64,000 bases of DNA from a virus (Duplodnaviria > Caudoviricetes): positions 2,078 to 66,077 of IMG/VR virus record IMGVR_UViG_3300042344_000673; one strand, given 5' to 3'. How positions within the stretch are numbered: position 1 is the stretch's first letter; each line of letters starts with the position of its first letter. A program made the translations under genes and the position numbers. Positions 1 through 64,000 of this stretch are shown here, in pieces. The notes under the pieces are model-generated. The model was not told where the DNA came from. It saw nothing but the letters and a program-made list of their open reading frames with translations, and searched no databases.

Positions 1-57
1 GTAAACTTGAACTGGTGTGCTAGCCCCCGATATGAAGTCTATTCTTACCTGTGTCAT
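1..57 (-). CDS. 5' end of a gene running off the left edge (MTQVRIDFISGASTPVQVY...), probable virion protein
   Basis: ATG at 57-55 overlaps the TGA of the upstream gene (ATGA coupling); frame open to position 1. Confidence 0.65.
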   Translation of the reverse strand, partial: MTQVRIDFISGASTPVQVY

Positions 58-2204
58 GACAAACAACTTATATCATAGTTTATAACCAAATCTATAACGA
101 TACTTTGATTGAGCAAAGCAGGATTTGTACCATTGGTTTGAATTGTTATTTGGTTGGTTTGTGGATTTACAATGACAGATGTTACACCAGGTACACCATA
201 AAGTAATGTGGTAATTGTATCGTAATACAAATTATCTGAAGGAGCAACATTTAATTGTGTTGTCGTGAAGAAAGTTGTTTGACCACTCAATCCACTTGGC
301 TCAACTTTGACTTGTGCTGTGAATGTTGCAGAGTTAAAAGTACAACCCGAGTTTCCAAAAATTAAGTCTTGGTATCCATCATTCAACATCTGTAATAATC
401 CAAACTGACATGGTGATACCGTAGTTAAGAACTCGGAACCCATGACATATGTGGTATAAGAGGCGTAGGTCGAAAAACAAGAAATTGTCGTTTGTCTAGT
501 TAGGTAACATCCTGTTAAATCAGTAATAGTAACACTATAAGTTCCTCCTGTAAGACCCGATACTGATATTTGTTGTGGATTATTAGGTACGTTATCAGAC
601 CATTGATAGGTAAATGGTGGTTGACCACTCGAAATAAATGCGGTTATTGTACCACTATCCCCCGTTCCACAACCTGTACTGTATATTGAAAAATCTAATG
701 GTATAGAATTACCCACAAAAACTTGTGCCGTCTGTGTACACCCTGAAGAATCTGTAACTTGAACCACATGTTGTCCTGCGGTAATATTAGTGAACGTCAC
801 AGAACTTAAAGTTGTATCTGAAAAATAAGTTATACCATCTAAACTATATTGAAAAGGTTCAACGCCCCCACTTGTCTTTATCAATTCAATTGCCCCGTTT
901 GAACCATTACATGTTGTTCCACTTACAAGTGTAGAAATTGTAAATAAATTATCTGTAAAAATGTCAACATCTTGAGCGTAGGCACAACCAGTCTCATCAG
1001 TAACAAAAAGAGAATAAGTACCTGCCGATAAATTATTGAAAAACTGATTGGACTCAATTGATGTTACAATTTGTGAATTTGAGTCAGGATAAATAAGTTG
1101 GTAAGTATATGGGGGGCTTCCTTCTGTTACATTTATTAGTAAGGAACCACCAGTACTTGAACAAACGGAGTTCTCAATCGTCAATGAAACTGAACCCAAA
1201 CTTTGTGGAGTTGATATTTCTGTTCCCACAACAATATTACACAATCCGGCGTCCGTTACTGAAAACAAATATGACCCTGAAGGTATATTATTCAAAACAA
1301 ATTGTTGAGAATAAGTTATAAGTACATTTCCCGTTGAAGCAGAATAATAATATGGTGCCGTTCCTCCTGATATGTTGAGCGTCAATGACCCGTCACTACT
1401 AAAACAAGTTGGTGTTATTGCTGAAAAGTAAGTAAACCCTAAAGGTTGAACTTCTCCGACTCCTACCGACTTTGTTCTTTTACAACCGTTAGCATCCGTA
1501 ACTTCGACTGAGTATGTCCCTGTGGTCAATCCTGTTATTGTGCTTCCCGTATCACCATTACTCCAAACATAAGTGTATGGTGGTGTGCCAGTTTGACCTG
1601 TGACGTAGACTTTACCGATTGGTGTGAACGTGTTGGCACATGGGGAACTCGGCACTGAGTAGAAACCGAAATCTAACTCATTCGAACTTGAAATTATAAA
1701 ACTTGGAGTGGAACCTGATGTTCCTCCAATATCCTCCGCAACAATGTAATAACTGTCAGCAGATAAACTTGTGAAAACAAACTCTCCCGAATTAGTATAA
1801 CCCGAACTTACTAAACTATTTGAGGTGGTGTAAAGATAAAAATTGGTTGTTGCCAAATTAGCGGTCGAGGTGGCACTTACCGACCCGTTATTAAGCCCAC
1901 AAGTTGTATCAACGAGACCTAATATGGAAGCACAGATTCCACTACTTACTAAGACGTTAATATTATTGTATCCGTAATTGTTAGGTGTGCTTGAATCAAT
2001 TCCGTTAATTACGTAAACACCAGGAAAAAGACCCGTTCTTGTTGATGTACCGCCGATACTATAATCTGAACCCAAATCGGGGTCGACCCATGTGACAGTA
2101 TATGGTGGAGTACCCCCAGTAAATGTAATACTTATCACACCCGCACCAGTATTCAAACTGTCACCAGTTATCAATAATGAATAATTAAGTGCTACGTTAG
2201 ACAT
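54..2204 (-). CDS. SprB-repeat protein, putative tail fibre/adhesin
   Basis: Several repeats of GGTxPY(T/Q)YxW...GL(T/S)xGxYxVxVTDxxGC, typical of Bacteroidota SprB repeats; lies in the baseplate operon. Confidence 0.8.
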   Translation of the reverse strand: MSNVALNYSLLITGDSLNTGAGVISITFTGGTPPYTVTWVDPDLGSDYSIGGTSTRTGLFPGVYVINGIDSSTPNNYGYNNINVLVSSGICASILGLVDTTCGLNNGSVSATSTANLATTNFYLYTTSNSLVSSGYTNSGEFVFTSLSADSYYIVAEDIGGTSGSTPSFIISSSNELDFGFYSVPSSPCANTFTPIGKVYVTGQTGTPPYTYVWSNGDTGSTITGLTTGTYSVEVTDANGCKRTKSVGVGEVQPLGFTYFSAITPTCFSSDGSLTLNISGGTAPYYYSASTGNVLITYSQQFVLNNIPSGSYLFSVTDAGLCNIVVGTEISTPQSLGSVSLTIENSVCSSTGGSLLINVTEGSPPYTYQLIYPDSNSQIVTSIESNQFFNNLSAGTYSLFVTDETGCAYAQDVDIFTDNLFTISTLVSGTTCNGSNGAIELIKTSGGVEPFQYSLDGITYFSDTTLSSVTFTNITAGQHVVQVTDSSGCTQTAQVFVGNSIPLDFSIYSTGCGTGDSGTITAFISSGQPPFTYQWSDNVPNNPQQISVSGLTGGTYSVTITDLTGCYLTRQTTISCFSTYASYTTYVMGSEFLTTVSPCQFGLLQMLNDGYQDLIFGNSGCTFNSATFTAQVKVEPSGLSGQTTFFTTTQLNVAPSDNLYYDTITTLLYGVPGVTSVIVNPQTNQITIQTNGTNPALLNQSIVIDLVINYDISCLS

Positions 2205-5175
2205 TACAATTTATGTTTATATTTATCCCCGTGTTTAGAACCAATTCCTCATTAACATAATAGGGTGACGATGTTAAGTTCACAAAACTGATATTATTCC
2301 CATTTATATAGAATGTATATCCATAATTGTAAAGTTGTGGTAAGTATTGAATCAAAGCATTTCTCCAATCTGTAGCGGTTGGTATGTCATTTGAGCCAAC
2401 ACCATAAAAAAAAGGTTGTTGTATAAGAATATTATTTCCAATTCTTAAATCAATATACCATGTGGTGGTAACTGAATCTAAAATACATTGAGTCAGGCTA
2501 ACACCTGATGAACTTAACATACTATTGACAGAAAAATATAATATCGAGCTGAAATTAGAAACTTGTACATCCCCGTTCAACCATGGGTAAATTGAGAATG
2601 ATGGATTAACACAATTAGAGGTGTAATTGAAAATACCGCTTGATATTTTACATGGATTTGCCTCGACAGGTTCTTCGATACAACCTCTCTGTCTTCTATA
2701 AACAAATTTTTGTTTGTGTAGAACGGAGTTCTCGAATTTTATACCTCCTTGCCAAATGGTTGTAGCAGGAATCATTTGTTCCACCAACTTCATCCAATAC
2801 GGACCTATACCTTCTACATAATCAATTAATTTCTGATAAGTGTATTTGTTATTTGGTAAACCAACAGTTTGTTCAGATTGGATATATTTCCACCAAATGG
2901 ACTGTAAGGTTGGGTATCCTCCTGTTTTTCCATCCGTTATGTATAATCTATTTCTTGTGTTCACCATATTTTCCCAAAAAGTTTGGTAGAACTCAAAAAA
3001 TGTTTTTTGTTTTGGCTGTGGATTTACATAAGTCCAGTCAACACCACCAGGTACAGGGTATCCCACCGTGAGACCAGATTCAGGAATCGGATAGTCATAT
3101 CTTCTTGATTGGTCCCAAACATCGTAAACTAATCCTTGAGCAGGATTTAAGAATAAATCTATGTTTTTGACATTAAGAACAAGTTTTTCATTCCCAACAT
3201 AATAGTAGGCGTTGTAATCCGCTTGATTCGATATCCTTAACTTATCATCATCATCTAACCAACTCTTATTATTATCAATAATCTTCCTTAACTTGAATCC
3301 CAGGTTCATATATGGAAAATCTCTGTATCTATCGAGATAAAGTTGACCATAGGTAAAAGGTTGTAGTTGTGTTTGAATATCGATGTTTTGACCTGTGTAT
3401 ACATTTCCTGTGATGGTAACTTGGTCAGGACTTCTATGTTGTGGTGTAACCTCGTACCAACCCGCACCAAGTTGGAAGAAATAATTTTCAGTATCTCTCG
3501 GTGCCTTCGGATAACCTAAATCATCTACAGGATAATCATCTCGAGTGATTATTGCTGCTTCATACGTAGCGGAAGAAGTAAATGCTGAAAATAAAACCCC
3601 TTTTACTTTAAAAGTAACTCCTGGTAAATATGTTGGCGTTTGCTCAACATATGTTCCACCAGTAATTGCCAGATATTGTGTTGTAAAGTTTTTTAAATTT
3701 ATTCTTTGGTCGGCTAAATAAATGTGTTCGTTATACTCAATCAATGATTCGGGAGCACCAATCAATCTCATTAGAAACTCTATAGACCTTCTTGTACCTT
3801 TTGACTTAAACAAATAAGCGGCGTTCAAGATTAAATTTCTGTAGAAGGCGTAGTTTAATTCTGTTGGTGTTAAAGCTCTAGCGTAACCAGGGTAATTGGG
3901 TTTACTTTGGTTGCCAAACACGGAGTCCAAGAAATTTTCATTCGTTATTGGTGAAAAGTTAGAAGACCATCCGAGTGTTTGAGACAAGTTGACTAATAAT
4001 TGATTCGGAATGTTATTTCCTGGGTTATATTGAACTGAGTTCATAAACGCCAAGGACTCAATAAATTGTTTTACTTGGTCAAAGCTCCTACCATATATTT
4101 GTAATATCTTTTCAACCTTTTGATTTAGGGTATCGAATTCTTTTATAGCATCAGTAACCAAAAACCTCGAAATTAGGTTTGTCTTATAAGAGTCTAAATC
4201 TACAGCAATAGATTGAAGTTGGGTTAAGTATGTATCAAAAGCGGCACCGAGAATTGACAAGTTCCATGGTCCATCTTTTGGCCACGTTACTTGTTGATAA
4301 TTGGTATAAAACTGACCCGCTTGATTCTGTGCTGGTATTTGGAAGAAAGCAGTATACTCAGGAACAGTCAATCTGTTAATCAAAAACTTTTCAACCTCAT
4401 CGAAATCTTCGAGAAATACCTTATCAACGATGTAGTCGTTTGGTCTTACTAAGAAATTACCGAAATAAGTTGTTGCTGTCGTTGGGAAAGGTTGTCCTGA
4501 AACGTAAAAACCCAAAGGACCTGTAGTGGTAGAAGGTGACGGTTCAAAACCAACAACCTTATATTCGATATCATTAATAGAAATGGCATAATCCAAATAC
4601 GTTTCGGTTAGGTTTCTATACTTTGAGGTGATAATTTCACGAGCCTCAATATTTGTAGTGGCACTTACACTATATTCAATCGCAAATGGGTTATTCAATC
4701 TATCAAGGTTGACCTGAAAGAATGTCTCATCTGAAATAGAATCGTACGTGATATTGATAGCGGTTGCCCCTGTTGTAAAATCAATATTATCAAATAAAAC
4801 TTCTATTGCCGCAGGAAAATAGTTAATAATTTTGGTTACAGAAACACTGAACCTTTTGGCTAAAGAACCATACAAAGAAAAATTAAGAACTTGAGAAACA
4901 TCATAATTAGGATAGACTCTAAACTGAGTTGCTTGAATCGCTCTACTTTGTAAAACATCTTCTAAACCCAAATCATCCAATGATAAAGGTTCGGAGAATG
5001 CCCCAACATTAAAGGTTCTATTTACCTTTTCTGTAACAATGTCATTAAAATCAAAAACACCTAACGTAAGTCCTCCACCATTGACAGTCTGTAAACCAAC
5101 AATGTTGTCAGAGAAAGTTCCCGCACCATTACCAGGTCTCGGAGGGTAAAAATATTTGGTTCTTGAAGTACTCAT
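2197..5175 (-). CDS. Baseplate wedge/tail protein with P2 gpI/T4 gp7-like segment
   Basis: LVNLSQTLGW...YLFKSKGTRRSIEFLMRLIG resembles the tail protein I motif; context. Confidence 0.6.
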   Translation of the reverse strand: MSTSRTKYFYPPRPGNGAGTFSDNIVGLQTVNGGGLTLGVFDFNDIVTEKVNRTFNVGAFSEPLSLDDLGLEDVLQSRAIQATQFRVYPNYDVSQVLNFSLYGSLAKRFSVSVTKIINYFPAAIEVLFDNIDFTTGATAINITYDSISDETFFQVNLDRLNNPFAIEYSVSATTNIEAREIITSKYRNLTETYLDYAISINDIEYKVVGFEPSPSTTTGPLGFYVSGQPFPTTATTYFGNFLVRPNDYIVDKVFLEDFDEVEKFLINRLTVPEYTAFFQIPAQNQAGQFYTNYQQVTWPKDGPWNLSILGAAFDTYLTQLQSIAVDLDSYKTNLISRFLVTDAIKEFDTLNQKVEKILQIYGRSFDQVKQFIESLAFMNSVQYNPGNNIPNQLLVNLSQTLGWSSNFSPITNENFLDSVFGNQSKPNYPGYARALTPTELNYAFYRNLILNAAYLFKSKGTRRSIEFLMRLIGAPESLIEYNEHIYLADQRINLKNFTTQYLAITGGTYVEQTPTYLPGVTFKVKGVLFSAFTSSATYEAAIITRDDYPVDDLGYPKAPRDTENYFFQLGAGWYEVTPQHRSPDQVTITGNVYTGQNIDIQTQLQPFTYGQLYLDRYRDFPYMNLGFKLRKIIDNNKSWLDDDDKLRISNQADYNAYYYVGNEKLVLNVKNIDLFLNPAQGLVYDVWDQSRRYDYPIPESGLTVGYPVPGGVDWTYVNPQPKQKTFFEFYQTFWENMVNTRNRLYITDGKTGGYPTLQSIWWKYIQSEQTVGLPNNKYTYQKLIDYVEGIGPYWMKLVEQMIPATTIWQGGIKFENSVLHKQKFVYRRQRGCIEEPVEANPCKISSGIFNYTSNCVNPSFSIYPWLNGDVQVSNFSSILYFSVNSMLSSSGVSLTQCILDSVTTTWYIDLRIGNNILIQQPFFYGVGSNDIPTATDWRNALIQYLPQLYNYGYTFYINGNNISFVNLTSSPYYVNEELVLNTGINININCNV

Positions 5176-6083
5176 TGAGCTGTGATAGTTGTGAAGTTTT
5201 TACTGAAGTCGATATTATTACCACGATTTTGTCTAACCTCATATAGAAGAGCATTGAATTGGTCTCTAATTTCATACAAGTTGTATTGTCTGTATATGTT
5301 GTTCTGTGAATCGTAGATTGTGTATATACCATCATCAATAGACTTGGTTTGATTACCATAAAGGGCAATTGCGAGAGATGATATATCGTATTCAACCATT
5401 TCAACCTCCAATGTTACCGGGTTAAAAAATGTATTTGAAATAATAACCTCTTGGTCAGGTTGACCAATATATGGTGTTGCGTTTGGATTGTTGGTAGGTG
5501 ATGATGACGGGGATAATGTCAAAAATAATAAGTTTGCCGTACCATCAACATATCTATATCTTATCGCCTTTTGAGTAGAATTCGTTTGGTTAGATACGAC
5601 AGGCTCACAATAGAAACAAGAAGTTACAACTCTGAAGAAGTTAGGAATTTTTGAACCATCAGGGTTTAAATACTCCACTCTGAATCCAACAAGTCCTTGA
5701 GGTACGAATTTATTTTGGAACTCAGGTGGCACGTTTGTAACATCTATAATAATTCCTTTGACGTTGGGAAGAGCGCTTAAAACACCACAATCCGTGATTA
5801 CAGTTCTTATTTGTGCTGGTCTCAAATAGAGAGTATAAATACCAATTGCGTTGAATTGATTGGCCGGCAGAGTTAAATTATATAACCCACCCAAAACTTC
5901 GACACCAGCATTTCCCCCAGTTGCCGTATTGTTAAAAAATGGTCTCAAAATTGTTGGTGCGTCCAACCTTGTTAACGTAAAATCTTGAGTCGCATCACGA
6001 GTCGGCGTATACACCATAAGGATTTCTACATCTTCAGGTGAAACATCACTCGGTCTTATTGTACCATATGAACCTATCGCCAT
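5172..6083 (-). CDS. Putative virion structural protein
   Basis: 303 aa ORF, ATGA-coupled, TATTTAT motif upstream, in baseplate cluster. Confidence 0.55.
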   Translation of the reverse strand: MAIGSYGTIRPSDVSPEDVEILMVYTPTRDATQDFTLTRLDAPTILRPFFNNTATGGNAGVEVLGGLYNLTLPANQFNAIGIYTLYLRPAQIRTVITDCGVLSALPNVKGIIIDVTNVPPEFQNKFVPQGLVGFRVEYLNPDGSKIPNFFRVVTSCFYCEPVVSNQTNSTQKAIRYRYVDGTANLLFLTLSPSSSPTNNPNATPYIGQPDQEVIISNTFFNPVTLEVEMVEYDISSLAIALYGNQTKSIDDGIYTIYDSQNNIYRQYNLYEIRDQFNALLYEVRQNRGNNIDFSKNFTTITAQ

Positions 6084-6106
6084 ATTTTCTTTTTTTTATA
6101 AATAGT

Positions 6107-7186
6107 TTAGTCCCTGTTTTGGACATTGAAAAATCCGTATCCGTAATTTAATAAATCACCAATATTATCAACCTCACCTAATCTCTGAACCCTCTCGTAA
6201 GCACTATTTTTTCCTCTTTCAACATACACGTCCGTTTGTATTTGAGGTTGGTCAATAAGTTTTAATAGTGCCTCATCTTTAGTTATGGGCTCCGCAGTTA
6301 AATTGTTCGCGGTAAATCCTGATGATTCAACAAAAAATATTGTCGAGCCGTCGGAAAAATCATAGTAGTTTATATTGTTAATTGTGTAACCGGTTGAGAA
6401 AGTTCCAATGTCCGTTACAACACCCCATATTTGTCCATTACTAATAACTGGAACCCCTACTTGATATTTGACAGGACCATATAATTGTAGTTCAGTCAAT
6501 CGGGACCTGGTTATACCCGAAACAACATAAGGTACCGTCGTGTAATTGTTCGAAGTCTGAGGTGCCACTTGGTTTACCGCATCCCCTGAAAAAATATAAT
6601 TGTAAGAAATAGGAGTTGCTGACCAGCTTCCCGTGTTAGGGAAAAAGAATGCTGTCCCATTTGGATTCGGTGGTATAATATCTTGATATGGCGTTGTTAT
6701 TTTCTTTTCAACTTTTGTTATTCCCCACGGATTGGTTTGTGTTAATGTTATGGTATAAGCTGAAGAGGTTACTGGATAGTTATGTGGAATGTTATTTGGA
6801 GTAAATGTTGTAATTATTTGTGGTGCGGACCCATCACCCCAGTCAACAACGTAATTCGAAAGTTCCAAAAACTTTTGAAATTCGTTAGAAGTATTGTAAA
6901 CATAGTAAGTGTATGGATTTCCTGTTGTCGAACTAAATATAAAATTGGCAACCACATCTTTTTGTAAAACAGCACCATCAAACGGAGAATAATATCCTAC
7001 GTCAACCGCAGATTGGGTCAACATTAAATTAACTGTTAGACCAGTCAACAATGAACTTCCGTTTGTACCCCCACTTAAAACTTGAGTCATCGATGAATAT
7101 ACTCCAACAGGTATCCCTTTGTAGTTGACAGTGAAAATGTCACCTTTGATATTCTCAGGAGATACTATAAAATTATAAGTGTCCAT
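6107..7186 (-). CDS. Putative structural protein with PKD-like Ig domain
   Basis: YVVDWGDGS...HNY...YTITLT PKD-like signature. Confidence 0.6.
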   Translation of the reverse strand: MDTYNFIVSPENIKGDIFTVNYKGIPVGVYSSMTQVLSGGTNGSSLLTGLTVNLMLTQSAVDVGYYSPFDGAVLQKDVVANFIFSSTTGNPYTYYVYNTSNEFQKFLELSNYVVDWGDGSAPQIITTFTPNNIPHNYPVTSSAYTITLTQTNPWGITKVEKKITTPYQDIIPPNPNGTAFFFPNTGSWSATPISYNYIFSGDAVNQVAPQTSNNYTTVPYVVSGITRSRLTELQLYGPVKYQVGVPVISNGQIWGVVTDIGTFSTGYTINNINYYDFSDGSTIFFVESSGFTANNLTAEPITKDEALLKLIDQPQIQTDVYVERGKNSAYERVQRLGEVDNIGDLLNYGYGFFNVQNRD

Positions 7187-7998
7187 TACTGTGGGGGGTT
7201 TACATATTCATACCAATTTATTGGATTTGCGGCATCTCCGAGCCTTTGTCTTACTTGATTGAAAACTTGATAAGTTTGTGTCGGGTAATCTAACTTCACA
7301 GGAAGGTAAAGATATTTGGATATGTCAAACATATAAGGGGTTCCCGCTTGAGCCAGGTTCCATTGCCCCTCGTTCATCATTTTGACAAAATACCCTTTTT
7401 CCGCATTGTAAAACTTAGCGGTCATCCAAAAGTTTGTTATATCCAAAAATTCCCTGCTTTTTAACCAATAAATAAAATAACCCTCTTTGTCACCAACGTA
7501 GTCTAAAACAAACTCAGGTTTTTTTATTGTGACGTTAGTTCTCTGCATAATTGCCGAGGTTACCAACCCCTGTTGTGTTGGAATGATGAGTGTAAAATAA
7601 TTTGTTTGTCTCTTCTCATCGTTGTTATCGTAAAAATCCAACTTGAAAAATGAGTTGGCAAAATTATTATTGTAATAATAAATGTCTTGTGTTGAGAAAC
7701 CCTCTGCCAAGTAATTGGGTTGCCAGTTCAATTGGTTAGTGAGAGAACCCCCTGAATAAAAATAAAACTTATAGTTAATTTCAGTCACTCCGCTTGAAGT
7801 CCCACTATAAGGTTGATTGGCAAATCTTGTAACTTCGAAGTCTCTTCCATCACCTAACACCTCAGCAATAACCCCTTGTTCATATAGTTCAATGGAATCT
7901 CCAACATTAAGATAATCCCAATTAAGTTCGATAGGAATGTTTAAGGACCTATCGATTCCAACGGATTGGCTAAGTTTTACTTTACTCGCAGGCATCAA
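7186..7998 (-). CDS. Hypothetical, probable structural protein
   Basis: 270 aa ORF overlapping both neighbours; start uncertain. Confidence 0.5.
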   Translation of the reverse strand: MMPASKVKLSQSVGIDRSLNIPIELNWDYLNVGDSIELYEQGVIAEVLGDGRDFEVTRFANQPYSGTSSGVTEINYKFYFYSGGSLTNQLNWQPNYLAEGFSTQDIYYYNNNFANSFFKLDFYDNNDEKRQTNYFTLIIPTQQGLVTSAIMQRTNVTIKKPEFVLDYVGDKEGYFIYWLKSREFLDITNFWMTAKFYNAEKGYFVKMMNEGQWNLAQAGTPYMFDISKYLYLPVKLDYPTQTYQVFNQVRQRLGDAANPINWYEYVNPPQ

Positions 7999-9673
7999 TC
8001 AAAGGTTTAATTGGGTAGTTTATTCCACCTAACACATTGTTGTAATTAATACCTTCAGGTATTAATCTGAATATTACATTCTGATAGGGGTAGTGGGCTT
8101 TATTTAAATATGGGTAATCAACCCCACGATTCAAATTATCAAAAAAACCGTATTGGTATAAATCTCTCCATCTGAAGGATTGGTCTGCTTGTGAATAATA
8201 TGAATAGCTAGGGATGTCGACGACAGATTCTGCCGGTCCTTCATCAACATAATCCGAAAAGAATCTCAAATTCATTTGTTGGTAAGGTTTATAGTAAAAA
8301 CCTGGAGCATTTGGATTTGGTAGAATTGTTGTGGTGAAGACGTTTTGGTTATATTTTATTTTATGATAATATGGGGAAATGACTCTCTCGATTTGTTGAT
8401 AATCATTCCACTCACAGAAGTCACCGTCCATGATATCACCTTTGGATAAATCGGAGTTATAATAAAATGTCTTTGTTGTTCCACTCGTCTTCGTGTAAGA
8501 TTGTAAAGGTATATTTGTATTGGAATTAAAATTCGTAGTTGCCCACCAAGAGGTTGTCTCAGATGATAGATTGAACTGCCAACCTTGTTTTATACCTATC
8601 CCATTGGATGGTTCGTTGAAATAACCCGAGTATCCTTTGAAAACAATGGTTAAAAAAAGTTCTGTAATCGGTCTCTTTTGATTATCTATTAGGTCAATTA
8701 TGTCCAAATCTTTGGCAACTGTGAAATTATAGGCATTACTACTTGTCTTTTGAACAATTCGATTAATGTTATTTGGCGTTAACGAACTAAGCTCTAACTT
8801 TCTTTGTTCTTGAAAAACGTTTTTCTCGAAACCAGCCTTTGTCACAATTAAGTCTTCAACATCGGTTAAGATTTTATGTCGTCTGACATAATATTTCGAT
8901 GTGGTCTCTAACTCATTAGCGGCATTAATTACTCTTCTAAAAGTTCCGACAACACCATCTTGAAATGTTGTTCCTGTATATCCCACGTTTAATATATTGA
9001 AAATGAATGGTGAAGATAAAAACGTATCGTCACCCAAAGAATGTACCTGAAATAAATCTTCCTGTTTGTAGCTAAAAGGCAATTTCACAAATTCTCCAAC
9101 CGCCAGTCCATGTTCCGAAATACATTCGAATGAAATTAACTCCTGACCATTTTGTGTAATATTCTTAATGGTGAAAGGAATACCATCCTTAGCAACCCAC
9201 GAACCTATAGAACATAAAGTGGTATTGAAAACTTGATTCTCATTATTTTCTACGGGATAACTAAGATAGAATGTCCAATTATAGGTGTAAGCACTTTTTG
9301 CTCTGTAATCCAAATGATTGTCAGGGATGTTAGGTCTGTAAAAATCGAATTCATAGAACTGTGGAAAACCACCCCAAATACCACTCACAACAGACTCCTC
9401 TTCAGCGACATGCCATAAGTTATTCCTGAACGGTATGTAATCTGTAGTTCCAGAATAAGTATTATCGTAGAGATAGGTAACCTTAAAGGTGGGTCTAAAA
9501 ATTGTAGAAGCTTGTCTCTCATTATCATAAACTTGACTGAGTTCAACTGTGGAAGTTCTATCATATTCAATAATCTCCCGTTGTTGCTGTTCCAGTCCGA
9601 GCTGAACGGATTGGTCAACACTTGGGGAAGCTTTGTATTGTATGGCACTTGGTATGGATGTATACCTATTCAT
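7982..9673 (-). CDS. Hypothetical, probable baseplate-associated protein
   Basis: 563 aa ORF, beta-rich, coupled in structural operon. Confidence 0.5.
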   Translation of the reverse strand: MNRYTSIPSAIQYKASPSVDQSVQLGLEQQQREIIEYDRTSTVELSQVYDNERQASTIFRPTFKVTYLYDNTYSGTTDYIPFRNNLWHVAEEESVVSGIWGGFPQFYEFDFYRPNIPDNHLDYRAKSAYTYNWTFYLSYPVENNENQVFNTTLCSIGSWVAKDGIPFTIKNITQNGQELISFECISEHGLAVGEFVKLPFSYKQEDLFQVHSLGDDTFLSSPFIFNILNVGYTGTTFQDGVVGTFRRVINAANELETTSKYYVRRHKILTDVEDLIVTKAGFEKNVFQEQRKLELSSLTPNNINRIVQKTSSNAYNFTVAKDLDIIDLIDNQKRPITELFLTIVFKGYSGYFNEPSNGIGIKQGWQFNLSSETTSWWATTNFNSNTNIPLQSYTKTSGTTKTFYYNSDLSKGDIMDGDFCEWNDYQQIERVISPYYHKIKYNQNVFTTTILPNPNAPGFYYKPYQQMNLRFFSDYVDEGPAESVVDIPSYSYYSQADQSFRWRDLYQYGFFDNLNRGVDYPYLNKAHYPYQNVIFRLIPEGINYNNVLGGINYPIKPLIDACE

Positions 9674-12600
9674 TCGGGAGATACTTTGTTTTAAATTTAT
9701 CCAAAGCTGTTTGTCCTTTCATAATTCCAAAATAGAATTGGTTAGGAGCACCTACAATAAATTCACTTCTCATGTTAGGAAAGGTTTGTCTTCTATAATT
9801 ACCGGCAGCGTCAGAGCTGAATATATACCCTCTCTGAGTTGTGTCAGGGAAAGTGGTAAAGTTTACAAAATAACTCGGTGTCGTAATTCTTCTCCTATCT
9901 AACGATTGATATGGAAAAAACTTGATTCCTGTTAAAGATGGGTTGGTTACATTATAATTTGTATACCAATCATTTTTCTCACTCCCAAAAATTGTTTGGA
10001 AGGTTAGATTTGCCGGTTGAGTAAGTTTCCACTGATAGAAAGGAACAACTTGAGATTTTATTCCGAAGTCGTAGGTTATTGCGTTTTGATTAGAATTAGG
10101 TCTGAAGTTCAGTCGACCTGGACTCAAAAAGTCCTTGTTTTGTAAATCAACTGTTGTTGAAGAAAAGAAAACTCCCATTGTTGGTTGATTCAAATCACCC
10201 ACGATAACCACAGGGTCTGAGGTCTGACCAAACACACTATAAAACTCAGGAGAAAAAGGTATAAGTCCAAGCTCACAATTTATTGACAAAAGTTGTGTTA
10301 CATCTGCATCTAATCTTTGTTTTCTTCTTTGTGATACGTTAGAAAATCTAGTAAACAATAAAGACAACGCATCGTTCTTACCAATCTGAATAAGATTTTG
10401 TAAAAATTTCCTATTTGTGATTCTCGATATGGCAAACATGTTAATCAAGTCAGATGTATCAGAATAACTTGTGGGTGCCAAAGTCCTCATTAGATAGGCG
10501 TTAGTTCCAGGGTCGAATGAAATCTCTCTATAAACTTCGTCCTTCATACCCAAATTAGCAATTGTAGTAGGAAATAATAAATTCCTCTGATTAGTTGGAG
10601 AGTCGTCTGTGATTGTAGGTCTACCTATAAATGGTTGGTTATTTGTCGAACCGGTATAATAAGGAGAACTTCTATAATAATAGTTGTTAGTATCCGCATC
10701 AAAGTATGCCAATTGTTTAGCGAAGTTAGGCCGACCTGGTTTGTTATTTTTATCGTAAATCCTATCAACTTGAATCGGGAACATAAATAAGGAACCGTTA
10801 ATCCAATTGTTTGTAAATGATTGTGCCAAAACCCCTCTACATAAACCAAAGAAAAATCTAAATCTGAAACCCCATTCTTGGAAAGTTAATATATCCTTCG
10901 TCAAATCCTTCCAAATATTTCTAGCCAATACATAACAACCATTTTCAACAGTATCCCCACTAGGACAAGAAGGTATTACACCAAAATTGACTCCATCTCC
11001 ACTATAACAGGTCAATGAAACCAAATTCTCACACTCGAAAGAATCTAAAACGTTGATAGAAGCTAATTGACCAGCAATATCCGGACTTACCAACTCAGCA
11101 CCTCCTGCCATATTTGCTGTGGTTAATTGAAATTGTCCAACAGAAACGGAATAAATCCCGAAACTCAGGTTTTGCTGTAATAATGCCGGATTGTAATTCC
11201 AATCTGAACCATCCAACGTGTCTGATGAAGGTAGACGGTCAGTTCTCATTACATTTCTAACGTTTGACGTTATTTGGAAAGGAGTAGAACCCGTAAAACT
11301 CGGAAGTAAAACTTTAGACCAATAGTACGTTATACAGTTTTCTGGTTTAAATCCTCCAGGGTATTGAGGTCCTGTGTTCACCTGTAACCAATAAAAAGCG
11401 GCTCCCGATAAATCTTCATTAGATTGATAAGTGGCGAATTGTCTTTCGGGGGTAGGAGGACTATTTAAAACAAATTTATTTGCGGTTTGTGAAACAACAC
11501 CTACGGGTAAAGAGAGGAATGGATATGCGTTCTGTGGATAATTATCCCTGTCGAGTGCCCCATAATAACCGACAGCCGACGTAGTATAAGCAGACCATTG
11601 ACTACCTCCCCTAAAGAAATGTGATGGATAAAATATGTTTGTTTGAGAATTAAATCTTTGAATTGACATAGAACTATCATTCAACTTCTGAATGGGTATG
11701 TTAATTCTAGTTGATGCGGTCACCGTAAGAGCATTCTCACTTGGGAAACCAAAAATTTTACCAATACCAAAACGATTAACATATTGTGGTGAGTATGGGT
11801 CAACCCCCCTTTGTAGAATTGTTATATATTGCGTATCAAAGTTAGGATATAAGCTTCTGATGTTATAAGGCTGAGTGTCTTGAGGTGCCCATCCGAAGGG
11901 ACCAAATTTAACATATGTTACTACTGTATTAGAATTCAATAGAGTTGGGAAATAAGGTCCTGTGGTATTGTTCCAAAGTACTGCCGCTTCGCTAACAGTA
12001 AGAGCAGTAACCACTTGATAATACTCAATATCACTTGGATAAGAATAATTTGTATTTGTAGACCCTGTTGTCAAGTTGTAATCAACACTGAGGTTGTTCA
12101 ATTGGTCATTCGGGTTACAATATTCAACAGTGTATTGAGACGCACCTGGATTGAGAGGGGTTCCACTAATTCCATTCGGGAACCCTGTCTGAGCACTATA
12201 TGCGGGTGTAAAATAGTTTCTGTCTCTCGATGAATCTGGTGTAACGAAAGTCAACATACTTCCAGTCTCAAGTTTCGTTGTTAACAAAACTGTAAGTGTG
12301 TTATCAAAATGTTGTACTTGAACGTTTCCCGGATAATCAAACGAGACACTTATTCTATTGATACCACCATTATCATCAAAATATTTTGCTCTTGTATTGA
12401 AAACGTTTATTCTCTCAGCCATCGGAAGATTTGATGAAAAAGAATAAATGTCTGAAGCTAAAGCCGCCTGTGTATTGGGAAATCTTGATACCGGTGACTT
12501 GGTGGTTTTATATATGTTTATATTATTTTGTGAAAGATTATTTGTTCCTATTGCGTTCGCAATACTCAAAGCAAATGTTTGTTGATTGTCAGGATTTTGT

Positions 12601-14567
12601 TGTGATACTGGAGGTAAAACCGTTACACTATCAATGTAATTTACAAATCTCGAAAATGGGGTAAAGAATGAGTTGTAATTGGAAACGAGTCCTTCGTATA
12701 ATGAATCACCACTACAATCACACGCAACACAAGATGGATATGTTAATGCGGGGAGTTTTATTGGCCCGAATGGCTGTTTACCTAACCATTTGGTTATGGC
12801 GTCCCACACTAAAGCAAAAGCAGCCCATTTAGCCGAAATCAATAGTTCGTAAACACCTGCTCCGGCAACTCCACTCAAAACGCCCAAAAATAACATAGCA
12901 GCAACTAAGGCGTGAAGTCCCGAGACAACCCATAGAAATGTTGAAAAGGGTTGCTTCAATTCATACAAAAATTCATAAATTCTTGCAGCTAAATGGTATG
13001 ACCATATCAAAATGGGACCCAATAGTTGTAAAACTTGTAGAAGAATTGAATAAACGAAAAAAGTCAAATCGAAATTTCTAAACCCTTCATTCACAGGAAA
13101 CTTATTAATAGTTTGTTCACAACTATCATTGTTAATTTCTTTGATTCCAACAAATCTACCCCTAGCACCATTTTTAAATTCGTCTATCAAACCGGCAACT
13201 GTGTAAACTCTGTTAAATGAGAATTGATAAAACGTGTCTTCGCAATCAATTACCTCCTGAAGTCTATTCAATTTAGCTTGTCCTGTAAATCCTTGCGTGT
13301 ATCCTGACCAATCCAAACCGAAATAATATGAACTCTTTAAGCTGTCTGGTGGAGTAAAAAATGAATTCGGGTCTGTGTTGATGTCAGGCCATCCATACTC
13401 TTTCACGTTCGGTACAAGATAGTATGGTCTCCTCACTTGTTCAGTAAGGTTCTGTGATTGCTGCCACTTTATCTTGAATCTATATTTGGCCCTTGTTGGA
13501 ATACCAATAGCAGGGTCATTTGATAGAACAGTTTCTCCGAACTCGTTAGTGACTAAATAATCCAAATTCATTGGTAACTCCACAACCCATGTCCCATCAC
13601 CATCTATTAAGTTACCATTTTGTTCCAAACCATATCTTTCTATTATCGGATTACCATCCTCGTCTTGAAAAATTGTTTGTCTTATAGCAACGATTTGTCC
13701 CGGACCCGCCTGTAAACCACATAAGTTACCAAAATCATCTCTCGGTCTTGCGTTTTTCCTTATTCTGAAGTTGTCACCTGTGGAGTAGATTGAGCCCATG
13801 AAAACAGCCGTCGGTTGAATATCAACGTTAGCGTCATCTCTCAAATCAAAATCCATTCGATTGATAGCAATTTGACAAAGTGACTCATCTCCCCAAAGAG
13901 GAGCAATTTCTATATTCCTGTTGAAGGATATGATTTGAGGTAGTGAATTCAGGTCGTTCGATGTCCTGAATGTGTTCCCGTTTACTTGGGATTCTGTTGC
14001 CAAACCCATTCTAATCAAATCTTGAGGAGTGAGTGAAAACTCCCCTATATCAGACAAATCAACATCCATGAAAAGTAGTTGGTCTCCCAATGGAGCACCC
14101 ATAATCATGTAATCACCACTATCATTGGTTTTAGTAGTGAATTTATAATATTTGTCATATATTTCTACAACTGTACTTCCTGTAAGAGCGTCTGCTCGTG
14201 TTGGTAATGTCCCTGTTGCGGCATGTGTTGAATAGGATTTTTCGTATGGAAGAAGATTATATCTGTACCCATCTTCATTTTTATCATCCACTGATTTATA
14301 TGGATAGATACTTGTTATTATAGGGTTGGATTCATCAATCGATTCTATCGGTATGAATATCGAAACTCTCGCATTTGGAATTCCAAAACCACCGTTAGCT
14401 GTGACTCTACCTACAACCACACCATAATCAGCACAATTCCTATTATAGATTTCAGATTGTAATATTTTCAAGGACAGGATTTCTAAAAATTCGAAATCTT
14501 GGTCTAACTGTATGTTCAGCGTTTTGTTGGTACCTAACTCTGTTCTAATTCTATAGGATTGTCCCAT
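9666..14567 (-). CDS. Large virion-associated protein with N-terminal prealbumin/carboxypeptidase-regulatory-like domain and internal hydrophobic helices
   Basis: VVGRVTANGGFGIPNARVSI...TKTNDSGDYMI; long hydrophobic stretch near aa 500-600; follows the gp6-like gene. Confidence 0.55.
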   Translation of the reverse strand: MGQSYRIRTELGTNKTLNIQLDQDFEFLEILSLKILQSEIYNRNCADYGVVVGRVTANGGFGIPNARVSIFIPIESIDESNPIITSIYPYKSVDDKNEDGYRYNLLPYEKSYSTHAATGTLPTRADALTGSTVVEIYDKYYKFTTKTNDSGDYMIMGAPLGDQLLFMDVDLSDIGEFSLTPQDLIRMGLATESQVNGNTFRTSNDLNSLPQIISFNRNIEIAPLWGDESLCQIAINRMDFDLRDDANVDIQPTAVFMGSIYSTGDNFRIRKNARPRDDFGNLCGLQAGPGQIVAIRQTIFQDEDGNPIIERYGLEQNGNLIDGDGTWVVELPMNLDYLVTNEFGETVLSNDPAIGIPTRAKYRFKIKWQQSQNLTEQVRRPYYLVPNVKEYGWPDINTDPNSFFTPPDSLKSSYYFGLDWSGYTQGFTGQAKLNRLQEVIDCEDTFYQFSFNRVYTVAGLIDEFKNGARGRFVGIKEINNDSCEQTINKFPVNEGFRNFDLTFFVYSILLQVLQLLGPILIWSYHLAARIYEFLYELKQPFSTFLWVVSGLHALVAAMLFLGVLSGVAGAGVYELLISAKWAAFALVWDAITKWLGKQPFGPIKLPALTYPSCVACDCSGDSLYEGLVSNYNSFFTPFSRFVNYIDSVTVLPPVSQQNPDNQQTFALSIANAIGTNNLSQNNINIYKTTKSPVSRFPNTQAALASDIYSFSSNLPMAERINVFNTRAKYFDDNGGINRISVSFDYPGNVQVQHFDNTLTVLLTTKLETGSMLTFVTPDSSRDRNYFTPAYSAQTGFPNGISGTPLNPGASQYTVEYCNPNDQLNNLSVDYNLTTGSTNTNYSYPSDIEYYQVVTALTVSEAAVLWNNTTGPYFPTLLNSNTVVTYVKFGPFGWAPQDTQPYNIRSLYPNFDTQYITILQRGVDPYSPQYVNRFGIGKIFGFPSENALTVTASTRINIPIQKLNDSSMSIQRFNSQTNIFYPSHFFRGGSQWSAYTTSAVGYYGALDRDNYPQNAYPFLSLPVGVVSQTANKFVLNSPPTPERQFATYQSNEDLSGAAFYWLQVNTGPQYPGGFKPENCITYYWSKVLLPSFTGSTPFQITSNVRNVMRTDRLPSSDTLDGSDWNYNPALLQQNLSFGIYSVSVGQFQLTTANMAGGAELVSPDIAGQLASINVLDSFECENLVSLTCYSGDGVNFGVIPSCPSGDTVENGCYVLARNIWKDLTKDILTFQEWGFRFRFFFGLCRGVLAQSFTNNWINGSLFMFPIQVDRIYDKNNKPGRPNFAKQLAYFDADTNNYYYRSSPYYTGSTNNQPFIGRPTITDDSPTNQRNLLFPTTIANLGMKDEVYREISFDPGTNAYLMRTLAPTSYSDTSDLINMFAISRITNRKFLQNLIQIGKNDALSLLFTRFSNVSQRRKQRLDADVTQLLSINCELGLIPFSPEFYSVFGQTSDPVVIVGDLNQPTMGVFFSSTTVDLQNKDFLSPGRLNFRPNSNQNAITYDFGIKSQVVPFYQWKLTQPANLTFQTIFGSEKNDWYTNYNVTNPSLTGIKFFPYQSLDRRRITTPSYFVNFTTFPDTTQRGYIFSSDAAGNYRRQTFPNMRSEFIVGAPNQFYFGIMKGQTALDKFKTKYLPNE

Positions 14568-14652
14568 TAAAGACTTTTGTAATAAATAGTTTATGTGTAA
14601 TTTTTAAAGAATACACACAACTCAATTATAGTCGTAATAATTGAATAATAAA

Positions 14653-16491
14653 TTAAGACAAGGTAACTGTTTGGAAATTCTTAACTGAAACTCTAATATC
14701 TTTATTAGGATATCTTATTTGATAAACTTGACTCGGTTGAGCGAATATTGTGTCATCTACAGGTTGAATTAACTTTGTTGCCGGGTCAGCGTATTCCATC
14801 GATGTTTCCGCTGACGAGTATTGACCCCCCACTTCATTAAAAATATCTAAGCTGGCCACAGTCAGAACACCATTAGTGTTTTGTACAATACTTTTAATTT
14901 CGGAAAGGTAAACATTTTGACCCAATTGTCTGAGTTGTGGGTTGAAATAAGTAGATATCTTATCAATAACATTTGTGATTACTTGTCCTGAGTTTTGTGC
15001 CGAGTCGAGTACTATAGAAATATCAACACTTAAGTCGATAACTTCAGCACTGAAAATAGAAATATAATCGTTCATCATTCGATAGTTCGAAAGATAGCTG
15101 GCAATGTTTTGTCTCATCGTATTAGAAACAATTGAAGTCAGTTTCCCTGAAGAGTCGTATGATAAAATTTGTATTAAAATCTTATTGTTATTTTCAGTTA
15201 TGGAAACTTTAGCAGGTGCTCCAAACTGAGAAGGCATGTTTCTTATAATTGACTCATAGTCTTGAACGGTAACAGCTCTCTTTTGAGCCGCAAAATTATA
15301 TGTAACATAATTCCTAACTTCTTCTATATTAGGTGCTCCCGCTCCACCGACAGCCGCTGTTACGTTTGTACATCTCAATGAGTTGACAACTGATTGGTTT
15401 GTTTGTTCGGAGGGTCCGTTAACAAAGAACGAGACAGTACCCACTTGATTAATTACGTTTGTACCTAAGTTTGTCCCCAATCCACCTCCAACTCTATATT
15501 GTATAAACAATGTTGAATTAGGTGATAACGTAGAACCTAACGAAAAGTTATTTGAGTATTTTTGTAAATCCAACGTTGTTCCTAAAGTGGTGAATTGATT
15601 TAAGGCGTCTTGAGCAGTGTTTGTTCCACCACCGAAAGTTAGTTTTTTGAAACCCTCTGAAGTATATTCAGAAATAAAACGATTTTGAGTTTGTATATAT
15701 CTACCCACCTTGATTCCTGGTTGGTCAGAAACTTTTGTTGGGTCTTCAACCCAAACTCTATCTTCTGCTAAGGCGTCTACTTCGTACCATTTATTTTCAA
15801 GACCTAAAAACTCCGACACAGTCGGTACATTCGTATATTGTGTGCCATTCTTTAAGAGGACACTTGTGATACCCAATACGTTTTTTTCAGGTAGGTATAA
15901 CTCGAAGAACGGCTTTACATCGTTTGGAGAGATAACTCTTTTAAATACTTTTGTAATACCGTTAACAACTATCTCCCTTTTTGTTATTGTGTAATTTAAT
16001 AAAACTCCATTACCATTAAAGTTCGGAATTTTTAACCTATTGAGAACCCCTTGAGAATTGTAAGGTGATGAAAAATCAATGTCCTCGACATTTTCAAAAA
16101 CTATTCCGGCGCCGACTACCTGAGACCCCCTCTGAAGAATTCCCAAATATCTTTCATCTTCTTTATCTCCGAAAACAGGAACTGTGATAGAAAAATCAAC
16201 AATAGCAACTGAAGGTCTTTGTCCAGGTATTTTTAAACCGTAAGTTCTGGCTATATTATAAACAGAATTTTTCTGTTGGGCATACTGTAAAACTGTTTCT
16301 TGAACACTCCTGTCTATATTATAGTTGAGATTGTCGGCAACTGCCGCGTTCAAATCCAAGAACACTGAAAAAACCGAAGCGTCGTTAAAATCCTGAATAA
16401 GTTCCGGATAATATGTTCTAACATAATTTTGAAGTTCAGTTCTAATTGCCTGAAAATCTCTGGTTGCGTACGATATTTTTCTGTTTGCCAT
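14653..16491 (-). CDS. Baseplate wedge protein (T4 gp6/P2 gpJ-like)
   Basis: YATRDFQAIRTEL, YRVGGG, GGAGAP, QKRAVTVQDY motifs; next to gp25-like gene. Confidence 0.9.
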   Translation of the reverse strand: MANRKISYATRDFQAIRTELQNYVRTYYPELIQDFNDASVFSVFLDLNAAVADNLNYNIDRSVQETVLQYAQQKNSVYNIARTYGLKIPGQRPSVAIVDFSITVPVFGDKEDERYLGILQRGSQVVGAGIVFENVEDIDFSSPYNSQGVLNRLKIPNFNGNGVLLNYTITKREIVVNGITKVFKRVISPNDVKPFFELYLPEKNVLGITSVLLKNGTQYTNVPTVSEFLGLENKWYEVDALAEDRVWVEDPTKVSDQPGIKVGRYIQTQNRFISEYTSEGFKKLTFGGGTNTAQDALNQFTTLGTTLDLQKYSNNFSLGSTLSPNSTLFIQYRVGGGLGTNLGTNVINQVGTVSFFVNGPSEQTNQSVVNSLRCTNVTAAVGGAGAPNIEEVRNYVTYNFAAQKRAVTVQDYESIIRNMPSQFGAPAKVSITENNNKILIQILSYDSSGKLTSIVSNTMRQNIASYLSNYRMMNDYISIFSAEVIDLSVDISIVLDSAQNSGQVITNVIDKISTYFNPQLRQLGQNVYLSEIKSIVQNTNGVLTVASLDIFNEVGGQYSSAETSMEYADPATKLIQPVDDTIFAQPSQVYQIRYPNKDIRVSVKNFQTVTLS

Positions 16492-16496
16492 CTATG

Positions 16497-16970
16497 TTAA
16501 ATATTAACAATAACAAAATCACTTTCAGCAAACGTTTGTCCGTTTGTAGAATAGTCAATTCTTATTTTTGCCGTATACTCAGAGGTCCCTTTACCAGGCA
16601 CTCTGAGGATATCATATACTCTGGTATCACCAGGTTGTGACCTATAAGTTAGGGTATCAACTTCATCAGCAGAATCGGCAGGTTCTATGGTTATTTTATT
16701 AACCAAAAGGTTCGGCATAAATCTTTGTATAGAATCTCGAATATCGGCCTCAATGGCTGAAAAGGTTAAACCATCAAACGGTTCAAACAAAAACTCATAA
16801 AGTCTTGTACCAAACTCTGGTAAGTAATATCTGGCACCTTTCCTTGTTAATAGTAAGTGTGTAAGGTCTGCTCTTATTTGTTGTGCCCTATAGTCTGTGA
16901 CTTGAAGATAATCTCCTTGGAGTGAGTCGGCAAAAGGGAAATTTATCCCATATGTAATTCCATTAGCCAT
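16497..16970 (-). CDS. Baseplate wedge/sheath initiator (T4 gp25/gpW-like)
   Basis: GINFPF...LLLTRKGARYYLPEFGTRLYEFLFEP. Confidence 0.9.
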   Translation of the reverse strand: MANGITYGINFPFADSLQGDYLQVTDYRAQQIRADLTHLLLTRKGARYYLPEFGTRLYEFLFEPFDGLTFSAIEADIRDSIQRFMPNLLVNKITIEPADSADEVDTLTYRSQPGDTRVYDILRVPGKGTSEYTAKIRIDYSTNGQTFAESDFVIVNI

Positions 16971-16984
16971 ATGAGATAAATATA

Positions 16985-17182
16985 TTAGTTAGTTTTTTTT
17001 GTTAAAGTATTACCGGGAATATGTCTAGGGTCATAAGGACAATGTTTACATTTAAAACCACAACAATATCCACGATTTAAATGATAAGCCTCAGTCAAAA
17101 CGACTAAACCATTTTCATTGTGATAGTAAAAAGAAGGGTCAAGCTTTATTTGCTTGACCCCTTTTGGATTTTCTTTTTCCAT
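16985..17182 (-). CDS. Small Cys-rich protein (DUF5522-like)
   Basis: VVLTEAYHLNRGYCCGFKCKHCPY. Confidence 0.7.
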   Translation of the reverse strand: MEKENPKGVKQIKLDPSFYYHNENGLVVLTEAYHLNRGYCCGFKCKHCPYDPRHIPGNTLTKKTN

Positions 17183-17185
17183 TAA

Positions 17186-19048
17186 TTAAGCCATTACTAT
17201 TTCACAAGCACCACCAGCACATGCCACTTCACCACTTAAGTTTGTATCATCGTTTTCTTCAACGATTTTTGACAAATCAATCTCATGTAAAGTTTTCATT
17301 AGCTCTTCGTATTTTTCTTTAGTACAATCTTCGAATGGTGCTTGGATATATGTACCACCATCATATGGTAACACTGACAATCCATTATAGTGTTCTCTAT
17401 TTTCCCACATCCATTCACCAACAGCAGGCCACTCATGTTCTCTAATTGAGACCGTAGCACTTACATTGTGTGAGTTCGAACCACTTCTGTGAGCGGGTTT
17501 AATCCATTCCGTATGAACTTTCTTAACTCTTTCTAAGAGTTGGATTGGAGATTCATTTCTAAGAATTGAACCTTCGGGTGCTCTTTGTGGGATTCCAATT
17601 ACCGCAGTATCGTGTGGTCTGAAATATTCGTCCTCAATTAATTCAGGATGATTTTTTTGTAAATGAGAATAGATTGCCTCATTTTTACCAACACGTACTC
17701 TTCTAATATAATATTCGTTATGCCAAGCGTGAATTCCTGATGAGGTTCCAAGTGTCAACGAAGTTGTTCCTGCTGGTTTAACGGTTGTTGTTCTTGCCGC
17801 CTGATTAATACCAAGGATTTCCGCAACTCTCTTATTTTCTTCTTTAACAACCTTAGCAGCTGCTTTCATATCTAATTTAAGAACAGCCCCTGAACCGATA
17901 CCTGTCATTGAAATTCCAATCAAAGCATCTTTTTCAGTTGTTCTTTGCCAAATAGGTCTAAGATAATGAAAATCAGTGTATCCAGCCTGTAGTGTCCCAA
18001 TAAAGGTCGCCGCTTTAACTCTTCCTTCGTAATCTTCTTGAGATACTACGTTTGACACGTTAACCTCAGTTAAATTACAGAATTGGAAAGGTCTAAGAGC
18101 AATTTCACAACATGGATTGGTTCCCCAATCTTTATCATTTGTCAAATAGATACCAGGTTCACCGGCCCCACTATTCTCAATTCTTTTCCAAAGTTCCATA
18201 AAATAATCTTTGGTAATCTTGTGTCTCACCAATACTGCTGAGTTGTTAGCTCTTCCTCTCTGAGGATTCGTTTCCCACCAAGAGCCACTCTTACAACCAA
18301 TCATTTCATCGTCAGTTGCTGAGAATAAAGAGATTAGTGCCGCTCTTCTGATACCACCAGCCAATACCGCATCAGCAATATGACAAACCATATCATGAAC
18401 TTCAATTGCTTTGAGTTTTTCTCCACCTTCCTTAGAATCAAGGATACCCTCTAATTTAATTAAACACTCCTTGAGAGGTTGAGGACCAGGAGCTTTTCCG
18501 CCTGATGTAACCAATCTAGCACCTTTCGGTCTGATGTCACTAAAATCGAATTGAATATGTGAACCTCCGAAGAAATAAGATTTCACTAATACTTTTACCG
18601 CGTCAGCCCAACCTTCGATGGAGTCTGCCACCAACCATCTTCTACTTCTCTCTTTTGATGGTTTTCTAATCTCAGGTAATAATTCAACGTGATGTTTTTG
18701 AACTGAGTATCCAACACCTGTTCCCCCAAGTAACAAGAACATGATTTCTGAGAATACTCTCCAGTCATCAACAGGAGCGTAAGCACAGTTGTAAATTCTA
18801 TTAGGTGAAATATCAATAGGTTTACCAGCGAACTGCATTGACCTCATTGATGGGAGAACTTGTTTTTTGAATACATACATGTAGTTCTCTCTGATTTCTT
18901 TTTCAAGTTGTGGATACTTTTTGATATGCATATCCATGTTTCTTGTGACAAGTTCTTGCCACGTCTCTCTTCTCTTCAATTCCGGAATGTACTTAGCATA
19001 CTTCATGTACACTGTGATGTCCGATAAAATCCTGTTCGAAATGTCCAT
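17186..19048 (-). CDS. nrdJ: Class II (adenosylcobalamin-dependent) ribonucleotide reductase
   Basis: LPSMR, YNCAY, TNPCCEI, TVKPAGT, C-terminal ACAGGACEI; no class I small subunit nearby. Confidence 0.9.
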   Translation of the reverse strand: MDISNRILSDITVYMKYAKYIPELKRRETWQELVTRNMDMHIKKYPQLEKEIRENYMYVFKKQVLPSMRSMQFAGKPIDISPNRIYNCAYAPVDDWRVFSEIMFLLLGGTGVGYSVQKHHVELLPEIRKPSKERSRRWLVADSIEGWADAVKVLVKSYFFGGSHIQFDFSDIRPKGARLVTSGGKAPGPQPLKECLIKLEGILDSKEGGEKLKAIEVHDMVCHIADAVLAGGIRRAALISLFSATDDEMIGCKSGSWWETNPQRGRANNSAVLVRHKITKDYFMELWKRIENSGAGEPGIYLTNDKDWGTNPCCEIALRPFQFCNLTEVNVSNVVSQEDYEGRVKAATFIGTLQAGYTDFHYLRPIWQRTTEKDALIGISMTGIGSGAVLKLDMKAAAKVVKEENKRVAEILGINQAARTTTVKPAGTTSLTLGTSSGIHAWHNEYYIRRVRVGKNEAIYSHLQKNHPELIEDEYFRPHDTAVIGIPQRAPEGSILRNESPIQLLERVKKVHTEWIKPAHRSGSNSHNVSATVSIREHEWPAVGEWMWENREHYNGLSVLPYDGGTYIQAPFEDCTKEKYEELMKTLHEIDLSKIVEENDDTNLSGEVACAGGACEIVMA

Positions 19049-19183
19049 TTTTTAAGTTTTTGTTAGTTTGTATTTTTTATCAAAAAATCGGTGATTTTTA
19101 TGATAAATATAATGTTGTGTTATAAGCGACCTTGTTTTTTTATAAAAAAAATTAAGTTTTTTTTGAAAAAAGTAGATATTTAA

Positions 19184-20560
19184 TTAGCTAGTTTTTTCTT
19201 CCCGTTGTCTTCTTTTTTCTAAAAGTTCTCTGACTCTATCTCTCTTCTTTTCTTCTTGTTGTTCTTCAAAACCTAAGAATGTTATTGAGGACTCTGTATC
19301 GATTTCTAATAGTTCATTATTGAACTTACAATTTTCGAATACAACACCGTCTTTACCCAATCTCGATTTAGTAATCGCGATTGTCGCCAGATTCATTTCT
19401 TTTTGTTGGAGTGTTTTGGCAACTGTTATAATAACGTGTCCGACTTGTGCTTTTTTGATTGAACCGCCCATTTGGTCTGTGGTTACAACTTCAGATGAGA
19501 TTGAACTTCTGTTACCTTGTGTTGCCGTCCATCCAACCAAATTGAGTTCGTGACACATTGCTTCAAAAGCTCTCATTACTGAACCTTCGGCTTTCCACTC
19601 ATCTTTAGCACTTTGTTCTGGAAGAACACAATCGATATAATCCAAAAGAATTAAATCAATCTTTGTACCATCAGCAATGATTTTACGAACTTGATTCTTG
19701 ATTGAACCCATTGTGACAGTATCCGAAGCCAACTTTTTCAGGATTAACTTATTTTTCATAGTCTCCTGAATTTCGGTGATTTTTGATAAAACATCTTCTT
19801 TGTGAAGGGCTAACTCGTCAGGAGCTATACCTGTCCAAATTGTAAAATGTTTTCTTTGAACAATTTTAGGATTGTCTTCAAAAAATATTTGTAAGACATT
19901 GTATCCCATATTGAACGCTGTGTTGGCTATCTTAGTGAGAATTGTAGTTTTACCCACACCAGTTGGTGCCAATATAACTCCAATCTCCCCTTTCGCCAGT
20001 CCACCTTTGAGCAGTTTGTCAATACCTTGAATTCCCATAGGGATTGGATGTCTGTAGTCCTCTTCCAATACAGTGTCAAGTCCAGTGAAGATGTCAGAAA
20101 CATTTTTTTCAACCTCCCCAACTTGTAGGGCTTCTCTAACTAAACCTTCAACTTTGTCATAGGATTCGAAGTCTCCCTCGGTAATAATCTTTTGGGCTTT
20201 GTCCATGGCTTTTTGTAACTCTTGTTGTTTACAAAATTTCAAAGCCTTTTCTTGGACAAATTGGGTACCTTCAAAGGGTGCGTCTTTGACTTGTTTTAGT
20301 GTGTCCAAAACAATTTTAGCAACTAACTCTTGTGTAATCTCAGACTTGATGAGTTGTTCTAATGTCTCAAAGTTTGGTGCCGACTCATATTTTTTATGGT
20401 ACTCTTTGATTAACTGTAAAATTATCTTGAAATACTTGTTGTCAAAATATGATGGTTCTATTACATCAATAATGGAAGATGTAAAATCTTTATCTTCCAT
20501 TAATTGATTGAGTAATTGTATTTGAAACGTGTTCCCTAAATAGTCAAAATTTTTATTCAT
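19184..20560 (-). CDS. Replicative DNA helicase (DnaB/T4 gp41-like)
   Basis: Walker A APTGVGKT, Walker B LDYID, WTATQGNR, KSRLG. Confidence 0.92.
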   Translation of the reverse strand: MNKNFDYLGNTFQIQLLNQLMEDKDFTSSIIDVIEPSYFDNKYFKIILQLIKEYHKKYESAPNFETLEQLIKSEITQELVAKIVLDTLKQVKDAPFEGTQFVQEKALKFCKQQELQKAMDKAQKIITEGDFESYDKVEGLVREALQVGEVEKNVSDIFTGLDTVLEEDYRHPIPMGIQGIDKLLKGGLAKGEIGVILAPTGVGKTTILTKIANTAFNMGYNVLQIFFEDNPKIVQRKHFTIWTGIAPDELALHKEDVLSKITEIQETMKNKLILKKLASDTVTMGSIKNQVRKIIADGTKIDLILLDYIDCVLPEQSAKDEWKAEGSVMRAFEAMCHELNLVGWTATQGNRSSISSEVVTTDQMGGSIKKAQVGHVIITVAKTLQQKEMNLATIAITKSRLGKDGVVFENCKFNNELLEIDTESSITFLGFEEQQEEKKRDRVRELLEKRRQREEKTS

Positions 20561-20594
20561 AAACTATATCTATACCCCTTCATTAATTAAATAT

Positions 20595-21047
20595 TCAGGC
20601 AGAGAGGTCGAATTCCAAATATTTGTAAGTCAAATCTTGATTTGAAAAAATGTCAGTAAGTTCTTTGAGAATATCTTTCAAAAATGGTCGCACGTCCACT
20701 GTATAACGAACCTTTGGTGGAAATTTTTTTCCGTCAAAAATTCTATGACAAAGTGTCTGTTCTCCGAGTTTGACATAGATATTGAAAACTTCGGGACCAT
20801 CAGTTTGAGAAGTTTCCATGATTTTTGGGTCGTGGATGATTGACTCTTTGTTGTCCATCATGTAAACAACAGTTTTCATCTTTAGGTAGTACTGTAAAGA
20901 TTCTTTTACCGACTTGATAAATTCGTAAAACTCAAGTGAGTTTTTTGCTTCGGGATTGTAACCCCTAACATTGTAATACCTTTGGACTACAATGTTGTCA
21001 TTTAGAGTTAACAGGAACTCCATTTTAATACTGTCTTGTTCTTTCAT
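20595..21047 (-). CDS. Hypothetical protein in replication operon
   Basis: ORF 20595..21086; ATG at 21047 (MKEQDS) after an A-rich leader avoids overlap with the upstream gene. Confidence 0.6.
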   Translation of the reverse strand: MKEQDSIKMEFLLTLNDNIVVQRYYNVRGYNPEAKNSLEFYEFIKSVKESLQYYLKMKTVVYMMDNKESIIHDPKIMETSQTDGPEVFNIYVKLGEQTLCHRIFDGKKFPPKVRYTVDVRPFLKDILKELTDIFSNQDLTYKYLEFDLSA

Positions 21048-21063
21048 GTTTGTTTTATTAAAA

Positions 21064-21795
21064 TTAAAATTTAAAAATTTCTTCAATACCTAATTCTTGG
21101 TTTTTATAAAATATTACCATATGGGGATTTTCAGGAGAATTATCAGTAAAGTAATATAACGCCAAAGATAAACGTTCCAAATTGTCGGGACAATTAAGAG
21201 GAGTTGGGTGTCCGTGAAGAGCATTGTCGATGTCGAAAATAACCGCTCTATTGTATATAGGTTCAATTTCAACTTCTTTTTTCCAAGTTTCTTTATTCCA
21301 TAGTTCGAGATTACCCCCATACTCGGTTACCCAATTTTTATTTAAATAAAGTAATAAATTCAATCTTCTATGTTTTTTTGTACCTGGTTGTAAGTTGTAA
21401 TCTTCATGAATTGATAGTGAACCCCCTTTTTTTATTTTGTGAATTCCTCCACCAATCAAATAAGGGTCCCTGAAAAGATTATCTATACCCGTAAGACTTT
21501 GTAAGAATATTAGAAATTCCTTGGAATTTAGATATTCCATTAGAAGATTTGTTATAGGAAGTTTGTTCTTTATTTCTTGAGCGGTCGTGTCATGGTTTGG
21601 ATAATAAAATTTATTAATCTCATGTTCATTCACCCACTCAGTAGTATTATGAAACCAATCTTGATGGTTTTTGATTTCTTCCAAAACATTATCTAATAAA
21701 AATTCAGATAAAAAATTATCAATTATAATGTGAGGATATGGCTTGGCAGATAAAAACTGTGTTCTTAAATTATTCGCCAAATTTAGGTTTATCAT
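21064..21795 (-). CDS. 2OG-Fe(II) oxygenase (prolyl-4-hydroxylase-like)
   Basis: PYPHIIIDNFL, HxD (HED), LNLLLYLN, GGNLELW, HGH, RxS (RLSLA). Confidence 0.88.
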   Translation of the reverse strand: MINLNLANNLRTQFLSAKPYPHIIIDNFLSEFLLDNVLEEIKNHQDWFHNTTEWVNEHEINKFYYPNHDTTAQEIKNKLPITNLLMEYLNSKEFLIFLQSLTGIDNLFRDPYLIGGGIHKIKKGGSLSIHEDYNLQPGTKKHRRLNLLLYLNKNWVTEYGGNLELWNKETWKKEVEIEPIYNRAVIFDIDNALHGHPTPLNCPDNLERLSLALYYFTDNSPENPHMVIFYKNQELGIEEIFKF

Positions 21796-22784
21796 AATCT
21801 ACGTTTTTCTTTTCTTATAAGTTTCATAAAGGGTCTTAAGAAATTAACCCAAGCTTCGTCATTTTTCGGAAGGTACTTAAAAAGTCCATCTTCCATCATA
21901 AGTCTCATCAAATTTTTATATCCTCTGTCGGTGGGGTCAATTGTGTCAATATGAATTTGTTCGACAAGTGATTTACCATCCTCCGTGATTAAGGGATTAC
22001 TGAGGTCAACAATTTTTTGGTTAACTCTATAAAACTCTTCTCCAAGTATACCATTTTTGGTCCGTCCAGTCAAAATATTTTGAACTGTTTTGGGAACCTT
22101 TTTTTGCCTTATATCTCGTGCGTTATCGAGAATTTCTTGAATAGTGCTTGGTTTATCAAGCAAAAAAGGGAATAATTTGACTAAAGTTTTTTCACCCAAA
22201 CCCTCGATACCATCGATGTTGTCAGATTTATCACCTGTGAAAACTTTTGTAATAGTTACGTTGTAGTGTGGTATATCCACTTTGTTAATAGTAACCTTAT
22301 CTCCGAACTTCAAATACTTCTTTATTACAGGGGAATAAATTGTCACATTTTCTGAAATGAGTTGTGTCAAATCTTTGTCCGCAGAAAAAATTATAATTTG
22401 TTCATCGTTAGCGATTTGACAATAATGAGCAATCAAATCATCAGCCTCGTTGTTTAACATTTCGACTTGTCGAACATAAACTTCTTCCAAATACATTTTT
22501 ACTCTTGCCTTTTGGTTCAGATAAGATTCGTATTTATACTCATTCATGTCTTGTCGACGATTACCCTTGTATTGAGGGTAAATTGATTTACGAATTGATG
22601 AGTTCGAATCTCCATCCCAAAACACAACCACTTTATCGTGATTATGCTCCTCCAAGAATCGTCTAAGTGTATTTATGAAGTGGTATACTCCCCCGATGTG
22701 AGAACCGTCGTTAAAGAGGTCCTTTACCCCGTGAAATCCAATTTTAAATAGGTTGTCCCCATCTACCAACAAAGTCTTTGTCAC
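21792..22784 (-). CDS. 5'-3' exonuclease/flap endonuclease (T4 RNase H, PolA N-terminal type)
   Basis: LLVDGD, YKGNR, EADD, SADKDL, GDKSDNIDGIEGLGEKT. Confidence 0.93.
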   Translation of the reverse strand: MTKTLLVDGDNLFKIGFHGVKDLFNDGSHIGGVYHFINTLRRFLEEHNHDKVVVFWDGDSNSSIRKSIYPQYKGNRRQDMNEYKYESYLNQKARVKMYLEEVYVRQVEMLNNEADDLIAHYCQIANDEQIIIFSADKDLTQLISENVTIYSPVIKKYLKFGDKVTINKVDIPHYNVTITKVFTGDKSDNIDGIEGLGEKTLVKLFPFLLDKPSTIQEILDNARDIRQKKVPKTVQNILTGRTKNGILGEEFYRVNQKIVDLSNPLITEDGKSLVEQIHIDTIDPTDRGYKNLMRLMMEDGLFKYLPKNDEAWVNFLRPFMKLIRKEKRRL

Positions 22785-22807
22785 ATATTCATTTTAAGGG
22801 TGAACAA

Positions 22808-23809
22808 TCAATCTTCTTTTTCTTCTGTTAAAGTGAAATCCCCTTCAGCGCCAATGATATCTTTCCAGTAATCAGCATACTCTTTTTTATAGGATTCGAT
22901 AGAAGCCTTTTCTTCAGCACTGTCCTTTCCCGCTAAGAACCCATGTGGGGTAACAATAATTCTTCCGTCGTCATATCCTAATCCGTTGATATGATTTTTC
23001 ATAACGGACACTTTACTTCTAACGGCAAATTTAACTGAACGTTTGTCTTTGGTTGCTGTAATTTTTGTAGTTCCAGCACCTTTTTGATTTCCGAATAAAA
23101 ACACAAGTGAGGAGTTCAACCATACTGATTCGCCACCTTTCGCTTTAATTTTCGGTTGACCAAATGGATTATCCGGAAGTTCAACCCAAGGTTGATTGAT
23201 AATGATTAGAGTATTCTCGTATTCGGTATCCGCCTTTCTTGAGCCTGAAATTCTTTGATTGATACCCATTCCAATCTTGTCAGATAATACAGAGGCATTG
23301 TGTTGTTTTCCACCTTTACCTTCGTAGGTCATCTTACAAGGGACAGAACCAACAGAGTCCCAAATAAAACAAAGACTATAGTTCAATTCACCTTTTTCTT
23401 GAGCATCTAACAACTCATTGATGTAGTCGGTAATTTGTTCGATATAACTAAAGTTGTTATTGAATAAGAAAAATCCGTCCCAATCCATTTCACCTGTTTC
23501 TTTATCAACGACTTCTTCACATTGGAACCCCATTAATTTTGCGTGGTCGAAGCTCCATTTTTGTTCAGTAATGATGAATACGGGAAGAATCTCTTTTTTC
23601 TGAGCATCAACAGCAGCTTTGATTGCGGCAGTCGTTTTACCTGTATCTGAGTGCCCCAAGAACATATTAATATGTCCAATAGCAGGACCAGGTAGTCCCA
23701 CGGCATCCAAGAAATCTGAACCTAAATCCAAAAATCTTTGGGGTTTATATTTCGCAGAAGTTGAGAACTTCTTTTTTAAATTACTAAAGTCGTTTTTCTT
23801 AATAGCCAT
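22808..23809 (-). CDS. RecA/UvsX-like recombinase
   Basis: GHSDTGKT Walker A, IWDSVG Walker B, IINQ, KGGE, KNH. Confidence 0.9.
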   Translation of the reverse strand: MAIKKNDFSNLKKKFSTSAKYKPQRFLDLGSDFLDAVGLPGPAIGHINMFLGHSDTGKTTAAIKAAVDAQKKEILPVFIITEQKWSFDHAKLMGFQCEEVVDKETGEMDWDGFFLFNNNFSYIEQITDYINELLDAQEKGELNYSLCFIWDSVGSVPCKMTYEGKGGKQHNASVLSDKIGMGINQRISGSRKADTEYENTLIIINQPWVELPDNPFGQPKIKAKGGESVWLNSSLVFLFGNQKGAGTTKITATKDKRSVKFAVRSKVSVMKNHINGLGYDDGRIIVTPHGFLAGKDSAEEKASIESYKKEYADYWKDIIGAEGDFTLTEEKED

Positions 23810-23811
23810 AA

Positions 23812-24024
23812 TTAAAATTCTAAATCGTAATCAATAAAATCGAGTAGGTCATCATCAGGATAATATTCCACCCAAGTATCGTTCACTTTGAGGTAAAAAC
23901 CCCCACCATTCCCATCTTCCCACTTTCTCAATTGGAGTGTATCTCCTTTCTCATTTTCCAATTTAAATTCAAAAGTAACGGATTCGTAAATTTTTTTTGG
24001 TTTTTCTCTTACTTTGAAACTCAT
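23812..24024 (-). CDS. Hypothetical protein
   Basis: 70 aa ORF filling the gap between SSB and RecA. Confidence 0.6.
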   Translation of the reverse strand: MSFKVREKPKKIYESVTFEFKLENEKGDTLQLRKWEDGNGGGFYLKVNDTWVEYYPDDDLLDFIDYDLEF

Positions 24025-24027
24025 AAA

Positions 24028-24058
24028 ATAAAAATAAGGGCGGTTTTTAGCCGCCCTA
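24028..24058 (-). terminator. Intrinsic terminator after SSB
   Basis: Minus strand AGGGCGG-CTAAAAA-CCGCCCT then TATTTTTATTTT. Confidence 0.8.
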
Positions 24059-24067
24059 AGTTATAAA

Positions 24068-24916
24068 TTAGAATGGTAAATCTGTGTCAGCGTCTTGGTC
24101 TGCTTGTGGGTCAACAAGTTTTGAACCTTTGGAACCACCCATTGCCGTTTCTGAAACTTCGTCGTCACCATAAACATAACCACCTTTTTCAGAATCCCAT
24201 TTTGGTGTTTTACCTTCAGCAATTGCTTCAAGATACTCAACAGGTTTTTTACTATAAACGTCAGTCCAAGTTAACTCATCAGATAACCATGCTTTAGCTT
24301 GGTCTTTATCTTCAGAGATTGGTGCTGGGTCGTCATACATAATAGCAGAAACTGTTGTGTATTCTTTACCTTTTGGAGTTTTAGATTTAGCCAACTCGAT
24401 GATTAAGTCACGACCTTTATCAGGGTCAGTGATATCCCCCTTATTTCTCCAAATTGGAATAATCTTATCTAAGATACCTTCGTTCTTATAGTTGTGTTTG
24501 AATCTCCAAAACTTTGGGCCGTCTTGTTCATTGTCACGGTCAATAACTTTAACGATATAGAACTTACGTGACTTATATTGTTTAGCTAATTCTTTGTCAG
24601 ATTCTTTACCTGTACTCATTAGCTCTTCGTAAACTTCGTTCAAAGGTGAACGTTCATTGTCATTTTTTCCTGGGTCGTAGAACTTTTGCCATTGACCACC
24701 AACTTGGATTTCATGATACCAAGCCTCTTTAAATGGTGAAGAACCATCTGCTGTTGGAAGGATACGAATTTTACGTTGTCCTGATTTCTCTTTATCACCA
24801 AGGATTAAAGCGAAATACTTTTTCATTCTTTCGTCTTGCGACATTCTTGATTGGGCCCCGCCCCCTGTTTGATTTTTTTCATACTGTGCCAATACGGCGT
24901 CTAATACATTACTCAT
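24068..24916 (-). CDS. Single-stranded DNA-binding protein (T4 gp32-like)
   Basis: IRILP, WYH, FYIVKVIDR, DITDPDKGRDL, acidic tail DADTDLPF. Confidence 0.85.
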   Translation of the reverse strand: MSNVLDAVLAQYEKNQTGGGAQSRMSQDERMKKYFALILGDKEKSGQRKIRILPTADGSSPFKEAWYHEIQVGGQWQKFYDPGKNDNERSPLNEVYEELMSTGKESDKELAKQYKSRKFYIVKVIDRDNEQDGPKFWRFKHNYKNEGILDKIIPIWRNKGDITDPDKGRDLIIELAKSKTPKGKEYTTVSAIMYDDPAPISEDKDQAKAWLSDELTWTDVYSKKPVEYLEAIAEGKTPKWDSEKGGYVYGDDEVSETAMGGSKGSKLVDPQADQDADTDLPF

Positions 24917-24938
24917 TGTTTAAGTTTTAAATGTTTAT

Positions 24939-24970
24939 TAAATATAATTGGGATTTCCCTATTTGTCAAA
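24939..24970 (-). promoter_or_regulatory. Host-polymerase-type promoter for SSB/RecA operon
   Basis: TTGACA-N17-TATATT; also reads TTTG-N20-TATATTTA, near the Bacteroidota TTTG/TAnnTTTG consensus. Confidence 0.7.
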
Positions 24971-24973
24971 TTG

Positions 24974-24997
24974 AAAAGGGACCTTTCGGTCCCTTTT
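24974..24997. terminator. Intrinsic terminator hairpin
   Basis: AAAAGGGACC-tttc-GGTCCCTTTT perfect 10 bp inverted repeat, GAAA loop on minus strand. Confidence 0.85.
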
Positions 24998-24998
24998 A

Positions 24999-25652
24999 TT
25001 ATTTTTTAAACTCGAAACTGTCAGATGTTTGACTACCAGGTTGAAATGAATTTTTTATATCATTAACATTTATATCTGTCACTTCATCTGAAGTTAGGAC
25101 ATAATCATGTTTACCTGTTTTTTCCATATCTTCTTTTTTATCTTCAAAAAAATCTGAAAGTTTTTGGTTGAATGGATATGAGTCGTATGTTCTAAGTTCT
25201 AACTTTTCTTGTGGAGTTTTCTCTCTGTATTTCTCAATTTTGTTTTCAAGCGAATTCAATTTAGACATTATTGAATCCATTTCAGCTAATTTGGATTCCA
25301 ATGTTGAAAGTTGATTGAATAGATTTTGGAAATACTCTTCTTGTTTAGTTTCAATATTTTTCTGAGAATCTACCAAGTCAGTAATTTCTAATTCTTCGGT
25401 ATCACCACCCTTTTCCTCTGAATCACCTTTATCATCTATCTTTTCAACGTCGGGGTCATTCTCCACATCTATCGGTTCAGCGGTCGCTGGTTTGGGTTCC
25501 CCTTCTGCTGCTGGTGCCTCTGCTGGAGGTGCCTCACCTGATGGTGCTTCCTCACCTGGCACCGGTAGAATCTCAGCGGCTTGCTCGGTTATATATTGAT
25601 TGATACTTTTGTATCTTTCGATTTCACTTATAATTTTTAAATCTAAACTCAT
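24999..25652 (-). CDS. Acidic Pro/Glu/Ala-rich coiled-coil protein, possible head core/scaffold-type protein
   Basis: PGEEAPSGEAPPAEAPAAEGEP low-complexity tract plus heptad coiled coil. Confidence 0.5.
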   Translation of the reverse strand: MSLDLKIISEIERYKSINQYITEQAAEILPVPGEEAPSGEAPPAEAPAAEGEPKPATAEPIDVENDPDVEKIDDKGDSEEKGGDTEELEITDLVDSQKNIETKQEEYFQNLFNQLSTLESKLAEMDSIMSKLNSLENKIEKYREKTPQEKLELRTYDSYPFNQKLSDFFEDKKEDMEKTGKHDYVLTSDEVTDINVNDIKNSFQPGSQTSDSFEFKK

Positions 25653-25656
25653 TTTG

Positions 25657-25881
25657 TTAATCGTTTAAAAGTTGTTTTATCCCTCTTGCGGTTTCAACTC
25701 TTACTTTTCTATTCAAAGTCTGCATATGCCCAGCTCTTTCAATCAAACCATCTCTTTCTCTCACAACGTAACAATCACCAGTTTCTAAATCACAAACTTG
25801 TTTTGTTCCGTCTCCTAAATCTTGCTCAGTATATTTAACTGATTTTCCAAGATAGTTGTTCAATACTGTTTTTAAATCCAT
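25657..25881 (-). CDS. Hypothetical protein
   Basis: 74 aa ORF with two TATTTAT motifs upstream. Confidence 0.65.
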   Translation of the reverse strand: MDLKTVLNNYLGKSVKYTEQDLGDGTKQVCDLETGDCYVVRERDGLIERAGHMQTLNRKVRVETARGIKQLLND

Positions 25882-25925
25882 AAAATATATTTCCTATAAA
25901 TATACAATAGTTAGATAAATATCAA

Positions 25926-28900
25926 CTATGCCGTGTATGTAAAGTTAGTTGTGGAATTAATCGGGTTCGGTGTGGATGAGCTAGTTATTTGGATAGGACC
26001 TGAGACAGGTAATGCTCCAACTCTTGGGGGAACAGAAAATTTGATTTTTTTGGTATTAATAAATTGAAGTGTTCTCTTGTCCACTAATGAGCCAGCAACA
26101 GTAATTGTTTTTACAAATTGTAAAGCGTCTCCCTCTAAGGTTATAATATCACCTTCCTTACCACTTGTAGGACTGAATGATGTTATTAGGGTTAATGGAC
26201 AAACCGGAGATGCGGGAGTCTGTGTATTTAAACTGTTTGGATTAGACGGCACTGGTGACTCAAAAATAGAAAGTGTAGTTTTAATTCCAACACTTTGAGC
26301 ACTTTTTTCCGCCTGTTCTAGTACAGGACCAAACTCCCTGTTATAATAATCAGAGAAAGTTTCAAAATACTCTTCAGATATATTGGACTGTGGGAAAAAA
26401 CATATGTAGTACTTCAACATTCCGACTTGAGCTCTTTCTTTATTTGGAGTTAAAATAGCAATCATAAAATCAATATATGCGTCGAGAGTTTGGAATAGGG
26501 CAACAGGCATTGATTTTTTTTGACTTACAGTTGTAAGATTAACACAAGTATAAACCCCTTGTATCATGAACTGAGTTGGTCCTGCGTAATTGAAGTCCAA
26601 AGTTATATTACCCAAGTTGTTTCCGAAAGCACTAAACTGACCTGAAGGATTTCCGCTTTTAGCGTACGTCCTAACATAAGAAATCATATAAATCATTGTT
26701 TGTAACAACGAGTCATTCGGTAATTTCTCCTTAAGTTTAGCTGCGAACTGGGTTGGTGTTACTCCGCTAAGTAGATTTGTAGAACTTGTGGACTGCCAGT
26801 TAGCGTAGGCAGCATTTAGGTTTTCGGCACAAGAATTTTCAGCGGCTGCTGAATTATCATCAGCATTTTTAATTAGTTGGAACGAACGAGCAATTTCCGT
26901 TACGTCGGCATTTTTAGTCGCGGCTTTTTGTTGAAGAACAAGAGCTTCAATTTTTGAAATCAAATTTGAATTAACCTTTTGTAAATAATTTTCAATTGAA
27001 GGTAAATCATAGATTGACTGTCTTGTTCCTTTGAAAGTAGTTTGGAATGAACCTGGTGTAATAGAATGACTTACTTCTGTAATCATGTAAGGTCCGTTGA
27101 ACATTGGTACGTGCCTTAGATTAAAGTACATCATTGGTTGTATAAGAGCGTTTCCTAAACATGTTATTTCCGCCGAGTAACTTCTCTTTTTATAGTAGTT
27201 GTAAAGGCTAACATTTTGTGTACCAGTATTTCTCGTTTTTGATAAATTAATCATATCTAACAATGCTTGTATAGATTCCGATGTTGCCAACCCTGGGTCT
27301 TGAGCAACGGTAATCTGAGAAAATACATTCTGATTCCTTATACCCATATCAACGTTGAAACCAACACACTTGTTAGATTGAACGTAGTCTCTAGCAGATT
27401 TTCCTGATAAATCTTCAATTAACGGTACTTCAGAAACTCTTCTTAAATCAAATGAATCGTCACCGTAACCAGTCTCTGTTGATGGTAACTGAACGTGTTC
27501 TGAAGGTTTACCAACAAAGAAACATACAAACTTAGGAGTTGCCTTCCTATAATCAACAACATTATAAGTTCCCCAAAGTTGGTCACCGAACTCTAATGAG
27601 CCTTGAGGGTTCGGAACCGTTAGCCCCTCAACGTCTTGAATATTATAGAAATTAACATAGGCCGGTAGTGGCATAACCGTAAAGTTATTTTGAATCAAAA
27701 GTCCACTGATTAAAGTAAACACACTCATACCTTCATTGAGAGCGTTTTTGTTAATCATATTTTTTACCCCAAATATATCAAGTATAACGGTGTCCCCGAT
27801 ATTTCTTGACGCTCTATCCAAGAATAAGAAATCTTCGAACAACGTGGTTGTTTTGTAATCCGCACCAGAAATCCATTTATCATTAATCGATTGGAACAAT
27901 GTATACAACTCCAATCTAGCTTGCTCACCTACCAACGGTGCGGGTGCTTGTGGAGTAGGTAGTTCACTTTGATTTGGAAGATTTTTCTGGGTCAAAACTA
28001 TAACCTCACGGAGAAATCTATTTTGGAGTGTTTCCAAACTATTGATGTATGTTCTAAGATTTGTTTTGAAGGTTTGTGAATTCAGGTTTGCGTTTTGAAG
28101 TTTCTGAGTAGCATAAATCTTAATAAGTTGTGAAAGTATTGTGATGTTATCTACGGTAAAACTTATGTTGTTGTCCACAAAGAAATCCGTTATGTATGAC
28201 CCTTGGTCTGTATATGTCAAACCCGGAATTGTTGAAAACCCTACTTGTGTTTCTAACTGTCTCCAAGCGGCCAAATTGGCAGTTCTCGATTGAGCCAATG
28301 TAGTTGTTCCATTTGCTGTTGGTAATGAACCATCAACATAAGGTAGGAATGGAATCGGTTGAACCAAAGTGGGTTGTGCCTCTTGCCATGACAGATAAGA
28401 TTCCCAAATTCTACGATTGAAATTCGATGGGTTCCCATTTCTTAAAATAACATCATATTCCATGATAGATGTTACCTGTGATTTAAAATTATTGTATTGA
28501 TTTTCAATCACGTTATTGAAATATGTGTCCATAGAGTCCCCCGATAACTTCGGTGACACTTTCATAACACTTGTCATGAATGATTGAAAATTTCTGGCAG
28601 TAGCATCTATTTGAACTAACTGTTGACCAATCTGAGAATTGACTATACCATAATTTATATCGGTACTCGGATTAGTATAATTTAAAAACTCTTTCTCTAT
28701 GATATCCAATGTTTTTGAATCAAACACTGAAAATATTTCCTCGATTTTTGAATAGTCAGTAAACCTTAAATCTAAGGGTGAAACATTCTCAGCGTCAGGC
28801 TGAATCTTGGTTAAATACGAGTCTGGGTTTGGTTTTGTAACAAGACTGTTGTCAAAGTATCCATAGTTTGAGGCCGACCACAAAAACCTAGCACTACCAT

Positions 28901-31900
28901 TGTACATAGCGTTGTTGTCAGTAAGATTCTTAACCGTCACGGGAGCCGTGTTTAAGTTACTCACACACTCTACCGCCGCTTGATTCAAATTACAACCAAA
29001 TGAGGGTAAAATGAAATAATCAACATTTTCAACAGTCGGGTTCGGAGGTAAGCAGTTGGTTGGGTCAGTAAAGTTGTTCTTTACAGTACCTGGTACAACA
29101 GCTGACCATGTTGTAAGGTTCAGAGTGTTAGAACCCTGTTGAGCCCCAACTATATTAGAACCATCATAATTGTTATAAAGTAATAACCCAGCAGATATTG
29201 AGGACTGAATCTCTGCGTCTGTATAGTTAACATATAAATCTTGACCCGTATAAAAATAATATAAGTCATTATACAACTTCGGGTAGAATCCTGTTTGAAT
29301 ACTTATGTTACTTGTAGTATCATCCTGAAGAACAACAGATGTAGTGTTAGCGTCTCTGTTAACCTTGAATTGATATTGTTTCAGTTTTGAATTTGTTTTT
29401 GGGTCATAGTTACCAACGTAGTCCCAATCTTTCCAAACGGAAGTTAAAATATCGGTGCTAGAGTTTACAAAAGTTTTATATCTATGCCAAGCAGCACCCA
29501 ACTTTAAAACCCAAACGTACGGGACCTTATGTATAGCACCAAATTTATTGAAACAAGATGCAATATAATCCAACTGTTCCGTTTGGTTGTAGGTTTTATA
29601 TCTTTCCCGAAGCGTTCCAACAGGAAGTGACATTAGGAATAGATATGCGGCTTTCAAATACGGGTTATTTTTATCGTTCCTTTGATTGTCAACACCTTCT
29701 TGTATCGCATTCAAAAAATAAGGCGTATTAAGAATTGATGTTGTTGTTTGGTTAGGAAGAATTCTCGTTGGAGAATCTGACGTTGTGAATCCCTCTGTGG
29801 GTATAAAAGTAGTTATCCTATTTGGACTGTTTTCGTAATAAGCTCGAAGGTTTGATGAAACCAAAGTTTGTGTTGTTGAAAGAATATCAGGTAGAGTGGT
29901 ATCGTAATATGAAAAATTTGTGACAGGTCTCGCTGTTTTGTAATCGAAAATATTGTTGAAATTGGATATTTGGTCTCTCGGGTCATAAACCGTTAAAACT
30001 TTATTAGTATTATAAACTTCATCGAAAGAGGCGTCGGTACCAAGAGCCATATTGGATTGTACCCAACCCAAATCTGTAAATGGATATGTGTCAACAATTA
30101 TTGGAGCGTTCGTATTTGTACTACCAACTAACTCTTGAAGAGGTGTTAAAGGTAAGTTCTTTTGTGGTTCGGGTCCGATTTGAGTTATCTTGATGATAGA
30201 AAAAGGATTCTCTGTGTAAGTCTTCAAATATGAAGTGACAAATCTGTCGGACGCAAATTGTAACCAACTTTGACCTGTACCTTGATTAGATATTTGCTCA
30301 AGAAAAGCAGGATATGTTTGTGGTGTTAATAATGTGTTCTTCAACTTGTACGACAAATATGGAGAACTGACTCCTAACGATAAAATTATATTACTTGCCT
30401 CAGTATCTCTATTCAAGTTAGTCAACTGATTAAGTTGATTTTCATTAGCCCTTATGAAACCCAAGTAATGACTACTTACAATCTGTCTTTCATAAATTTC
30501 ATAAAAGAAAGGTATCTCTATCTTATTTGAATAACTAAGAACGGGGGATGGAAAATATAGAGGATTATAATTTGTGATGAACGTTACTCCATTAACGTCA
30601 ATAGGGCTTTGTGAGACAGGTGGGTTGAACTTCTGAGCCAGTCCCTTAACATATTCTTCAACAAATTCTACTTCCGGCCAAATCTGAGAATTAAGTCCCT
30701 TTGTAAAATTAACGACAGATGGGCTAGCCAGATACTGAAGTTGGAATCTTCCTTTTTTGAAATCGGTACTTTCCTGATAGAACGTTGGCCAAGGATAGAC
30801 AGGTTCTTGTGATGTAACCAATCCTTGATTGTCGTTTTGCGCTGTGGCAGTGAGGGCGACGTTTCTATTATTCTCCAAATTGTTAGCTGAAGATGGATTG
30901 TTTCTCACAACCAACCTCCTTACGTCATTATCCTTTACAGCCCAAGCATTCGTATGGACATCTTCTAAAAGTCTTATAAATCCCTCAGCGGTCGCCATAA
31001 TGACAGCTATTATGTTCCTCACCGTGGGTATAAATCCAATTCCGTTTGATTGTTCTTGGATTATTGCTCTCAATTCTTCTGTGATAGCTTGTTCAAATTG
31101 TTGTAGTTTTTTACCCGCCTCAGTATCAAGTTTTTGAATCGTTTCTGTAAATCTTCCCTGACCCTCGAAGACAAAATAGGTTTTCGGTATTTCTTTTTTT
31201 GTTGCCCCATCTATTAAGGGTTTGTTTTTTGCTTCGAAATCTTCTGTCACTTTTCTGATTTGTTCATCAGTTGGTGAGGTAACCCCAAAGAAGGATTGTG
31301 CTGTCTTATTGAAATCTATAACATCTTTAGTAAGACTTACCGCAATCATGTCATAACTTATGTTATTAAGTTTGATTTGTTCTGGTTTACCCTTCCCAAG
31401 AGTTGGGTTGTCGTTCAATATAGCATTATATTGTGTAATCAGATTTTGAAGGTTGGTTATTGCCGCAAACTCAAAACTGATGTTACCTAAAATATTTTCT
31501 TGGAACCTATAAACATTTGTATTGTCCTTAAGAACAATCGGTTTCGGGTTCAAGTATCTTCCATACCAACTTGTACCTGCTGTTCTTACCTTATCAAAAT
31601 AAGCAGCCAATGATAATCTGTAGTTTTTTATGTTCGTTAAGGGCTCGATGTTCGCCGCAGGATAAGAGTTAGCAATGAGTTGCTCAAACGTATCCAACTT
31701 GTTCATTAATTGAACTAGAGTTAGTTCAGGAAAATCAGGGACGATAAGTCCCTTACTTTTATATTCCTTATATACTTCAACAATTTTTTGATAACCTTTC
31801 TCACTGACCAAACTTTCTGTAACTGTGTTCTGATTACTGTTAGATGTATTTTGGTTTCTTGTAATTGTTGTTGAGTTTTGTTTTTCTAAATTAGCATTCG

Positions 31901-32720
31901 AAGTCGAACTATTCGGAATTATAGGTTGCGTTTTGATGTCAAACACTCTACTATACATGTGAGGTGCCGCAAGCAAGTGAGCCACCAATATTTCATTCAA
32001 GATATTGAATTTAAAACCTCTAAATTCCAAAGTGACGTGATAATTTCCTGTCGCACTGTTGAACCTTGCATTAAACTTTTCGAGATTCAACTGATACTTT
32101 ATCGCTTGACCATAATACCCTTTCAGCGTTAGATAGAATTGTGGATAGGGTAAGTTAAAAAAAGCAGCATATGGTGATTTATTTCCAAGTTCAAAAAGTC
32201 CTTTACCTTGTATATCCTCCAACTCTATCTGAACGGATGGTATAAAAGAAGAAGAAACTTTAACATTTATTGATGTGATACCTAACAACCCTGTATCAAT
32301 AACGTTTTGCTCATCAACAACAGTATCTTCATAGTAGGGTTGGTTCGTACCTGGAATTAGGTCAATTTTCTGTAGGGGTTGATTCGATGCTTGTTGTTGA
32401 AGAGCATTTCTACCCGTTAATTGGTCATAATACCCTTGTCCCAAATATGTGTTCTTGGTGGGTCTGAGAAAATTAATTTTGGCAATGGTAGTGGTCTGTC
32501 TGATGTTATCGGTTGGTGTAAACCCTAAAGCAAGTTTGGTTCTTGGAATGACCTCTGCCTCCAAGTTAGCGAACATAATCAAGTTCTCATGGTCTACCAA
32601 TCTTTCGTAAATCCTCCCTTGGTTGTCTATTGTTCTGTTGGGGTCTACAAGAATGATATTATTATAATCGAACTCAACGTATATATTCCCACTTTGGTCA
32701 GGTTGTTGATTATCTGCCAT
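25926..32720 (-). CDS. Giant baseplate hub-like protein (gp27/VgrG-like segments) with C-terminal IPT/TIG domain
   Basis: GITSINVK...VQIELEDIQG near N-terminus; LGNALIQP...GPYMITEVSHSITPGSFQTTFKGTR; C-terminal ITSFSPTSGKEGDIITLEG...IKFSVP. Confidence 0.65.
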   Translation of the reverse strand: MADNQQPDQSGNIYVEFDYNNIILVDPNRTIDNQGRIYERLVDHENLIMFANLEAEVIPRTKLALGFTPTDNIRQTTTIAKINFLRPTKNTYLGQGYYDQLTGRNALQQQASNQPLQKIDLIPGTNQPYYEDTVVDEQNVIDTGLLGITSINVKVSSSFIPSVQIELEDIQGKGLFELGNKSPYAAFFNLPYPQFYLTLKGYYGQAIKYQLNLEKFNARFNSATGNYHVTLEFRGFKFNILNEILVAHLLAAPHMYSRVFDIKTQPIIPNSSTSNANLEKQNSTTITRNQNTSNSNQNTVTESLVSEKGYQKIVEVYKEYKSKGLIVPDFPELTLVQLMNKLDTFEQLIANSYPAANIEPLTNIKNYRLSLAAYFDKVRTAGTSWYGRYLNPKPIVLKDNTNVYRFQENILGNISFEFAAITNLQNLITQYNAILNDNPTLGKGKPEQIKLNNISYDMIAVSLTKDVIDFNKTAQSFFGVTSPTDEQIRKVTEDFEAKNKPLIDGATKKEIPKTYFVFEGQGRFTETIQKLDTEAGKKLQQFEQAITEELRAIIQEQSNGIGFIPTVRNIIAVIMATAEGFIRLLEDVHTNAWAVKDNDVRRLVVRNNPSSANNLENNRNVALTATAQNDNQGLVTSQEPVYPWPTFYQESTDFKKGRFQLQYLASPSVVNFTKGLNSQIWPEVEFVEEYVKGLAQKFNPPVSQSPIDVNGVTFITNYNPLYFPSPVLSYSNKIEIPFFYEIYERQIVSSHYLGFIRANENQLNQLTNLNRDTEASNIILSLGVSSPYLSYKLKNTLLTPQTYPAFLEQISNQGTGQSWLQFASDRFVTSYLKTYTENPFSIIKITQIGPEPQKNLPLTPLQELVGSTNTNAPIIVDTYPFTDLGWVQSNMALGTDASFDEVYNTNKVLTVYDPRDQISNFNNIFDYKTARPVTNFSYYDTTLPDILSTTQTLVSSNLRAYYENSPNRITTFIPTEGFTTSDSPTRILPNQTTTSILNTPYFLNAIQEGVDNQRNDKNNPYLKAAYLFLMSLPVGTLRERYKTYNQTEQLDYIASCFNKFGAIHKVPYVWVLKLGAAWHRYKTFVNSSTDILTSVWKDWDYVGNYDPKTNSKLKQYQFKVNRDANTTSVVLQDDTTSNISIQTGFYPKLYNDLYYFYTGQDLYVNYTDAEIQSSISAGLLLYNNYDGSNIVGAQQGSNTLNLTTWSAVVPGTVKNNFTDPTNCLPPNPTVENVDYFILPSFGCNLNQAAVECVSNLNTAPVTVKNLTDNNAMYNGSARFLWSASNYGYFDNSLVTKPNPDSYLTKIQPDAENVSPLDLRFTDYSKIEEIFSVFDSKTLDIIEKEFLNYTNPSTDINYGIVNSQIGQQLVQIDATARNFQSFMTSVMKVSPKLSGDSMDTYFNNVIENQYNNFKSQVTSIMEYDVILRNGNPSNFNRRIWESYLSWQEAQPTLVQPIPFLPYVDGSLPTANGTTTLAQSRTANLAAWRQLETQVGFSTIPGLTYTDQGSYITDFFVDNNISFTVDNITILSQLIKIYATQKLQNANLNSQTFKTNLRTYINSLETLQNRFLREVIVLTQKNLPNQSELPTPQAPAPLVGEQARLELYTLFQSINDKWISGADYKTTTLFEDFLFLDRASRNIGDTVILDIFGVKNMINKNALNEGMSVFTLISGLLIQNNFTVMPLPAYVNFYNIQDVEGLTVPNPQGSLEFGDQLWGTYNVVDYRKATPKFVCFFVGKPSEHVQLPSTETGYGDDSFDLRRVSEVPLIEDLSGKSARDYVQSNKCVGFNVDMGIRNQNVFSQITVAQDPGLATSESIQALLDMINLSKTRNTGTQNVSLYNYYKKRSYSAEITCLGNALIQPMMYFNLRHVPMFNGPYMITEVSHSITPGSFQTTFKGTRQSIYDLPSIENYLQKVNSNLISKIEALVLQQKAATKNADVTEIARSFQLIKNADDNSAAAENSCAENLNAAYANWQSTSSTNLLSGVTPTQFAAKLKEKLPNDSLLQTMIYMISYVRTYAKSGNPSGQFSAFGNNLGNITLDFNYAGPTQFMIQGVYTCVNLTTVSQKKSMPVALFQTLDAYIDFMIAILTPNKERAQVGMLKYYICFFPQSNISEEYFETFSDYYNREFGPVLEQAEKSAQSVGIKTTLSIFESPVPSNPNSLNTQTPASPVCPLTLITSFSPTSGKEGDIITLEGDALQFVKTITVAGSLVDKRTLQFINTKKIKFSVPPRVGALPVSGPIQITSSSTPNPINSTTNFTYTA

Positions 32721-33033
32721 AATAATAAAAATAATTTTCCAACGCGCCTTTATAATCCTGTAATGATGGGATGAGCGGGAACGGAATTACCAAAACCGCA
32801 CCATCATAGATATTGTTTTCCATCCCCATGAATATAGGGTTAGCCTGTAATATTAACCAACTATAATAGGGTGAATTATAAAACTGTTGTGATACTTTAT
32901 CTAATCTACTTATACCGACCCTATAAATAAAGGATTTATCGGTTGTTTTGGCTGGTAGTTGAACAAATGGTACCACAGTTTGTTCACCATTAATTAAAAA
33001 CTCATTGTATCTGTTATAATATTGGTAAGCCAT
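32710..33033 (-). CDS. LysM/tail X-like baseplate protein (gp53-like)
   Basis: RLDKVSQQFYNSPYYSWLILQANP...GAVLVIP. Confidence 0.8.
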   Translation of the reverse strand: MAYQYYNRYNEFLINGEQTVVPFVQLPAKTTDKSFIYRVGISRLDKVSQQFYNSPYYSWLILQANPIFMGMENNIYDGAVLVIPFPLIPSLQDYKGALENYFYYYGR

Positions 33034-36000
33034 TAGTTAAGTTTTATTTTAGAAACCCAAGCATTGGTTGATACCTCGTCATTCCAAGTTTGTTTATTAG
33101 AAGCCAAATTAGTGGAAGCCCCCAATGATTTTATCATTGTCGTTTGTGATGACAGTGGCGGCTTAAACAACTTATATGTTAACACTCTTTCTTTAGAAGG
33201 GAATGGATTATAGTTGATAAAAGTCTTAAGTTGGGTATCAGAGGTTTCCATTGTTTCTAGAAACTTGGTGGCAATAGCCGTTTCTTTATCGAAGAAACTT
33301 TTTGCCATAACCTTCCAATAGGCATCGAACTCGGCTTCAATCTGTCTGTAGTCAGCACCACCAACTGTAATCTCAGGCGCATTTTTCAAGTTGCCAATAA
33401 TGGCATTTTTGAAAGATTCATAGTTATCTGTCTTCAAATCTTGAGAACACAATAGATACATTCGTTTGAATTGTTTATTCAAAAAGTCTGAATTGTCAAA
33501 ATTAGGATTTGGGTCAAGATTGAATGGTACAAACACTTGACCGATAACATCAGCAATCGTTGGTGACGGTGCTGAGTTTGGAACTGTCATACCATATATC
33601 ATAAAGCCTTGATAATCTTGCCCACCATAATCGAAGTCAACCGAACTGTTTGTTTTTATTTGGAACTCAATCAAATTTTTTCTTATGGTTTTGATATCCT
33701 CAATCATCTCATCCAAAGTGTTGGTTATTAAACCAGCGTTTGCCGCAACCTTAGTTGTTCCACTAGTTTCGAAAACCCTTATCGTCATGTTCTGCTCTTG
33801 ATATCCGTCAGTACCTGTTCCAGGTGCAGAAGCACCCAAAGGTACAGTGTTAGCCCTCGCAATAAACTGTAAATAATTTTGTTGTTGATTTGTAACCTCT
33901 TGGATTATATTAGACAACGGTGTAAGGAATGCCGATTTTTTGTTTTTGATAAATGTTGTATAATTCCTTTTTATTTGTCTGATTGTTTTCGGTGTGAAAC
34001 TTTTCTGTGGTTTCGATATAAAAGTTATGAAACCGTCTTGATTATTGAATGAGTTTGTATTAATAGCCGTTTCATATTCATCAAAAAAAGGATTAAATAA
34101 CTTTTGAATATTGTCCGGTTTACCAAAGATATAAACATCCTCTGGCATTGATTGCTCAACATAAAATGTGCCCTTTTGATAAATTCTTTGTAGGGACCAA
34201 AGTTGTAACATGGCGTTATTGTATTGTTGTAAAACTTGTTTTTCTTTGTTCATTATTGTTTGGAAATAATTCCTAGTTTCACCAACAAATCCGTCCATAA
34301 ATTCTTTATAAGATATGTCACCGAACTCATCCGTTGAGGTAATCTGACTCGTAAGTCTTTTACCAATGGTATTTGTGTTAGAAAAGGTATAATTGTTCTG
34401 TACTTGATTAGATAGTGGTGGAGGTGGATTTCCTATCGATTGAAGGAAGTTTTTATCCAACACTTTTATACTCGTGTCTGTTACATCTGCTCTATCATCC
34501 CACATTTCGGTGTTCGCGTAATAGTTGAATGATAATGCGTTTTGTAGTTTATCAACGGCTTGAGCTAGTCCACTACCACCAACGAAGTTGAAATTCATAG
34601 ATACATTAGCAATCATTGGCTGTACACCAATTCCTTCAGGATTTATATCTAAGCCTTCAAAAGTTAATGAAAGGGATGTCGGAATAATCTTAGTGTTATA
34701 AAAATCTCCAACACGAAGGACCAACACAGGTGGTGTACCGAATGCTGTGTTCGTGGCGTTGTTGTATTGTAGTTCTGTTGCTCCGTTTATATCTTTGATT
34801 GTTGGTATAGTGTCACCTGGTCTCATACATTGTTGTAAAAATGTAAGTCTTGAATTAAGACCTTCAGGTGTTGTTGAGTGAAATGCCGGTTGGAAAAACT
34901 TCAACTTATCTTTGAGGTTGTCGTAAACCATTGGTGTCTCGGTCTTAATTGTTTCGAAATAATCACACTCGGATAATAAAGCCCTCAAAACTCTTTTTGT
35001 TATGTTATCTCTTTGAATGTATTTTTGTTCGATTTGGGTTGTAGGTGGAATTTGTGGTATTGGTTGAAGTTGTGGTTGAGGGTCATTGTTTGGTTGTGGT
35101 ACAGGACCAGGGTTAGGAAACTCGGGGGTTGTGGTTGTTGTAACAGTTATTTTTTCGATTGTTGTCCTCCTACAAGCCATTGCTCGAGTGGTATAAATTT
35201 CATCACCCGTATTTGTACAACTCCCTTGATTTTTTACAGTTCTATTTGCGTTAGCATCAAAAGAAACCACATCACCATTTTCACCAAAGTTTTTTTCAAC
35301 AAAAGTCAATCTGTTTTGGTCACTCGCCTTTTTGACTTTTGGAAAAGACAGGATAAATTTCTTCATAGATTCTAATCTTCTTTCTCCTAAACTCTCATTG
35401 TAAGTTACACTTGCTCTTCCTGATGTGTTAGATAATAAATTAAGAGAAACGGTCGCACTTTTATTTGTTTCCAAATCAGTACCTAATTTTTCTAAAAATT
35501 CTTTCATTTTCGAGAAGTTAGGTTTGATAACTGTTTCGAAAAAGTTGTTCAAAGATGACCCCTTAGCACTATAAAGTGATTGTTGACCCAAATAAACGTT
35601 ATAGTAGTCTTCATAAGATTTGACAGGTTCTCCACTTACAGGTTCGTTATTAGGGAAATATCCAGCAAGTCCTTCGTATTCTTGTACGTTGGTTGTTGGT
35701 GTGTTAGTGGTTGGGTCAGTTGTAGGTTGTCCCGTACCATTGTTACCACCAGGTTGAACGGTTGTATTGTTTCCTGTCGCAGTTGTATTGACGATAGCTG
35801 AAATTTGTTCTCTACTAGCCTCTTTCGATGAAATTATTTGTTGTAACTCATATAGGTCACTCGGGCTAACAGTATAATATTTTTTCGCCAATTCATACAA
35901 ATCGTATTTTCTACATCCGGCAAAGAATGAATCCAAAATACCGTTAATCCTCGTTTTGTTGGTTTCCTTATTGAGAATCTTATTAACAATGACATTCAAG

Positions 36001-38120
36001 ACGGATGGATGGTCAACAACGATTTTCCAGTTAAGTGTCCCCGTTCTTTGAGTGTTTGTATAGGTATAAATTGGTTCAGGTCTTCCCAAGAAATCTTGTC
36101 CTTTCCAATTGGCTGTCACGCTCTCAGTAAACTTCAAATCATATGGTGGGAACCACATTACTCTTCCTCCGTTAGGTCCTCTTTCACAAACGGGTAACTC
36201 AGAGACATTAAAACCTGGTGTGTTTGAGGTTCTCCAAGCTAGATTTTCCAAGGAGAACATATATTTTTTTGCCACGGAAACATTACTAGCGGTGTCCAAA
36301 ATTAAGTTTGAAGAATCTTGTCCACCTTCTCTTTTGTTTGGAGCAATGTTCAAATTATAAGTTTTATCTAAAACAGAAAAGGCGAATTTTCTTCCTTCTG
36401 TAGTCATACCATCCACTTTCTGTAAATCATTGTATTGGAGATATGGGATGTCTTTGGCAAAAACACGACAATACTCTGAACCAACCTCTTGTCCAATAGC
36501 ACCTATATATCTATAAACCCTTGAACCCTTAGTAAGTTCCTTATATCCGTCATTAAAGACTTTACTAACTTGGTCTATAGCATTTCCAACGTGTTGTAAT
36601 CTTCTCCCCCCTTGTGGTTGACTATCAATTATTTTTTGTGTGTCATATAGAATAGAACCCTCTCTAAACACATTATTTGTAGATTCAGTTGAGTTGTATG
36701 AGGACGGCTTAAAATCTTCATCTTGTTCAGTTACTTCTCCACCTAACCCCACTTTTTTGCCGGCATTGTCTTTGTATTTAGGTGACACCCATGTGAACCC
36801 TCCTTCAATACCACCACCGTCAATGTAGGTTGGCGCGTTAGGACCCAACTTAACAGACTTACTTGGTCCTTCGTAAAGTTGTGCTAACTCACTTGGACCA
36901 TAAACAGGGGATTGAAGCTCCCTATTAAACTGGTCAACAGGTAAATCACCACCAGGAGAAAAAACTCTTGATGGGTCAGATGTAGTACTCCCAACATAAA
37001 AGTTACTATTGTTTTGTGTAGTACCTACTAGTTCACCAGCAAGTCTATTGAAAACGTTTCTATCGTAGTTTGGCTTATATTTGTTGTAATCTAAGTTGAG
37101 AAATAATCTTCTTCTTGTTCCTGCGCCAGTGTTGTCTAAAAAGAGTTGTGAACCTGTCTTGGTTCCTCCTAATAATCTTGAGAAGAAGTTTCCTAAAATC
37201 GATTGTGTACCTGTTGCTGCGAGTGTAAGTTGTTGTATAGTAGTAGGTTGTTGTGAATTGATACTTGGGTCAAAATAAGAGCCAGGTATTGTTGAAGTAG
37301 GTAAAATACTCCCCGCCAATCTCAAAGCAAAATCTGTTGCAGCTAAGATTGGTGTTTGAGGTACTGTAATTGAATAATTAGGTTCTATTAATGGAACCCT
37401 TCCTGTTACCATACCTAAAATGTCAGTACCGCTGTTAGCAGTAAAAATATTTGCTCTCCCTAATGTTTGTCTCCTGATTTGAGCCGCAACTCTATCTATA
37501 AAATCTTTCTTAAGTGTCTTGGCTCCAAGTGCCGCCAAAAAAGAATCTTGACTCAGAAGCCCATCACTTCCTGAAGGGTCTTGTTGAAGTAAAATGTTAA
37601 TTGGTGCGTAAGAAGATGGGTTAAATGTAGATGGATATGGTTGGTTATTATAATAATTTCTATAGGCTTGAGGTCTTTCTAAACTCTCTACAAATTGTCC
37701 CGCGTCAGCAAGTTGAAGAGACCCTCCCCCATAAGCATTAAGTGGTCTCCATGCCGGAGATATCGTTCCAAAACCAGTTTGAGCCGCTATTTCTGATTGG
37801 TCCAAAATTTTAGCATCTTGTTGGTATGGACCATACTCTCCTTCATTTGATTTTGTATTAAGAAGAGCGTTTGGGTCAGGGACTTGTCTGTAACCACCTT
37901 CAGGTCCAAACTGATTTTTTGGATATAACTCATCAGCAAAAATAGGTGTATCAATTAAAGAATCTGGTGAATCAACCACCGGAGTTATGTTGTAACTATA
38001 CTCCGTATTAACAGGTGGAGTCAGTCTCCTTGGAGATTTTGGATAGGGTGGTAAATTTTTTGTCAAACACCTATTTCTAAAGGCTTCCGTATTTACAAAA
38101 TCTAAAGGGCTTGGCATCAA
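33033..38120 (-). CDS. Tail tube initiator-like protein (gp48/gp54 type) with inserted OmpA-like domain
   Basis: WFPPYDLKFTESVTANW...LGRPEPIYTY...RTGTLNW and PPVLVLRVGDFY flank YNESLGERRLESM...FGE...CRR; between tape measure and LysM genes. Confidence 0.6.
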   Translation of the reverse strand: MMPSPLDFVNTEAFRNRCLTKNLPPYPKSPRRLTPPVNTEYSYNITPVVDSPDSLIDTPIFADELYPKNQFGPEGGYRQVPDPNALLNTKSNEGEYGPYQQDAKILDQSEIAAQTGFGTISPAWRPLNAYGGGSLQLADAGQFVESLERPQAYRNYYNNQPYPSTFNPSSYAPINILLQQDPSGSDGLLSQDSFLAALGAKTLKKDFIDRVAAQIRRQTLGRANIFTANSGTDILGMVTGRVPLIEPNYSITVPQTPILAATDFALRLAGSILPTSTIPGSYFDPSINSQQPTTIQQLTLAATGTQSILGNFFSRLLGGTKTGSQLFLDNTGAGTRRRLFLNLDYNKYKPNYDRNVFNRLAGELVGTTQNNSNFYVGSTTSDPSRVFSPGGDLPVDQFNRELQSPVYGPSELAQLYEGPSKSVKLGPNAPTYIDGGGIEGGFTWVSPKYKDNAGKKVGLGGEVTEQDEDFKPSSYNSTESTNNVFREGSILYDTQKIIDSQPQGGRRLQHVGNAIDQVSKVFNDGYKELTKGSRVYRYIGAIGQEVGSEYCRVFAKDIPYLQYNDLQKVDGMTTEGRKFAFSVLDKTYNLNIAPNKREGGQDSSNLILDTASNVSVAKKYMFSLENLAWRTSNTPGFNVSELPVCERGPNGGRVMWFPPYDLKFTESVTANWKGQDFLGRPEPIYTYTNTQRTGTLNWKIVVDHPSVLNVIVNKILNKETNKTRINGILDSFFAGCRKYDLYELAKKYYTVSPSDLYELQQIISSKEASREQISAIVNTTATGNNTTVQPGGNNGTGQPTTDPTTNTPTTNVQEYEGLAGYFPNNEPVSGEPVKSYEDYYNVYLGQQSLYSAKGSSLNNFFETVIKPNFSKMKEFLEKLGTDLETNKSATVSLNLLSNTSGRASVTYNESLGERRLESMKKFILSFPKVKKASDQNRLTFVEKNFGENGDVVSFDANANRTVKNQGSCTNTGDEIYTTRAMACRRTTIEKITVTTTTTPEFPNPGPVPQPNNDPQPQLQPIPQIPPTTQIEQKYIQRDNITKRVLRALLSECDYFETIKTETPMVYDNLKDKLKFFQPAFHSTTPEGLNSRLTFLQQCMRPGDTIPTIKDINGATELQYNNATNTAFGTPPVLVLRVGDFYNTKIIPTSLSLTFEGLDINPEGIGVQPMIANVSMNFNFVGGSGLAQAVDKLQNALSFNYYANTEMWDDRADVTDTSIKVLDKNFLQSIGNPPPPLSNQVQNNYTFSNTNTIGKRLTSQITSTDEFGDISYKEFMDGFVGETRNYFQTIMNKEKQVLQQYNNAMLQLWSLQRIYQKGTFYVEQSMPEDVYIFGKPDNIQKLFNPFFDEYETAINTNSFNNQDGFITFISKPQKSFTPKTIRQIKRNYTTFIKNKKSAFLTPLSNIIQEVTNQQQNYLQFIARANTVPLGASAPGTGTDGYQEQNMTIRVFETSGTTKVAANAGLITNTLDEMIEDIKTIRKNLIEFQIKTNSSVDFDYGGQDYQGFMIYGMTVPNSAPSPTIADVIGQVFVPFNLDPNPNFDNSDFLNKQFKRMYLLCSQDLKTDNYESFKNAIIGNLKNAPEITVGGADYRQIEAEFDAYWKVMAKSFFDKETAIATKFLETMETSDTQLKTFINYNPFPSKERVLTYKLFKPPLSSQTTMIKSLGASTNLASNKQTWNDEVSTNAWVSKIKLN

Positions 38121-38155
38121 TTATTATTTCTGATAAATAGATGTTTCTAAATTTT

Positions 38156-39976
38156 TTATGGTTTCTTGGCCGGAGCGAGTCCCAATTTTTTCAGAAGCAT
38201 TTCTTTTTGTTGTGTGGTTAACATGTCAATCAGTTCATTGAGGTTAACTTGTGTTGTCTTATTTTTATCTCGGTCGTATAGGTCTATGACACCCCTAATA
38301 TTATGCGTAAGTTGTAGCGGACTCATCGTGTTCATAACCATTGGATTCATAGCACTCGATGGACCATAAACCGTAGGTGATGGGATTGCCTTCGGGGCGG
38401 TTTCTGTCTTTTTTGGTACTTTTATACCAGTAACTTTTTCCCCTTTTCCCCCTTGGGTTTCTATACCCGGTATAGCACTTACAATTTCTTTCAAAAATTC
38501 TTCCCCGAATCCCTCTGTCACATCACCCAAAACAACACCCATATTTTTTAACGGTGTCATAATCGATGATTTCATTAACTCCATTATATCTTTATAAGCC
38601 TCTCTTTTTTGGGTTTCATCTCCAGAGCTGGCCTTATCATACAAACTTTGAAAAGCCACCTTCATTTGTCCACCTGTTATGTCTTGTGTTATCTCCTCCA
38701 TTTGTTTCCTTATATTTGTGGTGGTATTCTCCAAAAATCCCATATATCCTGGTGCACCCAAAACATTTCCCGCCACAGTTGCGTTGAGTTTTTTAAATTC
38801 TGCCAATGTTTTTTCCCCTGTTGTTAACTGTGCTCTTTGTAGGTCCTCCATTGTTTTTGGGGCCTTTTTCTGTTCTTCCACAATCCTTGACATTTCCTCT
38901 TTAGTAACATCGGCAATGTTCTTGTAAGCCTCTGCTTCACCTGGTCTTGAAACTTTAACCTCCATGGTACCCTTATCACCAATTCTCGAAATATTTGCTA
39001 AAAGAGTTTTGTCGTTTTCACTCATATCCAAGGCTAGCCCTGTTTGGTTAATCAACGCTAATCTTTTATCCAAATCAGCAGCAGCTAAAGCAGCTTCTCT
39101 CATTGCCTTAGCACTAACCCCTGTTTGTGCTTCCATTTCTCTCAGTGTCAAAATACCTTGGGGATTTATCTTGAAACTCTTTGTTTGTTCGTCGAAATAA
39201 GTAAATTGTCTAGCAACATTGATAAGACTATCTTGTAACCCTGAAGGGTCGGTTAGCGATTGATTCAATAAAGCCATAGGGTCAACAAGGTTTCCAGCCG
39301 CAACACCCAATCTTTGAAATGCCGAAGCCACACTAACTGCTTGGTCTGGGTCTAAAACCTTTTCCGCCAACTGAAACGTTTGATTCATATCAAACCTCAA
39401 CATTGAAGCCTGTGCCGCCATTTTAGTAAGGCCTTGTACCCCATTACTGAAATTGAACCTTGACATTTGGTCCATGTTTTTCAAAACATCTCCCATCACT
39501 GTTTTAGCATTCAGCCCATAACTTTGTACTTGTACAATTGAATTCAAAACATTACTTGAAATCTGTTGGTAGTTATAACCAACGGCTCCGAAGGCTTCAA
39601 CAATTTTAGCAGTTTCTACACCCAAAACTTGTGATACTGAATAAACTTCTCTCAAATCTTCAGAGGAAGCGACCACTACTCGTCTAGCACCAGCAGCTAT
39701 ACCGGCAATTGTGTTAGCAACGTCCTTGGTTTCCGCACCCAAGGCTTTCATTGCTGGTGTGGCATTCTGTATCCTTACCAAGAACTCATCCATTCTTTGT
39801 CTTGACTGAATGAAAGCCTTGTTCAAATTTTCACCACCCTCAACTAACTCTTGAGTTGCGGTTTTTAGATTACCGAGAACATCAGGTATCTTGAGAATTT
39901 CGTTCTTAATCTGGGCCCAGACATTGAGTTTCTCTGCGTCGCCCGGATTTTCGGCCTCTACTCCTGTTTTTGCCAT
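38156..39976 (-). CDS. Tape measure protein
   Basis: Helical Ala/Gln/Met-rich 606 aa, directly after tube and chaperone genes. Confidence 0.75.
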   Translation of the reverse strand: MAKTGVEAENPGDAEKLNVWAQIKNEILKIPDVLGNLKTATQELVEGGENLNKAFIQSRQRMDEFLVRIQNATPAMKALGAETKDVANTIAGIAAGARRVVVASSEDLREVYSVSQVLGVETAKIVEAFGAVGYNYQQISSNVLNSIVQVQSYGLNAKTVMGDVLKNMDQMSRFNFSNGVQGLTKMAAQASMLRFDMNQTFQLAEKVLDPDQAVSVASAFQRLGVAAGNLVDPMALLNQSLTDPSGLQDSLINVARQFTYFDEQTKSFKINPQGILTLREMEAQTGVSAKAMREAALAAADLDKRLALINQTGLALDMSENDKTLLANISRIGDKGTMEVKVSRPGEAEAYKNIADVTKEEMSRIVEEQKKAPKTMEDLQRAQLTTGEKTLAEFKKLNATVAGNVLGAPGYMGFLENTTTNIRKQMEEITQDITGGQMKVAFQSLYDKASSGDETQKREAYKDIMELMKSSIMTPLKNMGVVLGDVTEGFGEEFLKEIVSAIPGIETQGGKGEKVTGIKVPKKTETAPKAIPSPTVYGPSSAMNPMVMNTMSPLQLTHNIRGVIDLYDRDKNKTTQVNLNELIDMLTTQQKEMLLKKLGLAPAKKP

Positions 39977-40011
39977 TGAATCTTTTTAAATAAATAGAAG
40001 ATTATGGATTT

Positions 40012-40191
40012 TTAATCTTTTTTATTGTTTTCAATCCATTTGTTTAAGAGATATTTTCTCATAAACAAGGGCATGATAAGGAAATCTTGATATGTTACAC
40101 TGAAAATTGTGCTTAATAAATAAAATTCGTCTATTTGTCCCTGTCTATAATCAGAAGAAAGGGCGAAAAAATTCAACCCCAAAACCAACAT
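40012..40191 (-). CDS. Small tail assembly chaperone ORF (59 aa, absent from ORF track; gp51/gpT-like)
   Basis: MLVLGLNFFALSSDYRQGQIDEFYLLSTIFSVTYQDFLIMPLFMRKYLLNKWIENNKKD in the +1 frame, overlapping the chaperone 3' end; MPxxxRxY motif. Confidence 0.75.
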   Translation of the reverse strand: MLVLGLNFFALSSDYRQGQIDEFYLLSTIFSVTYQDFLIMPLFMRKYLLNKWIENNKKD

Positions 40192-40891
40192 TGACCGTTA
40201 GTTTTTCTCCTGATGGGGCTGTTACTGTCTTTTTTAAATCCAAACGTGGTTCGTTTTCTAATAAGAAATTTTTGATATACTTTGAGTCAGTAATTGGCAT
40301 TCTTTCGATTTCCTTTGACAATTCCCCCTTATCTGTAATCCCATTAAGTTCAACAATTTGTCTTTGTAATTTCCATGTTACTCTCGGGGCAATCCTACCT
40401 TGTGGATAAGAATCTGCCATACTTTCGATTTCATTTGCCTCCCCGAAGGTCAGTGGTCTTATTTTAGCAACTGAGTTGGATTTGGGTAGTGTTATTGTAA
40501 AAGTACCATCTTCGTTTGGTTTCATTCCTTGTTTTATTGACATTTGGTCTAACAACACATTTGTCTCGAAATTTTTTCTTGTTGAGGGGTCAACAAGGTT
40601 CAAAGTCATCTCAGGACCAAAAGAGGTATTTCTCAAGAAAATCAAAATTGCTTCTACATCCCCTTGGAGTAGGTCTTCAACTCTTAGGTCAGGTTCATAA
40701 ATTTTATTTCTAAGGAGAGTTGTTGTTATATCCCCTGACCCTCCCATCAAAATGTTTTCATCGTTCGCAGTTAGATAACCAACTTTGACTGATGACTTTT
40801 TATTTTTATAAAAAACTCCACCTGAAGGGAGAGGTACCACGTCATGTGGTAAGTTCATATATTGTTGTCCGTATTCTCTTGATTGGTCCAT
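40151..40891 (-). CDS. Tail/baseplate hub assembly chaperone (T4 gp26-like)
   Basis: VPLPSGG, LTANDENIL, DVEAILIFLR, C-terminal GVEFFRP; between tube and tape measure. Confidence 0.75.
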   Translation of the reverse strand: MDQSREYGQQYMNLPHDVVPLPSGGVFYKNKKSSVKVGYLTANDENILMGGSGDITTTLLRNKIYEPDLRVEDLLQGDVEAILIFLRNTSFGPEMTLNLVDPSTRKNFETNVLLDQMSIKQGMKPNEDGTFTITLPKSNSVAKIRPLTFGEANEIESMADSYPQGRIAPRVTWKLQRQIVELNGITDKGELSKEIERMPITDSKYIKNFLLENEPRLDLKKTVTAPSGEKLTVNVGFGVEFFRPFF

Positions 40892-40929
40892 AAAAAAAAT
40901 TAACCGTATAGTTTATTCTATACGGTTAA
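40892..40929 (-). terminator. Terminator/attenuator after tail tube gene, abutting the chaperone ATG
   Basis: TTAACCGTATAG-6 nt-CTATACGGTTAA perfect 12 bp stem followed by T8 on minus strand. Confidence 0.8.
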
Positions 40930-40961
40930 ATATAATTTGTATTGATTTTTTCTAAATAGTA

Positions 40962-41450
40962 TTAGAAAACTAATACACAACGGTCCATTCTCATTTGACA
41001 AGAAATCGTAGCCAACTTATCGTCTGAGTAGTTCAAAGCATTGAAGTTAGCACTTGTTAGGAATGTACCATAAAGAATCCATTTTTCAACAACAACTCCC
41101 GTTGGGTCCAACATCTCGAGGTCCACGTCTTTCTTATAACCCGCGGCATATCCCATACGTCCTGTTACAGACTCGGCGTGTAATCTCACCCACTCCATAA
41201 GTGCTTGAGCCGCTGAGGGTCCGATTGGGTCTCTAAACACCACTGGTAAAGCATCCCACGTAAATCTTCCCGCAACAAATGTTGAGGTGTTCAAGAAGGG
41301 TATTTCAGTTTCAGCAATTTTGATACTTGGTCTTGCCGTTGATTCAACGAACCACTCATTAATCCCTAAAGACGAAGGAAATCTTAGAATAAATCTATTA
41401 TTCCTTTTTGGTTCGTAAGGTAACGGCATCCGCATTAGTAAATCTGCCAT
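40962..41450 (-). CDS. Tail tube protein (T4 gp19-like)
   Basis: EPKRNNRF, GRFTW, LMEW, YKKD, VEKWILYGTF. Confidence 0.9.
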   Translation of the reverse strand: MADLLMRMPLPYEPKRNNRFILRFPSSLGINEWFVESTARPSIKIAETEIPFLNTSTFVAGRFTWDALPVVFRDPIGPSAAQALMEWVRLHAESVTGRMGYAAGYKKDVDLEMLDPTGVVVEKWILYGTFLTSANFNALNYSDDKLATISCQMRMDRCVLVF

Positions 41451-41545
41451 ATTAAAAATTTTTTGTTATTCTGTTTATATGTTATAAATATACCTATTTA
41501 CAATTTTTTCTACTTTACTTTTTTTTTAACTTGAATATATATCTA

Positions 41546-42370
41546 TTATACTTCTTTTTTCTTGCCTCCAGCAGTAGAATATGTTTTAACTATATTATCT
41601 GGCTTATCTTTAAAATGTCTTTTCATTACTTCTACGTTCTTAGGGTCATCATCTGAAAAACCTATTTGAGGCATAAATTTGTTAGCTATATCTTTTTTTA
41701 GAAATGCTCTTTTTTCTAGTAGTGCCGCCATCCCTTTTATATAATTCACAAATGATTCCATAGCTCTTACCTTAGCTTCCTCAGGATTGGTTGCCCCCGA
41801 CTCATCCCCAAAAGACACAGGGTTATATTTGTTCAGTTCCAAGTATGTCTTAATCAATTGTTCATCGTCCATTTCTTCCTCACCTACAAACGAACGGTAT
41901 TTTTTTAGATTCTTGACGAGCTCGTCTTTATCAATACCTTTGAAATCTGATACAATATAGTTGTAGACAGCTTGTTTTAAAATTTCGGGATTATGACCAC
42001 GAGCTGTTATTATGGCAAATATCGAGCCGTTGTTTATTGCTTCCCTAAAATCATCAAACGCAGGACCAACTTTAGCGTTCATAGCATCAACCAAAAATTG
42101 TTTGTCACCTTCGGTTCTGAAATTTCTAAATGGGTCTTCAGCAAAACCAACAATTGTTTGTCCGTTATAATTAAAATTTTCCTTACCCACCATAGTTCTG
42201 TATGTGGCAAAATCTTCTGTACTCATACCAACTTCTTCACCCTCACTGTTTTTTAGAATAATTTTTGTTGGCATGTGGACAATATTATCGTCCCAATCAA
42301 ATGCATAATATTTCAAGTCTGGGGAACCTTCAGGTTTGAAACCTTCGTGTATGTCGTATTTTTCAATCAT
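41546..42370 (-). CDS. HAD-superfamily hydrolase-like protein
   Basis: Motif I FDWDDN, motif II ITARG, Lys in EEAKV, motif IV FSDDD; ATG at 42370 follows the TATTTAT motif. Confidence 0.65.
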   Translation of the reverse strand: MIEKYDIHEGFKPEGSPDLKYYAFDWDDNIVHMPTKIILKNSEGEEVGMSTEDFATYRTMVGKENFNYNGQTIVGFAEDPFRNFRTEGDKQFLVDAMNAKVGPAFDDFREAINNGSIFAIITARGHNPEILKQAVYNYIVSDFKGIDKDELVKNLKKYRSFVGEEEMDDEQLIKTYLELNKYNPVSFGDESGATNPEEAKVRAMESFVNYIKGMAALLEKRAFLKKDIANKFMPQIGFSDDDPKNVEVMKRHFKDKPDNIVKTYSTAGGKKKEV

Positions 42371-42393
42371 TGTATATAAATAGTTTGACAAAT

Positions 42394-42424
42394 AAAAAAC
42401 CCCCCAAAATTGCTCGGGGGGTTT
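42394..42424 (-). terminator. Intrinsic terminator after sheath gene
   Basis: AAACCCCCC...GGGGGGTTT stem followed by T run on minus strand. Confidence 0.8.
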
Positions 42425-42442
42425 GTATATTTTACTTTTCTG

Positions 42443-45400
42443 TTAGATGTTCTCAAATGAAGCACCTGTCGGAGTTATAAAGAACTCAATATCAATAAAC
42501 TCGAGAGCTTTCGTAGGTTTAAGATAAATCTTACCTGTTAGAGTGTTTCTATCTAAATCCTCTGGTGAAGATGAAACTGTCACACGGAAGTCATACAAAC
42601 CTCTATCTCTTCTTATTGAGTCTAATATCGGATTAACACTATCTAAGAATTGTTGTCTTACGATTTGGTCGTTTTGTTCAAACAACAATCTAACAGCTAC
42701 AGCAGATATTAACTTACGTGCCTGAAGTAATAATCTTCTAACATTTAATCTGTTGAGTGCCGTATCCGCCACTTGAAGTGTTTTGTTACCCCAAATTACA
42801 GTTCCTACATCAGCAAATGTTGCGATTGGGTTGATTCTTCCTTGATAAAGAGTATCTCTATCTTGTTGAGTCAACTTAATTCTAGCCTTGATTGAATTTA
42901 CAAGACCTCTTGTGTAACCCGCCGATGCGAACCAAGGGAATGAAATATTGTCAGTTAAAGCCAAGTTTCTACAAACCTCACCTGTCGGTGGTAAGTAAAT
43001 TTGGGTATTATTAACAGTATCTCTAACTAATATCCAAGGATAATAAGTTGCTGTATAGTTCGAGTCAATTCCAGTGTCATCCAATCTGTCAACCGCAGTT
43101 TGTGGGTATTGAATCAACTGAGGGTCAGTACCGTCAGGTGAAAGCAAATCATAGTCTGGTGTTGTCGTGATATAAACGGAATCAGCTCTTTGGAATTGTA
43201 TCATATCAATTGTTTTTTCAACAAGTGAGAAGTTATTGATATAATCGATACTAGCTGTCGCGAATACGTTTATGTTTGTTGCCTCAGGATTTGCGAACGT
43301 TAGAATACCAAGTAAATAAGCGTAGTAATCTGAGTTAGCAAAGTCTTGAGTATTATCTTCAACAACAATTCTTTTGAAGATACCTTGACCTGTTGCGTTG
43401 GGGTAACGAGAAGAAGGGAAGAACCCTGCTAAGAATCCACTTTGACCGATTTGGAATCTGTCTTCGTTTGTTCTGTATTCTCTATAAATGTCCCATCCGT
43501 CAAAACCACCAGCAAAACAAATAGTATATTTTCTTGCGTAGATGAAGTAGTAAGGGTTTGCTTGGTCTTGAGGGTCGTTTCTGAATTCAGCTACACCACA
43601 TTCGAATGCGGTCTGCCCTGAAGTTTGGAAAGCGGAACCAATTGTAACAACAGTTGCTCCAGAATCCATGTGGAAACCTTTTGAAATTTGGTTGAAAGGT
43701 AGGGATGTAGTTGCGTTGTAGAAATCCACAACAGGGTTAAGTCTACCTTGATACCCTAACATTGATTCGTCCACTCCTACAGTATTAGAAAATCCTAAAT
43801 ATGTTCTTCTTACGATGTCTCCAGGAGATTCGTCAGCAGGTCCCGAATAAAAAGGTGTGTTGTAAACTGTTTCACCAGGGAAAAAGTATTTCACTTTGAA
43901 TTTTGGTACAGGTGCTAAGTTAGTTGGTGACCCGTATATTTTTTGGTTGTAACCATAGAAACCACAAGGTAAAGCATCGATTGGGGCATTCTCTGCCATT
44001 TCCACCATGATAAATTTAGATATTAAAGCAAATTCACCATCATGGGAACCGATTCTTTTTGCCACAAAATTATTAGACGCTGGGTCCATTGTACAGTTTG
44101 TGAACTTCTCAATTACAACTGGGTTAGCATCTGTATCGAAGAAATTACGTACTAATACATCAAATGTCATATTGTTGAAAGACAAGTTAGCAATTGAAAC
44201 TTTGATTTCAACGTTCGCTGAATCCCCGTCTGAAATAGAAATAAATCTAAACAAATCATAAACCTTATTACCTCTCAATTCCGAAACTAAGAAAGGAGAT
44301 TTTGGTGATTGGTATTGCTCTAATCTCCATCCGATAGATGTGTTAGACAAAGACCTAGCACTATCTAATGAGACTAAATTACAATTTAAACCTCTTATGT
44401 AAGATTGAAGATACGCATTCGAAAGAGCCGCAGGATAAACTTCGTCAACAAAAATAGGAACCTCATTTCTAGGTTTTCCAAAGTTTGTTGTACCGAGAAC
44501 TTTAGTTATGAATTTTGAAGATGTAGGACTCATAGAAGTCTCAAATGAGAAGTCATCACCAGCGTTAGTAACCCCCGAAAGTAAGAATGTAAAATATGGG
44601 TCAGTTGTTATACCAGAATATTGGTCAGTACAAACCATTGTAACACCTGTTGTAGCACTAACCTCATAAATTGGACCGTGATTCTCACTTGTATTACTGT
44701 TAGTAAATAAAGATATACCTCTTGACCTCAAAGTAGCAATAACCATATTATTGTACTCAGTAAAGGAGAATGCTGAAAAAGTATAAATGTTACCTGACAC
44801 AGTACCTGAAAATTCGTCAGTTCCTGTCGAGACTAAATTAGTTACAAAATAATCGTAAGAATAACCTGAATATAAATTACCTGTTGTAATATCGAAGTTA
44901 GCATAAAACCAAGCATCGTTATCACCTGATGTTAATTCGTTGAAGTCTAAATTTGCAGAGTTAGTCTCGAAACCATTTATGACAACAGGGTATGTTGTAA
45001 TCAATGATTGAAAATCAGAATTCGGAATAGCTCCATAAATGAAACATGTATAACCAGAGGATGCTGGTGCTTCCATTATTGAATCCAAATTCGTTGTGAA
45101 CTCTTGATTGATTGTTGAAGTACCTCCATTACTTAATCTGAATTGAACTTGTAATGAATTAGCAAGTATAGACGGTAAAGCAGTTAAATAACTGATTGTA
45201 TTGTTAGCAGAATTTCCTGAGAAATCAAAAGAAAATGGAATTATACCACCATCTAAAGCCATTGTTGTGGGGTCAGGATTTGCTACGGTTGTTATACTCC
45301 AAGAAGGACCGGCATCATAACCAGACAATCCCAACACCCTTGTTACAAAAAGTTGGTTTGATTGTTGAAGGTATGATTTAGCAATATATGCCGCCTCATA

Positions 45401-45631
45401 CTTTGGAATTTGTGTACCCACAAACTTGACAGGTTCAGTACCACCAAAATAGGCCTGAAACTCATCGTAGTTGGTAATGAACACTGGCTCGAAAGCTGGT
45501 CCTTTTATAGTCTCTCCAACGAGACCTAATGTCGTTACACCCACACTCTGAGCCACGAACGATAAATCGGTCTCAGAAGTATAAACTCCGGGGGAAACAT
45601 AAACTTTTTTGTTAGCGATTGCTGTTGCCAT
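42443..45631 (-). CDS. Contractile tail sheath protein (gp18-like)
   Basis: SPGVYTSETD, GPAFEP, PWFASAGYTRG, RINPI, WGNKTLQ, RLNVRRLL, LFEQND, KPTKALEFI. Confidence 0.95.
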   Translation of the reverse strand: MATAIANKKVYVSPGVYTSETDLSFVAQSVGVTTLGLVGETIKGPAFEPVFITNYDEFQAYFGGTEPVKFVGTQIPKYEAAYIAKSYLQQSNQLFVTRVLGLSGYDAGPSWSITTVANPDPTTMALDGGIIPFSFDFSGNSANNTISYLTALPSILANSLQVQFRLSNGGTSTINQEFTTNLDSIMEAPASSGYTCFIYGAIPNSDFQSLITTYPVVINGFETNSANLDFNELTSGDNDAWFYANFDITTGNLYSGYSYDYFVTNLVSTGTDEFSGTVSGNIYTFSAFSFTEYNNMVIATLRSRGISLFTNSNTSENHGPIYEVSATTGVTMVCTDQYSGITTDPYFTFLLSGVTNAGDDFSFETSMSPTSSKFITKVLGTTNFGKPRNEVPIFVDEVYPAALSNAYLQSYIRGLNCNLVSLDSARSLSNTSIGWRLEQYQSPKSPFLVSELRGNKVYDLFRFISISDGDSANVEIKVSIANLSFNNMTFDVLVRNFFDTDANPVVIEKFTNCTMDPASNNFVAKRIGSHDGEFALISKFIMVEMAENAPIDALPCGFYGYNQKIYGSPTNLAPVPKFKVKYFFPGETVYNTPFYSGPADESPGDIVRRTYLGFSNTVGVDESMLGYQGRLNPVVDFYNATTSLPFNQISKGFHMDSGATVVTIGSAFQTSGQTAFECGVAEFRNDPQDQANPYYFIYARKYTICFAGGFDGWDIYREYRTNEDRFQIGQSGFLAGFFPSSRYPNATGQGIFKRIVVEDNTQDFANSDYYAYLLGILTFANPEATNINVFATASIDYINNFSLVEKTIDMIQFQRADSVYITTTPDYDLLSPDGTDPQLIQYPQTAVDRLDDTGIDSNYTATYYPWILVRDTVNNTQIYLPPTGEVCRNLALTDNISFPWFASAGYTRGLVNSIKARIKLTQQDRDTLYQGRINPIATFADVGTVIWGNKTLQVADTALNRLNVRRLLLQARKLISAVAVRLLFEQNDQIVRQQFLDSVNPILDSIRRDRGLYDFRVTVSSSPEDLDRNTLTGKIYLKPTKALEFIDIEFFITPTGASFENI

Positions 45632-45755
45632 TATTTTTGAAATTAATTCTTGCTAAGATTTATTTTATTGATAAATATTCATATGCGAATGAAAAAACTT
45701 TACTTTTGAATATCTATTTATAAACGGTGAGAATAAATTCTACCTTTTTTCTACC

Positions 45756-45917
45756 ATGAAAGAAAAGAAAGAAATAAAGAACATAAAAATTGACCCTAAA
45801 GTACATGAAACACTAAAAAAGTATTGTGACAAAAGGGGTATCAAGATTTACAAGTTTCTCGAAAATTTGATAATGGAAAAGTGTAAAGAAAAGAAAGATA
45901 TATATGGTGAGGATTAG
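45756..45917 (+). CDS. Ribbon-helix-helix-like DNA-binding protein (53 aa, absent from ORF track)
   Basis: MKEKKEIKNIKIDPKVHETLKKYCDKRGIKIYKFLENLIMEKCKEKKDIYGED; strand-helix-G-helix pattern; TATTTAT upstream on plus strand. Confidence 0.75.
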   Translation: MKEKKEIKNIKIDPKVHETLKKYCDKRGIKIYKFLENLIMEKCKEKKDIYGED

Positions 45918-46954
45918 ACCAATTTACTCTCCCATGTAATCACCGCTTCTTTTGTGTTGTCCAACTTTGTAACAGTTAGTGTAAGAGTATCGTTTGTTGT
46001 GATTTGAATTAATGAAACGTCATTCCCATAATAATCTCCATTTATATAAACATCATAGTTGTCCACATTCTCTGAGGATATGAATTCCATGTCAGCGGTA
46101 AAGTCGATTGTATCAACAAGTGTGTTATTCCCAACAACAAAAAGAAACCTAGAAGGAAATTCATCAGGGTTCGATGGATATAATTCTCTTTTGACTTTTC
46201 TGACAGAAGTGTCAACCTCCACCAATTGAGTCACCCGAGCAATAGCAGGTTTAACCTCAAATTCCTCTTCATCAATCAAATAACCCAACATAGTAAAATC
46301 ATAAGATTGAACATAATACTTTCTAGCCTCCATAGTCATCTGAGACTCGTCCGAAATATTATTCATAATGATTGGAACATATTGTCCTTTTATAAAAGTG
46401 TATGCTTGTCTTGATGAGAACTTCTGCATTACAATTTTATTAAGTTGATTAAGTTCCCTCATTCTATTACAAATAATTTTAACACTGTAATTAATATCTA
46501 CTGGCACAGGTTGAGGTATTGTGTAAATGTCCATACCCTGCATGTTACCGTTCCAAGTCGGTACAGAAGCATAATAGAATTGTTTCCTTACAGGTATTGT
46601 ATAAAGTAAAGCTGGATTTGTACCATACTTTACTTCAGGACTTCTCACAACTGTTATGAAGGGAGGAGACGGGTTATAGTCCAAATCAACAAACTTCCAA
46701 GTTTCCAAATATTGTGCCCAGTTTTGAGTAGTTATGATTATATCCAACATGGGCACTGTTTTTCCGGCAGTAACAACTTCCAAATCAGTTTTAACAAAAT
46801 CCAACATTCCTCTATCCAAATCGGCATGAAGAACAGACTTTGGAAGATATGTACCATCTTTATTAATATACTCCAAAAGTTGTTCCCTCCTCGGGTATAA
46901 TGTTTTCTGAGGAGTGAGAGGTAAGGTTGGTATTACTTTTTTTGGTAGTGGCAT
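45914..46954 (-). CDS. Tail terminator/completion protein (gp15-like)
   Basis: PPFITVVR, PVPVDINYSVKI; upstream of sheath. Confidence 0.6.
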   Translation of the reverse strand: MPLPKKVIPTLPLTPQKTLYPRREQLLEYINKDGTYLPKSVLHADLDRGMLDFVKTDLEVVTAGKTVPMLDIIITTQNWAQYLETWKFVDLDYNPSPPFITVVRSPEVKYGTNPALLYTIPVRKQFYYASVPTWNGNMQGMDIYTIPQPVPVDINYSVKIICNRMRELNQLNKIVMQKFSSRQAYTFIKGQYVPIIMNNISDESQMTMEARKYYVQSYDFTMLGYLIDEEEFEVKPAIARVTQLVEVDTSVRKVKRELYPSNPDEFPSRFLFVVGNNTLVDTIDFTADMEFISSENVDNYDVYINGDYYGNDVSLIQITTNDTLTLTVTKLDNTKEAVITWESKLV

Positions 46955-46957
46955 TTC

Positions 46958-47506
46958 TTACAAATAGTTTTTATATTTTCTAAAAAAAACAGAGGGTTGT
47001 TCCCGATGAATAACATCTACATTAACAACTTTGTTTTTACCCAAAAGTTTCATTGCGTGATTCAAAGATTTCAAACCCCAAGTTCTATCGGGTTTCCAAG
47101 TCAGAATGGTGTTTGTTCCTGATGGGTCGTATTTTAAATAGTTTCCCTCAATAGAAGGGTCAATTAATCCGACAAAGTTATAGTTCCCAACTTCAGGATA
47201 AGCCCTTAATCCCCCCTTCGAAAAACCCGAAACCGAATTAACTTTAGCATTTGGATATTTTCGTTTTATAGTTTCAGTAACAAATCCAACTGAATTTTCC
47301 CAAATACTATAAGCGACGTTTTTATCTTTTAAAATATCTTTCCCTTGACTATACAAAAACTTGGCACCGTATTTTGAGCTAGGGGTCCCTCCAAAAATAA
47401 TTGCCCAAGAATTAGAGTTATTCCCCTTGTTCAATATTATGGAATCATCCGACGAAGACAATTTCTCGAATAATTTATATTGAGATTCTGTTACAAGTAT
47501 TTTCAT
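46958..47506 (-). CDS. Small alpha/beta-hydrolase-like protein
   Basis: Nucleophile elbow GFSKGG, GLIDPS, C-terminal His; N-terminal MKILVTESQY leader. Confidence 0.55.
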   Translation of the reverse strand: MKILVTESQYKLFEKLSSSDDSIILNKGNNSNSWAIIFGGTPSSKYGAKFLYSQGKDILKDKNVAYSIWENSVGFVTETIKRKYPNAKVNSVSGFSKGGLRAYPEVGNYNFVGLIDPSIEGNYLKYDPSGTNTILTWKPDRTWGLKSLNHAMKLLGKNKVVNVDVIHREQPSVFFRKYKNYL

Positions 47507-47508
47507 TA

Positions 47509-48024
47509 TTATATTCCTCTAAACTCGTTTTCACTCACATATGTGGCAACAACAGTTCTATAAAAAGGTTTGTATCCACCATATGTGTGTTTATTATCTG
47601 ACCTCACATATCCATCATCACTTACAGAATAATATCTCACTCTATCTTCGGTTTCATAATATCCCAAATAATCACCCATGAATATTTCCACACCCAAATC
47701 ATCCAACTGTTTTTGGTAAAGAGAAAATCTCATATTACCTGGCTCTTGTTGTTCAACTTTAGAATTACCCAAAAATTTGTTTGTAGGTGCCATTACCTGA
47801 ACAAGACCCTTCAACTCGACAGGTGCCAAGAATTGAACTCCGTCTTCCAAGACCTCGCCGTAGACGTCATCAGTTTTCGTTTTGTATCTATCGATTCTAT
47901 AAAGAATTACAGTAAAGTTCATGTCCCCCTCTAACCACTCCTGCCCCATAGAAATGTCCAAAGCAAAATCCTCCCTTCCGAAAAACTTACCTAACCGAGA
48001 AATTGGAACTAAATTTTCTGCCAT
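47509..48024 (-). CDS. Head closure/neck protein (gp14-like)
   Basis: VILYRID...DDVYGE...F...GD beta-barrel pattern; context. Confidence 0.65.
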   Translation of the reverse strand: MAENLVPISRLGKFFGREDFALDISMGQEWLEGDMNFTVILYRIDRYKTKTDDVYGEVLEDGVQFLAPVELKGLVQVMAPTNKFLGNSKVEQQEPGNMRFSLYQKQLDDLGVEIFMGDYLGYYETEDRVRYYSVSDDGYVRSDNKHTYGGYKPFYRTVVATYVSENEFRGI

Positions 48025-48025
48025 A

Positions 48026-48055
48026 TTGATAAATATTTTAATTTCATTTATATTT
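48026..48055 (+). promoter_or_regulatory. Promoter for SET/SNF2 operon
   Basis: TTGATA-N17-TATATT, same shape as the SSB and polymerase promoters. Confidence 0.55.
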
Positions 48056-48069
48056 CAAGTAAAAATTTT

Positions 48070-48468
48070 ATGAAAATATTTCCACCACAAAAAGTTTATG
48101 TCTCTGAAAGCAAAATTCATGGTATGGGTGTCTTTGCTTCCGAAACAATAGAACAAGGAGAAATCTTCGAAGTGACACCATTGTTAGATTTGAAAATTCC
48201 AAAAGGGGAGCTAAGTGGGTGTATGATTGATTACAGATTCAACTGGCCACAAGGCACAAATCCAGAACTTCAAGTTGTAGGGTGGGGATACGGTAGTTTA
48301 TATAATCACTCCGAAACTCCAAATGCCGCTTGGAAATCAAACATGGATAACTTCACCTTCGAATTTTATGCCACCCGAAAAATAGAAAAGGATGAAGAAA
48401 TCCTTGTTTACTATGGTGATAGTCTTTATTGGAATGACGGAAGAGACCACGTCCAAATTAAATCATGA
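48070..48468 (+). CDS. SET-domain protein-lysine methyltransferase
   Basis: SKIHGMGVFA, SLYNHSETPN, EEILVYYG. Confidence 0.9.
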   Translation: MKIFPPQKVYVSESKIHGMGVFASETIEQGEIFEVTPLLDLKIPKGELSGCMIDYRFNWPQGTNPELQVVGWGYGSLYNHSETPNAAWKSNMDNFTFEFYATRKIEKDEEILVYYGDSLYWNDGRDHVQIKS

Positions 48469-50219
48469 GTATAGAAGTTTCATTAGAATCTAAGGCACTT
48501 AGCATCCTTCAAGATTACGAAGGGGCTAACAATTATATTTTAGAACTTAAAAGAAAGTCTCAAGTCAACAAAAAATTTTATCCAACAAGAAGTCAGTCTG
48601 AGTACATTATCAATTTCCACGACAAGCAACCCAAGGTTGCTAAAAAATGGGTAATCTTGGACGCTTATTTTGCTCAAAAACTTGCGGATGATAAATTACT
48701 CACACAAGTACCTGAAAAAGTATGGGTAGAAAAACTTTTAGCGGAAAAAGAAAAGGCTTATCACATTTGGGGTAAAATCCAAGACTCAGAACAATTACAC
48801 GAATTTTGGCTACCAAAAGCCTCTCTCATCAAAGATAATACAGTCAAAGACGTTGTCATCGATTATTCAAAATATGAACATCGTCCACCTCTTACACATC
48901 AAAAAGAAGCAATCCAAAAACTTGTAGAAAATAAAAAATATATTTTGGCTGATGATATGGGTTTGGGAAAAACTACGTCAACAATCATTGCTGCTTTGGA
49001 GTCAGGTGCCAAAAAGGTTTTAATAATTTGTCCCGCAACATTAAAAATAAATTGGAAGAGAGAGATTCAAAACTACTCCACCAAAAGTGTGTATATTTGT
49101 GAAGGGAAAAACTTTGAACCGAATCACGACTTCATTATAATAAATTATGACATAATAAAAAATTTCCATGACACTAAAAGAAAAAATGAATCGCAAATTG
49201 TTAGCGCCGATTTTGATTTGGTGGTTGTTGATGAAGCACACTATATCAAAAATGCTCAAGCTCAACGTACGAAACTAATCAATGATATTGTTAAAAAAGT
49301 CGATAGGTTGTGGCTTCTAACCGGAACTCCAATGACATCAAGACCAATTGATTATTATAATCTATTGAATTTGGTTGATTCCCCCGTGGCAAAAAATTGG
49401 ATGGCATACGTTATTAGATATTGTTCCGGTTATCAATTTAGAGTTGGTCCAAGAAAGGTGTGGAACGTGATGGGGGCATCTAATTTGGAAGAACTAAGAG
49501 ACAGAACGTTAAATTCAACTTTGAGGCGGTTGAAGGAAGATGTTTTAGATTTACCTGAAAAAATTATTACCCCCGTATACTTGAGATTAAAATCCAAAAT
49601 ATATGAGGAGGTTATGGGTGAGTATTATAATTGGTATGAAAAAAATCCTGACGAATCGAAATCACTAACTGTTCAGTTCACAAAACTCACAAAGGTTAGA
49701 CAGATTTTGGCGGATGAGAAAATTGAAAAAACAATTGAATTAGCAGAAAACATTTTAGAACAAGACAAAAAAGTTATAATATTCTGTAACTTCACAAATT
49801 CATTAAATAAGATTACGGAACACTTTGGAAAATCTGCCGTCAAACTCGACGGCTCAATGTCTAAAACTGAAAGACAATTCGCAGTGGACCAATTTCAAGA
49901 AAATGAAAAAGTTAAAGTTTTTGTGGGAAACATCAAGGCAGCTGGTGTTGGTATAACACTTACCTCAGCAGAAGCAGTTATAATGAATGATTTGTCATTC
50001 TTACCATCAGACCATTCACAGGCGGAGGACAGAGCTTACAGATTCGGGCAAAAGAATAACGTCTTGGTTTATTATCCCATTTTTGAAAACACCATTGAAG
50101 GAATAATATACGATATTCTCAATAACAAAAAAAATGTAATTGCGACAGTTATGGGAGATAACAATCAAGTCGATTACGTCGAAGAAATTTTACAAAGAAT
50201 AAATGAATTAAGAAATTAG
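48465..50219 (+). CDS. SNF2-family (SMARCAL1/HARP-like) helicase
   Basis: LADDMGLGKT, ICPATLKINW, DEAH, LTGTP, QAEDRAYRFGQ. Confidence 0.92.
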   Translation: MSIEVSLESKALSILQDYEGANNYILELKRKSQVNKKFYPTRSQSEYIINFHDKQPKVAKKWVILDAYFAQKLADDKLLTQVPEKVWVEKLLAEKEKAYHIWGKIQDSEQLHEFWLPKASLIKDNTVKDVVIDYSKYEHRPPLTHQKEAIQKLVENKKYILADDMGLGKTTSTIIAALESGAKKVLIICPATLKINWKREIQNYSTKSVYICEGKNFEPNHDFIIINYDIIKNFHDTKRKNESQIVSADFDLVVVDEAHYIKNAQAQRTKLINDIVKKVDRLWLLTGTPMTSRPIDYYNLLNLVDSPVAKNWMAYVIRYCSGYQFRVGPRKVWNVMGASNLEELRDRTLNSTLRRLKEDVLDLPEKIITPVYLRLKSKIYEEVMGEYYNWYEKNPDESKSLTVQFTKLTKVRQILADEKIEKTIELAENILEQDKKVIIFCNFTNSLNKITEHFGKSAVKLDGSMSKTERQFAVDQFQENEKVKVFVGNIKAAGVGITLTSAEAVIMNDLSFLPSDHSQAEDRAYRFGQKNNVLVYYPIFENTIEGIIYDILNNKKNVIATVMGDNNQVDYVEEILQRINELRN

Positions 50220-50253
50220 TAAGGTTCGTGTTATTTATATACACAGACCTCTT

Positions 50254-51792
50254 ATGTTAGAAATAGAAAAAAAAATATCACAACTCGAATTTAGGATTTT
50301 AGAGAATCACATAAACAAAGAGAAAGAGTTGTTACTTACAGAAATGAAAAAAATAGGGATTGAAAAACTCCCATATTCTTATTCAGCCCTCAAACAATTT
50401 ATTGACCCTGAAACAATGGATTTCCATTATAATAAACATTATAAAGGATACGTTGATAAATTAAATGATGCCTTAGCTAAGAAAAAATATGGTGATTTAG
50501 AATTAGAACAAATTATCAAATCGATAAGTAGATTTGACAAAACAATCAGAAATAATGCTGGTGGGGCATTTAACCACGCATTGTTTTGGAACATGCTGAC
50601 CCCAAACCCCAAAAAATTAACAGGAATACTTTACGAAAAAATTGTGAAGGAGTTTGGTTCATTCACCTCATTCAAGAAAAAATTCGAAACAGTAGCTAAA
50701 GACAGATTTGGTTCTGGTTGGGTATGGTTGGTTTTGACAGCAAAAAATAAACTTAAGATAATGTCTACCCCAAACCAAGATAACCCATTGATGAATGTCA
50801 TCGAAGGTGGGGGTTTTCCAATTTTAGGATTAGATTTGTGGGAACATGCTTATTATCTGAAATACAAAAACAAAAGAGATGAATATATTTCTAACTTTTG
50901 GAAAGTTGTAAATTGGGATTTTGTGACAAAACTTTATGAAATGAAGACCGAAACCAAGCTTTTGGAAACCCAAGAAATCAGAAAATTAATTAACGAATCT
51001 AAGGAGCCTAAATTTTGTAACCCTAAAGAAACAATATCTTATAAAGCAGTAATAGATAATCCAAAATTGAAAAGAATTTACCAAGACGGTATAACAAAAG
51101 TATTAAAAAAGATATTCGGTGAATTTTGGGTTGAGTCTGAAAAAGGGGAAATGTCTGGATTTTACGGTATCGAATCAGAACAAGGAAGGTCGATTTTGAA
51201 TAACTTGAATACGAATTTCAATACATTTTGTTTACTAACAAAGGCTATTAATAAAGAAATCTTGACAGAAAAACCTGATGGAAGGACCTTTGATTTTTCT
51301 CAAGAAAAAAATAGAACTTTGGAAGAAATGAATAGATTCATCAAAGTTTTAGACATTTTCAGAAAAAGAATTTTCAATAAGAACAACGAGGACTTCATAA
51401 ACATAATAAATGTTTTGAGTAAACTTTGGAAAAGAGGACAGAAGTCTGAAGATAACGCCCTGAAGAAAATGGAAGATTATTTTGGTAAAGACGTAGAAAT
51501 AGAAAAACTCGGAGCTCATGGTAGTAAAAATGATGCTTTGAAAGGTATAGACCTGAAAATCAAACTATCCGGTGATTCTTTCACTGCACAAGTGAAACCA
51601 TATTCTGTTTTTTCTGTTATCAAAGATAAAATTGAATTATTAGATACGGGTAATGTAAAACCTTACGATGTAGACTGGTTGATTTTTATTCAACCAAAAT
51701 CCAATAAAACGTTAATATTTAAGAATAAACCATTGAGTAGTGAAGGACAATACGTTTTTAACGTGGAGTCACTAATTCATGAAATTGAATAA
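50254..51792 (+). CDS. Mn/Fe superoxide dismutase fused to a C-terminal PD-(D/E)XK-like domain
   Basis: LPYSYSAL, HYNKH, FNHALFW, FGSGW, NQDNP, DLWEHAYY; C-terminal E...DALKGIDL...AQVK. Confidence 0.85.
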   Translation: MLEIEKKISQLEFRILENHINKEKELLLTEMKKIGIEKLPYSYSALKQFIDPETMDFHYNKHYKGYVDKLNDALAKKKYGDLELEQIIKSISRFDKTIRNNAGGAFNHALFWNMLTPNPKKLTGILYEKIVKEFGSFTSFKKKFETVAKDRFGSGWVWLVLTAKNKLKIMSTPNQDNPLMNVIEGGGFPILGLDLWEHAYYLKYKNKRDEYISNFWKVVNWDFVTKLYEMKTETKLLETQEIRKLINESKEPKFCNPKETISYKAVIDNPKLKRIYQDGITKVLKKIFGEFWVESEKGEMSGFYGIESEQGRSILNNLNTNFNTFCLLTKAINKEILTEKPDGRTFDFSQEKNRTLEEMNRFIKVLDIFRKRIFNKNNEDFINIINVLSKLWKRGQKSEDNALKKMEDYFGKDVEIEKLGAHGSKNDALKGIDLKIKLSGDSFTAQVKPYSVFSVIKDKIELLDTGNVKPYDVDWLIFIQPKSNKTLIFKNKPLSSEGQYVFNVESLIHEIE

Positions 51793-51810
51793 ATATTGAT
51801 ATTTATAGAT

Positions 51811-52938
51811 ATGGCAGTAATTCCAGAACCAGAAAGAACCAGAATATATACGAGAATCAAACACCTTCTCGGTGCCCCGTTAAGGAGCGTCGAATTAGAA
51901 GATGAAATGTTAGATTCCTTAATGGAACTATCCATCGGTGATTACGAAGAATACGTTCTACAATGGTTAATTGATAGTCAATGGGTTAACTTAGTAAACC
52001 TCAACATGTCTGAAAAATCAGTTGCTCAAGCTTTGATTACTAGGACCATGGATTTCGAACAACAATTTGCCTACTCATATTCTAAAATTGTGGGACTACA
52101 AACTGTGGGACCTTGGGTGTTGAAAAAAGATTATTTTATTCTCGAGGCTAACAAACAAAACTATGAAATCCCTGCTGGACGTGAAGTTAACGAATTACTT
52201 TGGTTCAGTAACCAACCTTGGACAGCATTTGGTTTAGGTGGTGTTGGCGGATTCGGATTTGGTGGAATAGGATTAGGTGCTAATGAAGCCGGATATGCTC
52301 AAATGGGATACCAAGGTTCATATTTTATGATGTCTGGTTTTGACTATTTGATTAGAATGCAAGAAGCCAATATCTTAAATAGAATTTTAGGGGGGTCATT
52401 AACATATAGAATAACGGCCCTTCCTGATGGCAAGAAGAACATTTTCTTATATAATACGCCAGGTGGAAGATTCAATTGGAGCAACTACAGTCTATACGCT
52501 GGTAAAGCAGTTTGGTATTGGTATTATGATGTAAATCCTGATAACAGAGCAGATTGTTTGAAAAATAACCCTGATGTTATTAAGTTACCAACAGATGTTC
52601 CCATCTCTGAATTATCTTGGGAGGACTTGAATGTCCCTGGTCAACAATGGGTTAGAAGATGGTTTACTGCTTATTGTAAAGAAACGTTATCTCGAGTACG
52701 AGGTAAGTACATGGGTAACTTGAAAACTCCTGATACCGAAATTCAAATGGAATATCAGAGTTTGTCAACTGAAGCAAAAGACGAAAAGGCGAAACTTTTA
52801 GAAGAACTCATCGGTGAGAACGGATGGTTGTCAAGACTTAGACCTGAGAAGGTTATGGAGCGAGAGGCATCTATAGCTGAAAACTTAAATAAACAAATGA
52901 AATTCAGAGCGTTCCCACGTCAAATTTATGTAATCTAA
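51811..52938 (+). CDS. Neck/head-tail adaptor protein (gp13-like)
   Basis: LGAPLRSVEL, WVRRWFTAYCKETLSRVRGKY; ATG at 51811 follows TATTTAT. Confidence 0.75.
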   Translation: MAVIPEPERTRIYTRIKHLLGAPLRSVELEDEMLDSLMELSIGDYEEYVLQWLIDSQWVNLVNLNMSEKSVAQALITRTMDFEQQFAYSYSKIVGLQTVGPWVLKKDYFILEANKQNYEIPAGREVNELLWFSNQPWTAFGLGGVGGFGFGGIGLGANEAGYAQMGYQGSYFMMSGFDYLIRMQEANILNRILGGSLTYRITALPDGKKNIFLYNTPGGRFNWSNYSLYAGKAVWYWYYDVNPDNRADCLKNNPDVIKLPTDVPISELSWEDLNVPGQQWVRRWFTAYCKETLSRVRGKYMGNLKTPDTEIQMEYQSLSTEAKDEKAKLLEELIGENGWLSRLRPEKVMEREASIAENLNKQMKFRAFPRQIYVI

Positions 52939-53273
52939 TGGCAATCGTAAGAAGCATACCATCAAGAAGAATTATAAACGGACATTCTATACAAACTTCC
53001 GAAATTTCTGTAGTTTCTGAACTTAATTATAAAACTAACGGAGAGTCTTGCGTTATCATCCGAGGTGTTGAAGAATCTTTCGTTGTATTAGATTCCACAA
53101 CTACTGACCACGTTGTTGTAAAAGCAATGACATACCTCACTGTCACACCTGATGTTGGAAAAATTGACGAAGAATATGATGAACTTGTTATGGACAAATT
53201 TGCCTGTGTTGAATTCAGATTTGCCAACAACAATTGGTATATTCTTTCATCAGACGGATTGAAACAATCCTAA
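52938..53273 (+). CDS. Small beta-rich protein, possible collar/fibre module
   Basis: TAATG-coupled to neck gene; 3' end overlaps the polymerase 3' end. Confidence 0.5.
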   Translation: MAIVRSIPSRRIINGHSIQTSEISVVSELNYKTNGESCVIIRGVEESFVVLDSTTTDHVVVKAMTYLTVTPDVGKIDEEYDELVMDKFACVEFRFANNNWYILSSDGLKQS

Positions 53274-56048
53274 TTTTTGTTCCCAACCATCCTCAGCTAA
53301 TTCGTAAATATAATTCGGACTTAGTCCTCTTTTTTCCCAATAAGATAACTCTTGTTCAGTTATTTGTAGAACGTCCTCTTCAAGTTTATCTTGGTCACCT
53401 TCTTCAAAGGGCATACCGTTGATTAATTCACATTGAGCGTTCGTGAATATACCACGGGATTCTGGGTCTGTTACAATTAAATTGTCTCTAACTTCTTGTT
53501 GAAAGACAACCAATAAAGGTTCGATTCTTTTGTTGAAAGTTGCGATAGCTCGAGGAACATTGTACTCACCTGTCATCTCTGGATTAGTTTCCAAAATATT
53601 AGAATTAAGCATATAACAATTAACAATTACACCATCAGAAATTGGTTTGTAATTTGGATTGAGGTTTAAGTTGTATTCGTTTGTTTCCTTAATTTGTTTA
53701 GCGGTCATTTTTTGTACATCACCTTGAGACGCCTTTTTACCATTGTTTACGTACATAATAACATCCCCAAGATTAACATTCAAACCCTCTTGTATTGCTA
53801 ATTCCATATGCGCCATACGACTCATACTATTTCCAGCCTTAGTTTTTTGTGTTAACCTTTTTTTGTAGTCATCTAAGGTTAGTTTAACTTTTGCTCGTTG
53901 GGCAATTTTAGATAATGGAACTTGTTGGTCAAATATCTTTTTCAGATACTCGTAGTAATATTCAATGAAGTTTTTACCATCACCATTCAACAAAAGTTTA
54001 ATTCCTTTGTCCAAGAATTCTTCAATATATAAAGGGAGTTTTTTTGATTTAATGGAATTGCCAGTCAACTTTATCTTTCCCTTAGCATCCATAACTGCGT
54101 AATTTTTTCTGGCAAGATTTATACAGGATGGCCATACACCATCGGTATCTAACGCCATTTCACCTCTCATGAAAATATCATTATATTCTGCCACGTCAGC
54201 GTCGGGACCAGTATATTCTTTTCCTACTTTAACTTTCCAGTTCAAACCCCGGCCAACGTAACGATGATTTTCTACTCCTTCAGGACTTGAAAAGTTTACA
54301 CCGTCCGTATCCATAACAAGTGGAACGTATCCTTTTGACATAAAGAATTTAATCATCTGTCTCAAGTACTGACGACCTGTACATGTAATTTGTTCACCCA
54401 TGTACATATCACCCCAAGCATAAACCTGTGGTGCTGACAACGCACCGAACATTGAGTTAATGAAAATCTTGATTGGAAGTTGTTTGTTTGAATATGAAGA
54501 AGAAAGTGCTGGGTCAGTTGTATAATACTCTTCGGCAAGTTGTTTATACTTAATACGAGTATCACGGAAATACTTCAACATTCCTTTCATCGCACCTGTC
54601 ACATCACACTGTGGGAATACATCGTGTACGAGCTGAATAGAGGGGTATAGAGACGAGAAGTCGAGCTTGAGTACATTCTTACTATACCCAACCTTAAGTA
54701 GTCGAGAAAGACCTCCTACGAAGTCTGTCTTGTCTTGTTTGGCCGGGATTGCTAAACCGTGTTTATATGACCATGCCAACATTAACATTTTCCAAAGGGT
54801 TGCGGTTCCCATAGTTGATACCCTTTCATATGTTGTTGGAATCATTGAAGCAAGTAGGAATGAGGCTTGATTGAACTCTTTATCCACCGCTAATGTTTCT
54901 TCCAAGTCATCGTCAAGATATCTTTCGACTAAATTATCTCCGGTCGTTTTTAAATAAATGTCTGAACGACTTTCACATATAGTGTCAATCTTAGTATCTT
55001 GTCCAACTTTGCGGTAGTTACCGTTCTGAATATTCAACCAATACTCTTCTTTTTTTTCATACATTTTTCCAATATGGCCGTGGTCAATGTAAACTCGGTC
55101 TTTGGCTTCTTTGCCAATAAATGTGGTTATGTATTTAAGTCCCGCAGCTTTGATATTCGAATTGATTGCCTGAGCTCTTCTGACTGCGTGAATAATATCA
55201 ATAACATTATACCCCCAAATTGAAGTCTGAGTATAATCCTCCACCTCATTTGCCAATTTCAATATTGATTCTTTTCTTGTGTACGAATGTTGGGGGTGAA
55301 GTGATTTTATCGACTTCCTCATATCTATTCCTAATCTCTGACCTCTCTCGAACAACCAATGCCAGTCGAAGTTTGCTGAGTTGTAACCTCCAATGATTGA
55401 AGGTTTTATTTGGTCGATAACATTAAAAAACTCGATGATTGCTCCCTTTTCTTGGGACTCGTCCAAACACTCAATGACTCTGTGAAAACCTTTGTTTGTT
55501 TTGATTCCAATCATAAAAATTCGACCATCTTTAGGGTCCAAAGCATTTGTCTCCAAGTCGAATACCAAACGTGTCACATCATCATAATCAGTATATCCTT
55601 TGAATAGCCTTTTTTCCTTTGAAACAAGATATTGTTCAACGGGGGGTAAAACCATAACTTTATCTTTGGTTTTTTCTCCCCAAGGGTCACAACCACCGTC
55701 ACGGAAAAATTGTATAAGCTCACGATATCCCTTCAGAGATTTTACCATAAAGGTTAAACCTTTCTCAAGTCTTTCGTCACCTTTAGTCTCGAGCTTATCA
55801 ATAACAATTCCATATTTTGTCATAGCCTCTTTTTGAGCCATTTTGGAGTTGTTATAGAAGTTGAGACCTCTTAGGTCACCAACCCAAGCAAAAGGGATGA
55901 ATGTATCTTTACGAATTTCTTTTCCTTTACCAGGAATTTCTTTGATTTTAAAAATGGAGTTTGAAACGTAGTCAAACTCGATAGCAACTATAAATTCTTC
56001 GGGGTCGTTTCCATGTAGGAACGACTCAATTTCTTGAGGGTCAATCAT
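53250..56048 (-). CDS. Family B DNA polymerase with 3'-5' exonuclease
   Basis: FDLET, GYNSANFD, DFSSLYPS, KIFINSMFG, MDTDG, RKNYA. Confidence 0.95.
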   Translation of the reverse strand: MIDPQEIESFLHGNDPEEFIVAIEFDYVSNSIFKIKEIPGKGKEIRKDTFIPFAWVGDLRGLNFYNNSKMAQKEAMTKYGIVIDKLETKGDERLEKGLTFMVKSLKGYRELIQFFRDGGCDPWGEKTKDKVMVLPPVEQYLVSKEKRLFKGYTDYDDVTRLVFDLETNALDPKDGRIFMIGIKTNKGFHRVIECLDESQEKGAIIEFFNVIDQIKPSIIGGYNSANFDWHWLFERGQRLGIDMRKSIKSLHPQHSYTRKESILKLANEVEDYTQTSIWGYNVIDIIHAVRRAQAINSNIKAAGLKYITTFIGKEAKDRVYIDHGHIGKMYEKKEEYWLNIQNGNYRKVGQDTKIDTICESRSDIYLKTTGDNLVERYLDDDLEETLAVDKEFNQASFLLASMIPTTYERVSTMGTATLWKMLMLAWSYKHGLAIPAKQDKTDFVGGLSRLLKVGYSKNVLKLDFSSLYPSIQLVHDVFPQCDVTGAMKGMLKYFRDTRIKYKQLAEEYYTTDPALSSSYSNKQLPIKIFINSMFGALSAPQVYAWGDMYMGEQITCTGRQYLRQMIKFFMSKGYVPLVMDTDGVNFSSPEGVENHRYVGRGLNWKVKVGKEYTGPDADVAEYNDIFMRGEMALDTDGVWPSCINLARKNYAVMDAKGKIKLTGNSIKSKKLPLYIEEFLDKGIKLLLNGDGKNFIEYYYEYLKKIFDQQVPLSKIAQRAKVKLTLDDYKKRLTQKTKAGNSMSRMAHMELAIQEGLNVNLGDVIMYVNNGKKASQGDVQKMTAKQIKETNEYNLNLNPNYKPISDGVIVNCYMLNSNILETNPEMTGEYNVPRAIATFNKRIEPLLVVFQQEVRDNLIVTDPESRGIFTNAQCELINGMPFEEGDQDKLEEDVLQITEQELSYWEKRGLSPNYIYELAEDGWEQKLGLFQSV

Positions 56049-56112
56049 ATGTTTTTACGAGTGGTTTATTGGCTTTCACACTATCGTGAAGTTCACCTTA
56101 CTCATTCCTCAA

Positions 56113-56144
56113 TAAATATAATAAAAAAAAATTACCTAATCAAA
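56113..56144 (-). promoter_or_regulatory. Promoter for DNA polymerase
   Basis: TTTG-N20-TATATTTA (TTGATT-N17-TATATT), identical spacing to the SSB promoter. Confidence 0.6.
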
Positions 56145-56145
56145 A

Positions 56146-56523
56146 TTAACAACAGGCTTGTTCGGCAATAAAACTATCCTGTATGTTTATATAAAGTTGT
56201 TCACGTATAGGTAAAATTAAATTACCTTCATCGTTTTTGATTAGAAATTGTCCTTCGTATCTCCCAGGTGTATCTGTATCCATCGAATTAAATTGGAAAT
56301 AAACGTAGTATTCTGTTGTTGCTCCGTCGGGTAATAATAAAGGCACAATGTAACAAGGAGCTCCAACAATTTTTGGAATACCTGTATAATAATCAACCAT
56401 TGAGAAAAAAATGGTTGAAACTTCTAAAGCGGCCATTAACTCCAAGTAGCCCGCTCTTCCGTCTTTAACAACCTGCATTTTGAGAACAGGCAACGTGGCA
56501 TTTTTTTTAATGTAGAATTCCAT
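56146..56523 (-). CDS. BppU N-terminal-like (fibre/baseplate anchor) domain protein
   Basis: FYIKKNATLP...YFQF...DTDTPGRYEGQF...LILP...LYINI. Confidence 0.65.
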   Translation of the reverse strand: MEFYIKKNATLPVLKMQVVKDGRAGYLELMAALEVSTIFFSMVDYYTGIPKIVGAPCYIVPLLLPDGATTEYYVYFQFNSMDTDTPGRYEGQFLIKNDEGNLILPIREQLYINIQDSFIAEQACC

Positions 56524-56539
56524 AACAATAAATATATTG

Positions 56540-58216
56540 TTATGACTCTTTACGAAGTTCCCTACTATAATGTTCGAATCTATTGTGTTCCGTTGGAGTC
56601 AACAATAAAATACCAGGTTTGATTTCTTCTTTTTTAGTGAGCTGATAGATGTGACTCATCCAAGTCTGTTCGAATGGATGTGCCCAAGTTGTATCCAAGA
56701 ACATCTTTTTATTTCCTGTTTTAGACACTATTTGAGGCCAATTACAGTAATAAACATCACCTGTCGCATACGGTACACCTTTATGAGACAAAATATTTTT
56801 GAATTCCATTTTCGGGGCATTAGGGTCCAATCCCATCTCAGGTAATCTATTTTTCCCAGGCCAAAACTTTTCTCTCACATTCTGAGGAACATTATACCAA
56901 GACCACTGAACACTGTTATCACCAAAAAACTCTGTATAATTTAATTTTATAAAGTCAAAATTTTCCTTTTTGATAATTTCTAAAGACTTAGTGTATAGGT
57001 TTGGTACTTTTCTATTGAACCCATTCCTACAAACCTCTCCGTCTTTACAGAAGAAAAACATATCGTCCTCGAAAAAAAAGTAAAAATCTAAATCTGGTTC
57101 ATCCTCAAAATGTTCCGCAATCCATTGTCTACCTCCACAAATACCTAAATTATCTTTTTTTATGTGTTCGAAGCCATATTCGTGACAAATACGAATATAA
57201 TCAAAAGTTGTTGATGTATCTGTAGAATTATCTAATAAAAACTTTTTCGTTTTTAAAATAAAGTCTTTATCGTATTCCATCATAGAATCAATCAATGTTT
57301 GGAATTGTTTTGGACTATTGAAACCTATAACATAAAGGCCAACCTTACTAATATCCAAATTTGAGACGCCTACCGTAGATGTTTCATTTTTTGGAACAAG
57401 TTTGTCATCTTTCAAATCTTCAAAAAACTTACCCACCAATCCGTTAGATTCAATTTCGAAGTAGTTTATTAAATCAGCATGTTTGTAACACATAATACTG
57501 AAAATAGATTCTTCAGTACCCATGTAACCTTCCTCTAAAGTTGATTTTAACAAACCGTAATATATTCCGTTAATGTTTGATATGGAATCTTTAGGACCAC
57601 CAAAAAATCCTCCTCTAGCAACCTTATTAACCTTAGAGCCGGCAATTGAGTTTAGTTTTGAATATTCAAATCCATGGATTTCATTTTCAGCATCATACGG
57701 GAAACAAATGAAAGAAAATTTAGAAATATATTTTGATAGTTTATCTAAAACTTTATCGTGTGTGAAATATCCCGGATGAACTGTATTTGTTAATCCACCG
57801 TCAATCCAAAATAGATATTCAGAATCAAACCTATCAAGGATTTTAGCGTCGTTAAGGAGAAACACTTTTGACATCACAAGTGGGTTGTAATTCTCCAATC
57901 TAGCTTGGGTAGAATCTTTCAACCAACCCGATAAGTTTTTCCAACTGTCCTTATTTCTAATTTCTTGAATCAATGGAAAAAATTCATTATTTCTGAACCA
58001 AGAGAGAGGTCTTTCTATAAACTGAGTATTTTTTTCAGTTCTTTTTTTAAAAACAATTTCTTTTAATTCTTTATCACCATAAATAATCATATTGACATCC
58101 ACATTGAGTAGACTGTCAAACTTATCCAAATAGTGTTGATAAGGTCTTGACCAACCTTCTGAGAGGGATTCTCGTCCGATATCCCAAATACCTGTAACAA
58201 GTGTTATATTACTCAT
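56540..58216 (-). CDS. Two-domain glycosyltransferase (HtrL/YibB-like plus GT-A domain)
   Basis: TLVTGIWDIGR, YLFWIDGG, GGFFGG, TEESI; second half NLGICGGRQW, FFEDDM. Confidence 0.75.
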   Translation of the reverse strand: MSNITLVTGIWDIGRESLSEGWSRPYQHYLDKFDSLLNVDVNMIIYGDKELKEIVFKKRTEKNTQFIERPLSWFRNNEFFPLIQEIRNKDSWKNLSGWLKDSTQARLENYNPLVMSKVFLLNDAKILDRFDSEYLFWIDGGLTNTVHPGYFTHDKVLDKLSKYISKFSFICFPYDAENEIHGFEYSKLNSIAGSKVNKVARGGFFGGPKDSISNINGIYYGLLKSTLEEGYMGTEESIFSIMCYKHADLINYFEIESNGLVGKFFEDLKDDKLVPKNETSTVGVSNLDISKVGLYVIGFNSPKQFQTLIDSMMEYDKDFILKTKKFLLDNSTDTSTTFDYIRICHEYGFEHIKKDNLGICGGRQWIAEHFEDEPDLDFYFFFEDDMFFFCKDGEVCRNGFNRKVPNLYTKSLEIIKKENFDFIKLNYTEFFGDNSVQWSWYNVPQNVREKFWPGKNRLPEMGLDPNAPKMEFKNILSHKGVPYATGDVYYCNWPQIVSKTGNKKMFLDTTWAHPFEQTWMSHIYQLTKKEEIKPGILLLTPTEHNRFEHYSRELRKES

Positions 58217-59090
58217 ATATTCTGTTAAATTCTTCTAAAATTCTATAAAAACTTTTATTTCTTTCGAAAAGTGTTGGGTCTGTTCCAGGGGGACAATTGT
58301 CAGGACACCACCAAATATCAAAATGTTTTCTCGTAAATAATTCAGGGTGATTATAATACATAAGAGTCATTATAATTTCTTCGAAATAAACCCTTTCCAC
58401 AGGACTAATTTTGAAAACATAATCTTCGAAAATTGTTACCACATTATCCCATAAATCTCTATGACCACCAAACATACCACCTATAATGTGGATGTCTCTT
58501 TGATATTTGTTATACCATTTAGGGTCTACTGTACCCGACCAAAAGTTTCTGTCATTTTCTTTACCTAATATCAAAAATTTATTTTCAGAATCAGTCACTA
58601 TATTCTTCAAGAAATCATTATTAAATAATGAACTCTCATAATATCTCCTCTGTGGATGTTGACTTCCGGTTAAATATTTGTTCGGTATCAGACCACAGTG
58701 TGACAATCCAGCATCAATCCAAAAGTAATAATCATACGATTTATCCTCATTCCACCACCAAGAAAACTTTGCCCATTGGATTTCAATACATCTATCACCT
58801 CTTTTAGCAGAATCATAGTCTTTATATTTCTCGAGAATTTCTTGGAACTTTGTTTTTTTCAAATCATAAATTTTGAATTCTAACTTTTCTTCACTGATAC
58901 CATGCTCTTGGTAGAAAAAATTTTTCAATCTTTCTATTTCTCTTTCTGAAGTATAACATAAGAAATCGGCGTCTGTCATTTTTAATAACGACAAAAGACT
59001 ATATTGATAGTGGCCTCCTCTCGAAGGTCTCCCACCTAATTCAGTTCCTGACAGGTCGCTATATATACATGTGATAAATTTAACTCTCAT
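58209..59090 (-). CDS. HtrL/YibB-like glycosyltransferase
   Basis: YYFWIDAGLSH, IIGGMFGG, FEEIIM; resembles the N-terminal half of the neighbour. Confidence 0.7.
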   Translation of the reverse strand: MRVKFITCIYSDLSGTELGGRPSRGGHYQYSLLSLLKMTDADFLCYTSEREIERLKNFFYQEHGISEEKLEFKIYDLKKTKFQEILEKYKDYDSAKRGDRCIEIQWAKFSWWWNEDKSYDYYFWIDAGLSHCGLIPNKYLTGSQHPQRRYYESSLFNNDFLKNIVTDSENKFLILGKENDRNFWSGTVDPKWYNKYQRDIHIIGGMFGGHRDLWDNVVTIFEDYVFKISPVERVYFEEIIMTLMYYNHPELFTRKHFDIWWCPDNCPPGTDPTLFERNKSFYRILEEFNRIYE

Positions 59091-59814
59091 ATCTGTAGTC
59101 CTTATGAACTTTTTGTAATTTGATGTTTTTATTTTCTTGTAAATTTAAATATTCCCTTGGAATTTTTACCGGTGAATACTGATTCCAATTATAAGTTTGG
59201 GTATAAAAATTATTATAAACTCCGCCAGAAACATCTGACCAGTCACTAATTTGAGGACCAATTGGTAAAATTGGAACATAGCTCTGATAAACAGAGGTCA
59301 CATTTTGATAAATGAAATCATCAATAGCGTAGTATCCAATTTTCGATGGTTCCTCGATTTCTAAAACCTTGTCATAAATGGACTCGTGGTACATTATCAT
59401 GTTTGTTGCGAATATACCTCTATGATGTTCTTCTTTAGGAGGAAGATTAGTGGCATCCAAAAACCATTTAGAATTTGTACTTAGGTTTATTGGACGATTA
59501 ATCGTTGGTGCTAAATTTATAACCGCAAATTCAATCCCTGATGATTCCGTTTCAATTTGTTGAACTAAAGACTTTGCGTAAGGCATGATTGTACAATCAT
59601 CCTCGATAACTAGAACCTTTTTATACCCACGGGCTTTAGCCAATTTTATTATTTCCAAATGAGATTTTGTACAACCCACATGATTATTTAAATCGATTGC
59701 GGGAAAATACTCGTAGTCCCAACCGATATATTCCATTTCTTTTTTTATCGATTCAAACCTATCTTTTCTTCTTTCTAAATTAACAACAAATTTCGGTGCG
59801 TCTGAAAAAATCAT
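59080..59814 (-). CDS. Glycosyltransferase family 25-like
   Basis: VVNLERRKDR, GCTKSH, LVIEDD, AIDDF. Confidence 0.85.
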   Translation of the reverse strand: MIFSDAPKFVVNLERRKDRFESIKKEMEYIGWDYEYFPAIDLNNHVGCTKSHLEIIKLAKARGYKKVLVIEDDCTIMPYAKSLVQQIETESSGIEFAVINLAPTINRPINLSTNSKWFLDATNLPPKEEHHRGIFATNMIMYHESIYDKVLEIEEPSKIGYYAIDDFIYQNVTSVYQSYVPILPIGPQISDWSDVSGGVYNNFYTQTYNWNQYSPVKIPREYLNLQENKNIKLQKVHKDYRYES

Positions 59815-61082
59815 TAGCTTACATGATTGTGATTTAATTGTCCCGTCAGTCTCTCACACCAACCTTTCGATTCAGAGTGTGGCCAAACAACCCAATATTT
59901 TGGTAAAACATCAGTTTGGAATTCTCTCCATATTTTACAATACTTATCGGGGTCGTTCATCATTCTTGTGATTTCCGATTTATCGGCATCTTTTCTGAAG
60001 AGGGTCTCATCGTTGGGACCATGGAAAGCAACAACCCAAAAATCGTAGTCTTTTTCAGGGACACTTGAGTAACCTACGTCTATACAATGTTTGTAAACAG
60101 AAGCGAAATCCTTTTTCCAATCTTCCTCAGTTTCATAGTTGTATGGGTTAGGGGGGTAATTTTTGTCTAAAGTATATCTTTGAACTGCTCTTTTCTCGAA
60201 AAGTAAACCTGAATATTTTTCATAATCTCTGAGCGTTCTCACGGGTCCAAAACCGAAAGGACCATCATGACCCTCTTGAGTTTCATTATCCATACCGAAT
60301 AGCTTTCTATTTAACAAGTGTGAAACTCTATTTTTTTCTCCCCATGTTCTATCATCGTCCCACTGTTTTGTTCTACCCTTACGAGTATATTCATGATACA
60401 CAACAGGGATGTGAGGGTGAAAAAGGTCATAACCCCATGTATATGCTCTAGCTGCGATTGAAATTTCTTCACCGTGGAAATAATATTCAGGGTTATGTTG
60501 AACCTCTTTAGCAAAACTTCCCAATGTAAAACAGAAATGTGCCGAGTAAAATCTGGCAGTTACGGGTTTGGTCATTTCACGCCATCCAGGGATTGTCTCA
60601 GGTAAAAAGAATACCGCACCTTCAGGTATAAATCTATCAAATACCATTCTCCAAGCGTCTTGAGCTCTTCCCGCTGGGTCATTATCAGGGTCGAAAGATG
60701 GTACATAACCCGTAAGTAGAGGTTTTTTGTATCCATCTTTTTGTAACCCCTTTATCATATCGATTAGGATTACATCCCAATCTTTAACGAATCTCATGTG
60801 AGAATCTATTTGTAATGTATATTTTTCATTTTTATATAGTTGTTGAACTAAATGTCTTGCCCAACAAACCCCTTTTGCCTCTTCGTAAGGAATGTCTAAA
60901 ATTCTGAACCTTTTATCATCTCTCCACTCATCAAGGTTGTCAAATCCGTCCGATTCTGAATATTGTCTCGCAATACCTAAAACTAAGTTTTCGGGTTTCT
61001 TGGCATTTGCTAACATATCTTTTATTGTTAGGACTAACTGTGGGTCGCGATAACTAGCAATCTGTATAAAAATTTTACTCAT
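59814..61082 (-). CDS. GT60-like polypeptide/hydroxyproline N-acetylglucosaminyltransferase
   Basis: IFIQIASYRDP, AKGVCWAR, QIDSHMRF, FHGEEI, GYDLFHP, YHEY. Confidence 0.85.
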   Translation of the reverse strand: MSKIFIQIASYRDPQLVLTIKDMLANAKKPENLVLGIARQYSESDGFDNLDEWRDDKRFRILDIPYEEAKGVCWARHLVQQLYKNEKYTLQIDSHMRFVKDWDVILIDMIKGLQKDGYKKPLLTGYVPSFDPDNDPAGRAQDAWRMVFDRFIPEGAVFFLPETIPGWREMTKPVTARFYSAHFCFTLGSFAKEVQHNPEYYFHGEEISIAARAYTWGYDLFHPHIPVVYHEYTRKGRTKQWDDDRTWGEKNRVSHLLNRKLFGMDNETQEGHDGPFGFGPVRTLRDYEKYSGLLFEKRAVQRYTLDKNYPPNPYNYETEEDWKKDFASVYKHCIDVGYSSVPEKDYDFWVVAFHGPNDETLFRKDADKSEITRMMNDPDKYCKIWREFQTDVLPKYWVVWPHSESKGWCERLTGQLNHNHVS

Positions 61083-61104
61083 ATAAATTATTTGGTATAA
61101 AAAT

Positions 61105-61132
61105 AAAAAACCCCCTACAAAAGTAGAGGGTT
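61105..61132 (-). terminator. Intrinsic terminator after mucin-like gene
   Basis: Minus strand AACCCTCTAC-TTTT-GTAGGGGGTT then T run. Confidence 0.75.
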
Positions 61133-61157
61133 GTTTTTTATTTATGAAAATTTTATT

Positions 61158-64000
61158 TTAACATGGGGAACCAAATGGTGTTGAAAGTCCGCCATTATCG
61201 ATAATAACACAAGGACCACAACCCCCTGACTCATTGGTATAATATAAACCTCCTCCATTGAATGGGTTGGTCAAATTTATATCCGTAAAGAACTGAGTAA
61301 CAAGTTGCCAATCACTATTCGCACCATAAACCGTTTGTGTCAGAGATACTGGGTCAATTTGACATAAAGTGTCACCTGATGAAATTAAGAATGCAGTTGG
61401 ATTAATCTGAGCACTTATATAAACAGGTAACCCAGGAGTCCAATTTGTGGTTGCTGATTGTATCAACACGGTATTACCTGTGAATCCTGTAATTGGAGGA
61501 ACACTGATTCCTGTACCGAACACAAATCCATCGCCTGCAACACCTGGAGGTGTTCCTGTATTAGCTGACCAATATTTGAATGCATTTGTATCACCAGAGT
61601 AAATTGCTGTACTTCCTGTTTGACTCATTGTAATAGTAATACTTTGTCCAGTAAATTGTGAGAAGTAACTTGTTCTATCTATTCCGTCGGAATCAATAGA
61701 ATTGAAGTAGATTGCTCTACCAATACTTGTCATTTCGTTAGGGTTTGTTGTCCCTGAACTAGAGCCTGCTATTTCTGTCATTATCGTATTACCTGTAGTT
61801 GGGAAGTTGTAAGGTAATACTATTAAATTAAATGAATATCCTGTTACTGGTTCAGGTGTAACACTTGGTGTTGGCGTTAATGTTGGAGTAACTGATGGTG
61901 TTCCAGTATTAGTTACACTTGGTGTTGGCGTACTTGTAGTTGTTGGTGTAGGTGTTACTAAAGTTGCCTCACATGCTGCACAGTTAACATAGAAAAGAAG
62001 TGGTGTTGCACCGTCTGTTGGAGTTGCCACGGTCTTCTCAACAATTCTATAACATCCACTTGGTGTTCCTCCTGTGAATGTGAAATTGAATACGTCACCA
62101 GATGCTAATGTCGATGGTCCTAAATCAGCAACTAATACGTTCAAGTTGGTACATCCCGAAATTGTGTATGTAGTAACCGAACTTAAGTCAGTTGTAGTTG
62201 GTGTTGGTGTGTTCGTTGGTGTTTCACTAGGTGTTTCACTTGGGGTTTCAGTTATTGTTGGAGTTGGTGTTTGAGTTAAAGTTGGTGTAGGGGTAGGTGT
62301 TGGTGATAATGTTCCTATAACACAAATATCAACAGCCCCTTCATTAGGAGTGAAAAGAGGGAAGAATACATGTAATGGTTGTGTTACAGCGTTGGTTGAT
62401 GTGTAAAGTAATGTTGAATTATAATAATACTTTACGCTTGTTCCATCATAATCCACTTTCCACACATCAGATGATGAAACAACAGTACCGACATTTAAAA
62501 CGGCAACTTGACCACCGTTTTCATATATTTCAATTTGGTCACTATTATACAGGTAAATACCATATGACGTATCCTCATATGTGCTGCCAGGGGTAGCGGT
62601 TGGGTTGTAAGAGAATCCACCCATTAAAATATTACCATTCGCAGAAGTTTGGAAGGTTACGGAAACAGGACCAGTAAATGTCTCTAAAGAATATGCCGAT
62701 GAATCCCATCCTGATGTTCCATCATTTATCGCACTATTACTTGTTGTTGTAGCATTGTTACCTATGAAAGTAAATGTTTCACAGTTTAAAATTGGTGATG
62801 GAGTTGGAGTTTGTGTTGATGTGTTTGTTGGTGTAGGTGTAGAGGTTGATGTTTCGGTATTTGTTGGTGTAGGAGTAGATGTTGATGTTTCGGTATTTGT
62901 TGGTGTAGGTGTAGAGGTTGATGTTTCGGTATTTGTTGGTGTTGGTGTCGGTGTTTCAGTATTCGTTGGAGTCGGTGTTTGAGTTGGTGATGGGGATTCA
63001 ATAGTTAATGTTAATGAGTCTTCAGTAGCCCCGGAACCCCAACTATAAACATAAACTCCAGGTGTCAAATTCATCGAGGATATTGTTTGACCTGTGAACG
63101 TCATACTTGCCGATATAAATGTACCTGACGTGTATCCTGTTGGTACCATCAGACTAGTTTCTGTTAGATTAAAAATACCGAAGAAGTCACCAGAACCAAA
63201 ATCTTGTGCTTGACCCGGTCCTGTACCGAAATTAGCAGGTTTGCTAAATGTTGCTCCAGTGTAAGCGTCTGATGATGTTGTTGTTGTTGGTCCACAACCA
63301 AATAATGCCATAGAAGGTCCTATTCCTCCGAGTGTTGGTTGTGTAAATGTTTCCGAATATGTTAAATCAGTAAGATTGAATGAACCAGAACCAGACATCA
63401 CAACATCGGACCCGCTTTCAAATATTGTCGCTGTGAACCCTGAAGATGGAATCGGTGTTTCAGTCGGAGTTGGTGTATTTGTGGGAGTTTCACTGCTTGT
63501 TGCTGTAGGTGTTGGTGTTTCTGTTTCAGTCGGTGTTGGTGTGCTAGTTGGTGTCACACACTCAACAGGTAAACCTATATTAGTATAACCAAGGGCGGTT
63601 GTAGCCGTAAAACCTGTTGATAGATAATCATAAATGACATCGCCAGGTGCTGGTATAGTACAACATTCGTTACTATAAGCATTCCAGAAGAAAGTAGGGT
63701 CTGGAGGAATATACGGGTAGGGTTCGGGAGCAAAGCCACCTAAAGTCCAAATGACTGTTGGAGTTCCTCCTGTAGAGTTACAAAAACTTTCTATGTCAGG
63801 ATATATTGTTATTGAGTATTGAACAGATGTACCACTCAAACAAGGAGTTGTGGGTGTGGGTGTTGGAGTTTCAGTGCCTGTTGGAGTAGGTGTTTCAATT
63901 ATCGAAGTTCCCGTAGGTGTTGGAGTTTCTGTTTCAGTTGGTGTAGGAGTTGGTGTCTCAATTACGGAGGTCCCAGTAGGAGTAGGTGTTTCAGTGTTTG
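61158..64000 (-). CDS. Thr/Pro-rich mucin-like multidomain protein (probable fibre), 5' end beyond the window
   Basis: Frame stays open from 63839 to the window end (NTETPTPTGTSVIETPTPTPT...); at least five TP-rich linkers separate globular domains. Confidence 0.85.
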   Translation of the reverse strand, partial: NTETPTPTGTSVIETPTPTPTETETPTPTGTSIIETPTPTGTETPTPTPTTPCLSGTSVQYSITIYPDIESFCNSTGGTPTVIWTLGGFAPEPYPYIPPDPTFFWNAYSNECCTIPAPGDVIYDYLSTGFTATTALGYTNIGLPVECVTPTSTPTPTETETPTPTATSSETPTNTPTPTETPIPSSGFTATIFESGSDVVMSGSGSFNLTDLTYSETFTQPTLGGIGPSMALFGCGPTTTTSSDAYTGATFSKPANFGTGPGQAQDFGSGDFFGIFNLTETSLMVPTGYTSGTFISASMTFTGQTISSMNLTPGVYVYSWGSGATEDSLTLTIESPSPTQTPTPTNTETPTPTPTNTETSTSTPTPTNTETSTSTPTPTNTETSTSTPTPTNTSTQTPTPSPILNCETFTFIGNNATTTSNSAINDGTSGWDSSAYSLETFTGPVSVTFQTSANGNILMGGFSYNPTATPGSTYEDTSYGIYLYNSDQIEIYENGGQVAVLNVGTVVSSSDVWKVDYDGTSVKYYYNSTLLYTSTNAVTQPLHVFFPLFTPNEGAVDICVIGTLSPTPTPTPTLTQTPTPTITETPSETPSETPTNTPTPTTTDLSSVTTYTISGCTNLNVLVADLGPSTLASGDVFNFTFTGGTPSGCYRIVEKTVATPTDGATPLLFYVNCAACEATLVTPTPTTTSTPTPSVTNTGTPSVTPTLTPTPSVTPEPVTGYSFNLIVLPYNFPTTGNTIMTEIAGSSSGTTNPNEMTSIGRAIYFNSIDSDGIDRTSYFSQFTGQSITITMSQTGSTAIYSGDTNAFKYWSANTGTPPGVAGDGFVFGTGISVPPITGFTGNTVLIQSATTNWTPGLPVYISAQINPTAFLISSGDTLCQIDPVSLTQTVYGANSDWQLVTQFFTDINLTNPFNGGGLYYTNESGGCGPCVIIDNGGLSTPFGSPC
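62824..62942. repeat. In-frame 36-nt tandem repeat (about 3.3 copies) encoding TETSTSTPTPTN
   Basis: tttgttggtgtaggtgtagaggttgatgtttcggta; copies 1 and 3 identical, copy 2 has two synonymous changes. Confidence 0.9.

Follow-up and report, generated by a model that had tools for sequence, protein, structure and literature searches.

There are only a few demonstrated cases of phages glycosylating their particles with enzymes that they encode. Giant viruses glycosylate their virion surface proteins with machineries of their own, independently of the host, as in the capsid of chlorovirus PBCV-1 and the fibrils of Mimivirus. The characterised members of glycosyltransferase family GT60 are polypeptide alpha-GlcNAc transferases acting on hydroxyproline or Thr: Skp1 Gnt1 of Dictyostelium and Toxoplasma acts on hydroxyproline, and the mucin-type enzymes of Trypanosoma cruzi and Dictyostelium act on Thr. 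In mycobacteriophages, the acceptors reportedly are C-terminal parts of the capsid and tail-tube subunits (work of Freeman et al. 2023). [quoted passage not shown] This suggestion is earlier than the preliminary description of the locus presented here, which had taken GT60-initiated glycosylation in a phage to be undescribed, and it narrows that claim to novelty.

The locus lies in a stretch of 64,000 nucleotides (the window), part of a 66-kb fragment from a freshwater jumbo phage of ~320 kb whose clade is very abundant in the environment. Its six ORFs, all on the minus strand, lie where the preliminary description placed them. A TP-rich ORF, TP946 (61158..64000, called as 61158..>63998; 946 aa present, 5' end open), lacks its N-terminus because the window stops at the contig end. 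After a 75-nt gap comes GT60 (59814-61082, 422 aa), which has 1 nt in common with GT25 (59080-59814, 244 aa). GT25 overlaps p293 (58209-59090, 293 aa) by 11 nt, p293 overlaps p558 (56540-58216, 558 aa) by 8 nt, and a 16-nt gap separates p558 from p125 (56146-56523, 125 aa). The four GT genes thus overlap at all three junctions, as had been described.

GT60 belongs to PF11397 ('GlcNAc'; E 1.5e-66, 225.7 bits, cut-off 21), aligning in two stretches to profile positions 2-43 and 96-350 of 352, and also matches phrog_24687 (E 3.3e-162). It is 45.7% identical to its XacN1 homologue, with a range of 44.7-49.4% over XacN1, Xoo-sp13 and the Stenotrophomonas phages CM1/RAS14; sequence and profile searches returned no PDB relative. 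Residues D93, H95 and H230 are invariant across 35 diverse homologues (34-49% identity) and the 'Q-x-D-S-H' sequence is kept in Xoo-sp13 and XacN1. By analogy with GT27, we take the D-x-H and the distal His to be a GT-A metal/nucleotide motif. GT60 has no hydrophobic segment (KD19 maximum 0.88), nor has any other GT protein of the operon, indicating soluble enzymes able to work on phage proteins synthesised in the cytoplasm. GT60 is presumed to be the initiating polypeptide glycosyltransferase.

The constant companion of GT60 is p558, found beside or near it in 80/80 close loci and in most distant ones. Residues 3-252 of p558 match HtrL_YibB (PF09612; E 1.3e-15, 58.2 bits, cut-off 24.1), but the score against the YibB equivalog TIGR02192 is 67.4 bits versus a cut-off of 264.9, indicating a distant member of the HtrL/YibB family and ruling out a YibB orthologue. 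The protein consists of an HtrL_YibB-like N-domain (1-279) and a C-domain (290-558) in which E383-D384-D385 are invariant in the alignment. In the AF2 model (pLDDT 91.9) both halves adopt GT-A folds: residues 2-268 resemble BoGT6a (Z 13.4, rmsd 3.4, 194 aligned) and residues 286-556 B4GALNT1 (Z 15.8, rmsd 3.4, 201 aligned). Foldseek and VIA match p558 to GT-A and dual GT-A enzymes; one of its fold matches is Mimivirus R699.

The putative GT-A protein p293, a single HtrL-like domain, has no match in Pfam, PHROG or NCBIfam, and its tie to the HtrL/YibB family runs through p558 only: it aligns to the HtrL-like profile of p558 (hhalign 95.6%, E 1.3e-8, 54 columns) and to the N-terminal part of the p546 homologue in XacN1 (tblastn E 3e-5), and is 26-29% identical to p286 of Xoo-sp13/XacN1. 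GT25 matches PF01755 (E 6.9e-10, 39.6 bits, cut-off 24), with a best stretch covering only profile positions 67-118 of 199; its best PDB sequence matches are COLGALT1, at E 0.26-0.39 only. The GT families had been named correctly, by profile for GT60, GT25 and p558 and by homology to p558 for p293. The count of five GT domains is borne out in terms of fold and homology, since p558 has a GT-A fold in each half of its model and p293 is homologous to the HtrL-like domain of p558. Of the label 'two HtrL-like extenders', the likeness to HtrL applies to p558 through Pfam and to p293 through the p558 profile, but not in the sense of a YibB orthologue; extension of a glycan is their putative role.

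Comparison with relatives revised the picture of a four-gene unit. GT60 and p558 form a conserved core, found in phages as well as in certain bacterial chromosomes, whereas GT25 and p293 are replaceable, a homologue being absent in 20/80 and 17/80 close relatives, respectively. The cassette is swapped for a carbamoyltransferase, FkbM and other methyltransferases, a GT10-type fucosyltransferase or a HAD-nucleotidyltransferase (sugar-nucleotidyltransferase) fusion. In XacN1, the p546 and p286 homologues follow the gene order of the window, and tblastn does not match the intervening 247-aa ORF to GT25 of the window.

Such swaps resemble surface-polysaccharide loci, HtrL_YibB and GT25 are by name LPS-biosynthesis families, and a comparative paper on jumbo phages, in the text available, reads phage GT clusters as surface-polysaccharide modification (PMC7824862). 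The module might then build or remodel a host surface glycan (LPS core, O-antigen, capsule or EPS), for instance to block superinfection or alter adsorption, with the TP neighbours unrelated. We consider this possible, though unlikely. The GTs carry no membrane segment, p558 falls far below the YibB equivalog cut-off, and a general family scan of the ORFs in the window's GT region and of 10 neighbours at each of two bacterial loci (L172, L178) revealed no flippase, polymerase or initiating transferase. Also left unexplained would be the virion glycoproteins of XacN1 and the association with TP linkers described below, both in position and among complete genomes.

Another option is that the GTs hypermodify phage DNA, as glycosylated hydroxymethyl- or hydroxy-pyrimidines. 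The operon abuts PolB in the window and the module lies ~6 kb from the DNA polymerase gene in Xoo-sp13 and XacN1; p558 has a weak match to phrog_842 (beta-glucosyl-HMC-alpha-glucosyltransferase, E 0.0066), and GT-A enzymes do glycosylate phage DNA (bioRxiv 10.1101/2023.12.21.572611). The available text of published papers on DNA GTs, that preprint included, nevertheless names no GT60, GT25, HtrL or carbamoyl groups. Each of five genomes (5/5) carries one PF00303 gene, none of them near the GT operon, and the two PF00303 proteins examined pass the thymidylate-synthase equivalog (302.8 and 220.1 bits versus a cut-off of 108.35). Both keep the LPPCH and PFNI motifs, which we take to mark the dUMP type. 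No ThyX was found, and Tet_JBP was found in 0/5 genomes in a search run without a positive control. Thus a sugar-hypermodification pathway, sought as a dedicated ThyA-type hydroxymethylase or hydroxylase, or as a C5-MT with a TET-type oxygenase, alongside the GTs, was not found, and the module also occurs in bacterial chromosomes beside TP proteins. Sequence comparison gave no support for DNA glycosylation, which we regard as very improbable.

The gene upstream of GT60 points to a different substrate. TP946 contains 7 TP linker segments between Cys-containing globular modules over its 946 residues, in line with the earlier count of at least five. Its ORF holds 21 [ST]P runs; among the window's 37 other stop-to-stop ORFs of at least 150 aa, none holds more than 1, indicating that the runs are far from chance and no general trait of this phage's proteins. 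Loci L010 and L011 carry stretches 93-94% identical to TP946, and the full protein there is 1371 aa long. TP946 matches phrog_15511 (unknown function; E 6.9e-11) and no Pfam family, and family searches with TP946 and its relatives returned no structural-protein family. TP946 is the presumed glycan acceptor, and proteins of this kind are probably displayed on the virion.

The preliminary description had proposed a test of whether GT60 and TP-rich ORFs co-occur in related phages, and three comparisons support a link. At loci dereplicated at 90%, a TP ORF falls in the 0-500 nt bin upstream of GT60 in 25/86, compared with 3/56 (~5%) at -10 kb and about 9/76-80 at +5 to +8 kb. The window clade offers 59 loci at which the upstream DNA is long enough to judge; at 56 of them a TP-run ORF in the orientation of GT60 has its end no more than 500 nt from that gene, and these ORFs are not mutually alignable. 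All nine complete GT60-positive phage genomes (9/9) contain TPTPTP-coding stretches, at 5-29 sites each against 0-1 for a reversed-pattern control, while none of nine GT60-negative phages does (0/9, including 4 Xanthomonas/Stenotrophomonas phages; Fisher p = 4e-5); the nine are not independent events, since GT60-positive genomes may share ancestry. Reciprocally, PF11397 is encoded in 9/69 viral contigs sampled for (TP)5 versus 0/63 sampled for (PA)5 (p = 0.003), and, among contigs of at least 60 kb, in 7/15 versus 0/12.

The association is incomplete. PF11397 is absent from 60/69 of the (TP)5-sampled contigs, including 5/6 of those at least 90% complete, so TP linkers do not require GT60. When lineages are counted as 80% clusters, a TP ORF lies within 500 nt upstream of GT60 in only 12/50; the other 38 are in keeping with a host-glycan role. 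By the TP criterion used here, 25/50 lineages have no TP ORF within 10 kb of GT60, and the divergent lineages G044 and G039 have none within about 8 kb. Four bacterial contigs (L171, L172, L178, L179) also have a TP-rich ORF, divergent, directly upstream of GT60. The two of these loci that were annotated, L172 and L178, combine GT60 and p558 with sugar-nucleotide genes or a 2OG oxygenase, and the scan of 10 neighbours each found no polysaccharide-export families. The bacterial TP neighbours look exported, since reading by eye suggests Tat-like signals and, for L178, a C-terminus that is T9SS-like; this is a setting different from a virion. Together, these data show a statistical association between GT60 and TP-linker genes, if an incomplete one.

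The enzymes might instead target phage proteins of another kind (capsid, tail tube or decoration), the TP neighbours being an incidental hypervariable region; mycobacteriophages and chloroviruses would be the models. We hold this to be quite improbable. TP adjacency is limited to certain lineages, virion glycosylation has its precedent in mycobacteriophages (cited in PMC12582341), and the XacN1 glycoproteins are not tied to genes in the paper's available text (PMC5852040). However, the genome-level and reciprocal associations are specific to TP linkers, and bacterial loci likewise pair the module with TP proteins. The TP sites of XacN1 itself lie in ORF232-237, ORF325 (a 3313-aa protein) and ORF384; ORF317/ORF323 are named as baseplate proteins (PMC5852040), and the ORF numbering suggests that ORF325 stands beside baseplate genes.

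At the other end of the operon, p125 had been called BppU-like. No Pfam, PHROG or NCBIfam family matches it at E <= 0.01, so the name finds no backing in sequence families and reflects fold similarity only. Its AF2 model (pLDDT 80.6) is an Ig-like beta-sandwich whose top three PDB matches in VIA are phage baseplate entries (Z 8.2-8.6, versus ~7.5 for generic Ig domains): 80alpha (Z 8.6), NF5 (Z 8.2) and residues 18-126 of the TP901-1 chain 4v96_AA (Z 8.4, rmsd 3.1 A, 97 aligned), a 299-residue chain that we take to be BppU. A BFVD 'BppU domain protein' matches as well (E 2.3e-5, TMq 0.57). The modelled fold thus resembles the N-terminal domains found in baseplate and tail proteins of phages (BppU_N-like), and in five relatives (L158, L145, L164, L165, L148) the p125 domain forms the N-terminus of a TP-linker protein.

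We give about an even chance to the reading that the operon is a phage-encoded module for cytoplasmic protein O-glycosylation. Soluble GT60 would add the first sugar to hydroxyl-bearing residues within the Thr-Pro linkers that modular phage proteins contain. From the characterised GT60 enzymes, we infer this sugar to be alpha-GlcNAc; the acceptor would most simply be Thr, possibly hydroxyproline in the window clade. p558, always associated, would then extend the glycan, and the swappable middle cassette, here GT25 and p293, would tailor it. As acceptors the module would use the hypervariable TP-linker proteins whose genes lie directly upstream (TP946 here) and at other places in the genome, and the resulting coat may stiffen and protect linkers probably displayed on the virion. 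Comparison of relatives suggests, short of proof, that the enzymes coat TP linkers with sugars. Of the original mucin-type proposal, the GT families and the link between GT60 and TP linkers endure; the conserved core narrows to GT60 and p558, the idea is not entirely new, and p125 is BppU-like in fold only.

The hydroxyproline option draws on a PF13640 oxygenase in the window (21064-21795), whose best PDB matches are prolyl hydroxylases, at E 0.0017-0.0042 only. Genomes G001 and G002 have 3 such oxygenases each and Xoo-sp13, XacN1 and RAS14 have 0; in the bacterial locus L178 one adjoins the TP protein. A bolder version, to which we assign a low probability, sees GT60 and p558 as a primer and polymerase pair on Thr-Pro linkers. 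In the window clade GT60 might use hydroxyproline supplied by a prolyl-hydroxylase-like 2OG oxygenase of the phage itself, by analogy with the Skp1 pathway, and p558 might alternate two active sites to build a repeating-disaccharide chain, like LARGE1 and the chondroitin and heparosan synthases. Abundant freshwater jumbo phages would then bear proteoglycan-like fibres, the swappable cassette would diversify the polymer, and exported TP proteins of Bacteroidota and further bacteria would be modified by the system as well.

GT60 is represented by at least 6889 protein clusters (90% identity) and 334 confirmed viral loci. If the glycosylation module acts as proposed, mucin-like O-glycosylation, with a family so far known from protist enzymes, would be common among abundant jumbo phages of the environment, with versions of the pathway in bacterial chromosomes, and would account for the XacN1 virion glycoproteins. 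GT60 together with a two-domain GT-A protein would predict glycosylated TP linkers, an annotation rule serving thousands of 'hypothetical' modular phage proteins, and the module's soluble enzymes could be put to use in bacteria to glycosylate peptide linkers.

Among known systems, those of giant viruses belong to eukaryotic viruses and use other GT sets, the likeness to p558 being one of fold only (9-13% identity). Mycobacteriophages modify their own virion proteins in the cytoplasm with phage-encoded GTs, as proposed here, but they are small temperate or lytic siphoviruses of Actinobacteria with other GT families and no TP-linker modular proteins. The two-GT-A-domain architecture of p558 is common to LARGE1, K4CP chondroitin polymerase, heparosan synthase 2 and LH3/COLGALT1; Foldseek E values of 5e-12 to 1e-7 and Z above 13 for both domains stand against low whole-chain TM-scores (0.22-0.28) and 8-13% identity, and a polymerising activity of p558 is only putative. 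The protist GT60 enzymes belong to the same Pfam family, PF11397, with the D-x-H and later His in common; Gnt1 is likewise soluble, and Thr/Pro-rich acceptor-like sequences are associated in both cases. The window type is, however, encoded by tailed phages and bacteria and always paired with a two-domain GT-A protein, which the protist pathways do without. The XacN1 group (XacN1, Xoo-sp13, CM1/RAS14) differs in having a carbamoyltransferase after GT60, with GT25 undetected, a T4-like DNA polymerase that the window's PolB does not match, and its nearest TP gene about 3 kb beyond the module rather than directly upstream of GT60; its genomes do hold many TP-linker genes, and their homologues of p293 and p558 are arranged as in the window. 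The system presented here would be a variant of known virus-encoded protein glycosylation.

Six ORFs lie on the minus strand from position 64000 down to 56146, as judged by ORF calling on the window. One encodes TP946, a Thr/Pro-linker protein of 946 amino acids (61158-64000, minus strand) whose ORF is open at the contig end. The other five, all on this strand, encode GT60 (422 aa; PF11397, E 1.5e-66, which we take to be the Pfam counterpart of CAZy GT60), GT25 (244 aa; PF01755, E 6.9e-10), p293 (293 aa; no family match, HtrL-like by profile alignment), p558 (558 aa; HtrL_YibB match over the first 252 residues, E 1.3e-15) and p125 (125 aa; no family match). Three junctions overlap, by 1, 11 and 8 nt. 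TP946 has seven Thr-Pro (TP) linker segments between globular, Cys-containing modules, and 21 [ST]P runs compared with at most one in each of 37 other long window ORFs. The overlapping junctions, the linker segments and the excess of [ST]P runs thus bear out the preliminary description, in which glycosyltransferase (GT) genes sit beside a Thr/Pro-linker protein.

The enzymes of the operon were examined by homologue alignment and predicted models. GT60 residues D93, H95 and H230 are invariant in 35 homologues of 34-49% identity, and neither a single-sequence search nor a 35-sequence profile search of the PDB returned a relative. The p558 model (pLDDT 91.9, with 28 homologues behind it) has two domains. 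Residues 2-268 match GT6-type GT-A enzymes (BoGT6a, Z 13.4), and residues 286-556 match the GT-A enzymes B4GALNT1 (Z 15.8), POMGnT1, GnT-I and TarP; E383-D384-D385 in the C-terminal domain is invariant in the homologue alignment. We rejected p558 as a YibB orthologue, since it scores 67 bits against an equivalog cut-off of 265 bits, and regard it as a distant family member. Profile alignment with hhalign (95.6%, E 1.3e-8) makes p293 a homologue of the HtrL-like domain. Searches of Pfam and NCBIfam gave no match for p125, p293 or the TP proteins, and an ESM Atlas search with TP946 residues 403-560 returned nothing beyond unnamed clusters and an SPRY lead below threshold (0.88). A hydropathy scan found no hydrophobic segment in any of the operon proteins, so all the operon enzymes should be soluble and cytoplasmic.

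To learn about the correlation between GT60 and Thr-Pro proteins, we scored TP-run content rather than homology of the upstream ORFs, because those of the window clade are too divergent for alignment, only 13 of 80 close loci showing any TP946 match under SEG filtering. A TP ORF was defined by at least two runs of at least five residues; a stricter first criterion (at least three runs and T+P of at least 0.22) had overlooked TP-linker ORFs in the GT60 loci L103-L105. In the window clade, 59 loci extend 1.5 kb or more upstream of GT60, and in 56 of these a co-oriented TP-run ORF ends within 500 nt of it. Once loci were dereplicated at 90% GT60 identity, a TP ORF covered the 500 nt next upstream of GT60 in 25/86 loci, compared with 3/56 at -10 kb; none lay over the GT genes, and at +5 to +8 kb the share was about 12%. 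When lineages were defined as 80% clusters, a TP ORF adjoined GT60 in only 12 of 50, and two divergent GT60-positive contigs (G044 and G039) lack any TP ORF closer than about 8 kb to GT60. Adjacency is therefore frequent but not general.

The tie was also apparent for whole genomes. A TPTPTP-coding pattern occurs at 5-29 sites per genome in all nine GT60-positive complete genomes (the Xanthomonas jumbo phages Xoo-sp13 and XacN1, the Stenotrophomonas jumbo phage RAS14 and six IMG/VR genomes) and in none of nine GT60-negative phages (two each of Stenotrophomonas and Xanthomonas, plus five large phages), while the reversed-pattern control gave 0-1 sites. The Fisher test yields p = 4e-5 for GT60-positive genomes that are probably not independent of each other. 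Four of the nine lack a TP ORF at the GT60 locus by the stricter criterion; in one of these (G006, locus L105) TP sites lie directly upstream of GT60. Reciprocally, we sampled searchable viral contigs picked solely for a (TP)5- or (PA)5-coding stretch, and detected PF11397 in 9 of 69 (TP)5 contigs versus 0 of 63 (PA)5 contigs (p = 0.003). Among contigs of at least 60 kb the counts were 7/15 and 0/12, respectively, and PF11397 was absent from five of the six near-complete (TP)5 contigs.

The TP sites of XacN1 were located in ORF232-237, which are six paralogues, and also in ORF325 (3313 aa) and ORF384 (2823 aa). Some 3 kb separates ORF325 from the GT module, and the number of this ORF is near those of ORF317 and ORF323, named as baseplate proteins in the part of the XacN1 paper available to us (PMC5852040). 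The same part reports at least two glycoproteins in XacN1 virions and proposes the phage GTs ORF328 and ORF334 as their makers (PMC5852040); ORF334 is the GT60 homologue. We consider it about evenly balanced that the module O-glycosylates the TP linkers of modular phage proteins. Glycosylation of other virion proteins by the same module appears quite improbable.

The protein p125 is modelled as an Ig-like sandwich (pLDDT 80.6) whose best three PDB matches (VIA) are phage baseplate entries, those of 80alpha (Z 8.6), TP901-1 (Z 8.4; chain 4v96_AA, residues 18-126, rmsd 3.1 A) and NF5 (Z 8.2), scoring just about one Z unit over generic Ig domains. BFVD matches include a 'BppU domain protein' and minor tail, tail-fibre and baseplate proteins. 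In five relatives the p125 domain forms the N-terminus of a protein bearing TP linkers, so the GT genes have TP-linker-type genes on both flanks. L011, the nearest relative that has a full copy, carries an upstream cassette of three TP-linker proteins. The first, of 737 aa, carries a C-terminal TP linker followed by a small C-terminal domain; those of 1371 and 410 aa, encoded consecutively at 4520-8635 and 8693-9925, both start MNC.KY..KN.G and have in common an N-terminal domain, about 60 aa long, for which no family match was found.

GT60 homologues are very numerous: clustering at 90% identity leaves no fewer than 6889 groups, and at 50% identity there are 4545 representatives. In deposited phage records GT60 occurs in 4 of 50,697, all jumbo phages of Xanthomonas or Stenotrophomonas. 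The gene order GT60 ... p558 - p125 - PolB (family B DNA polymerase) is kept across 80 close IMG/VR loci with GT60 82-94% identical, of which 20 lack GT25 and 17 lack p293. Replacing cassettes encode a HAD-nucleotidyltransferase fusion, FkbM and other methyltransferases, a GT2-like protein or a GT10 fucosyltransferase; in two close relatives such tailoring genes occupy the GT25/p293 slot at 11270-16940 (L035) and 2755-7792 (L048). The middle of the operon is thus a diversifying cassette. Farther out, among 80 less closely related viral loci and 21 from bacterial assemblies, the sole constant companion of GT60 is p558, on either side, often accompanied by a NodU/CmcH-type carbamoyltransferase; Xoo-sp13 and XacN1 have the order GT60 - carbamoyltransferase - p286 - p247 - p546. 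A swappable tailoring cassette, like the GT family names, agrees with remodelling of host-envelope glycans. We regard this as unlikely, since it leaves both the TP association and the XacN1 virion glycoproteins unexplained, and membrane-associated or export components were not seen among the scanned proteins.

The association with TP proteins can be followed into bacterial chromosomes, where the module also adjoins them. On a 1.3-Mb contig of Jiulongibacter sediminis (L172) the module, at 4949-15151, encodes a TP protein, a second GT60, UDP-glucose dehydrogenase, an epimerase/dehydratase, GT60, a carbamoyltransferase and a methyltransferase-HtrL-GT fusion, flanked by HNH and DUF2357/PD-(D/E)XK genes. 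On a Lewinellaceae MAG contig (L178; module at 7374-12887) a TP/ST-rich protein gene is followed by a PF13640 2OG oxygenase gene. In both, the TP/ST-rich protein gene is divergent from GT60 and p558, and its product has a Tat-like signal peptide, with a T9SS-like C-terminus in L178 (both read by eye). Many of the closest non-viral GT60 matches (64-71% identity to the window) are on short MAG contigs among L168-L186, labelled Saprospiraceae, Bacteroidia, Chitinophagia and Melainabacteria; such contigs may be phage sequence binned in error and may hint at a Bacteroidota host.

With respect to a hydroxyproline (Hyp) route, L178 is the only one of 21 bacterial loci with a 2OG oxygenase beside the TP protein. 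In the other loci, tblastn with seven oxygenase queries detected none near GT60 except weak matches in L161 and L163. The window encodes a 243-aa 2OG-Fe(II) oxygenase (21064-21795, minus strand; PF13640, E 2.2e-18), whose best PDB matches are weak (prolyl 4-hydroxylase, E 0.0017; HIF prolyl hydroxylase, E 0.0042) and which sits amid replication genes for a 5'-3' exonuclease, a RecA-like protein and a gp32-like protein. Two GT60-positive IMG/VR genomes (G001 and G002) have three PF13640 genes each, and Xoo-sp13, XacN1 and RAS14 have none. Judging from this gene content, Thr rather than Hyp would be the simpler general acceptor.

The source record has 66,077 bases (window, bases 2078-66077) and 22% completeness by CheckV; complete genomes of close relatives measure 317-326 kb, so the window represents part of a jumbo phage genome. 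Its other genes include baseplate-wedge, ribonucleotide reductase, DnaB, gp32-like, 5'-3' exonuclease, family B polymerase and SNF2 helicase genes. PolB (53250-56048, minus strand) is 22-26% identical to Salinibacter and Nostoc/Anabaena phage polymerases, and a sequence search found no match to it in XacN1-type phages. The XacN1 and Xoo-sp13 polymerase is T4-like, hence the GT module is common to phages with different replication genes. The window also encodes a 512-aa protein (50254-51792, plus strand) that joins an Fe/Mn superoxide dismutase (residues 37-226) to about 280 C-terminal residues without annotation, and three very large minus-strand ORFs without TP linkers, of 2264 aa (25926-32720), 1695 aa (33033-38120) and 1633 aa (9666-14567). 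Weak structural hints were obtained for a 380-aa ORF (51796-52938, plus strand; phrog_211 head-tail adaptor Ad2, E 7.6e-9) and a 716-aa ORF (54-2204, minus strand; Hoc-like head decoration, E 0.00097).

That the module's GTs glycosylate DNA is very improbable. Hydroxymethylase and TET markers were sought and gave no support: each of five genomes has a single ThyA-family gene, both ThyA-family genes examined score as true thymidylate synthase, profile searches of the genomes detected no ThyX, and a search run without a positive control detected no TET-type enzyme. Published DNA-GT pathways, in the portions accessible to us, rely on other enzymes.

Chloroviruses, mimiviruses and mycobacteriophages are known to glycosylate virion proteins with enzymes of their own. 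For XacN1, glycosylation of virion proteins by phage GTs has already been suggested, according to the available part of the paper (PMC5852040). The part of the literature covered yielded nothing linking GT60 to phage protein glycosylation; nor did we find there the enzyme's GT60 identity, its invariable pairing with a two-domain GT-A protein, a statistical tie of GT60 to Thr-Pro linker proteins, or a report that it is abundant in environmental jumbo phages and occurs in bacterial chromosomes. Among known enzymes, the whole p558 chain, as modelled, matches the two-domain proteins LH3, Mimivirus R699, LARGE1, the chondroitin polymerase K4CP and heparosan synthase 2.
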